A stretch of DNA of 64,000 nucleotides from Amphiscolops sp. MND2022 (taxonomy: Eukaryota). Under the pieces are notes generated by a model. The model was not told where the DNA came from and searched no databases. It saw only the letters and a list, made by a program, of their open reading frames with translations. Of this stretch, positions 1 through 64,000 are shown in pieces. Both the position numbers and the translations under genes were made by a program. Where the stretch lies: the NCBI GenBank assembly GCA_964187785.1, contig OZ076413.1, positions 65,038,001 through 65,102,000 of the forward strand, in the 5' to 3' direction. Positions within the stretch are counted from its first letter, which is position 1, and each line of letters starts with the position of its first letter.

Positions 1-58
1 AACACGAAAAGAACTGGAGCTTCTAGTAACAACCAAGAAAACAAACCCCCTGCTAGGT

Positions 59-2425
59 TTGGATTGGATGAAAAAATTGGGAATAACGTTGGAGACTGGT
101 ACGACCGTCCCACAAATACATCGAATAAAAGAAGACACAGATGTAACAAAATTAAAAACAAAATTCAAAAAGCTGTTCAATGAAAACCATACAGTAAACG
201 GGCTAGAAGTGAAAATACAACTGAAAGAAGATGCCAAATTGATACAACAGAAGGGAAGACCCATACCGATACATTTGCAACAATCGGTGGAAAAAGAAAT
301 AGAAAAGTTAATAAAACAAGGCCACATTGAAAAGGCCAACAATATTGACGAAAATTGCTTCGTGAGCCCAGCAGTCATCACGGTAAAGAAAGATAAATCC
401 GTAAAAATTGCGTTAGATTCAAGAAAGCTAAACGAAATAACCGTGAAACGAAAAGCTCAAATGCCAAACATGGAAGAGCTAATTTCGAGAATATCGAGAA
501 AAATAGCAGACGGTCCAGCAGATGAAATCTGGATTTCCAAATTCGATTTAGACTATGCCTACGGTCAGCTCATACTTTCAAAATCAGCCAGAAACTTGTG
601 CATATTCGCGGTAACCGGAGGAAACTTCACCGGTTACTACCGCTTCCTAAAAGGATTTTACGGGTTAGCGGATATACCGACGATATTCCAAGAAAAGATC
701 GACCAGACACTGGAAAACAAACATCCAGCATGGCTAGATGATATCATCGCGGTAACGAAAGGATCCAAAGAAGAACACATGAAAGAATTAATTGACGTCC
801 TAACCAAACTCGAAAACGCTGGATACAGACTGAGTGAGACAAAACCCGAATTTTTCAAAACAGAAATTGAATGGATCGGTCACCGGATAGATCAAGCCGG
901 AATCCGACCGTTACAAGATAAACTACTGGCTATAAAAGAATTGAAACAACCGAACAACGAAAAGGAATTAAAATCCTTTTTGGGAGCCATCCAGTATTTG
1001 TCAAAATATATTGACAACCTTTCCGCCCAAACCGATAGTCTGAGACAGTTGTTGAAAAAAAATACCAAATGGCTCTGGACGAAAGAACATACACGGGCTT
1101 TCGAAAATTTAAAACAAAAGATCACGGAAATACCGTGTCTAGCACATTACAACTCCGATTATCCAAACGTGATAACAACCGACGCGAGCACAAAAGGCCT
1201 AGGGGCAACCTTATGGCAAGAACAACCGAACGGAACACTAAAACCCATTGGTTTTGCAAGTCGCTTCCTATCAGACACAGAAAAAAAATACGCCATCAAT
1301 GAACTCGAACTACTGGCAGTAGTTTGGGGCCTAGAACATTTCCGTCTATACATTTATGGTAAACCTATTAAACTCTTGACGGATCACCAGGCATTAGAAC
1401 CATTAATTAAACGAAATCGCTCCAATAAAACATATAGCGCACGCTTAACACGGTGGTTGGACCGGTTAGCACATTTCACGATCAACGTAAACCATATAGC
1501 AGGCAAACACTTAGCACTCACGGATTATCTCAGCAGAAATCCGGTATTACCACCACAAGCGGACGATACGTACGACGAAGAATACGTAATCTACAATATC
1601 ATTCCACACTACAGCTTCATCTCCAAATACGGTTGCCTTAGCAACCATGCGAGCCAATCAGAAAACGGTACCGAGATAAGTGAACGCAAATCGAACAACG
1701 AGCCATCGACAAACGACACGCGTGAACAAACTGCCATTGATTGCCTTAACAGCGCCGTACACACACGCTCAAAGCCAAACAAATTAAACAACTTAAAGCA
1801 TACCACACTAAAAATGGATGCTAAAACGATCGAAAACATCGAAGCAAGATTTAATTCCGCTGAAATAACCGAGCTAACGACTCGGTGGAAAGAAATTGTC
1901 AAACCCGGAATTTACCGCATGACCGGGGGGAGATGGAAACGCTACCATGAACCTAAATTCCTTCGCAACGAGAGGAAAGTCATAGAGGAACGACTACAAC
2001 AACTTACCAGTAATCGACAACCAGAAGACCTTCGACAAATTATCGGACCGCAACACAAAGGGGGCTATCAACCACAAACCGGTCACTCCGAGCAATGGAC
2101 AGTGGACCCATATTGGGACATGGACCGACCAACCCCAGTTCAACCGGACAAACCTGGCCCATCCTCCGCACCAATCCCGATGGAAGAAGGTGAGATTGAC
2201 TCGAAAACGGACCAAGACCCTTCGGTCCTAGAGGTGCCAGCAATAAATTGGGCACGATACGTCGGGGTAAAAAGTGTCCAGTATGTAAAGATGGGACGCG
2301 CACCAAGAGTCGCAGCAGAAGAGCGAAATGAATGGAATCTCGAACACGCAGTGCGGGAGACAGAAAAGAACTTCTCCACGGATTTGCAGCTATTGATGAG
2401 ATCACAAACGACCCCAGCTTGCTAA
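59..2425 (+). CDS. Pol: reverse transcriptase + RNase H + long spacer
   Basis: RT motifs LDSRKLN, DLDYAYGQ, WLDD and LKSFLG. RNase H motifs TDASTKGLGATLWQ, ELELLAVVWG, TDHQAL and DYLSR. Confidence 0.92.
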   Translation: MDWMKKLGITLETGTTVPQIHRIKEDTDVTKLKTKFKKLFNENHTVNGLEVKIQLKEDAKLIQQKGRPIPIHLQQSVEKEIEKLIKQGHIEKANNIDENCFVSPAVITVKKDKSVKIALDSRKLNEITVKRKAQMPNMEELISRISRKIADGPADEIWISKFDLDYAYGQLILSKSARNLCIFAVTGGNFTGYYRFLKGFYGLADIPTIFQEKIDQTLENKHPAWLDDIIAVTKGSKEEHMKELIDVLTKLENAGYRLSETKPEFFKTEIEWIGHRIDQAGIRPLQDKLLAIKELKQPNNEKELKSFLGAIQYLSKYIDNLSAQTDSLRQLLKKNTKWLWTKEHTRAFENLKQKITEIPCLAHYNSDYPNVITTDASTKGLGATLWQEQPNGTLKPIGFASRFLSDTEKKYAINELELLAVVWGLEHFRLYIYGKPIKLLTDHQALEPLIKRNRSNKTYSARLTRWLDRLAHFTINVNHIAGKHLALTDYLSRNPVLPPQADDTYDEEYVIYNIIPHYSFISKYGCLSNHASQSENGTEISERKSNNEPSTNDTREQTAIDCLNSAVHTRSKPNKLNNLKHTTLKMDAKTIENIEARFNSAEITELTTRWKEIVKPGIYRMTGGRWKRYHEPKFLRNERKVIEERLQQLTSNRQPEDLRQIIGPQHKGGYQPQTGHSEQWTVDPYWDMDRPTPVQPDKPGPSSAPIPMEEGEIDSKTDQDPSVLEVPAINWARYVGVKSVQYVKMGRAPRVAAEERNEWNLEHAVRETEKNFSTDLQLLMRSQTTPAC

Positions 2426-4376
2426 AAACCCTGGTATGTCTCGAAAGACAACAGCACGAAATGATACCGGATGAGTATCAAACGGTCAGAAGAAAACTAT
2501 CCAGCCGGTTCGGTCTTGTTTTCATGGAAGACAGAATTATAGTACCAAAAAACCTCCGAACCACAGTCATCAGCCTTTTGCACAAAGGACATCTAGCCAT
2601 CAATAAGATGACTCTGGCGGCTCGACACTTCTGGTGGCCGAAGATGACAGAAGCCATACAGAAAAATGTGAAACTTGCATCCCCTGCAAAATGTCCGGTA
2701 AGAGCATAAAACCTAACATACCCAGCACGGAAAAAAATAACCTACCCCCGGTGAATAGTCCGAACGAAGAAATCCAATTGGATTTCATCGGACCAATCAC
2801 GGACAATAACCGTCGATTTTATATATTACTATCCATTGACCGGTACAGTAAATGGCCGGCAGCCAGTTTCTGCAAACACACCGACGGGGAAACGGCGGTA
2901 AAATTCCTTGAACAATATATTCAACTGAACGGTATACCAAAGACAATTAGAACCGATAAGGCGACTGCGTTTACGGGCCGCACTTTCCGCAATTTCTGCA
3001 AAAAAACACTACATTAAACTGATCTACGGAACACCGTACATCCACACCCCCACAGGCTTAGTAGAAAGAGGGGTCTAACGAACATTAAGGCCGGAGAACG
3101 ATTCGGAAAAGCTCTAGACTTGTCATTAGACGTGATGAGAAAAACACCTCACACGAAACTAAAGAAGTCCGCATTCGAACTACATTACGGTCGAAAACCA
3201 AACACGGAAATCTCTAATCTGTTAAGCTTAGATAACTTGAAAAATCTAACAAAGAATTCCATTTCAGGGAAACCAGATATCTTACAGGTAGATTCATTCA
3301 GCGGAGTTGGCGGTGTCTCCGACCAGCTACCGATGAAGACAAGAAAAAGCGATAAAGGAGTTAGTAACCACCCTTTCCTTTTCTTAGAAAAAAAACATCA
3401 CAAAACAAAGTTCGAAAGTGCATATACAGATAAACCGAATATAGCTATTTCGGAAACGAACCATACCGTAACAACGCCAAACGGAAGAATAATACACAAG
3501 AAATCTATTAGTAAACCCATCTGTAATTTTAACCAGGAATGCAACAACAACAGAGGAACTGGGCCGAGAGGGCCAGACGGCCGGTTTACAAGATCACCAT
3601 CAAAACCGAAGAGGGCATACGTGATCGAATCAGACACCGAGACACCGCTACCAGAGATCAGCAGCCCAATCACCACGGACCAACCGGACAACGCCACGGT
3701 GAGAAACGGTACGTATGGCAGAGGCAGACCAGTGAAATTAATACGAGACCGGAGAAACTCAAGCCCCCACCAATCCCCACCAGGAGGGACGGGCAGCACT
3801 GGCCCACTTACCATCATCGCAGCCAACATGACAGACACGGAGATCAACCGTGCTATCGAAGACGCTAGACAAGCGAATGATGAACTTTTTATCAGAGATG
3901 ATAATGGTAAGGTGTTTAAAAATCTGACTTCTTTTCCTAAAACGGGGGAAGAGAACAACTTTGAAAATTCTGAATTAGACTTGATCAGTAATCTGAGCTC
4001 TAGCACTGAATTAGAAGCAGATATTAAACACGAAGAAGAAAAAACAGTACGCAGATCAAAAAAACTAACAAAAACCAACCCAATTGTTAGATATAATAAC
4101 CCGGTATGTCATGATTACAGGAAACACCGTAGAAAGGCTGAACCTGAACCAAATGGAAACGGAACCAAGCAACCTCAACTAGTCCATACAACGGACAGCA
4201 AACTGACGTCACGGACAAACACTCACCGTGACAACCACACAAGCGAGGATCGGTCATCCGTCCATAAACAACTGGACCATTGGAGGAACTACCGCCATAC
4301 AGTAGAAGAACAGAAACCCATTGGCCGAACATCAGCCAATAGTGAGGGGGGAAATGTAGAGAGTACAGACAATTAA
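2332..4376 (+). pseudogene. Integrase in three frameshifted pieces (Zn-finger, DDE core, long C-terminal extension)
   Basis: HKGH..HFWWP..CETCIPC (HHCC), IQLDFIGP and RTDK occur in ORFs 2332-2709, 2634-3017 and 3120-4376. Frames break at ~2400, ~2660 and ~3005. Confidence 0.88.
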
Positions 4377-4545
4377 CTTAATTAGTCTATAAACTGTCTA
4401 CTACACTTGTAATTGATGTTCTTTTATTTAAATACCTGCCACTTAAGCGCAGATGATCTACTATCAGAAAGCTTGTATAGTAAGCTAGAAAACAATTGAG
4501 TTTTGTACTGAGATACTTCTTTAACCATAAAGCTAGATTACAACA
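4355..4545 (+). repeat. 3' LTR of element A (191 bp)
   Basis: TG...CA termini and an adjacent PPT; ends resemble the LTR ends of element B. Confidence 0.8.
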
Positions 4546-4886
4546 GCGAACAAATTTCGGCTTTCCGTTTAAACTTTGAAAAAATCTGAGTTCTATTTGT
4601 AAAATACGGCAGTATCTTTAAGTAAAAAGAACGATAGCAACATACCAGCTAAGTACCTCAATAAATTTTCCTAAAATTCAATAAAATGGAGCATTCTTTG
4701 GTCTCTCGGTAACTGAAACTTTTAAGCATGGTTCGTCACACCTTTCTCGACTTTTCCCTCTTGTAGGCTCTGAAAACTAAATACTGATCCTATGATGCTT
4801 GAACGCTGATGACTTAAAATCTATTCATATACCTATCAATACCTATTCGCATTTGCATGTCTTGTATTACCATTCATGTTAATAAT

Positions 4887-5130
4887 TCATCCCTTGCTGT
4901 AAATGAAGCCCCCTGTTACCATTTGCCCGATGCTGATTCCAATGGAGAGCCAGAAACTGACTGTGCTCAAAACATACAACCTCACTTCTGTTTCATCTAC
5001 AGAACCTTGCTTCGAGGCCGCTTTCTCACCAATCAGAAAACTCCCAGTGTACGAAGCGGGCACACTCAATCCAATCAGTATCAACGCGGTGTATAAAACC
5101 ATAAGGTGCCAAGTAAAAATAAGAGAGTTC
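4887..5130 (-). CDS. SLC18B1-like MFS transporter, exon with TM10-TM11 (boundaries uncertain)
   Basis: Reads LIFTWHLMVLYTALILIGLSVPASYTGSF...SFWLSIGISIGQMVTGGFIY. No phase-compatible AG acceptor was found, and an in-frame TGA follows SKG. Confidence 0.7.
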
Positions 5131-5489
5131 AATTTTGATTTGCCCTCAACAAAAACAGCGAACTAATTTAGAACAAAGGCAAGAAAAAAAATGCCATTAT
5201 AGAACGCTGTATCCATATTTGAATGATCTATGATCTAGTTTCAGATCTGTAGAGACTTCTCAGTTCACAACCTTTCAAGGCCCTTCGTTAGACAATTTGA
5301 TTTTCTTTTTCTCAGAGGCGTATTAGCAGAATATACGATAAATATCTCAGTGCCACTGCGCCTCATGTTTCGTTATCAGTAATGTGGCGTCCGGAAGAGC
5401 ATGGCAAATAGGGAACATTGTATCACGTGTTCAATGCTAAGATTATAGAATGATGTGTGCTAACTCTGATAGATTACTATTTTACTGTA

Positions 5490-5965
5490 CGTAACTTATT
5501 AGTCGGCGCTTCATGAAGTGAAACGCGACTATACTAGTGACTCGTTTTTTTTCGATCCACACGAACTGGCCAAAATCGTTCTACAAAAGTTCTACGAAAT
5601 TTTATGGTGTCAAATTGAACCAATCGGCCTAGCGAACAGAATCAAAAAGCTTTTTCCTTTTTTTCCTCGTAACATACAGTACCGTGCGAGACTAAAGAGT
5701 CCCTCCTTTCAGTTTTTTGGCATTGTGCGACTCTTTTTCGAAAATTTTCCCCCAAATGGTCCCTTCAATTTTTTGATGTTTTGCAACAAAGGATGTTTAA
5801 AAATCCGAAAGGGCGCGCCATGTCGATCGTTTGGGTTTTTCGAAATGGTTTCGAAACTCTTTTTGTGAGTTTGATACTTTGAGTTTTTTGCCACTTTCAT
5901 GTCTTTTTGCTATTTTTGAGCCTTAGATATGGCGCCGACTTGTGCCGTTCCCGGCTGTTTTTTTC
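5490..5965 (-). mobile_element. Copy of the same subTIR repeat family
   Basis: AGTCGGCGCT at 5501 and GGCGCCGACT at 5931, with shared internal GGGAC..TTT and GTGCC(A/G)AAAAA motifs. Confidence 0.6.
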
Positions 5966-6049
5966 CAAATAGTGTGTAAATCCTATGAAGCAAAACATTC
6001 ATAAAGTTTTCGATAGCCGTTTGTTTGTTACGTTGAACTCTACGTGTAC

Positions 6050-6406
6050 CTTGCAGGTGGATACAGTTGCGGCAGGAAGAGAAGGAAGTATCCTACTGAG
6101 CCAGTCAGCAATGATAGCAGGTATATTTTGCCACAGAACCCCAAATCAATCAGATAGCCAAACACAAGACTGGCAACAGTTGCCGTGGCAAAAGCTGCGA
6201 AGAAAAATTCCCCGTTACTCTCTGAGTCATAGCCGTAAGCATCAAGTAAGTAAGGCCCGAGCGCCACGCTTGTGAAACCTACTGTGGAATACACTGTGAT
6301 CAAAGGAAGTGCTGCTAACACGACGTTGGGTTTGAAAACATGCCAAAGCACTGAAACCCCAACTTTTCCTTTCTTTTTATCAACCATTTTATACGATGAT
6401 ACAGCC
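6050..6406 (-). CDS. SLC18B1-like MFS transporter, loop plus TM7-TM9
   Basis: Reads FKPNVVLAALPLITVYSTVGFTSVALGPYLLDAYG...LVFGYLID. Donor AAG|GTACAC at 6050/6049. Confidence 0.8.
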
Positions 6407-6415
6407 CTAATTATA

Positions 6416-6796
6416 CAGGGTCTTTCAGAAAGTATGTGTCAACTTTAATTTCAAATATCTCAAAAACTACTACTCAGAACGTAACGATATTTCAACAGAT
6501 TTTGAACAATATATGTAAGTTTTCTTTTCGATACATTAAAAGTTAATTCATCCACGTTAGGTGCTGGAAATGACCTCCATTCTTATCATTATCTTCACGC
6601 AGCTGTGATCGCTTCCCAATATTGAATATTGAAAATTCACTTTCCACTCAACAACAAAAATGAGTGGAAGAAAAAAACATGAATCAGAATTTACCATATT
6701 TTTCTCAAAAACCTTAAAAAACATTTTTGTTGAATTCGATCATTGTCTCACAATTTGAAGATAATTTTGACACCACATAATTTCTGAAAGACCCTG
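6416..6796. mobile_element. Tc1/mariner-type MITE (381 bp)
   Basis: 16-bp perfect TIR CAGGGTCTTTCAGAAA, with TA duplicated at 6414-15 and 6797-98; no coding capacity. Confidence 0.92.
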
Positions 6797-7051
6797 TAGG
6801 ATCCACTCTTTTCCGGGACGATGATACAATTCTCCCAGGAATGGCTAAGATGCAAATGATTGCAAGAAACGCTTCGAAACAACCAGCTACGTTGAAAGGT
6901 GTTGAGAAGCCCCTCCAGGAGAAAAGTACGTTGCCCACTATTGGGCCCAGCATTTGCCCGGCTCCGTAGGCAGTTTCGATCAACCCCACAATCAGTCCTT
7001 CGTTGCTGGGGTAGAAAGAGGTAATGACCGAGAAGCCGGTGCCCCACGCTC
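6793..7051 (-). CDS. SLC18B1-like MFS transporter, TM4-TM6
   Basis: GLIETAYGAGQMLGPIVGNVLFSWRGFSTPF matches the MFS motif-C region of SLC18B1-type proteins. Acceptor TTTTTCAG| at 7052. Confidence 0.85.
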
Positions 7052-7090
7052 CTGAAAAACATGGACGTTGTCTCTGAGTTTGATTATCAC

Positions 7091-10000
7091 TGTAAAGGCT
7101 GATTCTAGTAGCTAAGGCGTTCGAACCGTCGGCCTGTCCCTGGGATAATTTTAACATGCAAAAAATTGTAAAGCTCCCGAAAACTCTACAAATCCGTGAT
7201 GAAAACTGAATATTTCAACTTCTAAAACACTTACAACTTGCTTTTAAGAAGTCAATTTTCCGTTCTCATATGGTTATACAACATCTCAGGTACATCGACT
7301 AATAGAGTAAACAATATAGAAGTAAATATTTATGCGTAAATATGAAGTTATGAGAGTAAATCCGCTGATTTACAACAAGTAACTACACTTTCGTGATCAG
7401 TAAATACACTATCTTGGGCACTTTCTGCTTATCTAAGTAGGCTAATATTGGCTACAAATACTCAAATATGTTCTCACAACACGATCACAAACAAATATGA
7501 GGGCTAAAGTGGGTTAAACAGGAAATGGAGGGCAATATTTGCGAGAAAAGTGATATATTGATGGAAAAGTCCAAAAAACACCCATAAAAACTTTTTTTGA
7601 AAAAAAGTTGCTTTGATTTCCAGTTTTTTGTGCTAAATCGGTAGTTTGGCTCAAATAATTGGGTTCACCGCTATTTTGGGGTTGGTTCTTTCATTGGGGT
7701 CGGAGTTATGACACTGCAAAGTCACCCAATTTGAGGTCTTCTTTCTGTCCTGCATTTCAGGCCTTTTCATCGCCGGCCCTGTGTTTCTCTTGGGGAGGAA
7801 CACACCCAATGTCGTCCAACACACGGGACAACTTGACTGTAGGTCGAGAAAGAACTCCAGATTGGGTTAGGATGTCACAAGATCGAATATTGCTATCATT
7901 CCCAAAATGGCATCTTTTGACTCTATCAAGGCGGTAAAAACCTCGTTTTTCACGATGGTCGATAATCCACACCAGGTCGTTTTCTTTCAATTGCGGACCT
8001 TCCTTGTACCATTTCTGGCGAATATTGTGCACCGGAAGATACTCTTTCAACCATCTTGCCCAAATCTTGTCCATGTGAGCCTGAGCGACCCGGAACATTT
8101 TCCTGTGATTTTGGTACTTTTGCGCATCTGGCAAATATGGATACTCGGCCGGCCCAATAGAAAATGATGAGGTGTCAAAGCCTCCATGTCGGAAGGATCA
8201 TTAGAGTTAGGCGTTAGTGAGCGAGAATTTAGCAGTTGCTCAGTGAGACAAAGAATCGTAGCTAAAAGCTCGTCAGTAAGTCTCTGACCATTCAAAACGT
8301 GGTATATGGCCTGTTTGCAAGTCTTCACCATTCTCTCCCAAGAACCTCCGAAATGTGGCGCTGCAGCAGAGTTGAATTTCCAAACTATCTTCTTTTGACG
8401 AAGTTTTTCTTGGAGATCGTTATTTTGGCACATTGATGCAAACTGCTTCAGCTAGTTGTTCGTACCAACGAAGTTTGTACCATTATCGCTCCAAATTGTA
8501 GTTGGGTGACCTCTTCTGGCAATGAATCGTATAACAGCACTCAGACAGGAGTCAGTATCTAGCGAATACACCATTTCAAGGTAGAGAAGGTCAGCCATGA
8601 TTGGGGTTTGGACAACGGCACTGTATTTCCTACATGGAACGCAGCGACTTTTGATGTTCCGCAAGGCGTTTCTGAGGCCCAATATCCAGAATTTCTGTTG
8701 CAATCCATGTCGCATACTCTCAACACCTTGATGATAATTGTCCAAATGACAATTCAGCAACATCAGTCGTGTTGCAGGATGTTTGGATGGCAGAAGAATT
8801 GGGTGTTTAGTATCGAATTCGAAATCAGCTTTTGATAAACGTCCACGTGCTCTCATAATACCCTGATTGTTGATAAACGGGCAAAGTTGTGCAATGTTTG
8901 ATTTAGAAGATAACTCCTTTCCATTGACTAGGGTATCATATTCAGTCGCAAAAGATTCCTTTTGAATCAATTTGAATATGATTCGCTCCGCATAGTGACA
9001 TTCGTCCAATGAAATCACTCCTCTATTTTGATTGCGTCGTCTCCAGCGCAATATGTAGCAAATTGTGTGAATTAATTTAGTCCAAGAACTGAATCGTTCC
9101 CATTGTATCTCAAGTGGCTTGTTTGGCAATAGAGTAACCACTTGAGACGTTTCTGAAGTGTCCTCAACAATAGTACAGGCAGCAATAGTTTTTGGCCAGT
9201 GAGCTTCGTTCTCACTCAGCCACGCCGGCCCGTTTAGCCACACACTCGACGCAATTTCATTGGCTCGCATTCCTCGCGTGCCAAGGTCTGCTGGATTTTG
9301 TGCGCCAGAGATATGATTCCATTCACCCAGCTTGGTATTTTCCAAAATTTCACCAATACGATTTGCAACAAAAATTTGCTGCTTCTTTTCAAATGCATTC
9401 AACCATTGTATTACTGTTGATGAATCACTCCACATGAAAACTTGATTTATGGTGAAATCGTGTTCTTCTATGATGGATACCTTTATCCGTGAAGCATGAA
9501 GAGCTGCTTGATGCTCCAGTTTTGGAATTGTAGTAGTTTTGATAGGAGCCACTCTTGTTTTCCCCATTACGAAAGAAACTTTAACTTTGTCATCAATCTC
9601 AAATCTCAAGTAGGCGACGACACAAAGTCCCATTTCTGATGCATCGGCAAACACATGTAATTGTACATTACTGCCACGCTGCCAGCCATAATGTCGGTTT
9701 ATTGAGCGTTTCTTCAGGGCTGGAATTTCTTGTGACCAATCGAGATATTGTTTTGCAACATCTTGCGGAATTTCTTCATCCCAAGATTTCAAAGCTTTCT
9801 GCCAACTAAGTCGTAAAATAAGACGAATTCTGATTGTGAAGGGTGAAGCCAGTCCCAATGGATCAAAGATGGAGGATGCCACGGACAGAACTACTCTGTG
9901 AGTGATTATGGTATGCTCTTTGCCTGCGAAGCCACGACACAATTTGAGGTCGTCCGAGATGAGATTCCAATCCAAACAGAAAGCAGTAACACTCTCCACA

Positions 10001-13000
10001 TCACTGTCCTTCTCGCACAATTCTTTCACATTTGATTGCCATTTAGAGAGCTTGAAACCGCCTTTATGCAAGAGAGATATCAGGTTCTGTTTCACAGATT
10101 CAGCTTCCTGGATGTTTTCCGCAGAATACAAGAAGTCGTCCATATAGAAATTTCGCTTCACAATTCTAGAAGCGACTGGGAATTCTTTTTCATTGTCTGT
10201 GGCAGTACGTTGCAAAGCATAATTTGCACATGTTGGCGAGTCTTTGGCTCCAAATATATGCCGGGTGTATTCATAAGTGGATATGTCGTCTGATTGATTT
10301 TCTCGCCAAACGAAACGAAGGCATTTAGCATCGTCAGGAGGGACTTGTACCTGCAAGAACATAGCTTCAATGTCTGCGCTCATGCCGAACGGTTTCTCCC
10401 GGAACCGGAAGATGATCCCCACAAGATTCTGTAATAAATCTGGGCCAATGAAGAGACTTTTGTTCAATGAATGTCCTTCGAATTCGCTAGCCGCATTACA
10501 GACGCGCCTCACTTTTCCAGGTTTGTTCGGGTTGATTACAGGGTGATGGGGTAAATACCACTGAGGTTCGTTTCTAGTCTCTTGAAGCTCGGCTGTTTCA
10601 AGTATTCGAATATAACCCGAATCTTTATCCGTCTTGATTGTATCTGAATACGCATCTTTAAGTTCTGGGTTCTTGGCCAGTCGATTTTCGAGTGACAAGA
10701 ACTGTTTTACGGCACTACGATAATTGTTCGGAAGACTGGAATGGGGGGAATTCCACAACATTCCCACGGTGTACCTGCCATTTTCACAGTGCGTTGTCTT
10801 TTCCAAAGTTTCAAGTGCTTCAACATCTGATCTGGATCGCCCGTCCACTTTCACTCGTGAACCATAACTTTCGTTGTCCCACCATGTCTTGATTTGTTCG
10901 TTCAAGTCGAAATCTGCAGGTTGATGAACCGAATTATGACATGATGTCAATGAGGACACGATCTTTTTTGGCAATGGTCCACTGACTGTCCAACCCAAAG
11001 AACATCGAACAGCCCAAGGCTCGTCTGGCTGTCCTCGTTGATATTCTAAGGGCCGAGTCAATGAGAAGCAATCTGTTCCAAGGATAACTCCGACGACTTT
11101 CAGATTGAAATTGTTCGATGGAACTTTGGTCAGTTGAGGGTACTGACACTGCATTTTTCGAATATCGTAAAAACTCTCGCCAATGACAAGCTTTTGATGA
11201 ATAGCCATCGGGACATTTTCGTTTCCATAGTCCTTCGAATGAATGGTGACGTTAACAATCTCACTGTCATGACACTCAGTACCATTTATTCCACTGACAG
11301 TTAGACTACGCTTGACTCCTTGCAGGTTAAGTTGATCTGCTGCCGTTTAATCAATCCATGACAGACTAGATCCACTATCAACTAACGCAAGGAGTTTCAC
11401 CCTGTTCCCATTGTTTGATAGCTCCACTTTGTACACAGGTAGAATGCCAAACGTGTTCAAACTTACGCTTGCATGAGTCTCCACAATCTCCGTTGACGTT
11501 GTGTTAGGGATTTTGGTCTCTTCTGGTCGGTGTAGTAATCTGTTGTGACGCCTTTTGCAGCCGTCGATTCCACATTCTTTCATCTTGCAATCCTTCACAG
11601 CGTGTCCACCACGGAAACATAGGAAGCACAATTTGTTCTCCTTCACCTTTTTGTATCTGTCTATAGAAGGCAGTTTCTTGAAGGCATCACAAGCCCATAA
11701 TCCATGGGTATTGCCGCAGACAACACATTTATTTGGACTTTTTGGATTAGAATTAAATGAGGACAACCCAGTTTCGTTGGCAGCTGCGGACATGGATGAC
11801 CCTGTTGTTTTTGTTCGATCAGCCGATGTGGACTGCTTCTTGTCGTTGCTTTGCCTGAATTGAACAAGCAGTTTATCATGAACGAATGCAATGTCGTTCA
11901 ACCACTCACTAAATTTACTGAAATTTGCAGTTTGGTATTTTTGTCCCTTTGCAAAGAACAACCATTTCGTTTTCAGCTCTGGAGGTAGTTTTCTTACAGC
12001 GCTGTTCAACACAGACTATGAGCTAAGATCACCAGTAAAGCCGTACTGATTTATTACACTAACGCATGTCGTTATGAGTTGAGCATATTTGATAATGGCT
12101 GCTGAGTCGTGAGATTTGATGAAAGGGTACGTGTGGATAAGTTTCATTTGAGCATTAACCACTGTCTGGGGTCGACCGAAGTTGCGGACTAACGTGTCCC
12201 AGGCGGTGTGATATAATGCCCCAGAGTAACCAAGACCAGCTATTGCGGCTTTGGCTTTGCCTTTCACCAGCGTTTTTAAATGGCTCATTTTCGCATTGTC
12301 GTCGATTGGCGCATTGTGAATAACTGCATTAAATAGACTGGACCATTCGGGCCACTCCAGAGGATCACCTGCAAATTCGGTCATCTTCAATTTCGGTAGA
12401 CTGGATGCTTGAACTGTCCATTGGGGCAGGACAGGTTGTTGAAAGGGCAATGAATCGAGTTGTGAGACCCTGTTGGGCACTTTGCAATTCACATTGAGAT
12501 GTCGTTTCAGTGAGAATGTTCCTGATTTTGAACGACTTTGGCTTCCATCACCTCGGTCACTCACCCTTCCGCCTTTGCGGTTGGTAGAAGGATCCTTTTG
12601 CTCAATTACTTTCAGCGGCTTTCCTCTACAAGTTCGTGAAGCCACTGGATCGCTTGAGATAACAGTGTTTCCTTTTGCAGTCTGCACAACATTCTGCAAA
12701 TTTTGCTTTTGAATATCCACAACGTCACTGTTTTGATCTAACCAGCTCTTGATGTCGCTGTTCTTATCGGCATCAATTGATATCGACATCAGACTGGGAC
12801 TAACAGTTGACCCATTGCAAGAGCCTTCTGCTTCTTCAATTTGAAGTTTCATTTCCTGCATCTTTAGGGAGGTCTGATTCCGTAAATCAGCCAACTCTGT
12901 TTCAGCTTGCATTTCTTCGAGTTTCATTTCCATCTCCAGTTGTCGCTGCTTGCGTTTCAGCTCTAATTCTCTTTCTTTTTTTCTCAATCGCCATTCGCGA

Positions 13001-15074
13001 CTCTTGCTCCAGCAGTTTGGCTCGACTTTCAAGTCGCCGACGTTCACTGAGTCGTGAAGATCGAGAACCGGTGTTGGAATGTTGATACTTCCAAGGCTTA
13101 CTGCCAGCACTCTTCATGGTCGATGGAAAATTACTGGTAGATGGCTTCAGCTGCTGACTCACGTGTGCCGGAGCTTCGTATTTCGTAGAGCTTTCCTCGT
13201 ATTTACTTGACTCGTCTCGAGAAATGGTGTCATTAAAACTCTTCAGTAATTTCAAGCTCTGATCCATTTTCTCGACAGCACTTTTCTTGCGTTTACTCTG
13301 ATCTGTTTCGGGATTAGTCGAGATATTGTGGGTTTCCGAACGTTCTTCGGCTATCGTGGCATCTTCTGCTGCAAGGTTTTCTGATGTGGTGTTGGTATCC
13401 TTGCTATCTGGATCTACATAGCCGATCCATTAAATTGTTGCTTTCTGAAGTTCTCTCTCGACTTCAGCTAGAATGGCTTCCTTTGGTGCAAAGAACTCGC
13501 GATTGCCAAAATGAAGATTCATCAGAGTTCGTTGCTCCTTCAGAGTTTTGTCCATTTCGTCTTTCATCTCTCGAACCTTTGGTAAAGCTGATTTGACCTT
13601 AGTTGATCTAGCGCCCTGTGCAATCAATGAATCCGTCTTGACTATTTCATCTTGAGTCTTGACACGGGCGTCGTTAAATTGATCTGATAACTTACAGTAA
13701 CGTAGAAAATGTCCTTTATCCTTCAAATTAGAAAGACCTGTTTCACATCCTTTCAGTTTGCTAAACATTGTTGAGCATTCTTTGTAAAGTTGCTCAAGCC
13801 CACTCGTTTGACAACGCAAGACTTTGCGACGCTCTGACTGATACTTGTCTTTGAGCAGGTGAATGCAACTATCGCATTCGTTATTTATTCCTTCAATGGA
13901 TTTGCAATATTCTTGATAAAGACTGCCCAATTCGTATATACTGGGTTCGTAATCTTTTCCTTTAAATTTCAGTTCCTCGAACTTCGAAGATATCTGTGCT
14001 ATTGTTTCAATTGTTTTAGCAAAGCGCACTTCGTGCTCTCTCCATTCTGCAGCAGTGGATGAGTTCTTCAAGGCATCCGAAAATAACAACACCTGTGTTG
14101 TTCCGCCTTTCTTCATTGTCATTACCTTCGGGTCGGTTAGGTCAAATTTCGCCATCCTTGTAGAGTAACTTCTGCTATATTGCCTGCTATGTAGTAATTT
14201 GGTCAACCCGATGGACAATGAATCAGGTCCCCTGTGACGTGAATACAATATCCAGTTAAATAGGAATTTTGCTCTTCTTCAAGATTTGAGCAAACCAGTT
14301 GGGTATCTGCAAATCTAACAAAGCTGAGAAAAGAAGAACAGAAGTCAAAGATAGTGAAATATAACGCAACCTTTTCCCGGGTCGCGGCACCAAAATGTAA
14401 AGGCTGATTCTAGTAGGTAAGGCGTTCGAACCGTCGGCCTGTCCCTGGGATAATTTTAACATGCAAAAAATTGTAAAGTTCCCGAAAACTCTACAAATCC
14501 GTGATGAAAACTGAATATTTCAACTTCTAAAACACTTACAACTTGCTTTTAAGAAGTCAATTTTCCGTTCTCATATGGTTATACAACATCTCAGGTACAT
14601 CGACTAATAGAGTAAACAATATAGAAGTAAATATTTATGCGTAAATATGAAGTTATGAGAGTAAATCCGCTGATTTACAACAAGTAACTACACTTTCGTG
14701 ATCAGTAAATACACTATCTTGGGCACTTTCTGCCTATCTAAGTAGGCTAATATTGGCTACAAATACTCAAATATGTTCTCACAACACGATCACAAACAAA
14801 TATGAGGGCTAAAGTGGGTTAAACAGGAAATGGAGGGCAATATTTGCGAGAAAAGTGATATATTGATGGAAAAGTCCAAAAACCCCCCATAAAAACTTTT
14901 TTTGAAAAAAAGTTGCTTTGATTTCCAGTTTTTTGTGCTAAATCGGTAGTTTGGCTCAAATAATTGGGTTCACCGCTATTTTGGGGTTGGTTCTTTCATT
15001 GGGGTCGGAGTTATGACACTGCAAAGTCACCCAATTTGAGGTCTTCTTTCTGTCCTGCATTTCAGGCCTTTTCA
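7091..15074 (-). mobile_element. BEL/Pao LTR retrotransposon, full length but defective, in an intron of the MFS gene
   Basis: 679-bp LTRs at 7091-7769 and 14396-15074 differ at ~5 positions. TSD ATCAC (7086-90, 15075-79). PBS TGGTGCCGCGACCCGGGA (14375-14392, tRNA-Phe-like). Pao-type pol ends GGGCCGGCGA|TG. Confidence 0.96.
7757..14248 (-). pseudogene. BEL/Pao gag-pol with stops, frameshifts and an integrase deletion
   Basis: DUF1759-like gag (FAGDPLEWPEW), three Cys-His knuckles, protease LVDSGS, RT YMDD, Pao RNase H (LHVFADAS..PKLE), integrase SDNGTNF and DUF5641-like tail (LTPHHFLLG, W..W.KEYL). Confidence 0.92.
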
Positions 15075-17090
15075 ATCACAGAAGTGATAGAATGAAAACT
15101 AGTTTCAAACAAAAGAGTGTCCGGCTGCTCGGTGCTTTAATCGGAGTAGTGAACAAATAGCAGGATTCATTATTTGAGCTTGTTTTCGTAAAATCTTTCA
15201 CTGTAAAGAAAGATAATTAAAAAATAATTTTTCGTTTGGACTAGTTTGCCTAGTTTAACACAAAAATTAAAACTCACCGTAATTGTTCCAATGTATAGCC
15301 TTTGAAATAAAAAACACCAGTCAAAAGTGTAGGTTAGTCACTGTAAACACAGCGAGAGTAAGACTGCCTGATAATTAATCCTTTGTGCAACCACAACTTG
15401 TGTTGAGTTACATGAGGTATCTGGGTAAAATGATTTACTTTACTGCCACTTTCTTCGAGCAGCAGATCAACCAAAGGCAGCCTGAGAACTAGCATAAGGT
15501 AGTCAATTAATGCATATTCTGGAATCGAATTTCCATTTCAACACACAAAACGGAAAGTCTTATACCAATTGCTTACGTTTGACATTTTGATTTCTCCATA
15601 ATTTTCCCGAAATAAAGCTCCATTGTCCGAAAATTAGGGGAAACAACAAAATTGACTTGTGTTCTTGACCTTCCAAACAAACAACAATTTTCTTTTTTCT
15701 TCTTGATTTCTAGGCCCCTACGTTACAGGTAACATTACGTGTGTATTTTTGTCACATTACGACGCCAATCGGGGAAAAACGGTGACTGCAACAAATCTGT
15801 TGTAGTCTTATGTGGATTCTTGAACTGCATTATAACACATGCGTTTCAAGAATTGACAAAAGTGGAGTGAAATTTTTTTCTGGATTCTTGCACAGGCAGA
15901 AATTCAACTCACTTAGTAATGTAACTGCATGCGCAACTCCACCCGTGTCGCTATTTTACCTCAAGCATGATGACAAAAGTTTTTCGACCTGAAAATTTCA
16001 GGTATTTCTCATTCAATCCTTGCTGAGTTTCTCACAAAAGTATGCAGGTATCTCTCATAGTAATTTTTTACCTGAGGTTTTCAACGCAAAATTGCATGCG
16101 TTGGCTCAAGCTATTTTAACAAGGATCTTTTGGTTTTTGATCGAGTGTTCTTAAGCGTCCCATGGCATTACAACCCATTGACATTCTTGATACAAAATTC
16201 TCGAAAACTTATGTTAGAAAAACTAACTATTTTTTCGCACACTTCATATTGTTCCATGGGCATCTCTGACTATGATAATCCTCTTCCGCACAATCAATCA
16301 CGATTATGGTTTCATTTAAGTTTGGTTCATTTTGGTACGCTGGTTTTACAGGTTACCTAAACTGCGTCATTTCTGAAGGTCGGAGAGGAAAAACTCCTGT
16401 TTCTCAGTTAATATCATAATTATCTGAATATATTGGCTCCATGCTTGTATATCAGTGTTGACTAGCCAGGGTTCGATCGACTGTGATGTGCTATTTTCAC
16501 CTCAACTTCAGTGCCAACCAAAGTTGTTATCTAAAATCTCATTACATTGATGTGATGCTTCTAGTTCTGTTGCACTCATGTCCCTACTATCTGGAGAAGG
16601 ACTACTTGCTTCCTTCAAAAAGTGTTTTTTATGTCCTAGCACCTTTTCCCACAAATTACTGCCTTGCATGACATTCTATTCACAGAAAACAACGTTAGGA
16701 CTACATGACATCCAAAATAATATAAATCAAGTAAGAAACACGAATTCCTAGTAACGCGCATATTAAGTCTACAACCCCTTACTCGTTTCCTTATAAAAAG
16801 CACCTAACACCCTTCTGATAGCTGAGACTTGTTAAGACTGTTTCTGTCACTTCGTCCCAAACTTGTGACAAGACCAAAGCGGTCAACACAAAGAAAGAAC
16901 CTGAAGTTCATGTGTTTCTACTTCAAAAAAATTCGTTAGACCAAAACTCATTTCAAATTCACTTGAGATTGGGTATTTGTTTGACAGAAGCTTGAATTTT
17001 ACCGCCAATAGCTGGGGTGATAGGGGCTTTCAAATTTCACTTCACTGGATAGTGGCCAATGAGGAAAAGATCCGAAAAAAAACAACGAGC

Positions 17091-17266
17091 CTGCACTGAA
17101 GATGCCGATGCCGAGTCGAGCGAGGATGCTGAGAGTGAAGAAGGGCCAGACTCCGGGTACAAAGACCAGCAAGGCGAAGGCACACGACATGAGTCCGGCA
17201 CAGAAAGCACTGGCTATGAAGATGAAGTTCTGGTTCTCAGCACTGCCCATGGCCAGCACCAGGATA
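17091..17266 (-). CDS. SLC18B1-like MFS transporter, TM2 end to TM4 start
   Basis: Reads ILVLAMGSAENQNFIFIASAFCAGLMSCAFALLVFVPGVWPFFTLSILARLGIGIFSA. Acceptor GCGCAG|; the in-frame join to 7051 requires a GC donor at 17090. Confidence 0.8.
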
Positions 17267-18002
17267 CTGCGCAGCCAATCAGGAATTATTCATTAATTGA
17301 ATAAATATTTTATTAATTATTGAAATAATTAATCAATCAAATGATTATCCCAATTTAATTTCAAAGTGACAATTTAGGATCTAGATATGAACGTTGTTTA
17401 CATATATTTCTCCCTGAAAAGTCATGCATTTTTGATTAGGAAATCAAAAGCTTCAATTTTGGAGTGACAAAAAAAGTTATTTTTCAACATAATCACAGTG
17501 AAAATGTTGAAAAATGTTTTGTTCAAACGATAAACTATCCTAATCGACTTTAACTTTATGTTATCGATAAAGATTTCACTTTTAATTGGGCCAGTTTGAA
17601 AAACTTTTTCGAGGATTGACTTCATAAATTTGATGGTGGGGGAAACATAACAGAGCTATTGAAAAGATTAAAAGTGGCTAATCTCTTAGATATGAGACAA
17701 AGTCAACTTGTTTATCATGATCAGAATGAAACACCAAAAGACCAAATATCAACGCGCAATATATCTTTGGATATACATTTGAAAAAAAAGTGTCAAAAAT
17801 TTATGTCAGAAAACAATTGTATATACGAAATCGAATGAAAATGAGGAAAATTAGATCAACCGGTAGTTTCGGGAGTTTTAGAACCCATCATAGACTATCC
17901 CAGAGCTGTTGGTTTAAACAAAAATTTTGGAGACTTTTGGTAGATTTGACCCTGATCTAGGCCAAATCTTCTTTTTATAGGTGAAATGTTTAATTGTTAA
18001 TT

Positions 18003-21000
18003 TATTGTAATCTGCTTGCATAGCTGATATGAAAACAATATTTAAAATAACAATGTTTTCTGTAACTCAAAACGTATCATAATGATAGTGAGCTATATCT
18101 ATAGACCTAACTACTTGTTAGTCAACAAGACCTAAAATGGCAACGGATTGTTTATCAACAGTTTTAATGATGTCTGTTGCTCTACCATTTCCACCTCTGC
18201 AATTGGATGGGAAGTATCCAATGGGGTTACGTTGCCGTCCAGATTGCTGTTTTGTGGTCGGTATGCCGTCCGCGTCCTGTTGATGATGTATCCGGATTTC
18301 CGTGATCAGCATGGCGAGCTTCAAAGGAGTGGTTCGTCTTGTAGTATGAGCGGTTTACTGGTTTTCTTCGCAGTCCCGCTCCAGCATTTCTTCCGTTGTC
18401 TCCAGTAGTGGTGACATGTTCAGCCGTTTTGCGGTGTTTCCTGTAATCAGTTTGGTTAATAGGATGATTTAGCCTAACAATTGGGTTCGTTTTCGTTGGG
18501 CGTTTTGACCGGCGTAGGTTAGTTTCTTCTAAGTTTTCTATTTCTTTTTCAATCTCGGTGCTAGAGCTAAGGTTGCTGGTTAGTTCTAAGTCTGACTCAA
18601 TTTTCATTTTAAAAGTCTTGTAGGTTACCTTACCGTTGGTGTCTTTAATGTGGAGGTCTTGTCTTGATTGTTGTTTGTCACTGACTATTTGCTCAATGTC
18701 GGAATCCGACATTTGATCAGCATTGATTGTTAGGGGACCCAGTTGTTTGGTTTTGCCATCTCCCGACCGTTTTTCTGGCGAAGTTGATTGTTCCTGGTTT
18801 CGGATGAGTTTGGGCCTTCCGCTGCCGAATATCCCAAACAATAGGGTGTCCGGCAATTCTGGGCAGGTGTCCATTGGATCGTCTTGTAATGGGATCGATC
18901 GGAAGTGGCCGGAGTCTTGTTTTCTTTGCGGGCAAATTTTCCGTCCGGTCCCCTTGGTCCGGTACCTCTGTTGGAGGGTTCCTGTTCAAAGGGTGTAATT
19001 GATTAGTTTACTGTTCACTGATTAGTTTACGGTGAATTATTCTATTATCAGCTGTATTTACGGTGTGATTTGTTCTCTTTACGGCTGTTTGTGGCTGGTC
19101 TGAATATGGACTTTCAAATTTGAGTTTTGTGTTTTCCGTTCGAGAATTCAAACGAATATTTACTAACTGTTTTTGTCGATATTCTCTTTTGTTTCATTGG
19201 CAGATGGTCGAAGCTACCGCCTTCTCCACTGAATGTGTAAAGCTGTAAGGTTTCTGGTTTTGCTGAAAAGGATTGGTTATTTGTTAGTTCTTTGATTTCG
19301 TTCAATTTTAACATGTTGCTCAATTCCGTGTTCGGTTCTCTACCGAAATGCAATTTAGATGCCGATTTATTTAAACTAGTGTTTGGGGTAGTTCATCTTA
19401 CTCCTAATGCTAGGTCGAGAGCTTTTCCGAAAGATTCTCCTGCTTTAATGTTAGTTAATAGGTTTTTCTTCGATGTTCTCACCCCACGCTCTTCTAAGCC
19501 GGTCGGGGTATGAATATACAGTGTTCCGTATATAATCGAAATGTAATTCTTTTTGCAAAATTTTCTAAAGAAGTGGCCCGTAAACGCCGACGATTTGTTG
19601 GTTCTAATTATTTTTGGTATTCCGTTCAACTAAATGTCTTGAAGGAAATTTACCGCAATTTTTTCCGTCTGTTGATTTACATAGACTGTACTTATTTACT
19701 GTACCTGTCCATAGAAAGTAAAATATAAAATCTACGGTTGTCTTCCGTGTTTGGTCCGATGAAATTTGGCCTTCTTCGGGTTGGTTGCGTTCTTCGGGGA
19801 TGTTGTCATATTGCTTTCTCTCCAAGCATACGTGGGTCTTTTGAAGTTTCGGATCGTTAGTTGTTTCCGTCATCAGTAGCTAAAGATCCGTTGCGATTTC
19901 GTTTTTGGTATCTCTGACAGTGTTTTTGTGGTCCCAGTTATTTTGCTCCATTGCCTGAATTCTTGGTGTGTGACCCATCTTGATATATTACACGCTCTTT
20001 ACTCCAAGATAGTTGGCCAGTTAATGGTTAGTACTTCCAGTACCGACGGTGCCAGTTCTGAGTTGCTCGAAATTTCTCCCTCCTCCATTTATGTTTCGTC
20101 CGGTGAATAGGAGGTAGTCGGACGTACTTGGGAAGTGCTTGGCCTCTTATCTTTTTGGGGGATGAATCCCCCTTCAAAGTTCCCTGCTTCTGTGAAGTAA
20201 TCAGTCTGTTGCTGGTTCGGAATTGGCCGTTTTCTAATTTCTACGGCCGTGCTTTCTAGTTTTCGGAACATTTCCGAAAGTCTTTCTTCAAATGTTCTTC
20301 TTCCGCCGCGAAGAGTTTTTGATTCGTGGTTTTTTCAACTTGCCATCTGATAGTCGGTAAACCCCCGGCTTAAAATTTTTCGTCATCTTTCAATTAAGTC
20401 GGTTGTTTTAGGAAAGAGTCGATTTTTTCAAGGCTGTCAATGGTTTTAGCGTCCATTGTTATCCGGTTAATTGTCGATTTGACACTGTTCGCGATCAATG
20501 CTACTAATGGCGTTTAGTTCACGCGCGTTGCCAGTTGACCGATATTTGTTTGCTTTTGTCAAGCTGATTAGTTTGTTCTCGAATTGTGACTGGTTGAAAT
20601 GGTTGCTAAGGCAATCGAATGTTGAAACAAATCCGTAGTGCGGTGCTATGCTGTTAATAACATACTCTTCTTCGTATGCATCATCGTTTTGCGCCGGTGC
20701 GATACGATTTCTACTCAAGTAATCCGTGAGCGCTAAGTGTTTTCCGGCGTTGTGGTTTACGTTTATCGTAAAATGTGCTAATCGGTCAAGCCAGCGTGTT
20801 AGGCGTGCGCTGTACGTTTTATTCGATCATTTGCGCTTCATTAGCGGTTCTAATGCTTGATGATCCGTCAGTAATTTGACGGGTTTTCCGTAAATGTACG
20901 AGCGGAAGTATTTTAACCGTCAGACTACCGCTAAGAATTCCAGCTCGTTGATTGCATAATGTTTCTCTGTATCCGATAGAAATCTGCTTGCAAAAGATTT

Positions 21001-23609
21001 CGGTTTCAAACCTCCGTTATCTTGTTCTTGCCAGAGAGTTGCGCCTAGCCTTTTTGTACTGGCGTCGGTTGTAATTGTGTTCTGTCGAACGGAGCTATAG
21101 TGTGCCAAACACGGTTTTTCCAAGATTTTGCGCTTTAAATGGTTAAATGCTTCGAAGTCTTTCGTTGTCCAATTCCAGTTGTTTTTCGTTTTTAACAACT
21201 GTCTCAATAAGTCTGTGCCAACAGATTTTCGATGTATTTTGACAAATACTGAATTGCCCCAGAAAGGACTTTACTTTTTTCTCGTTTTTTGGTTCTTTTA
21301 ATTCTTGAATTGCTTTCAGTTTGTCTTGTAACGGTCTGATACCGTTTTGGTCAATTTTATGACCTACCCACTCTATTTCCGTTTTGAAAAATTCCGTTTT
21401 GTTTTAATTCAGTTTCTACCCTGCGTTTTCTAATTTTGTTATTACCTCAATTAACCCACGCTTATGTTGTTCATAAGTTCCGTTTGTGACTACCATTATC
21501 TCGTCTAACCACGCCGGGTGTTCGTTCTCCAGTGATTGCTCAATCGTTTCTTGAAATATAGTCGGAATGTCCGCCAAGACATTGAACCCTTTTAGGAATT
21601 TGTAAAATCCGGTGAAGTTGCCTGCAGTTATTGCGAATTTGCATAAGTCCATTGCGCGCTTCGATATTTGTAGTTGGCCGTATGCTTAATGCAGATCAAA
21701 TCCATGTTTGGCATTTGTGTCTTTCTCCTCACGGTTCTTTCATTTAGTTTCCGTGAATCTAGAGTGATTTTAACCGTTTTGTATTTTTTCACGGCAGTTA
21801 CTGCTGGGCTGACGAAGCAGTTTTCATTGATGTTCGTTGCTCTGTCTATGTGGCCGTTCTTTTTCAACTTTTCTATCTGTTTTCCGACCGCTGGTTGTAG
21901 TTGTATTGGTATCGGACGGCCTCTTTGTTGTATTAGTTTTGCGTCCAGGTTTTAGTTGTATGTCTACTTCCATTCCTTTTATCGTTTTATGTTCATGAAA
22001 TAGTTTTTTGAACTTTGTTTTCAGTTCCATTACGACTCAGTCGTCTTCGACGCTTTGGATCTTCAGGTCAGTTTTCCCGGTTTCTGGTTTGATTCCCAAA
22101 TATTTCATCCAGTCTAGACCGAGCAATGTGTAAGTTCTTTTTGTCGTTTTTAGCAGTTCTAGATTTTTTGTTTTCTCATTGGTTTCGACTTTCGCGTTGT
22201 TTTTCATTCAAATTTTATTTTGTTGTTGTTGACGTCTCTAAACTCCGTGTGTAAAAGCCGTATAGGTGTGATTTGGTTGAACATTTGTTTTGGTATCAAG
22301 GTGGCCAGTGATCCTCTAACAATTATGAATGTTGACCAATGCCGTTGTAGTAAAGAATGGTTTTCCGTCTCTTGTAATTTGTTTCGTTGAATCGACCGTT
22401 CTTGTTATGAGGTGTATTTTGTATGGTGATAAGTCGTCCTCTTCTGCACTGGTTGCTTCTGATTCCGGGTAGATGTGTTTTATCTTCCGGTCCGATTTCT
22501 GTTTGGTTCAGCACAGTTTCGCGTAGTAGCCGATTTCTCCGCAATTTAGTCATTTCTTTGTTTTTGCCGCGCAGTCGTGTCGTTTACTCCAATTCGGTGC
22601 GCCGCATCTGATACAATCGACTTTTCTGAATTTGTTTGGTTTTTCATTTTCGGGTTTTTGATAGTTTCTTTTTCTACCCTTGTGCTTTTTTTCGTTTCTT
22701 CTTCTGAGTCTCATGACTCGTTCATCTTTTTGTACATATACCCGTGGACTGTGTCGGTTATCGCTTCTACAGACATGTCTCCTTTTTGATTTTCTTCTCC
22801 AGGTCGTTGTCTCCAGTTGTTTTTCCGATTACTGGAAGAAGTTTGAAGCTAGCAGTTCTGCTGCTGTTATTTTTTCAAATTCACAATTTTTCTCAATCTC
22901 TAGGATTCGTTTCCAGGTATCTGCTGCCGATTCTCCCATTTCTCTCTTTAGGTTGAAGACATCTGCCCTGCTGTGATATATATTCTGTTCCGGAATAAAA
23001 AAAATGTCTAAATGATGCGTAAAGACGGTGTAATGGTAGGGAATTTGGTTCCCTTTCTCTTACCGTCTTCGTCATCTCCGTGAGTGCTCATTGCCCAATT
23101 GTTCAAATGAAGAGGTCTTTTATTTCCTCTTCCCATTGGTCTCTGTATTGTGGGAGCACTTTTTAGGAGTTTGTCATCTTCGATAGATCTATTTCGTGGG
23201 TCATTTAGATGTACTGGGGGAACTTTCTCCACAAGAGCTTGGCACTGGTGTGGTCGTTCTTTTCTATGATCGGAATAGGAAAATTTTGTGTGGTTGTCCG
23301 TTCAACCAATCTCGTAGTTGTGTTGTTTGGGAGTGAGCGGTTGCCCGTTTCTTCCATGGAGTTGTTTTGATCATCTTCCATTGTCACAAGCTTTCTCTGG
23401 AAGTTCAAATTGCTAACTGCGCCATATTGTAATCTGCTTGTATAGCTGATATGAAAACATTATTTAAAATACCAATGTTTTTTGTAACTCGAAACGTATC
23501 ATAATGATAGTGAGCTATATCTATAGAAATAAGTACTTGTTAGTCAACAAGAACTAAAAATGGCAACGGATTGGTTATCAACAGTTTTATTGATGTCTGT
23601 TGTTCTTCA
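18003..23609 (-). mobile_element. Ty3/gypsy element B, full length, heavily decayed
   Basis: LTRs 18003-18187 and 23425-23609 (~92% identical by eye). TSD TAATT (17998-18002, 23610-14). PBS TGGCGCAGTTAGCA (23411-24, tRNA-Ser-like). PPT GCAGAGGTGGAAA. gag knuckles, RT WLDE, RNase H and integrase fragments are collinear with element A. Confidence 0.92.
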
Positions 23610-23888
23610 TAATTACAGTCGGACCTCGATATAATGAATCATTGATACAATGTAACTCTCGTTAGAAAGCAATTCAAACAAAACAAAATTTCAAACCAAT
23701 CAAAACCAAGCAAACAAAAAAGGATTCGAAACAACGTACACTCCTCTTAACGTAATCATTGTAATACTCCTCAAGAGGTGCGGTAAACCGAGACCCGACT
23801 GTAGTTTATTACTTTATTTTGATTTCAAAACTTGATTCAATTTGCAATAAAGTTCTCCATTTTTTGCAAAACGAATCTACGATAATCC

Positions 23889-24105
23889 CTGGAAAATACT
23901 CGTGCCACGTATTGCGTGCCAGTGGCGAGTCCAGTTTTGGTCTGGTCCAGACCTTTCTTGTGGGCTTGTTCTGGGTAGAAGGGACCATTGAGACTCATTT
24001 GGAATCCCTCCGCAAAAAACACGATCACACACGCTGCCACTCTTGTCCAGAGTATCATCTTCTCACAACGTTTCATTTTGGATTCTTGACAAATTGCGAT
24101 TGCTT
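23889..24105 (-). CDS. SLC18B1-like MFS transporter, first coding exon (ATG at 24076)
   Basis: VFFAEGFQMSLNGPFYPEQAHKKGLDQTKTGLATG parallels the SLC18B1 TM1 'GPFFPKEAEKKG' pattern. Strong acceptor TTTCTTTCCTTTAG| at 24106. Confidence 0.8.
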
Positions 24106-24144
24106 CTAAAGGAAAGAAACTTTGATTGATCAATTGAGCTCTTA

Positions 24145-27100
24145 AATGCTACAAGTGAAAGATGCTTTATAAAAGGTTATTTCAAATGGTGAGAACTATA
24201 CGAGTTTAAATCGGTCACAGATCAAATTCGTTCAACATCTTAGAACTTAATTCCAGTTGACGCATTCAACTGATAGTTCCATAATCGAAACAGCTGGAGC
24301 TTTTTACATGATGCTCCATGTCTGCATGAAGATTACTTTGTTAAAAACCAAATAAAATCAGTGAATTTCCGGTGGCAAAATTTGTAGGATTCTCCTTCAG
24401 ATTCCAAGTGCCCTCGAAATCGGAAAAAACTCTCCCATTGTTTAGTGACACAATAACGTTGTATTGAGACTTTGGTTTCTCAACTGTTATTTCGATGGTT
24501 ATCATCGCGTCTTAAAACTCACTCTCAAGACGACGCAAGCTTGCAGCAGTTTACAAGGTGACTGAGTTCACTCTCAAATAAAACGACTCTAATTTTGAGG
24601 AGGGCTCAGCTATATGTTGTTGTATACGTAGATCTCACAGTTAAAATCAGGAAACACGGTAAGAATCAACTGTATTCTATTGTATCACGAATTATACTAT
24701 CTATCTATATTCAGTACATCAGCATCAATTTGATTAACACAAATTGACAGCCAAATATAGTTAGAGCAGTTGGGATTCTTGCGTCTGCATGTCACATCCC
24801 TCCTCCTGAATGGTCCGCGTGAAGTTTCTGAATACTTGTTGTAAAACCGTATTGAACATATTTCTTTGTCTTCTGGCCGTGCGGTTCAGTGTTCCTTTTC
24901 TTTATTGTTCTCCACTTTAGTGCTTGTCTTTTCCTGTAAAACATCACCATTAGTTAGTTTTTTTTATTATTATCGGGATGAAACGGTACGCCACCCAGTT
25001 TTTCCATTTGTTTAACGAAAGGTAATCTGTTGTATTTTCTGAGTGATTGTAACATTCTATTGGTTTAATATTGCCGTTTGTTTTACCTTGTTGGAGCCTA
25101 AGTTCATCGTCGCGGGGTAGGAACTGGCTTTCGTCCTCTGTTTTGGTATGCACCGGTTTGCCTTCTGATTTGTTGTAGCAGTCAAAGTCTTCATCGCGGA
25201 CTATGCAGAGGTTCAATTCAGCTTCCTTCTCGGTGGGTTTGGTGCGTGGCGTGATTTGGTGAATAGCACCTTTGATTTTGTGGTTGCTCCTTTTCTTTAC
25301 CCAGTCTTCGCTTTTTTTATGATGCTCCAGGCGTGAAGTCTCCTTTTTGCTATATATACACTGTGCTTCATTGCATTTTCCGGTATCCAGATATTTTGAG
25401 CATATTAGTTATTCGGTCTTTGTTGTCGTCGTGTTTATCCGCTTCGTAGGGTCGGCTGTGTTCTGCTGAAAAGGCAGTGGGTTGGTGATAAGTTTCTGGT
25501 GTATTACTTCATTTTTTGGTGGTTATGGTGAGGTCCGTGCCGGATGCGAAGCTTTGGATTTTGTTACTAATGCTACAAATGAAAGGATGCTTTATAAAAA
25601 ATTATTTCAAGAGGTGAGAACTATACGGGTTTAATTCGATCACAGATCAAATTCGTGCAACAATTTCGAACTTAATTCCAGTTGACGTATTCAACTGATA
25701 GTTCCATAATCGGAACAGGTGCTTTTTACATGATGCTGCATGTCTGCATGAAGGATATTTTGTTAAAAACCAAATAAAATCAGTGAATTTCAGGTGCCAA
25801 AATTTGTAGGATTCTCCTTCAGACTCCAAGTTCTCTCGAAATCGGAAAAAACTCTCCGATTGTTTAGTGACACGATAACGTTGTATTGCCACTTTGGTTT
25901 CTCAACTGTCACTTCGATGAATATCATCGCGTCTCAAAACTCACTCTCAAGACGTCGCAAGCTTGCAGCAGTTTACAGGGTGACTGAGTTTACTTTTAAA
26001 TAAAACGACTCTAATTTTGAGGAGGGCTCAGCTATATGTTGTTGTACGCGTAGATCTCGCGGTTAAAACTAGGAAACACGGTAAGAATCACCGGTATTCT
26101 CTTGTATCACGAATTATACTATCTATCTATATTCAGTACATCAGCATCAATTTGATTAACTCAAATTGACAGCCAAATATAGTTAGAGCAGTTTGATTCC
26201 TGCGTCTGCATGTCACATCCTTCCTCCTGAATGGTCCCGGTGAGGTTTCTGAATACTTGTTGTAAGACCGTATTGAACAGATTTTTTTTGTCTTCTGGCC
26301 GAGCGGTTCAGTGTTCCTTTTCTTTATTGCTCTCCACTTTAGTGCTTGTCTTTTCCTGTAAAACATCACCATTAGTTAGTTTTTTTATTATTATCGGGAT
26401 GAAACGGTGCGCAACCCAATTTTTCCATATGTTTAACGAAAGGTAATCTTTTGTATTTTCTGACTGATTGTAACATTCTATTTGTTTGTTTTTGCCGTTT
26501 GTATTACCTTGTTGGGGCCTAAATTCATCGTCGCCGAGTAGGAACTGGATTTCGTCCTCTGTTTTGGTATGCACCGGTTTGTCGTCTGATTTGTTGTAGC
26601 AGTCAAAGTCTTCATCGCGGACTATGCTGAGGTTCAATTCAGCTTCCTTCTCGGTGGGTTTGGTGCGTGGCGTGATTTGCTGAATTGCACCTTTCATTTT
26701 GTGGTTGCTCCTTTTCTTTCCCTACTCTTCGCTTCTTTTATGATGCTCCAGGCGTGAAGTCTCTTTTTTGCTATATATACACGGTGCTTCATTGTTTTTT
26801 CTAGTATACAGATTTTTTGAGCATATTAGTTAGTCGGACTTTGTTGTCGTCGTGTTTATCCGCTTCGTTGGGTCGGCTGTGTTCTGCTGAAAAGGGGTGG
26901 GTTGGTGATAAGTTTCTGGTGTATTACTTCATTTTTTGGTGGTTATGGTGTGGTCCGTGTCGGATGCAGCGCTTTGGATTTTGTCACTAATGCTACAAAT
27001 GAAAGGATGCTTTATAAAAGGTTATTTCAAAAGGTGAGAACTATACGAATTTAATTCGATCACAGATCAAATTCGTTCAACACCTTCGAACTTAATTCCA

Positions 27101-29825
27101 GTTGACGTATTCAACTGATAGTTCCATAATCGAAACAGGTGCTTTTTACATGATGCTGCATGTCTGCATGAAGGATATTTTGTTAAAAACCAAATAAAAT
27201 CAGTGAATTTCAGGTGCCAAAATTTGTAGGATTCTCCTTCAGACTCCAAGTTCTCTCGAAATCGGAAAAAACTCTCCGATTGTTTAGTGACACGATAACG
27301 TTGTATTGCCACTTTGGTTTCTCAACTGTCACTTCGATGAATATCATCGCGTCTCAAAACTCACTCTCAAGACGTCGCAAGCTTGCAGCAGTTTACAGGG
27401 TGACTGAGTTTACTTTTAAATAAAAACGACTCTAATTTTGAGGAGGGCTCAGCTATATGTTGTTGTACGCGTAGATCTCGCGGTTAAAACTAGGAAACAC
27501 GGTAAGAATCACCGGTATTCTCTTGTATCACGAATTATACTATCTATCTATATTCAGTACATCAGCATCAATTTGGTTAACACAAATTGACAGCCAAAGA
27601 TAGTTAGAGCAGTTTGATTCCTGCGTCTGCATGTCACATCCTTCCTCCTGAATGGTCCCGGTGAGGTTTCTGAATACTTGTTCTAAGACCGTATTGAACA
27701 GATTTCTTCGTCTTCTGGCCGAGCAGTTCAGTGTTCCTTTTCTTTATTGCTCTCCAATTTAGTGCTTGTCTTTTCCTGTAAAACATCACCATTAGTTACT
27801 TTTTTTATAATCGGGATGAAACGGTACGCCACCCAATTTTTCCATTTGTTTAACAAAAGGTAACCTTTTGTATTTTCTGACTGATTGTAACATTCTATTG
27901 GTTTATTATTGCCGTTTGTTTTACCTTGTTGGGGCCTAAATTCATCGTCGCGGAGTAGGAACTGGATTTCGTCCTCTGTTTTGGTATGCACCGGTTTGTC
28001 GTCTGATTTGTTGTAGCAGTCAAAGTCTTCATCGCGGACTATGCTGAGGTTCAATTCAGCTTCCTTCTCGGTGGGTTTGGTGCGTGGCGTGGTTTGCTGA
28101 AATGCACCTTTCATATTGTGGTTGCTCCTTTTCTTTACACACTCTTCGCTTCTTTTATGATGCTCCAGGCGTGAAGTCTCCTTTTTGCTATATATACACG
28201 GTGCTTCATTGCTTTTTCTAGTATACAGATTTTTTGAGCATATTAGTTAGTCGGACTTTGTTGTCGTCGTGTTTATCCGCTTCGTTGAGGAGGTGTTCTG
28301 CTGAAAAGGCGGTGGGTTGGTGATAAGTTTCTGGTGTATTACTTCATTTTTTCGTGGATATGGTGTGGTCCGTGTCGGATGCAGCGCTTTGGATTTTGTT
28401 ACTAATGCTACAAATGAAAGGATGCTTTATAAAAGGTTATTTCAAAAGGTGAGAACTATACGAATTTAATTCGATCACAGATCAAATTCGTTCAACACCT
28501 TCGAACTTAATTCCAGTTGACGTATTCAACTGATTGTTCCATAAAAAAAACAGCTGCATTTTACATGATGCTGCATGTCTGCATGAAGAATATTTTGTTA
28601 AAAACCAATTAAAGTCAGTGAATTTCAGGTGGCAAAATTTGTAGGATTCTCCTTCAGACTCCAAGTGCTCTCGAAATCGGAAAAAACTCTCCGATTGTTT
28701 AGTGACACGATAACGTTGTATTGCCACTTTGGTTTCTCAACTGTTACTTCGATGAATATCATCGCGTCTCAAAACTCACTCTCAAGACGTCGCAAGCTTG
28801 CAGCAGTTTACAGGGTGACTGACTTTACTTTTAAATAAAAACGACTCTAATTTTGAGGAGGGCTCAGCTATATGTTGTTGTACGCGTAGATCTCGCGGTT
28901 AAAACTAGGAAACACGGTAAGAATCACCGGTATTCTCTTGTATCACGAATTATACTATCTATCTATATTCAGTACATCAGCATCAATTTGGTTAACACAA
29001 ATTGACAGCCAAATATAGTTAGAGCAGTTTGATTCCTGCGTCTGCATGTCACATCCTTCCTCCTGAAAGGTCCCGGTGAGGTTTCTGAATACTTGTTGTA
29101 AGACCGTATTGAACAGATTTCTTTGTCTTCTGGCCGAGCGATTCAGTGTTCCTTTTCTTTATTGCTCTCCACTTTAGTGCTTGTCTTCTCCTGTAAAACA
29201 TCACCATTAGTTACTTTTTTTCATAATCGGGATGAAACAGTACGCCACCCAATTTTTCCATTTGTTTAACGAAAGGTAATCTGTTGTATTTTCTGAGTGA
29301 TTGTAACATTCTATTGGTTTATTATTGCCGTTTGTTTTACCTTGTTGGGGCCTAAGTTCATCGTCGCGGGGTAGGAACTGGATTTCGTCCTCTATTTTGG
29401 TATGCACCGGTTTGCCGTCTGATTTGTTGTAGCAGTCAAAGTCTTCCTCGCGGACTATGCTGAGGTTCAATTCAGCTTCCTTCTCGGTGGGTTTGGTGCG
29501 TGGCGTGTTTTGGTGAATTGCACCTTTCATTTTGTGGTTGCTCCTTTTCTTTACCCAGTCTTCGCTTCTTTTATGATGCTCCAGGCGTGAAGTCTCCTTT
29601 TTGCTATATATACACTGTGCTTCATTGCTTTTTCCGGTATCCAGATATTTTGAGCATATTAGTTAGTCGGCCTTTGTTGTCGTCGTGTTTATCCGCTTCG
29701 TTGGGGCGACGGTGTTCTGCTGAAAAGGCGGTTGGTTGGTGATAAGTTTCTGGTGTATTACTTCATTTTTTCGTGGTTATGGTGTGGTCCGTGTCGGATG
29801 TGGCGCTTTGGATTTTGTTATTAAT
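24145..29825 (-). repeat. Head-to-tail tandem array of 4 units (1424, 1420, 1415, ~1420 bp), each containing a Ty3/gypsy 3' end and LTR
   Basis: AATGCTACA recurs at 24145, 25569, 26989 and 28404. Each unit has PPT GGAGGA(A/G)GGA followed by TGTGACA...AACAACA (24615-24796, 26037-26217, 27458-27638, 28873-29053) and a remnant ORF (...VRDEDFDCYNKS...). Confidence 0.92.
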
Positions 29826-31117
29826 TTTACTTTCTAACGAGCCTTTTTTGTAAACTTTTCATAAAAGTTGAAAGGGTCGTTGAATTTGTCTATACTTACC
29901 GAACTAGGTTGTTTCTTGGTTTGGGTGAAAATAGCAATAGGACAAAAAAAACTGCTAGGAACTGTCGCTAAAATTTTGTTTGCTATACCTCGATACATAA
30001 GTGATCCGCATAATCATTTTTTTAAAAGTTGCCTGTTGTTGAATGAAAATCATTACTAACAAAAAACGCTCAGCTTAAGAACACAAAAATTTCACGACTG
30101 TGGCAATCATACCCACTGAAACTATCCAAGCGAAACCATCGAAAACTCTTCTACAAAAAGCGCTCGAGAAAAGAAAAAAAATTGAAAAGTTTTGGTTGAG
30201 TTTGTTTTTATTTTTGGAGAAAAACACGTTGGTTGTTAAGATATTTAACTTTGTCGATGCTCTTAGCCACCAAACCCCCCCGATGCATCGAACTGTTGAT
30301 GGTTGAAGAGAAAAAAAAATCCAGACTCCAATTTTGCGGGTTGGACGATGAATGTACATTTCTGCTGCTCTAGGTTGGCGGCATTTTGGATTTTGTTTTT
30401 CATTGCAAGCTATGGTACCTTTTTTGGAGCCAAGTGGTAGAACGGTGGTAGGCTTGAAGTTTTGTTTTTGAGCCGACTTGGTTGAAGCCACAAAGTTTTG
30501 ATCGCAGTTGCGCGTTCATTTTTGTTTTCTCCACCAGAAATGGTAAGTTGTGAGAGATTCGAAACTGAATCGACAACAACACAGGTATATCAATTGATCA
30601 TATAGGATTGAAAAGTTGCAGAATTGGTAATTGCAGACGATTGGCTTGTGAAATTGTCCGTAAATTGGCTGATAAAAGGGTATTTTTTATAGATTTTCCC
30701 ATGACATGGCCCAAAATTTCTGTGAACAGGCCCTAATTCGACAATTTGCGAAACCGGATTAAATTTTGACTCAATCGAAATTTTCACCTTGTCAAGAAAT
30801 TCAAGATTTTTTGGAAGAAGTAAGACTTTCCAAGATCTTATCAAGAAATTCAAGAGGTAGCAGGATTTTGTAGGAAAATCCAAGATCTTGGTAAGAAATC
30901 CGAGAGTTTTAACATGGATTGCATTAACGACTACACATCATTCCCCGAAAATGAAAACTCTAAAAATGTATGGTAAATTTTACAGTTTTGGTCAGGGGAG
31001 TAACTCAGTTGTTGAGTTAGGAGGGAAAAGGTTCCGAATGAAAAATTGAAGGAAAAATCAAAACCAGCAGAAAACCTACCTTGGCTGCGCAACGAGTCAT
31101 AAAAATTCTATTTCAGC

Positions 31118-31165
31118 AATTTTCAGTAATTTCTGTGTAAATTTACACTGAAATTACTGAAAATT
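31118..31165. repeat. 48-bp spacerless palindrome (one mismatch)
   Basis: AATTTTCAGTAATTTCTGTGTAAA|TTTACACTGAAATTACTGAAAATT. Confidence 0.9.
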
Positions 31166-32624
31166 AAGCTGAGTTGATCACTGAGTTAATTAAGCCAGGC
31201 TAATTGTATCGTTCGATGACGTTCCAGAGAATTTTTGCTCGACTTTTCGTTCATTGTCTGTATTTTTTGTGAACGGAAAACGAGTTGACTGTATGAATTT
31301 TTGTTGGTTTGAAATTTATTGTTGCTGAATTTTTGTTGCTTGTCCGGGAAAAGTGTCGATGAAATGTTCTAAAAAGTTTTGGAAAATCTTTTCGGAGAAA
31401 ATTATGTCTAAGTAGAAGTTAATTTAACATTGCTGAAGCAAAGTCTATTTGAATGCGACTATTCAAAACTGAAGAGAAAAATTCTCTAGAACGTCATCTA
31501 ACGAAACAATTAACCTGGCTTGATTAACTCCAAGAGATGCTGAATTGCAAGATAACTTGATACTTCACAAAAACTGTTGCTGTTCAAAGTCAACATCGAA
31601 AACAATTTATGTCAATTTACTGACAAGGCTGGGAAAAAGCTCTGAAATCAAGGGGCACTTTAATGTTTTACTGCTGACTATTGAAATGGATCAATTAGGC
31701 AGATCCGTTTCGAACAGAATAATTTGAATGACAAAATATCACTTTCGATTTAACTGAAAATGTTATTGAATGAATGATTTGAGATACGACACCTTCAAAA
31801 TGGAAATTCGATTCAATTACAACTTCCAAGCTAGATATTTGAGCCTGATTCATTCAATTTCATCAACAGTATTCATTCGTGCCAGAAATGATGGCTGTAT
31901 TCGTAACAAAAGAAGTGGTTTTTTATACAAACATGACAAAAGTTCTCAAAACAGACTGTTTTCGTTTCAAGCCAGGTCTGATACAAATAATTATGAATTA
32001 GATGATTAGTTGCCATTTTTTGTCGGTTTAGGTTGTAAGGAAGTCGATTTATGTCGTTGAAATACGCTTTGATATTCACATTGTGGAACTAGAGATCAAC
32101 TATACTGAAACATTGCTTCAATCAACCATTTTCTTGTCCTAAATTGCAGGTGATTTTTAAAAGACAATGATTAAAAGGTTTTAAACAATCGGCTAGAAAC
32201 CGCTTCAGCCGAAATTGCCGATTTACCGATTTCGTGAACAAATTGAACAAGACGGAAACATCCCAAGTCGGCGCCCACTTAAGGTTCAGAAAGCGCAAAA
32301 TTTTATAAATATGCTCAGACCTTTTCACCAAAGACTCGCAAAAAAAGTGTCGAAACACACAAAATGTGCCTTTAGTTCTCGAAAAACGTTTAAAAGTTCC
32401 TTATAGCGTGCTGGGCCACAAGGGAGCACTTGTTTTCAAACCTTCGCCTCCTAGTTAGTAAAACGCAGTATAGTTCGGATATAACGTCAAAAATTCGTAA
32501 TTGCGCAACATTTTTGAACCTCCACTTCTTCTTTAGTGAAACTAAACTTACTCCGGATATAACTTCAAAAACTCGGATAATAATGAAAAGAATATATCGA
32601 TGGATTCTGTGTTGACTGACATCC

Positions 32625-32963
32625 TGGTAGAACTCGTTTAATTCAATGCGTCTGGGCTCGAGAACTGTGTTCTCGACGTCTGTTCTATTCAGACCGTAGT
32701 TCGTGTTACTAGGCGTTCTGTCAGACAACGAATCTATTTTCGACGTCAAGTTTTCTATCATCTTAAGGATTTCATGTTGGCCGGTCTCGGTATCCTTAAT
32801 TTTTTTTACTTACTGACTTCTCAATTTTCTCCGATAAATCTGCAAAATCTTTGTCGGAAATACTGGGGACGTTTTCCGATCTCATACTTGAAAATTCAGG
32901 CTCACCTATCCAACTAGTAGGCGACTCTCGTCTGGTTTTCCTTTTGGAACTTCGCTCAGGCAT
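32625..32963 (-). pseudogene. Probable Ty3/gypsy gag N-terminal remnant
   Basis: MPERSSKRKTR...DLSEKIEKSV / KIKDTETGQHEILKMIENLTSKIDSL, with a frameshift in an A8 run. The coiled-coil gag-like character is assigned from recall only. Confidence 0.45.
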
Positions 32964-35900
32964 TCTTTTTAAGTTAAGAACTTCGAAGGCTTCTTAAGAA
33001 TAGTTAAGATTGGCTTGCTCACAAAGAAATTGCTGAGCGCAAACTTTTAATTGTCGTTTAATTAGAAAGCAAATATTTTTCAACGGTAGGAAAAAGTTTA
33101 ACTAAAATGGCTTCCAAGTTTCAACATATTTATATCTTTCCTCTCGGAAGAGCGGGGCAAACACAACTACATTTCACATTTTGTTCAGCCCGGCGTCCGT
33201 CCGAGGCAAGGAAACCGGAAGTTCAGTTCCGCTTTGTCGAACTCAGACCTTCAGTTTGTTCATGCTTCCCGAGGAAAGCAAGCGTCCACTTCCTGTCTGA
33301 GTTGCGACTCCCCTTCCCTTCACCTCCAATTTCCCGCCTCTTTAAGACGCCAAAGCTGAACTTGGCAATGGTAAACTTGATGAATCACCAAAAATACTGC
33401 TGAATGAATATAAGAACTGGAAAAGATGACAATCAATATTCTACAAATTGTTTCCCAATTAATTAAATTAGCATCGATTTAGCCTTAAATTAACAAAATC
33501 ACATGTGGAATCACAAATAGATTAGTAGAGACGCTCATGCGGCGTTTACGACGCTAATTTAGCAGAAACTACAAAGCCTTAGCCCCAGGCCATAGTCCGG
33601 GACGTTTAAAGTTTACATAGGGGAAAAGGAACCATTATTAGAGACAAATACTGTTAAAAGCATCGTTTAGGGAGATGATTAGCTTGGTTCGATAGCAACA
33701 AGTTCATGGAAAAGGGATGTACATGTTATTAACGCGTATAATATTATTCAATACCAAACTCAAACCCAGGCCACCGTCCAGGCCTGTTTATTAACTAATC
33801 ACGATTTACATGTAAAATTTATAATATGTAACATTTTAAGCAACGACATTATCCATTATTACAGGAAGTAAGCCCAGAAATATTTTCTGAACGAAATTAC
33901 ATAGCAACATTAACATTTCTCGCTTTTATGGTTGACTCGATACATGTTTATTTTCAGGCTGCATCCCAGGCCACGGTATATATTATTCCATGCATTTAGC
34001 ACAAGATTTCAATTATTTGTACAAATACACGCGTATCATCATTTGGCTACTGCAAGGGGTATTAGAGTGTTTACATGTATTCATTAAATCGTTCAATTCT
34101 ATCGCGTTGTGCTTAGCAGCGTGATTTGATCTCAGGCCGCATGCCAGGCTGGCGCTTCGCGTACTGAATTTGGGGCCGGCCTCCAGGCCGCAGTCACGCT
34201 GTAGAATTGTTTGGCCGCTCGTTAGGCGGTGTGATTCGCATATCATCAACTGTAGCACTATATTTTTATTATTAACTGCACCATAGCTCTGTTATGTTGT
34301 AAGTACGTATGTATATAAGTGTACATTATTATACGAACACTAATATATGTAAATATTTATTTATTCAATTATTTTCCATATTATATTATTTAGCGCCATT
34401 ATTTCAGGTTGTATGGATTAGACTGATTGTTTGTTAGTTATTTGTTTTCGTTCTTTCCTTCGTCCATTTTCTAATTCATTCTCCAAAGACTGGGTTGGAT
34501 TTGCTGCAGAACTCACAGCTCAAGTGGGGCTGTGACAGATACATATTGAAGAAACCTAATTTCAGACGAAAAATGAGAATTTAGAAACTGCCTCATGTTG
34601 CCAAAATAGTGAAAGGTGGTCCAATTTGTTGCAAAATATCACAAAATAAAAGGAGCCCTTTGGAGACATTAAAACAATTTCGGAAAAAGTCTCTCGGTGC
34701 CGGTAAAATCGAAAAGGGTGACCCCTTTTGTCTCGTCCGGTTTTGCAATAAACAAAATTTTGCGAAATCGTAAGTGAAATAGAGCGCAACACTAATTTTG
34801 ATCGGAAGGGTATGTGCAACTGACTTTCTACTAAACCCCTAGTCGCATTTTCTACAGTGAACAACTAACTCATGGTAATAAAGGGCATCTTACCAGTGAC
34901 ACACTCTCGCTAGAGCAATCCGGTTGAGATATGTCTTACCCTGGTTGACCTTTTTACAAGGCTTTGCAGGTTACGAAGCAAATTTTTCATGATTTTATGA
35001 AATTCTCAAGGAAACTTCCGTGCAATGAAATTTCACTGATTCAATTTAAATTTATCATGCTGCCTATAAAATGCATCTTAAATTTGGCGGCAATTCCGAG
35101 CCGCGACGTTTTTCAGATTTCATTAAGCAGCAGTTCTAATTTTAAAAGCAGCTGAGACCTCGTCAATGTTACCACGCTTTCAATGCAAATAAACTTCAGT
35201 AAAAATTATAAGTTTCAAAGTAGCGCCATATTCTGCGTGCTATTTGAGTAACGGTGATTACATAAGTTATTTACATAAGAAACTTGCGCTGGAAAACAAA
35301 ATGACCGCAGCGGTGAAGAAGTGGAAATGTTTCCAGTTTTATTTGAAATAGTAGAAGCTGCATTTTAATCCTACAAAATGTTTCCATGTATACTCCTAGA
35401 ATTTTCCATGTTTTGTAAAACAAAATAGCCTGCATGTTTCCTTGCAGCATGTAAAAAGTTCAAGCAATCTCGACCAGGGTAGACTTTGAGAAAAACTGGC
35501 TTTTGTTTGACGTTTTAGAACTTTCAGTTTGCCAGGTATAGCTATCAATGCGACTAAAGTTAAGATAAGTAGTCAGTCATCCTTTACATTTGCAAACGAG
35601 GCCATCCCAAATTGAATTCAAAAACCTTCCGAGTCTTCGAGATGTCCGTAGTATTAATTTTTTATGGAGGTTTTCGGTTTCAGAAATCAGATCAGTGGCT
35701 AGGTCTATACTTCAAAATTTAGCAACGGTTTTAGCTACTCGAAACCAGTCGGTCAACGCTAAAGTTATTATTCAAGTTGTCTTCAGTTCCAAAGAGGTAC
35801 ACGTTGTGACATTGAAAGATCTTCAGTTAAGTATATCAACCGTATTATATGAGTAAGTAGTTTCAGACTGACCAGAGAATTGCTCCCAAGTTTAGAGGCC

Positions 35901-36608
35901 GACAGTGCTCAGGAAATCTACATAATTGCGGACGGCAGTGATACAAATAGCGCATTCATGAATATAGCCACTGATGACATTTAAAATGGTGTTCCATCAA
36001 ACTTGGGTGTCGCTTTTTATGCGAATGCATGGTTCCTGCAATCACCTCGTCTCCTACATGCAGGATCTCAACTTGTTCACCAGAATATTCTTCAGAACAG
36101 CTCCGAAAGCTCTTTTCCGCCCCTTTACATTTCGACATTGTTCGACCATTGTTTACCTTTCCTTCGCAAACCTTTAGATGTGCGGTTAGGAAAGGTTTTT
36201 TCACATTGATAGCATTTCGTGGTCTTTTGGGCGCCATTACTCGCTTATCTTCAGTTTGTGCACTTGTCTTCTTTTATTCGATCAATGCATCACATGCTGT
36301 GGCATTTTTAAAGTTTCTTCCATGTTGTCTTTGGGCTCTTGCCCACTGCGATTCCAAAAATTTGTTGTTATAAACCAGCCCTTGCAACGGGGTCGCAAAA
36401 TCACAATTTGTAGCAAAGCTATTATTTAGGACATGTCAGTGTTTGTTTTTGCTTGCTCTTGAGAAATTTCTATCCATCAACAGATTCTTCCTCTGAAATG
36501 CATCACTGCTTTCATTTATCAAGTGTTTCAGAGTGATGTTTTTCCCATTCTAAGTTGGGGTTTCTGTCTACCATTATTTTGTCGCTGCTTTCCCGCTTGC
36601 TATACCCT

Positions 36609-39600
36609 TGTCATTGACCAGTGGATAAGTAAGAAGTTGAATTAAAAACTAGAACCTCCAGAACAAAGTACGTTACAAGTTTCGTGTATACTATAAGATC
36701 AACTGTATTCAAAAGTAGCACCAGCGTTAAATGTTATGTGGTAAGGATGTTTCTATGGCAGGTACTTTGAACTTAAATAGCCATATGAATGGCATCTTCA
36801 TCTCATTCCCCCTTCTGTAGTTAGGGAAACCAGTCCTGACTTCCGGAGGGTTTCTTGGCAATTTGTCCCGTTTGTGTGCCCTCCTTCTTTAGTTTCGGAA
36901 AGGGAGTTGTAAGGAATCTTCGGAGTGGGCTGGAGATGGCTCCAAAACGACCAATATTAGAAATACTCTACCCCTCCTAATTTCTCGATTCGTCTAGCGC
37001 CCTTTATCCTATTTGATCTACGAAGATCAGTTGATTGTTCAAATGTTACTTTATTATTTTTCAACTTTCTCTTTGATTTCGGTTTTACCTTATTTATTAT
37101 TTGCGTTTCCGACGTCCCTTCGGCGATAACGGTTGCGCGTATCGGTGTGGTCTGTTGATCATTTTCCCTCTGGGACAGACGCGGACCGTGGCTGGTACTA
37201 CAATGGATCGGTGTGGTAGGTAGCGGTGTATTTGTTTCGGATGTGTTGTCTTTTTTCGGTTGTGTTTCTTCTGCGGTAGGGTTTTGTTCTTCGTGTTGTT
37301 CGTCCGCTGTTGTAGCGGCTTGTGGTTCGTGAGCGTCCGTTTCTGCATGAGCTGTGATAATGTCACCGTATGTGTATCGTTTCTGCGGCATTGTCGGTAG
37401 GGTGTAACTACTACACGGTTCTTGCGGGCTTTTTGGGATTCCATACTCTTTTATGTGTGTCGCAGAATTCTCCTTGGCAGAATTTCCCATATCTGCGACA
37501 TCTGTTTGTTGGCTCTCGTCTTCCGGTTTTCTTGAAAGCTGAAATTTTATCGATTTTGACGCTAGTTTTTTGTGTATTATTTTCCCTTCAGATGTAGTTA
37601 TAGTATGTTTAGTTTATTTTACTGCCGTTAATAGTTTGTTAGTTTGAAATCTGCAATTTCAAAGCGTTCGGTTTGTTTTCCTTTTCAAAACACTGGTACT
37701 GTTTAAATTCCGGGCTTACCGATCTAGCTCTTTTCTTCGAGTGGTTGAGGACGATGTAATCAGCCATTTCTCCTTCCGAATCATTTATGGTAAATATTTG
37801 GAGCTCCGTTGGTTGTGCTGAATTGTAATTGGTCAGTGTCTTCTTCCAATTAGATAAGAGACATTCAGGTAGTCCGATCGGATTAGTTATCGCCGTGCGA
37901 GGTTTTCGTCCGAAATGCATCTGGAACGGCGTCATGTTTAACTTACTATGTGGAGTTTGTCTGATCGTTTTAATTGCTAGGCTAACACTCTTCGATTATT
38001 AGGCCGTCCGCAATATTTGCTCTAGTTAGCGACTTAATTGTCCGTATGGTTCTTTCCACTTGGCCGGTATCGGTGTGTAAATTCCGTGTGCATCTAATGC
38101 GTTTTATATTTTCTCGGTAACAAAATTCCTTGAATTCGTGACTTTTAAAATAACTACCGGTCGGAACGTATACTCCGTGGTGTTCGTTGTCTGAACAACA
38201 TTTCATTAAAAATTTTAAAACTGTCCGTGAATCGGTATTTTTACAGATTTGAACCGTTGGACATCGACTAAATCGGTCGACGGCCACCAAAATATACACG
38301 TCGCCGCGAGTCTGATTTTATTGGACCAGCGAAGTCCAACTGAATTTCTTGGTTTGGTTCGGACAAAATTTCTAGCTTGTTTTTCTCCGTGGACGGTAAT
38401 TGTGTTACGAGGTTCTTACCTGAGGCTCTGCAGCTGGGGCAGTTTTCTGCCTTCTCTCGAATGTCTTGGTAAATGCCGGGGCCACCAGAACGCTGCCGCT
38501 GATTGATCCATTTTAGTCTCAGACGGGTGTCCTTGATGGAGCATGGCAATGATTGTTGTCCGCATATTTTCGGGTATGATGACCTTGTCGTTGTAGAAGA
38601 GAATACCGAATCTGGTAGTTGAATGGCTCCTATGTGGGCGATACGGATAGAACATGTCTTCGGGCTGATTCTTTTCGAGGGCAGCAATAGCGCTCAAGAT
38701 CTTTACGTCCCTCGCTGTCTCGTCCACGAGCATCGGTAGATCAAGAGCGAAATCTTTCTCTGCTCTTTTAATTCTCTTCTGTGTGTTCATTCTGTTCGTC
38801 GTCCATTGTATTTGGTTAAATCGTCTGTTTCAGTCGGATCAGATTGGTGGTTTCATGATTGCGGAAATTCTGGAGTGCGTTGGTGGGGCATTTCTCTTGT
38901 CGAATGTTGCTCACTTGACTCTCATTATCGGATAGGTTTTGGATGATCCATGACTCGTGGTTGTTTGCTGATATTCTTTCAGCGGTGTTGTTCCCAAGGT
39001 TTCGCAGTAGTGGAAGAAGCGATTGTATATTTGTATGTTTAGTTCCACTGTCCGTTTTCGTGCTTGCTGTGGGGGCCGATATTCTTGTAATCGTTCATGG
39101 TCGCTTCCTTCTCCGACTATTCTCGTCTTTTCTGGCTTTAGGAGTCTTTTTCTCTCCGTCCCGAGTCGGTAGGTATCAGGGGAGTGGCATCTCTTTATAA
39201 ATAAATTCCATATCGATGCCGTTGACTTTGTCCATTTTAGCTTCTGGTGCGGATTGATTGAGATTTAAAAGTTTTGTCGATGAAGTTGGATTAACACCGT
39301 TCAATGGTAGTGAGGCTTCGAGCGAATGATTTTGTTTGTTCTGTTCACGCTTGCGTATGTCATGCTGTGATTGGTCAGTTTTTTGTCTCGGTTTGGTTCG
39401 CTCCGTGAATCTCCTTATGCTTCCGTTCGTTTGATTAAAATCGAATATCCCGTGTATTTGATTTATCACGAAATCTTCTTCGGATTCTGTTTCGGTTTGA
39501 CCGCTTACGTCATTTTCCGTTTCGTTTTCAGCGATGTTTACGATCGATGTCGGCTTAAGTAATACGTCAGCGGAATGTTTTTTCCAGCAGTATAATGTAC

Positions 39601-42471
39601 GTTTACATCAAAGTGGCTCAATCTATCTAACCACCGTGTTAGCCTAGCGCTATACTGCTTGTGCGGCCTATTTCTGTTTAACAACGGTTGGAGTGCTTGA
39701 TAATCGGTTAACAATTTGGCTTTCTTCCCGTAAACGTAATATCTGAAATACTCTAACCCCCATAACGCTCCTAGTAATTCTAGTTCATTAATAGCATATT
39801 TCCTCTCACAATCAGTGAGGAATCTACAAGCGAATGCGACTGGTCTGAATATTTCTCCTTCTTTTTGCCAGAGTGTTGCCCCGAACCCCGTATTACAGGC
39901 GTCTGTCGTCACGTAGTTATCTTTCTTTGGGTCGAAGTGGTCAAGGCATGGCGATTCTGTTATCTCTTTCTTCAGATTCTCGAAATCTTCATCTATTTCG
40001 GGTGTCCACTCCCAACGAGTTTCAACAATTTTCTCATTCTGTCGGTCTTCTTGGATAAATTGTTTATAAATTTTGACAAATGTATCGAACCCAGGAAGGA
40101 TTTGAGCTCTTTGGCATTCTTTGAGGCACTCAATTTCGTTATTGCTTCTGTCTTGTTATTTATCGGCTTTACTCCGCTTTGATTTATGTGGTAACCCAGC
40201 CTAGTTAGTTCTTGTTTAAAGAGTTCAGTTTTCTTTTCGCTTGCTCTGTATCCAGCGTTTTGCAACTTGTTAAGTACTTGCCGTACTTCTTGTTCGTGTT
40301 CGTCAATTGTTCCGTTGGTTACACAATTGATGTCATCTAGCCAAACCGGTTATTCAAATTCCAGCACTTCGTCAATATGCTCTTGGAATGCAGTTGGGAT
40401 ATCCGAAAGCCCGTAAAAAGCCTTTCTTGAATCAGTAGTGGCCAGTGAAGTCTCCTCCGATTATTGACAACACGCAATGTTTTGCTGCTTCTTCGGATAG
40501 TTTTGCCTGCCCATAAGCGTAATCCAAGTCAATTTTTGACATCCAAATTTCTCCGTTGTTTTTAGTAATATCTGCCGATATTTTACTAATTACTTCTTCC
40601 ATGTTTGGCCTTGCCGCCTTTCTCTTGACACATGCCTCGTTTAGCTTTCTTGAATCGAGTGCTGTTTCCACGGATTTGTCATTTTTATGGTGATAACGGC
40701 CGGTGAGATGAAACATTTTTCCGTGGTTTTGTCCGCTTTTTCCAGGTGTCCTTTTTCAATCAGCTTTTCCAATTCATGTTTGACCGTTTTTTAAAAATAT
40801 ATTGGTACTGGCCGTCCCTTTTGTTTTATTGGTTTTGTGTCTTTTTTTCTGTTGGATGTCTATTGTCAAGTCTTTGATTTTGTGGTTGTTTTTGAATAAT
40901 TCTTCGTATTCGTTTATGATCTTCTGTCGTCTTCCGTCAGTTTCGATATGTCGGATAATATTCGTGTTTTGTTTCCTTGTAATCCAAGTTCCAATTTGTC
41001 CAGCCAATCCAATCCCAGCAGGGGTGAGGTGATTTGTTTTCAGTAATTAGTATGGGTAGTACTTCTTTCCTTCATTCCGTTTTCACTTCCACCATGGCCT
41101 CGCCTTTGAATTTTATCGGGTTTTTGTTTACATCTACAAAGCTTTTTGTGCTTTTGTGTATTTCTATTGGACTAATTATCGGCGGTATTATCGTCACTGG
41201 AGAGTCAGTGTCAACAATGAATTCTATTGGCTGTCCCTGGACCAATAGTATCGCTTTGTAGAAGTCTATCCGGTTGATGCCGTTGACGGATTGAATGTGG
41301 TTGATTTCTGGCCATGACTCGGTGTTACTGTCCGTTGTTGGTTCTTTCTGGATCCGACTGACGGTCTTGGATTTGCACGCTTTGGCAAAACGTCCCATTT
41401 TCTAGTAGTTATTGCATTGTGCTCGCCGTGCTGGGCAGATGTGCTCCAATGACCAATTTGGTTTGCCGCAAAAGTGACAGTTACGGTTCGATAGCTTCTT
41501 CTTCCCCGTTTCAGTTATCTTTCGTTTCCGTGCTGGGTGTGTGTAAGCGACTTGTTCTTCACTTGACGAGATATCGGAAGGAAGTTTTCTGTGTTTTTTG
41601 CTCGGCTTCTCATCGCCGTATTTGCGGTTGTAGTTGTCCTGTTCGACGGTTTCAAGGACCATTTGGAGTTTTAATGGCCTGTTTATGAATTTGTCTCGGG
41701 CTTTCATGTCATTGATGGTTGCTACGAATTTGTACGCGATAATCTCTTCTGGTGTGATTCTATTGAATTCGCATTTTCTTTCGATGTCAACAAGTCTTTT
41801 CCCGTATTCATCTAGTGTTTCGTTGTCCTCTTGTCTGATATTGAAGAATTGGGCTCGACTGCGAAAAACATTTCTCGCGGGTATGAATGTTTTATTGAAT
41901 AGTTTCAATAGTTCTGATAGGTCGACGTCTTTCAGCTCTCTGCCCCATTGGCCTCTCAATTTCGTGTTTGGCTTTGGGACCTAATGCCCAAATAACATAT
42001 CCCTTGATGTGATACACGGTATGTGGGTCCATTTGATCGGTGCCTTGATCCATCATTTCGTCTAAATTCCGATTGTACGTAAGATGTATGTAATCGGAAA
42101 TTTGCTCCCACAACATTCGTGGGTTTATTTTTGTCAAATCAGTCTCTCTGTCCGATAAAATCGTGATTTTGTATTTATTCTTCTCCGTTCGGTCTGCTGT
42201 TGTCTGGTTCATCATCGTTTGATTCAGGGCCAGTTGGGCCGGTTGTACCGAAGTATTCGGGTCTGAGTGTGTGTCCATTAGATTGCTGACTGCGCCATGT
42301 AATTGACCACTGGATAAGTGAGAAGTGAATAAAGTACGTTACAAGTTTCGTGTATACTATACGATCAACTGTATTCAAAAGTAGCACCAGCGTTAAATGT
42401 TATGTGGTATGAATGTTTCTATGGCAGGTACGTTGAACTTAAATGGCCATACGAATGGCATCTTCATCTCA
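36609..42471 (-). mobile_element. Ty3/gypsy element C, full length, decayed
   Basis: LTRs 36609-36805 and 42298-42471 (~95% plus a ~22-bp indel). TSD ACCCT (36604-08, 42472-76). PBS TGGCGCAGTCAGCA abuts the LTR. PPT AGAAGGGGGAA. gag CHFCGKPNWSLEHIC, protease DTDSP, RT WLDD, RNase H and integrase DFAGP. Confidence 0.95.
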
Positions 42472-43945
42472 ACCCTTGTTGTAACTTTTACGATTTTATA
42501 GGCTACCAAGCAATTTTGCATGATTTTTGGAGTTTCATAGAAAATCATTCATGCTAAATAGTTTAATGAATTTTGTCTATAGACAAAGCTAACCGCTTTT
42601 CTTTGTGCAATTTGATCATCAAGTATCTTGTCAGCTCATCTGCGGATATTGTTGACTTCGCCATTAAAGCAGCTTCAACAATTCCATCCATCTGTCCCAG
42701 TGCTGAGATTTCCCCAGCAACTTCCTGCCAGAAGATGAGATTTACCGAGACAGGATCATCTTGAGCTCGCAGCGCCATGAATTGTGTGCAAGATGTTTTA
42801 ATTTTGTTACTTTGAGCTATTGGTTAATTTTCCTTTGGCAATGAAGTTATCTCAAAACACCACTCTATTTCTGAGGCCTGACCATAACTGAGTGATTGGA
42901 ATCGTCCACCCATCGACTGCTAAAGCTACTTACTAGATTTCACTAACCTTTGACGGAGGAAATTTCGACATACTCTGCACTAAGTGAGGAACGAGAAAGA
43001 GGTAATATTGAAATGATTTATTGAGCTAGAAATCATTTGAAAATACACATCACAGATGATAAAAATATAAAAGGTGTATTTTCGAAATTAGAAATCAAAC
43101 CAAGATTAATTAGAAGGTGGTTGTCTTCACGTAATAGGATGTTTCACACGCTATTATTGAGAGGTGGGGCAGACAGGCAGGGGCACTTCAGGAGGCGAAG
43201 AGAGTACAACAACGGGCAGGGGGGGTCAAATCTCCCCCTCCTTACAACTAAAGGTCAGGTCAGCAGGCTCTGAAAAATCAGTAAAAGAAGGAAATGTCGT
43301 CATACGGCCAGTTAACACCCGCGGTCATAACAAACATCCTAACTTATGCAACTATTTAGCTCTGCTTCTATTCGGAATTGGTTGAAGAAAACTAACAGTC
43401 GGAGCATTGCAAATATTTTGTTTCGTTATAACCGATATTCGCTAGAACCGGAGTTAACTGTATATATAGTTGATATAAAGTTGAGTGAACAACAACAACA
43501 ACATATTTAAATGCATCATCAGATCAGAATCGTCATTGCATTGGACGAGGATGGCACAAATTCACAAGATTTTAGTCAATTTTACAGAAAAAAGTCACAT
43601 TTCACGCTTAAATTCAAGGTAACTTTCAAAAATTCGGGATTCTACGAACGAAAAATCCTTGTTTTCCTACATTAATTTCAAGGACCACCACCAATTTTCA
43701 AAACATAATTTCTCGTAATCTACATAGACATTTTCAACCAATGTCACGGATTTATGGGAATGCAACTTTTCCACAATTTCACACGGCGTGAATTTGGGCC
43801 ATTCCTGCTTTGGACCACATGAACAACATCTAATCAAAAGTAGCACATCCAGCTGCACATCTACAAAGCCCCACAGCTGTCGATGCTGCTGCTACTGGTT
43901 AATCTACAAATCCACATCGCAACTTCGTCTCCATGGTATAGTACA

Positions 43946-44447
43946 CAGCCTGTTACGGCAAATTTCACAATTTGGAAACTTTTATTACGTTTTACCAACA
44001 CAACAGAAATCATTTTTTAAATTAGAGAGTTCTGTAGTAGTTATTCGATGACTTGTTCATGCATCGAGAAATTAATTTCAGTCGAGACCGCATCTCGAGA
44101 CTGAAATGATTTTCGAGATGCGTGAACAAGCCATCGAATAATCAGTTTAAGCCAAACTTTTCTAAACAGTGCATCAACAATTTAATGCACTGTTTTGTCT
44201 GTTAATGCACTGTTTATAACTAAATCTGTTAATGCATCGTTAAATTATTAATCAATTGACTGTTCACGCACAAGTGTGGCTCGATTGGATGGATTCCTCG
44301 AGAACGGCTTGTAGACTGAAGGAAATTGAACGCGAATCTAAGTTTCCGGAAATTAGAGCTTCCGGTTGTTTGAAAAAAGCTGACATTTAGTCACATGTTC
44401 ATAAAACATGATTTGAAGAATGTTGTCAACTTTGCCGTAACAGACTG
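43946..44447. mobile_element. Tc1/mariner-type MITE of the same family as 54867-55115
   Basis: TIR CAG(C/T)CTGTTACGGCAAA; TA on the right side; 44330-44447 resembles the reverse complement of 54867-54970. Confidence 0.65.
44041..44141. repeat. ~100-bp imperfect fold-back hairpin
   Basis: TTATTCGATGACTTGTTCATGCATC...GATGCGTGAACAAGCCATCGAATAA, with a loop near CCGCA. Confidence 0.85.
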
Positions 44448-45835
44448 TAGTACTGAATGAAATTACTCGAACGAATTGAAGCAACTTGGCATTTTCATTC
44501 AACTCATCTAATATCAAAAACGTCCAAATTCAGGTTTAGCAATATTTTAACTTCGAACGTACACAACAGATATACCGTAGTCAAAAACTCGCTGTTAAGA
44601 AAGCAGTTCAATAAAAAAAACTTGGTCACAATTTTACTGATATCCCGGTCAGTAAAAAATTTAACGAATGTTTTCGACACGAAATTTGGCTAGAAAATTC
44701 TATTGATGCTACGGAGAAGCGAAGTTGCAGCACATTAAATACTAAAATCATTTTCAATCTGTTTAATCAAATCTATTGATTTCAAAGTGAGCTTTATCAT
44801 CAGTGGGGAAAACTGACATAAATAATTCAGAAAAGGTCGCAAATTCAACTTATGCATGGATTTGATTGGACTTGGAACAAAGATTTAATTCAACAGGCAA
44901 ACTATAGTGAATAATTTCAACCGCGGCTGAACAACAAACGAATATGATTGGTTGTTTAGCTGTCGTGGACCTCTCTGATTGGTCCATTTGGCAAACAAAT
45001 CTGATTGGATACTCGAGAGTACTAAAATTTGATTGGTTGATCAGTCGTGGGGAAAGTAATTATTTATTTGAATTGTGTGCGTGAGAAAACTTGAACAAAT
45101 TAACCTACACTAAGCAATGGTACAAAATGAATGCGCTTGCAACTCAAGACAGTCAACAAAGGATCATCCAGTGATTGATGTAAATGATTTATAAATTTAA
45201 TTTGTCATCATACCCAACTTCATTTTCACCATTATGTCGAAACACACGAAAAAAATGACGCAGATGTGTTAATGTATACCAATTGTATAATACAATTCTT
45301 CGAGCTTTCTCAAAGTAGACTCTGAGCCCAATTTTTTTAAAGATAGACTCTGAGCTACTGCATATTGTAATATTGCAAAAAACAAGCGGCAGCTTGAAAG
45401 AAAAAAACATTTGTCAGTGTACTTTCGTCTCTTTGTTTGTATTCATATTTTTTACATACATACAAATGCAATGCAATGAAAAATGCTTTTCCTTTCCTTG
45501 ACTTGGTCAATTTTTCTCGGGAATTTTCTCAAGACTGAGCCAATAGCTCTTGAATCAGCTGAATAGCCGAATGACGATGAATGAAGTTGGGAGCTGGTTT
45601 AAATATGCCATAAATGAAAAGTGAAAAAGTAGAAAACAAAAAAATAGACAAAATAAAGTTACTCAATACACTCAATCATTGTTTCAACAAGTTCACTGTG
45701 TTCCAGCCAAGCAATAGAAATATTCACCAAAAACAGGAGAAGGGAAATTGAAACAAAAGAAGAAGACCGGAAGAAGACAAAGTCAGCGGACTTGACTGAC
45801 TCAATTTGAGAGCTGATGCGGCCTGTTGTTTGTTG

Positions 45836-48800
45836 TTACACGATAGAAGTTTCTAATTCTGGGTCTGCCGCAGCCGCCGCCTTGTTATTCTTGTTCTTCT
45901 TGAAGGTGGAAAAAGAGAAGGGACTGTTGCTGGAATCTGATTGGCCCACACCAAGCCCACTGCCGTTGACCCCGGCGGGGTTGTTGGGGTCATATGCTCT
46001 GGGAGAGGGCGAGTTCTTAGCCAGGTTGTTCGAAAAAGAGAGCGACTCCAGCTGTGCTTGAGGTGAGTTCGGCGTCGGAAGTCTCAACGATGCACTGCTG
46101 AAAAAAGTCAACCCAAAATGTAACAAAGAATGGACAGTGATAAAAGGTCAGCAAAATGCGCTATGTCTGAACATTCGAAATATTTTACATTATATCAGGA
46201 AAGCTATTAGTATAGTTTTTATTCAATCTAACCTCAAGGACCGTGCGTACCAAAATCACAAAACTATTTCAAGCAGCAAGTTTTGGAGCCCATACTGTAG
46301 GGGCAGAGACGGGAGGTTTTATGAAAAGGTGTAAATTACACTGCATAGCCTCCTTGCACTGTAATAACGGTCCGATCAAAAAATATGAATAGACTACAAC
46401 GTAAACAAAAGGAGGATAAATTATACAAAAACAGCGTATCATTTTTATAGATCGAGAAAAGTTATATGTAGCAGTGCCAGCGCGTCGTATAAAAAAGGAA
46501 GCATCATCAGGCCAGCCTTATAACTAAGTAATTATAACTAACAAATTATAGACCAATTATACACAAAAATTATGAAAAACTAGTGATATTTCATCAATTA
46601 ACGAAATACATATTCATTTGCAGAACAGCATACACTGTTGTTTGAAGCTATACCCTGCTTTGAATTTTACAAATGAAAAATTTTGTCACTTTTACTGCAG
46701 CAAAAACTCATCCATTGAAAAAAACATCCGAAAATATTCAAAACATTTACTATTTTTAAACCGACAAATTTAAGACTAATCGGCAAACAAAAACTAACAG
46801 CAGACTGGCATTTTGGAATGTTCAGTTCGACTTTATTTTCCACCGATGCTTTTCATAAATGCGAAAGAAAATTGACATCACAGTCACCCGTTTTGAAACG
46901 AAATCTGCAAGATAAGTGGAAAGGACCCCGCTCCATAGCGAGTGACTTGCTTAAAAACACGATGTTTTTGGTACCTGGTGTAAGGTGAGCTGGAGTGTCC
47001 GTTGTACAGGGGGGAGGGCGAGTTATTTGAGTGGGGATGGGTAACCCCTGGCCCTGCCCCGATGGGAAGGACGGGCGATCTGTTGTTGTTGGATGATGAC
47101 GAGAGCACGTGATCTTGAGAGGGGGACCTCATGTGCGAGTGGGCAGCAGAGGTGAAGCTGCCTTCGTTCTCGCCCTCGAAGGAGCCACTGCTGATCGATT
47201 TGAGACAGTCGTAGATGAAATTGAAACAGTCCTGAAATACAACAGCAAAACGTCGTCATTGTCCCTTCTCTACAATCAATCTCTAAGGGTCTCTACACAG
47301 ATGCAACAGTTCTATTTTGTTCTATTATCTTGCGAGTTCTCTGACCTCCATTCAAAAAAGGGAAAACATCGCGGTGCCACTGCGTTTCGTAAATAGGCTA
47401 AGGAACCAGTCTACACTGGGTTGGCTAGAACCCCTTGATATATGATTAACAAAAACCAGAAGCCACGGCTAATCCTTTAAATGAAAAATTGTTGTAAACA
47501 GTTTGATATCACTGCACGTTGAAAGGATCAAAATAGGATTGAATAATGATGATTAATGTTCAACCTGCAAACATTTTCCCGAATAATGTCAAGAATCCAC
47601 CCCTCCCAATTTCAGGATGGGCTTACTAATATTTCTAAACTGTGAGATGTATATTTTTGCAATTATACAAAAAGTTCATCCAACATTTCAGCATAAATTT
47701 TCAGATAAAACCATTTAAAAACCCACAGGAAGCAAATCTTCAAATCACTAAGAGAATTCTCATTTTCAATTTTTGAAGGTTGCATGCGAGCTTGCAAGTA
47801 TATTAAATATAATACCTAAGAGTTAAAACAAGACTGCCTATATGAACCACTGACATTTTGGTTTTGTTGAATCTGCACACACGCCAAAACTTTTCATGTA
47901 TGTCAGTGGAAAAATCCGCATCTATTTAAATTTTATGACGAAAAAAACTCTAAACTCTTGGCTCAGTGGTTAGCGTAAGCGTGCGGAGCTGGGGAGCAGA
48001 AGTTCATCGGATCGAAAACCGCGTTGGTCTGAACATTTTTCACGTTGGCAAAATCAGACGATACCAAAGTGTCCTCTTTGGGTTTTTCTTGTTTTCATTT
48101 GGACAAGATTTTTGGTCCTAGAGGCCTCGCAATGTTTTCTTTATCAACACGGACTTTTTCAAATATCTTCAGTTTGGGAAAAACGATTTTTGAGTCTTAG
48201 GGGTCCCTCATTCGGGTCAACTTCGGCACTGTGAGATTGGCGAGAGAGAGTTTTCTCAATAATTTACCTCTAGCTAGCATATTGATGCACTGAAAGCCTA
48301 CTTTCTTTAATATTTCATCTTAAGGAAAATGTTCAAAAGAATTTCGACAGGTTCAACTTTACCAAAACTTATCAACTCATTTTGCAAGTTTCATACTTTG
48401 CATGTTGAATGAAACAACTTTGCCCCAGATGATCATTTTTATGAGAAGTTCAAGTATGTTTTTGCATCATTGAGTGACTCATGCAGTGTTTGCTGCTGTT
48501 GATCGAGGGATTATCAATCAAATTCAGTCCAAATAACAAAATATTCCGACTTATTGAACAATGAATTCAGTTGAATGAAACTTGGCGGCGTAGTCCAATC
48601 ATCGGGAACGGAAGGATAGAATGTTCTCATGAACTGAGCTCGATTAGAAATGACAAGTTTGAGTGACATAGGATTGTACTAGGTGAACCAAAAAACGGAA
48701 CACACAATGTATTCAGTCTTCAAAATTGTAATATTTGTAAACAAGACACTGATGATCATTCACTTTTTCGTCAATCATCCTCTCATTACGTAATCAAATC

Positions 48801-51800
48801 TTCAACAAAGAATGATTCGAACCTTCAGAAAAAGTCTAGACGTCTTTACCAGCAATTTCGTTCACACTTTTGATGTCTCAAAGTTCATTTGGATCGAAAA
48901 AAATTGTCGAATGATTCACAATCTTATTTGCAGCGTTCAACAAAGTCGTTTTGAAACGTTTGTCGACAAATATTTGAAGTTTGAAAGCTCACACTTTATT
49001 TCATACGTTCCATTTTTTTGTGGTTCACCTAGTATCTATCTGATAATCTAGTATCACAGGTACTAACAATGTCAGTAGTTCGGTAAGGGAAAATTGTGAA
49101 TCTCTGTTCTAGGAGTCTGTGGATCACTGCGGGCACATTACAAGATTTCGTCTGTTCCAAGTCTTGACTAAGAATCCATATTGCACAAAACAGAGCACTA
49201 CGAAGCCCGCCAGTTCTGAAACACAATTTCACTCAAAATATCAATTATGTTCAAATCAAGATTGAAGAAGTATTTAACTTCTGAATCTCGTTATGAACTT
49301 CCATATTACGCTTTGTATGCGTGGCGAGATTTTCGTAAAAACTGACAATTTTATAGGCAAGTGGGTTCCGCTTTTAACATTATCCTAACTTAGGAAACTT
49401 AGTTTTATTGAAGAAAATATTTGTTTCATTCATCGTTTAATAGAATCATTTTGCGCACTTTCAATACTATCCTTAACTGTAACTAGTTCTGCACAGGAAC
49501 CATAGTATTGAATATAGTGTTTCTCATAATCATCATCATCATCATCATCATGTTCAATTCAATGCAGTAAAGGACCAGTATTGACACTGCAAAGAACCTC
49601 TGCAACGGATATGACACTACGAATAGTCTTCGACATCCCTCATTGCAACATGGGCTCTTGGACGGTTTTTCTCCAAAATGAACCCGGGTTTTCGTGCCCA
49701 CGGTCCTTTCAGGGCCATACCATTTTATTAGCTAATACCATTTTATGTAGCTAATTGTTAGAAACTTCAAACAATTGATTTTTTAAAATGTTTTCGAGTT
49801 GCCTCGAAAAACACCAAGTGTCCAAGACATGGCCGCAATAGCACTATGAGTTGCATGGAGAAACAATACGGGAACAATAGCAACTGATGATGATGATGAG
49901 AAACACTATATTCAATAGTATCAGAAATAGTTACAACTAAAAACTCATGATAGTATTGAAAATATACAAATTTTATTAAAAGATGAAGCTAATTTTAAAC
50001 CAGAACCGCATGTACGATAAAGAAGTCGGGTCAGGACTTTTTCCTTCTGACTCGCTCGAATCTCAGTCATACAATTTTGATGCAATTGCGCACCTTTGGG
50101 AGTAGAATGATTGTGAAAAATTTTATGAAAATAGTATGTACAGTTTCTGGGAAACTAGATTTTCATTGAAAGGTCGTGAGAAAAAAGGTACGATTGCATA
50201 ATTAGTCGAAAAATTTTTCCGACTCCTAAAAATAATTATAACCTCAATAATGTCAGGATTAATACTATGAAAGGATTAATGAAAAACAGCAGAAGATGTG
50301 AAATTTGCACTGACAGGCACTGAACAACGAGAGGTTTGGAGCAATCGCAAGAGAGCAGGGAGGACTCGTCAGGGGCAGCGGCAGAGTTGGAGCTGCATCT
50401 GTTCATGAGGGAGTCCCTGAAGCGTCTCTTGAGGAGACAGTTGCAGGCGCCCCTCCTGTTCGGGGCTGACGTCATACTGGGGGGCGGTGACGTCATGAGC
50501 TGTCCCCTGTGGTGCTGCTGCTGCTGTTGACAGGAGCCGATGAGGTCGCGCCTGATGAGGGACACGAAGTGCGCGAAGTGGCACGAGTTGAGAGGGGGCC
50601 CGGTGGAGCCCTCCAGAAAGAGGTACTGCACGTGCGTGATTTGCCACTCTTCGCCACGCGCCAGCATCTCGTCATCCTCAAACCAATATTTCATAGTACA
50701 ATAGGAGGCCAATGCAATTTCAATTACCATCACCATGGTTGGTGAGGACGTTGTCAAAATGGAAAGTGAAATTTTCAAAACTTTTTGATTGGAATTTAGA
50801 TGCCAGTTTGTCATTATGATTTTTAGCTCAGGTATATCGGAAGAAGTCGGTGCCCCGCTTGAAGCTCAAAAATAGCAACAGGACTTCAAAGTGTCAAGTA
50901 TTATTCTGTTCCATAGTACCCGAAAAACCCAAAGGCACGCCTAATTTTTTAACACCCAATCTGTTGCTAAATATCAAAAAATGAAGGGGACCCTTTAGTC
51001 TCGCCCGGAATTGTATGTTACGCGGAAAAAAAAGCAAAAACCTTTTTGGTTCAGTTCCCTAGGTCAACAAGTACAATTCAAAATTTTGTAGAACTTTTGG
51101 TAGAACTCTTTTGGTAAGTTCAGGTGTACCGAAAAAAAAACAACCGACGAAAAGCCATGACTATAATCGACTCTTTTCTCAAGAAAAGCGCCGACTAAAA
51201 AATACTTTAAAATGGCTCTTTATACCGATCGATCGTTTTACTCTCGATAAGGAAGTGCAACAAAAATTTGGAAACAATGAACAAAATATGATTGTTTCTT
51301 TCTCACGAACATGAATATTATGGTATATGTCATTGCAGCAGCGGCTGTGGCGGTGGTACTTACATCAGTGACGGTGAGAGCAAGTTGTCTGTACACAGCC
51401 TTGGTGTTTCTGTTGGGCTTGGAGCAGCCACTGGGTGCGTGGTTGTTGTTGATGCCAGTGGGGGAGCTATCGGCCCCCATTTCCTCGGCAGGCATGAAGT
51501 CGTACTTGGCCACAAGTCGCACGTTGATACGTCCGAACTTCAACACCTGAAAGGCAAAAAAAACATCTCCGCTTTATTAAAACCAGTGGCCAGGGGACCG
51601 AGGTTTTAAGAGAGTTTTCTGGGTCTTGAAGTACGACTACAGTGAAAACTAGAAAAAGTTCCGAGCATTTTAGCATTTTTCCCAAAAATTTGAACTTGTT
51701 TATACTGATGGACAGGGTTTTGACATCGCTAACTTTATAACTGCTAATCGCTAAACGGCTAATTTCGCGATTTCAAAATCGCTAATTAGTAGTAATTTTT

Positions 51801-54800
51801 CTTCAGTGGATTTACAACCACAGAGTGGAAAATTATTTTCGAATATGGGAGGAAAAAACTGACCGCCAAAAAATGTGCAGTTGCTTATGGATGGAACCCA
51901 AAACTTTGTATGCAACTTTTCAGCGGTTTCAGAGAATTCGCACCAAAATCCGATTGCTTTTGCTAGATTTATAACTGTCTCTGTGAATGAAATAGTTTTC
52001 ATGAAAAACTGTGTATGGGGTGATTCTTGTGTGCATTCTTGAACAAACGCCAATAAAATGGTTGCCGCTAAATCAATTCGCTAATAAAACCTCTGCTTCG
52101 CTAATTCGCTAACCCACTAATTAGCGGTGTCATAACACTGCTAATGGGACTCTTATAAGGACTGCAAGGAGGCTCTGCACCTTGGAGCGTAGTTGATACC
52201 TTTTCATAAGAATTCCCGACCCCCCCCCCAGCAGTTTGGGATTCAAACATATTGCTCCATGGCATCAGTACGCACGATCCCTTTCAACCGTTTAGTAAAG
52301 AATGGGAGAATTTGACAAAATTGGTGTCATCTTTTCGCTAGACTGATTGTTTCTGTTCCGTTGTCAAATATCCATTTCAAGAAACATTTTATTTTAAACT
52401 TATCACACAAAACCGCCACTAGATTTTTTCATTTTCGAAAAATGAAACATTGATTCCTTCTCGAAAGTGAAACAAAATCTCGGAATCAGCTCCACTTAAA
52501 CTATTTTAAAGGTACAGTCAACTACGTTTAACTCGTATCCGAATAATTCGGATCTCCGTTTAATTCGTATGCATCCGAGACCCCCATTTCGCGACGACCA
52601 AAGCAATACCATCCGATTAATTTGTATTTCTCCTTATTCGTACTAATTCATTGGGTCTCTAGCGATACGAATTCAACTAACTACAGTTGACTTTCTCACC
52701 TGGTTCTCAGTGTCTGGCCAATAGGGAGTCTCCTTCTTCTGTCCGTCCATGGGCAGGTCTCCGATGTAGACCAGGTAGGAGATCCTGTGCTGCAGCACCA
52801 TCCACCAGAAAGTCTTGTGCTTCACCTCGTAAGGCAGGTCTGTGACTATGAACCTGCAAACAAAACCATCGATACATGTAACAATATGCAGGCACAGTGC
52901 TCATCAATTGATCATCAATGACATATGATAGTCTGCAGCACAACGAGATGTATGATAAATCCAACCACCACCCACCAAGCTAAACAGGTTTTAGGGCTGT
53001 CAAAATTGCACCAGGTTTGAACAAAACAGCCTTTTCATCATGGAAATGTTTGAAATGTTCAAGCAATGAAGCAACTACTACGACTGTAGGGATGGGAAAC
53101 GCGCCCTTTTTTTCCTAGATAGACTGTTTTGTGAGAAAAATTAAACGGTTTTTTCTTGCATGGAAGTGTTTATTTCTTCCAAAACCATTATTTTTGTTCA
53201 GTTGGCGATACAAAAATTAATAAATGGCGAGACACCTTTTTGACGCCGAGACGGATTTTTCGAGTCCGGTACGTCATTACCAATGTCGAGAAATTAAAAC
53301 CTTTCCATTGAAATTCATTCAAGTCATCCCAAACATTAATTTATACGAAATATTATATCAAATGTCTTAAATACTTCTCTTAAAGATTTCTCGTAACATC
53401 CACTACAATCGTTTTTTTCTTCAACCAATTTTTTAAAATGTTTTTTTAACATGCTCATTTCAATGGTGTTAATTTTTTTTCATTTTGACAAACATTTTGA
53501 ACTTTTATCCACCTTTCTAATATGAACAAGTTTTAACAGACAGACCAGGAGGATAATGTTTAAAGCCCGTGCAATGAAGCCTTGCTTTAACCGAATAGAG
53601 ACTCAACGAATTGAATCTTGTTTCAGTATTTCTTTCATAGGGCGCAGCGATGAACATTTGAATACAGTACAATTAGCAATTTAAATTATCATTTATATTT
53701 CAATTGATTCAAAGAAACTCTGTTTAAATGGAGCAATTTAAATTGCCAATTTGAATTTAAATATTGAAGAAATGTACTTTTTCACAAATTTTGAATGCGT
53801 AAATCGATAATAAATCGTTGTAAATTCCTGTACCAGAATACCGTTACACTTTCCAAGTAGCAACTATTGCTTTCAGTAACCCTCGCAAGCAATTGCTAAA
53901 GGAGACTTTTTGAAAATCTCAGAGAGCCAAAATTTCGAGTCAACGCTTTAACAATCAAACGTGTTGTGCTCTTCAAAATTTCATTTCCCCGCCCAATTTA
54001 AATTTCAGTTCATATTTGTTCTCTTGGAAATTCTAAATTAAAATTAAAATATCATTCTAAAAAATATATAAATGAACATCACTGGGTGCAGCGCCAGTAT
54101 GAATAAAATACATGTACACCGTTTCCGCGTTCAGTGAAGGGTGTCCGGACATTACGCCCAAGGACATTACGCCCAAAACGGACATTACGCCCAAATGTAA
54201 ATTACGCACAAAGAAATTACGATAATGTAATCAGCTATGCTCACATACCCCTAGTGCCCTAAATGCAGGAGCGAAGCGGAGCGACGTGCCAATATGGCCA
54301 TGCCTCAATGTTGCTACTTGGCGAAGGGAGCGAAGCGACCGAGCCATACAACAAACATGCTAACCTCTTCAAATAATAACCTGAAAAAAATCGCCGCTAT
54401 TCTCTTTGAATAGCCTAATTTCCTTGGGCGTAATTTCCGTTTGGGCGTAATTTCCTTGGGCGTAATGTCCTTGGGCGTAATGTCTTTGGGCGTAATGTCC
54501 TAGAACCTCAGTGAAGCATATCAGATGTTAAATGAACAAACAATAGAAATTGATTGGCTTGCTGCAGCAAATCTCAACTGAAGTGAACGAAATGGTAGCT
54601 TGAATGAAAGCTTTATTTGCTCAAAACAGAATAGTGCGGGCAGTATCTTCATCGATGCTGAGCCAATAACTAGCCAAATAATGAAATCTTGGCCAATTTC
54701 AATACTTTGCTTCACTTGACAGCTAATATGGTTTACATAGCTTGTAGCGATTGTGAAGCGATTTCAATTTGGAGGCCTGTGATCGGCTCGAATTGTTGAA

Positions 54801-57800
54801 CGATAGAAAGAGACTGTTCACTTAACATCTGATATGCTTCACTAAACGTGGAAACGGTGTATAATACAGTCTGTTACGGCAAAATTGACAAAGTTTTTCA
54901 AATCAAGTTTTATGAAGAACAAGTGACTGAACTTCATACCAACCGGAAGCTCTGATTTCCCGAAACTTGGATGAGCAAGATCTGGCCTAATTTCTGTTGA
55001 TTAAGACTTAGCCGCGTTGTTGATCACTTGTAAAATGTAAAAAATTGGTTTCTATTTTGTTGGTAAAGCGTAATAAAAATGTACAAATTGTTGTCAATTT
55101 TGCCGTAAGAGACTGTAAATGCTGCTGCAACAATGATGATAACTCGCCTACCTTTTGAGCTCGTCGTTGAAGCCGCAGATCCAAGAAGCGTTCAAGTAGG
55201 AGCTGTACACTTCGTGCACAATGTCGGCGGGGAACCTGACGAAGTTGTACTTGTAAGGAACCTTCTGGAAGTCCCTGGGAAAGGTCTCTTCCCTCCCGTT
55301 GTAATCTCCCTTCTCCTTCTCCAAGTGGTGCTCACGGTACTTTTCCACGAATTCTATGTCCTGTCAAACGAACAGTCACAAGATTCCGTTAGATATATCC
55401 ACTACACGATAAAATCAAGAGAGCTACATTGAAATGTGAAGTCATAAAACTTTGGGATTGAAAAAAGTTGGAATTGAAGATGATTGGATTTTAAAGAGGG
55501 TTGTTCAATTTTGAATTATATTGAAGATAAAAATACATATAGAACTATTAGGAATAAAACAAGAAAGTATCAACTAGCAATATTTGCGAGTTAGCAAAAA
55601 GGTGAGAACCTTAGCGCAAAAATACCTTGCAAAGAATTTTGCTTTAGCTGAAGCAAGACAGCGATTTTCAGCAACTTGACAAAAAGCTTTCACAGAGAAC
55701 CCAGAGTAACGTAAACTCAGAGAACCCAGATTGCTGCTGAACTCTGGCTGATTTGTGTAGGGGGTGTTTTGCATGATTAGGGGGGGGGGGTGCCAAATAG
55801 GTGTAGCCTTAACCTGTAGTTGCTGGAGGATGTTGGCTTTGATGGAGTGAGGAGGGGTGACCCCGGTGACACCTGTTGCTGTTGTTGTGCCGAATGAGGA
55901 GTTGAGGATGTTTGAGAGGGTGAGTCTGCTCCTAGTGAAGAGGATGTGTTCCAACAGTGCCTGGTGGATGAATCTGTACTGACACACCTTCTGCACAAAC
56001 TTCTTCCTCTGAGCTCGCAGTTGCCACACAAACTTGTGCACGTCTACCCTCCCGTCTCTCTCCAGCAGGTCCCGCAGGTAGTTGGACGCTATGAACGTCC
56101 CTGTACGCCCAATGCCCGCTCTAAACAATACAACACCCATGTCAAAAGATCACTTTCAGTAATTTGAAGAGACTACTTTTGATAAGTAATTAAAAGTAGT
56201 AGCCAACAGTAGGCCGCTTGTAAGTGAAGGCGCAAAAGCGACGTAATATCCGAATTAGGCAGATAGCGAAAGCGACGACGGAAAGAAGTTAATTTAACCG
56301 GATAGCATGAGATAAACAACACAAAAGTATATCTCTTAATCAAAATAATCGTTAGTACACAAGACGAGCATAATGACTTTCACCAACTTGCATGCTATCT
56401 TGCTCGATTAGATGTTTAGGCACAAAAATATAGACTGAAAAGTTCTTTATTGTCAGTGATGTATACGTCGTTAACAAGTTTTATATGTTTTTTCAATTGC
56501 TCTTGGCTCAAATTTATCAAGTTAGGTGGCATGGGGTTTAATTCAGTCAACCAATTATAAGCTTTCATTGAAGAATTTGCTAAACATTTTTTTAAATTAC
56601 AGTTCGAGATTGGTGCGAAAAGTCTTTGAATTCCATCTTGTTGTCGTGTTGGATTTGAGCAATTTCTGGAAATCTAGGAGTCTCAATGGAAAAAAAGATA
56701 TCACCCTTTAAAAACTTCAGAAACCACTTCGTTTATACATAACTCGTAAATAGTATTGAAATTTGCGCCACCTCATTGGCCGGAACTTTTATTTTCATAG
56801 GCCCTTGAGCAGCAATATTTCTGCATTGAGATACAACCTTTAACTTCAAAGTTCAATAATAACAAGACGAGAACGTCTAAAGTCGGCGCTATATCTAAGG
56901 CTCAAAAAGCGCAAAACATTTTTGGAAAAAAACTTGAAAAGGGACCCTTTTTGATTTATGAACATGCATTCTGTTGCAAAATAACAAAAAACTCAAAGGG
57001 GGGACCCTTTGGGACATTAAAAAAAATTTCGAAAAAAAGTCGCAGTGCCGAAAAAAATCAAAAAGGGGGAACCTTTAGCAGGGATTGGAACTCCATAATG
57101 GCCATAACCATATATGGCCATAAATAAATGGAAATTATTTATGGCTGCACTGAGAAAAATGGACATTATGTATGGTAGCTCTGCCATAATGGCACCATAT
57201 TTTTCTTTTCTCTGGAAATTCATTTCGATTCTCTCAGATAGGGTCATGGATCTGCAAAACAAATCTGTTGTAGACATCTTCTTTACCCCTCTCAGTGATA
57301 TGTTCAAATGCACCTGCAATAAGAGGGTGAAAGTATCTGAGTGAACGAGCCGAAATCGTGGATAATCCTCAGTTTGAAGCTGCTATTGTTAAATCTTTCA
57401 CTGTCCCTTATGAAGATCTGAAACTGGCAGAGAAAGTTCACCTGGGGCGCTTCAGAGCCCAACAGGAAGCCAGTCATTCCAACGCTGACGTTGAAACGGG
57501 CCACAAGTCGTTCGCGGAGTCCGTACTCCTCTCTTCAGAACCGGTCCCTGCTTCAAAAACGATGATGAAGCTTCATTGGGTTCCTCCAACTTCCAATATT
57601 GTAGAACGTCTGTTCAGTAAGGCTAAAAACATCCGAACACCCCTGCGAAACAGGATCCTTCCAGTGAATTTTGAGGAGAATCTGTACCTGGCTGTGAATA
57701 AAAACTACTGGGACGTCGAAACTCTCGCTTGTCGTGAACAGTGATTGAAGTTTTCGGAAATGTTTGATTCAATTCATCATTTGTCTCTTGTTTTCTGACA

Positions 57801-60800
57801 CCATATATATGGCCATTATTTATGGCTTCCTTCAAAAATGTGGAGATAATTATGGGGGTCTTTTTCAGGTACCATTTATATGGCCATACCATAATTCCAA
57901 TCCCTGACCTTTAGTCTCGGCCGGTTTTGTAGGTTATGTTAAAAAAGTAAAAATGAAAGGAGGGACCCTTTGGAGACAGAAAAAAATTTCGAAAAAAAGT
58001 CGCATAGTGCCGAAAAAAATCGAAAGGGGGACTCTTTAGTCCCGTCCGGTTTTGTAGGTTACCTTGAAAAAGTAAAAAAAAAAACGAAAGGGGGACCCTT
58101 TGCACTAAGTTTGCCCCTTGGCCGGACTTGGCACCTTAGGTGGTTTCAGGATTGTTTCTAAAAAGTGGACCGATCAGTGTGAGGATTGTAGTCTGAAGAA
58201 AAAAAAGGTCACTGCTATAGTCGGGCATTTATTTTTCCTTAGAAGGATAAAGCGCCGACTAAAAAGGTCACTGCTATAGTCGGGCATTTTTCCTTAAAAG
58301 GATAAAGCGCCGACGAAAAACAAATGAAATAACACTACTGTCGATTCTTTATATGGTAGCCCACAAACAATTACTGTGCCAGTTTACAACGCCTTTGATT
58401 CTCAGACTAAAGGATAGTAAACACCCGTTCGCTTCATATCAATCAAAGCACTGCCTCGCTGCTACGACAAAAAAACTAGTTAAAGACTTGGATTAGCACA
58501 TGATAATTGGCTAACGAAGTGGGTCAATACCTAGGTCTTGAAAAAATCACATTACGGCTGCTATAACATTTCAGCTCACGCCGAAATATTAACAACCGTG
58601 CCAGAGTTATCTGGCATCAGAAGCGTTGACACGCATTATCACAGTATTCTAGAAATGTTACTCTCTGGCTTCCCAAAAACGTTGTCAAGTGCTAAGCGTT
58701 TCATCCTACACTAGTACAAAGGCGTAACAGATTAAGTTCGATAAAATTACAGAATTTGCAGTAGCTAAAATTCAAATACGCTGAGCTAAACTGTTTCCTC
58801 AAAAAGCGCCGGTTAAACGTTAGGGATCCAGTCACAAGCGCAACAAGTTATAAAGGCGTTTTTTGGTAATCATTAGGAAAATTCCATGTTAATGTCGGAC
58901 AAAGCACTCAAGAAAATAGATATCAAGGAGAAGATTTTACTTGATTATCAGCGTTAAAACTTCCGACACCCGATAAACACTCTTTCGCATCACTAGTCTT
59001 TGATAGAGTTTACGAACATTGGAACTTAGTAACTTCAATCTTCTGAGCACTTTTAACGTTGCTTCAATTCAACATCACTGCAACCAAGACTCAATTCATA
59101 CGTCCAAACGTGTTTTCAATACAAGCCTTGAGACAGCGCTGACTACACCAAAAAGAAGTAGGCAAAGTTCATTTTCTCGACTGAGTTGAAACCAAATTCA
59201 CATCATTAGTTATTCAGATCAAAAATAGAGTCTAGTATGTCGACATACGGCATTTCTGTATAAAAGGATGTTATATGATTTGTATGTTGAATGATTTAAA
59301 TAGTTTCATTCAAAGTATGTTATATCTGCCCAAAATATCGACAGCAGTGATTTTTCTACGGTTAATCTAAAACAATTATCTATGCTCCCCAAAATCACTT
59401 TTCTGCTTCATTCCAACTTGTTTTTAAAGCGGAACCTTATTTCTGGTTACATGCAAGGGGCTACCACCACAGTAGTGAAAATTGTTACGTATTACTGTGT
59501 TTTGTAACACATCAAACTACATGTATTTATATAAAACAGACATACATACACACATACAAACATTAGTGTTTCCTGAAAGTAAAAGTCCGACTGAGGTTCA
59601 TACTCTTTCATGTAGTAGTACCGATCCCAGAACCCCCCCCCCCTCTTAGTTAAGCAGCCCAGGCATGTCACCGGGTAGGAGTCGCATATACTACATGGCA
59701 TTAGTTCAGTTCACTTGAGTACAACATGAAATTGTACAGTGTAATCACGGACAAGCCAAGCAAACTTGAAGTGAACCACCAGCAGCAGTAATAAAGCAGC
59801 TATACACAGTAAAGTACAGTAGGCACCTCACATGCCAGTAACACCACACAACAGGGTAAACAAACTGGACATCGACTATATATGGAGAAGACACGTCAAA
59901 TAACGGGCCATGGTAGGCATAATCTTATCAAAAACACTTCTTGCACTTCTAAGAACACCAACATTGTTGTAAGAGAGAAGCTATGATGTGAAAGATAGAA
60001 ACGCTAGAAATCAATAAATCAAGTCATTAATATTCTGCATTCTCAACGTCATCAAAGTTTGAGCTTTGTATTTCAAAAACTTCTGAAGTCCTTTCCCACT
60101 ACATGTAGTGCAGGTATTGATAGATGCATTCCTAGCATATGTTGAAGAAGATAATCTAGCATCCAGCAATGATACAGTTATTAACCAACAGGAGGTTGAT
60201 TAGAAAAGTATTTAAAATATCTTCCTTAAGGAAGGCTATTTGATATATTTTTCATATTTTCTAAGGTATAAATTACTTCAAGAACTTGAAAGCCATTTTA
60301 TACAGAAAACTATTATTCAATAAACGAAACAAGGTTAAAAAATTATCGGGTAAAAGAGAAACTCCCATTAGATTTTCAGAAAAATTTCAATAGCTCCGAA
60401 AACAACAATTGAGGAAAAACCATAAAAAAGAAGGAAAATTCGGGGCGTCCGCTAATTCACTGATTAGCGATTTCAAAACCCTGAGGTGAACATTGTTTTC
60501 GTACGCACGGGACTTCCTATGAAGTATGAAGTAACAAGACGGGAACGTCCAAAATTGGCGCTATATCAAAGGCTCAAAAAGCGCCGACTAAAAACTATAC
60601 AAAAAAGTAAAAAGTGCATTAGTTACCTGCAATGTACAAGGACAGGACACTCGGGCATGTCATGATAACTCATGGCGGTGTCCATGAAGGACCAGAAGCT
60701 GCTGGTGTCGGTGGGGATGCCGTAGTCGTTCCACATGGTGAAGTGGAAGTGGTGCACAATCTTCGTCTCCCCGGGCTCGAACTGACACCCACCCCCGCCG

Positions 60801-63800
60801 GAACCCCCACTGCCCTCGCTGCTCGCCCTGCTTCCTCGTCTCCCATCTGCACCGTCGGGCAGCGGGGAGTCATCGTCGTTGTCGAGACCCTCGATCAGGA
60901 CACCATCCGAATTGGAACTCTTCTTCACTGGTGTCTGAAACAACAGGAGAATAACAAGACACCCGCTAAGCACCGGGATATTTTCCGCTCAAAATGTAAC
61001 GCATCAGCCCGGGTTCGAACCCACGACTTCGTATCTGTCAGGCAGACACACTACCAACTGCGCCATGGTGACTAGATTTTACTAAGTAACTAGAATAGTC
61101 AAGTAACTAAAATAGTCGAGTAACTATAAGTGAGGTGAAACTGGGAGATTTGGCAGAATTCGGAAAAAAACCCAAAACAGATCATGATTTTCCTCCCCCA
61201 TTTATGTGGGCGGAAAATAACGCAACTCAGATCATGATTTTCCTCCCCCATTTATGTGGGCGGAAAATAATAAATCACACCATATGAACAACACCAAATG
61301 CCAAGTCAGGTTCAAAAAAATGTACATTAGATCTTTTTGGCAAGGTAAGGGCATGGGGCTGTGTTTAGGTTTCATTTGTTGACAACTTCAATTTAGGGCG
61401 TCTGCTGGCACCAGAAACGAGAGTAACGGGAAATAATCAAGAACATTGAATGAAAGTTGCTAAAACTTGACTCCGACTCCAAGTTTGTCATCATTTTTCA
61501 GACTTTTCAAGACTGAGATTTTGATGCTTTTCTGCCCTCACCATCAAAATTTTTTGAGGCAAGTTTCAAACTGGCCTAATTAAAAGTTAACTTCTAATGG
61601 ATGTTTTTCGATTGAACAAAACATTTTTCACTCACTTTGACTGTGATTATGTTCGAAATAACCGTTTTTGTGACTCAAAAAAGGAAGTAGATTTTTTTTT
61701 CTGATCAAGAATGCGTGACTTCATAAAGAGAAATAGTGAGAAAAAAGTCTGTATCTAGGATCCTCAGCTGTCACTTTGAGGTTAAATTTAAAGTTGAAGG
61801 TTTCTTTCTTGGTTTTTAGTATTTGCATTTTAATTTTTTAAATATTTTTTGAAAAAAGGCAGGGGGCAAAAGAATCAATGCCACAAGGATATTTTGCAAG
61901 AACAGAGCGGCTATCCTACTGTAGGTTCGTTTGTAAAGAGAAACTATCTTTCATAAGACCCAGTAGATCATGGATAGTGATATGATAATCTTCAGGAAAC
62001 TACATTGTTGATCTAGTAGACCGTTTTGGGGGCACAAACCTAGAAGCTAAAAGCTTTGATTTGATAGAAATATGAATTTCAAAGCTTCATAGATGTATGT
62101 TCAAATACACCTTAAATAGACCTTCTACACTTTGCATCAAAACCAACAAAATAATCATCCTCAAAGCCTAACTAAAACGTATTCCTCAAATTCTAACATT
62201 CAAATCCCCAACAAACCCAAACAAAAACCCAACAAATCCAATAAACCTCTGCTTTGAACATGGGACACGAAATTAACAAGTTGCACATGACAAAAAATCA
62301 AAGATCTTACAAAATTGTTTGAAGAGTCAGCCAAACTAGGAACAGCACTTGCGAGATCATGACAGGCCAACAGAACCGAGCATGAAGCTGACTTTGATTC
62401 TGCAAGGAGACATGTTTGATCAAACAAAGCATCAAGATCAAGTCAAGACGCTTGCAAGTTATTATAAGTTATTATAAACACCAGCACTTAGCTAGCTATC
62501 ACTACTTTCATGGTCGTCATCTCAAGCCATCTCATAAAACATCACTCAAACTTCTTGAGAACCGAACCGACTCGACCTAGTCGTTAAATTCGAGAGCACC
62601 AATCAAAATGAAGCAAGAAGCACATCTGAACTGGAAATGACGAAAACCGAGTGAGGCTTGGGAAAACAGCGGTCATGACTTTGAGATTCTCCAGAATAAA
62701 CGCGGAACAAGAGCCTACTTTCTTGTCTTGACATAACGCGACTGTGGCAGCCTTCATAGACTAGTTTATCATCAATGCAAACTGGAGGTATTGGTTTATG
62801 GGAGCTATAACATAAAAAGCGGAGGAGCCGAGATTGTTGGGTGTCCCCATTAGACAAGCCCAGTAATGAAGATCCCAAGGATATTAAAATGCAAACACGA
62901 ATCCTCTGCTTCAAGCACAAACAAAGGGCGGGTCCGTCTTCGGCCGTAGGCAGACACCATCGACAGAATCGATATAACATCATGAAATAGCTCCTTGCCT
63001 TTACAATCAGGTTATAATACAATTATACGAGCAACAGTTAAAACAACTTGTCGCATATCTTCAAATAAACATCTCGGCTTAGCTAGCTACTTCAGTGATA
63101 TCACTGTGACAGATTTCAGGGCTGAGCTTCAAGCAACGCCAATCGATGGAGAGCACCCACAGTTGAAGCTGTGTTGTTGAGAGCATTGCAACAGCAAGGG
63201 AGTTTTCACGCGGAATTAGTTCAACGGTAGCTACAAACTAAACTGTCTAATATGAATGTGAAAAACTAGTTTGGAACTTTTCGACTCCATCTGAAAAAAA
63301 CCATTGGAACAAAATTCCACGAGTTAAAGAGTTTTCAACGTTCGGTGCTAGTTTCTACTCAAGATTCATCTTTACTCAGTTCATTTTGGGGGTGACTAAA
63401 GGAGTATGTGAAAAAATACATCAACAAAAATCCAATTGAAAACTAACTCCAAAACCAGTAGATGGTCTGGCACGAATGGTTTAGTATCATTTCACCCCAC
63501 ATTCATTTCACCCCACATTTAAATTATCCAATGCGTCTCATATTAATGAATACTGCCACACGATTTCAATCTTAGCGCTAAAAGAAAAGCGTCTTGAATC
63601 TTATTACCAAATAGATAACCGAACGATGCTAGCTATGTGAATAACGAAAACGGAACCCAAAAGTTTCAAAAGATGCAAACCAAGATGTAATCTAATGTGG
63701 GGGGGGACTGGGGGCATGATGAAGAAGTAGGAGACAGGGTGGGGAGGGTTTGGGCGGAGGTGTCAATACTAATACTAACGAAGGTGACTTGAAAGACTCT

Positions 63801-63926
63801 GTGGTCCATGTAGGAGTAGATGGAGCGTTTGTCGGTCATGGTGACCGTGTAGTTGCCGTACACCTGCGTGCCCCCCTCGTGGTCATCGAAGTCCGGCCAG
63901 TACTGCACGCCGTCCTTGCCACTTGC
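45836..63926 (-). CDS. Tandem-domain classical (receptor-type-like) protein tyrosine phosphatase, 3' part: D1 + D2 + C-terminal tail, 10 exons
   Basis: Exons 63780-63926, 60627-60935, 55814-56120, 55152-55360, 52700-52853, 51307-51546, 50315-50676, 49068-49215, 46975-47231 and 45836-46097 join in frame with matching phases. D1 motifs: QYWP, HHFHFTMWNDYG, VHCRAGIGRTG, RAQRKKFVQKVCQY. D2 motifs: YLNASWI, FWWMV, YWP, VVQCLTGGLRSALFCAI. The acceptor at 50677 is a rare GAG and is less certain. Confidence 0.9.
47952..48040 (+). mobile_element. tRNA-derived SINE-like head (degenerate)
   Basis: A-box TGGCTCAGTGGTTAG (47959) and B-box-like GGATCGAAAAC (48009), followed by a T-run; no closed cloverleaf. 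Confidence 0.5.
49459..49961. repeat. Inverted-repeat element with (CAT)n/(GAT)n inside the arms
   Basis: TTTCAATACTATC / GATAGTATTGAAA and ATTGAATATAGTGTTTCTCAT..(CAT)n / (GAT)n..GAGAAACACTATATTCAAT; no TSD found. Confidence 0.55.
51713..52140. mobile_element. hAT-type MITE
   Basis: TIR CAGGGTTTTGACATCGCTAA / CAGTGTTATGACACCGCTAA; degenerate 8-bp TSD CTGATGGA/CTAATGGG; subterminal CGCTAA repeats. Confidence 0.65.
52515..52693. mobile_element. Tc1/pogo-type MITE next to a PTP splice donor
   Basis: TA|CAGTCAACT ... AGTTGACT; the right end is degenerate and lies ~5 bp from the GT at 52699. Confidence 0.5.
54117..54859. mobile_element. Tc1/mariner-type MITE interrupted in its left TIR
   Basis: TIR CACCGTTTCC(G/A)CGTT(C/T)AGTGAAGCATATCAGATGTTAA; TA at 54115-16 and 54860-61. 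Confidence 0.88.
54140..54507. mobile_element. Mutator(MULE)-like MITE with repetitive TIRs
   Basis: 9-bp TSD TCAGTGAAG (54131-39, 54508-16); arms built from GGACATTACGCCCAA repeats. Confidence 0.88.
54867..55115. mobile_element. Tc1/mariner-type MITE
   Basis: TIR CAGTCT(G/C)TTACGGCAAAATTGACAA; TA at 54865-66 and 55116-17. Confidence 0.85.
56861..58320 (+). mobile_element. Helentron/DINE-1-like non-autonomous repeat (hosts the hAT insertion; 3' end duplicated)
   Basis: 5' AACAAGACGAGAACG..AGTCGGCGCT and 3' GTCACTGCTATAGTCG..AGCGCCGACT (subterminal inverted repeat). Related copies at ~5490-5965 (minus), ~32245, ~50840-51205 and 60533-60595. Confidence 0.55.
57079..57906 (+). mobile_element. 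hAT internal-deletion derivative retaining the transposase C-terminus
   Basis: TIR CAGGGATTGGAA; perfect 8-bp TSD ACCTTTAG (57071-78, 57907-14); TATGGCCATA subterminal repeats; ORF 57358-57744 with PPTSNIVERLFSKAK..R..P..FE..LYLAVN..YW. Confidence 0.93.
61001..61072 (-). mobile_element. tRNA(Val-like)-derived SINE head or tRNA pseudogene
   Basis: A-box TGGCGCAGTTGG and B-box GGTTCGAACCC, with TCTGCCTGACA in the anticodon region; acceptor and anticodon stems do not pair. Confidence 0.55.
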
Positions 63927-64000
63927 CTAGCAACACACAACAACGTCACAACATACCATGAAAGCTTCAATGTAAACTTTTGTAAACGAGTATTCGTAAA

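Follow-up and report, generated by a model that had tools for sequence, protein, structure and literature searches.

The 64,000-nucleotide stretch of DNA analysed here, which we call the window (C5:65038001-65102000 of its own assembly), appears to add a case of an old Tc1/mariner-type exonic insertion that is present in both sampled haplotype sets and is accompanied by signs of selection in the exons on either side and in the hairpin formed by its inverted ends. The inserted element is a non-autonomous MITE of 381 bp (6416..6796, minus strand) that lies in a coding exon of a transporter gene. If the gene is still functional, as several lines of indirect evidence suggest, the element is most likely removed from the pre-mRNA, and we give an even chance to its being removed as a GT-AG intron closed by a stem. 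We infer the removal itself, the sites used and the role of the hairpin from the sequence, and the interpretation of this locus as a transposon-born intron, which was put forward in a first-pass annotation, is partly supported by our analysis.

Clear cases in animals of a datable DNA-transposon insertion into an exon that persists as an intron of a selected gene are rare. At this locus we know the family from which the element came, relatives that show the empty site, and two haplotypes with the MITE. The locus bears both on the origin of new introns and on whether the recently described excision of transposons triggered by hairpins leaves a durable record in genome sequence.

Structure and family of the inserted element

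The MITE is flanked by a TA duplication, at 6798-97 and 6415-14 in minus-strand reading, and its classification as a Tc1/mariner-type element is based on these TA flanks, on its TIRs and on the family copies described below. Pairing of the ends defines two inverted arms of 25 nt each, TA included: a 5' arm in gene orientation (6774..6798, minus strand), which holds a candidate donor, and a 3' arm (6414..6438, minus strand), which holds an internal AG. Compared with each other, the arms are 96% complementary and form a TIR stem in which 24 of 25 bp are paired; compared with the family TIR, the 5' arm has no mismatch and the 3' arm has one. The 16-mer CAGGGTCTTTCAGAAA at the ends of the MITE occurs exactly twice in the window, once on each strand, against an expectation of 0.06. 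Along the minus strand, coding sequence ending in TCCCGGAAAAGAGTGGATCC is followed by TA, by the MITE (CAGGGTCTTTCAGAAATTATGTG...CATACTTTCTGAAAGACCCTG), by the second TA and by coding sequence that resumes with TAATTAGGGCTGTATCATCG. The largest ORF in the interior of the MITE is at most 55 aa long, which marks the element as small and non-coding.

The element belongs to a family that is dispersed in its own genome (a 1.07 Gb assembly), where at least 45 scored matches to the MITE were found among 203 candidates. TIR ends with two or fewer mismatches occur 105 times genome-wide, compared with none in a reversed control. The 28 copies that we compared are 366-420 bp long, are mostly flanked by TA and share the common ends CAGGGTCTTTCAGAAATTATGTG...CACATAATTTCTGAAAGACCCTG. 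The MITE family is small, with roughly 100-200 copies, old and mostly non-genic.

The first-pass annotation had likened the element to Introners, a likeness that would lead one to expect other exonic copies. To look for these, 28 of about 200 candidates were sampled, each copy was excised in silico, open frames across the resulting junction were sought and the best flanks were scanned against Pfam. In no case among the 27 other copies does coding sequence lie on both sides, the median divergence of the family from its consensus is 9% and near-identical copies are lacking among those examined, so the description of the family as Introner-like is not supported. One copy (locus L002) does lie within another MFS gene, 40 nt inside a GT intron; since the exon there ends at a normal donor (CCAG/GTATTT, the slash marking here and below the exon-intron border) 40 nt before the MITE, this copy sits in a pre-existing intron.

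Insertion into a formerly continuous exon

The interrupted gene is encoded on the minus strand, and both flanks of the MITE match the MFS_1 family of Pfam. One flank scores just under and the other under the whole-protein cut-off, because the queries (the coding pieces E4a and E4b, described below) are fragments. The MFS_1 segments occur in order, all coding pieces align in order to intronless paralogs, and the nearest solved relatives of the transporter family are VMAT2/SLC18 chains. By these homologies the interrupted gene is an SLC18-like MFS transporter.

Two relatives of the window gene (W) read through the position of the MITE. The paralog P (locus L032), 92 kb away, has a single open frame of 299 aa across the homologous region, uninterrupted at the MITE site. 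The homologous region of the other-species gene O (P0002), which is 70% identical and lies on a contig of another assembly, is uninterrupted there as well; O evidently comes from another species, because P0002 has no match in the own genome. Both P and O being uninterrupted at the insertion point, they serve as empty sites for the MITE insertion, for which the first-pass annotation had proposed to look. The insertion point falls within the variable TM6-TM7 loop, where the sequence is RKRVDP/IIRAVSSYKMVDKKKGK in W and RKGATS/IKKQSYKDMDKGKS in O, the slash here marking the point of insertion.

The TA flanks, the TIRs and the uninterrupted P and O thus bear out the claim that the MITE landed in coding sequence, in the central TM6-TM7 loop. 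It is equally correct that removing 6416-6796 together with one TA fuses the two ORFs, to give ...RKRVDP-IIRAVSSYKM.... On the comparison with P and O, the MITE is an insertion into a formerly continuous exon and not an ancestral intron. A protein homology search with E4b, which covers proteins of 65-206 aa and may have excluded records of the own genome, returned no ortholog with the same split, and an exact look-up of the 115-aa ORF returned no match.

Gene model and the other introns of the gene family

The coding pieces of W were located with P, O and the intronless paralogs as guides and with protein searches exon by exon. Six coding pieces were found, 1398 nt in all; each is an open frame that aligns in phase with relatives, and together they encode about 470 residues, the normal size of an MFS transporter. 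All those within the window are on the minus strand. Alignment to relatives places the start codon, TM1 and an FYPEQA motif in exon E1 (23889..24076) and TM2-TM3 in exon E3 (17091..17266). Exon E4a (6793..7051) encodes TM4-TM6, matches MFS_1 with an E-value of 3e-8 and is 75% identical to P, while exon E4b (6050..6406), which also matches MFS_1, encodes the end of the loop and TM7-TM8 and is 64% identical to P. Exon E5 (4893..5106), with TM9-TM11, is 62-65% identical to P and O. The last exon, E6, lies outside the window (L064:7936-7703); it is 54% identical to O (E 3e-18) and open to the normal terminal stop. A TM12-like match at 237-154 was also considered as the last exon and was rejected, as it is the antisense strand of a retroelement. 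Besides the MITE, the gene model would need four other non-canonical junctions, all of them predicted from genomic DNA.

Three of these junctions belong to further lineage-specific interruptions of W at which P and O read through, namely (d) with GG-AG, (a) with GC-AG and (c) with GG-AG ends. Candidate intron (d) (17267..23888, minus strand; TCCAG/GGATTATCG...GCGCAG/T) is placed where P and O are continuous; only a GG start is in phase with its AG, and the junction restores ARVFSSILVL, compared with ARLVGSIVVL. Candidate intron (a) (7052..17090, minus strand; GTGCAG/GCTCGTTG...TTTTTCAG/G) starts with GCTCG at a site where P is continuous, and joining 17091 to 7051 gives IFSAGAWGTG, compared with FFSAGVWGTG in P. 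It contains a nested LTR retrotransposon (7091-15074) whose 679-bp LTRs are 99.3% identical; when intron (a) was compared with the repeats of the genome, only an embedded high-copy element of 140 bp was matched. Candidate intron (c) (GCAAG/GGATGAATT...AATTCATCCCTGATTGCAG/A) has its 5' part at 1..4892 (minus strand) and runs on outside the window to G000:C5:65035937 (L064:7937), so that the last exon is 6.95 kb downstream. The junction restores IYSK-TNFNY, compared with IYNH-TNFNY, and the first nine bases of the intron pair with its 3' end in a 9-bp stem. Intron (c) also contains a pair of 193-bp repeats, 100% identical, that resemble the LTRs of a nested retrotransposon, and its 3' part of 570 bp has no second copy in the genome.

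An older candidate intron, (s) (5107..6049, minus strand), lies between E4b and E5 and is common to W, P and O, in all three of which it is in phase. No AG is available at this site in any of the three genes, and the intron is in phase only as GT...TG or as the equivalent GG...TT. Its ends form a stem of 9-12 bp (AGAGTTCAA with TTGAACTCT) that is significant against shuffles. In addition, P contains a candidate GA-AG intron whose ends form a perfect stem of 13 bp, at a site where O has a plain GT-AG intron that is stemless. In other introns of W and P, then, non-canonical ends occur together with significant end stems.

Haplotypes and signs of selection on the flanking exons

A search for RNA runs with the locus returned only four runs, all of one study and none recorded as RNA, and over 4600-7090 their contigs cover intron, MITE and exon evenly, which identifies the material as DNA. 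Run X1 corresponds to the haplotype of the assembly; runs X2-4 represent another haplotype set that is about 1-2% different. Both haplotype sets contain the MITE at this site, as each of the four runs has contigs that span 6416 and 6796. A word share of 0.63 in X2-4 was considered as a sign of a MITE-free form and this was rejected, since SNPs lower the share and the X2-4 contigs contain the MITE.

Over E4a, E4b and E5, X1 and X2-4 differ at 12 coding positions, nine of them synonymous and three conservative (R>K, V>M, M>V). E4a contributes four synonymous and two conservative differences, E4b, which is downstream of the MITE, four synonymous and no nonsynonymous ones, and E5 one synonymous difference and one M>V. 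With a neutral synonymous fraction of 0.25-0.32 this 9:3 split has a probability of about 0.002, in a test that is based on 12 SNPs only. Since both haplotype sets carry the MITE, selection would have acted with the element in place. Divergence at synonymous sites (about 4.5%) is oddly above that of the adjoining non-coding sequence (about 1.3%). Gene conversion from P was considered as a source of the synonymous excess and was rejected, the alternative alleles matching P at only two of the nine sites.

Comparison with P and O over longer times is less informative, as synonymous sites are saturated (dS above 1.3), and Ka/Ks therefore cannot separate a gene constrained throughout from one dead since the insertion; the nonsynonymous divergence of the W branch is about twice that of the P branch. 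When 12% of neutral substitution was simulated, the 1398 coding nucleotides stayed free of stops in 0.4% of trials (P 0.004), and with frameshifts included at the indel rate of the element itself (four events in 381 nt) the joint probability falls below 1e-4. The 9:3 split and the open frames are, together with the conserved TIR arms described below, indirect evidence that the gene was kept under purifying selection after the MITE insertion.

Age of the copy and conservation of its ends

Compared with the majority consensus of the 28 copies, the MITE in W has 45 substitutions in 371 aligned positions, that is 12% (K2P 0.13), from which its age can be estimated on the presumption that the copy matched the consensus at landing. 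The closest family copy is at most 77% identical. Among the 44 internal differences, 34 are private or found in only one or two other copies and 10 are found in three or more copies; the 34 private or near-private differences look like in-place decay rather than like a subfamily.

The differences are unevenly spread over the element. The TIR arms differ from the consensus at one of 46 positions, compared with 44 substitutions in 325 positions of the interior (one-sided Fisher test, 0.014, or 0.0005 when gaps are counted), a contrast that is absent from the pool of the other 27 copies (12.7% in the arms and 11.9% in the interior). The TIR arms of this copy thus appear to have been selectively kept over all 46 nt, beyond the need of splice motifs alone, and the conserved paired ends point to a role for them. 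Both the age argument and the argument from TIR conservation would weaken if the copy belonged to a rare subfamily with nothing but the TIRs in common with the rest.

Candidate cut sites and the hairpin

If the MITE is retained, translation meets a stop codon at 6714..6716 (minus strand), in the ORF 6714..7157, as the first-pass annotation had stated. A candidate donor GT (CAGG/GTCTTT; 6791..6792, minus strand) can be read directly from the TIR, and no other GT near the 5' end matches the phase of the downstream acceptors before a stop is reached. A second in-phase GT had been placed about 25 nt further into the element; it exists, at 6771-70, and is 21 nt further in. The claim that the TIR supplies a donor GT in either orientation of insertion is borne out by the symmetric, 96% complementary arms.

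Two candidate acceptors can likewise be read downstream. One is an AG in the host flank (TATAATTAG/G; 6407..6408, minus strand). Its use with the GT at 6792-91 defines the 386-nt unit that had been proposed earlier and is confirmed here as in frame: with 6793 joined to 6406 the product reads ...VDPTGAVSSYKM, which is shorter than the intact loop by a single residue. At 6411, within the pyrimidine tract of this AG, the haplotypes differ by a SNP (a>t on the coding strand). The other is an AG in the 3' TIR (TTTCTGAAAG/ACCCTG; 6422..6423, minus strand), which in combination with the same donor is also in frame and gives VDPTGPCIIRAVSSYKM, with four additional residues. This second pair is borne wholly by the element and leaves behind a residue of 12 nt, made up of 4 nt and 6 nt of the element and the 2-nt TA. 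The 12-nt residue is stop-free in every frame and, because the TIRs are symmetric, it is identical in either orientation of insertion; the consensus TIR of the family (AGG/GT and TTTCTGAAAG/) has the same property.

Both combinations of GT and AG are thus in frame and stop-free, and a TTGAC motif that resembles a branch point lies 14-32 nt upstream of the candidate AGs. The donor AGG/GTCTTT and both acceptors are weak when compared with the canonical consensus. The acceptors 6423-22 and 6408-07 would compete with each other, and the sequence gives preference to neither. In both the minimum-free-energy and the centroid fold, the arms of the MITE pair into a hairpin (z = -4.55).

How the element may be removed

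The reading to which we give an even chance can be summarized as follows. An old Tc1/mariner-type MITE copy would have landed at a TA in the exon for the poorly conserved TM6-TM7 cytoplasmic loop, and the gene would have stayed functional with the insertion in both sampled haplotype sets, with the MITE acting as a newly gained intron that is taken out of the pre-mRNA. Of the possible cuts, the likeliest would join the GT at 6792-91, from the 5' inverted end, with the AG at 6423-22 or the AG at 6408-07. The 25-bp hairpin of the inverted ends may hold these weak splice sites together and may itself be part of the signal. This reading agrees with the end stems and non-canonical ends of other introns in W and P, and it has a precedent in animal mRNAs, from whose exons DNA transposons with paired inverted ends are taken out, with function rescued where the site is poorly conserved (PMC12779559). 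Alternatively, and in our view unlikely, the hairpin might trigger a spliceosome-independent excision and ligation of the SOS type (AKAP17A/CAAP1/RTCB), with several cuts at or near the TIR ends of which only some are in frame, in a loop that tolerates indels. Such excision has a precedent in exonic Tc1/mariner elements with paired ends (PMC12779559), and it would agree with the position of the insertion in a variable loop and with the intact 24/25-bp stem, apparently selected over 46 nt, a longer tract than splice motifs would require. Other introns of the gene family, which begin with GG, GA or GC or end in TG and have end stems, point the same way, although intronic elements of C. elegans are not SOS-spliced and the parallel is therefore one of analogy only. 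RtcB is encoded in the genome; a CAAP1 profile found no match there, but neither did a control profile. Against excision of this type, SOS splicing is described as lacking precision, and exonic insertions as being purged with time, whereas here the insertion is old and the gene constrained, and a canonical in-frame GT-AG pair is on hand.

The remaining explanations hold that the MITE is retained. The gene, or this allele of it, could be dead or dying, with a protein truncated after TM6 at 6716-6714 and with open frames and a synonymous excess that are leftovers or chance. W has three further interruptions that are absent from its relatives, two of them with young retrotransposons, it would depend on non-canonical junctions, about twice as much nonsynonymous change has built up on its branch as on that of P, and the close paralog 92 kb away could cover its function. 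A dead gene is hard to reconcile, however, with six coding pieces that are all open and in phase, which under neutral decay for the age of the element has a probability of 0.004 of occurring without a stop even with frameshifts uncounted, with the 9:3 split of synonymous and conservative differences between MITE-bearing haplotypes (P about 0.002), and with a last exon that is 54% identical to O and uninterrupted up to the normal terminal stop. Selection, open frames and kept TIR arms together make a dead gene with a retained MITE unlikely, and we rate it as quite improbable. It could also be imagined that two half-transporters are made, an N-terminal half (TM1-6) that ends at the stop in the MITE and a C-terminal half (TM7-12) that starts at the ATG at 6387-6385, and that the halves assemble. 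Halves of MFS transporters that are expressed separately can assemble, the insertion lies exactly in the loop between the domains and the ATG (MVDKKKGK...) comes 29 nt after the element. Yet a eukaryotic mRNA is unlikely to support internal initiation when an ORF longer than 200 codons lies upstream, and the conservation of both TIR arms would be left unexplained, so that we consider half-transporters to be highly improbable.

Returning to removal as a stem-closed intron, the locus raises a broader possibility, which we regard as tentative and rather doubtful: in this animal lineage the pairing of intron ends, and not the terminal dinucleotides, may be a main signal for removal, and exonic transposons with inverted repeats may be tolerated at once and later fixed as introns. 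If this were true, one gene would combine an intron born from a Tc1/mariner element, three further new introns and a GT-TG intron that is old and has retained its stem among paralogs and between species. With stem-closed non-canonical introns so close by in the gene family, the locus offers a compact test bed for the splice-site rules of the lineage.

Comparison with known systems

In maize, Ds and dSpm elements are spliced from pre-mRNAs. The MITE in W resembles these elements and Tc1 of C. elegans in that cryptic sites in or near the ends would remove most of the element and that small in-frame changes are possible. Those cases are laboratory or recent mutant alleles, however, whereas the copy described here is about 12% diverged and lies in a gene under selection.

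Introner elements were reportedly described by Huff et al. in 2016 from Micromonas, Aureococcus and others. Like introners, the MITE is a short non-autonomous TIR transposon in coding sequence that has a TSD, carries one splice site or more and allows in-frame removal. Unlike it, introners occur as near-identical copies that form introns of many genes; here the family is old and the other sampled copies are non-exonic. Introners are documented from Micromonas, Aureococcus, dinoflagellates and others (Gozashti et al. 2022, 10.1101/2022.06.06.494994; review PMC11282704), and they have been reported in only two animal groups (Gozashti et al., 10.1101/2022.06.06.494994). Together with the MITE-derived introns of Fritillaria, they show that DNA transposons can generate introns on a genomic scale (10.1101/2022.06.06.494994; PMC11282704).

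In the tunicate Fritillaria borealis, MITE-derived introns are mostly AG-AC or AG-AT (Henriet et al. 2019, as summarised in PMC11282704; see also PMC13326754). The resemblance is that of an animal lineage with MITE-born introns and with ends other than GT-AG, the candidates here being GG-AG, GA-AG, GC-AG and GT-TG. Splicing in Fritillaria is documented by RNA, in contrast to the introns predicted here, and our MITE could use a plain GT-AG pair. The nonconventional introns of euglenids (PMC11282704) are similar in that their ends are held by TIR-like pairing, that their borders are non-canonical and that they often have target-site repeats; they differ in occurring in a protist lineage, in following a pairing rule (+4..+6/-8..-6) and in yielding circular excision products.

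The closest mechanistic parallel to the rival form of excision considered above is SOS splicing, by which exonic Tc1/mariner elements are excised from mRNA in C. elegans and in human cells (Zhao et al., Nature 2025, PMC12779559). The process is independent of the spliceosome, and pairing of the inverted ends is both necessary and sufficient for it (PMC12779559). It is also imprecise, with cut sites that are rarely GU-AG, it rescues function only in poorly conserved regions, and exonic insertions are purged over time (PMC12779559). Removal of Tc1 from the pre-mRNAs of C. elegans mutants was first read as cryptic splicing, according to the account of Rushforth and Anderson (1996) that is given in PMC12779559. 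The locus in W shares with these cases a Tc1/mariner-type element with pairable inverted ends, located in a coding exon and in a poorly conserved region of a gene that is apparently functional. SOS splicing, however, was shown for recent or engineered insertions, while the insertion here is old and is present in both sampled haplotype sets. Should pairing of intron ends indeed be a main removal signal in this lineage, the locus would represent a natural, evolutionary-scale counterpart of SOS-like transposon excision.

Shared intron positions and end stems

The intron between exons E4b and E5 occupies a position common to W, the SLC18-like MFS gene that carries the MITE (window 5107-6049), its paralog P (L032 about 690-1500) and O, the gene from another species (L055 about 10719-15175). 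A usable AG at the end of this intron is found in none of the three genes and, judged from the candidate junctions in the DNA, the reading phase would be kept in W, P and O solely with GT...TG ends. A few bases in from either end lies a 9-12-bp stem (AGAGTTCAA/TTGAACTCT), which is retained in all three genes despite the saturation of synonymous sites between them. The k-mer depth at window 5440-6027 is 1e5-1e6, against about 20-70 in the flanks, in all four DNA runs, and this extreme depth reflects a very abundant repeat within the E4b-E5 intron of W.

At a second position, P contains a candidate GA-AG intron (L056 about 9190-10087), which reads GCAG/GAACGGATTGTCTA...TAGACAATCCGTT...CTTCAG/ and has a perfect end stem of 13 bp. 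The matching position in O holds a candidate GT-AG intron (L055 about 9553-9994; GCAG/GTAAGA...ACACAG/) with no significant end stem, and W is intronless there.

Haplotype differences around the MITE and a second intronic copy

Across window 4600-7031, the two haplotype sets differ at about 4.5% of synonymous sites, as against about 1.3% of the intron and MITE sequence; the synonymous rate is about 3-4 times that of this surrounding sequence. One possibility is that this excess results from unitig filtering of divergent non-coding contigs. Two of the differences fall beside the candidate splice sites for removal of the MITE. The coding-strand a>t change at 6411 adjoins the candidate acceptor AG 6408-07 and improves the pyrimidine tract ahead of it; if AG 6423-22 were the acceptor used, the same change would be I>F. 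The change at 6789 (t>a) alters position +4 of the candidate donor and breaks one base pair of the TIR.

Another copy of this MITE family (L002 1380-1901; G000:C1:19698853-19699374) sits in an intron of a different MFS gene that is SV2/sugar-transporter-like; the normal GT donor of this intron precedes the copy by 40 nt.

Repeats nested in W-specific candidate introns

Intron (c), which runs from 4892 beyond the low end of the window, contains a direct repeat pair of 193 bp and 100% identity (window 4353-4545 and G000:C5:65036509-65036701, or window -1492..-1300) that encloses about 6 kb of retroelement sequence on the plus strand. The junction at 4545, the edge of the repeat, recurs in contigs of the X2-4 haplotype. 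Nested in intron (a) (7052..17090) is a minus-strand LTR retrotransposon (window 7091-15074) with LTRs of 679 bp that are 99.3% identical and with long ORFs of pol-like type, one of them at 8452-11208. The element ends about 38 nt upstream of the candidate acceptor of the intron (7053-52); the X2-4 contigs reach 7031 only, short of the element. Intron (a) also contains a 140-bp element (window about 15755-15893) with more than 500 candidate copies genome-wide. It is 97-100% identical to the 39 further copies that were scored, which suggests a very recent burst of a SINE- or MITE-like kind.
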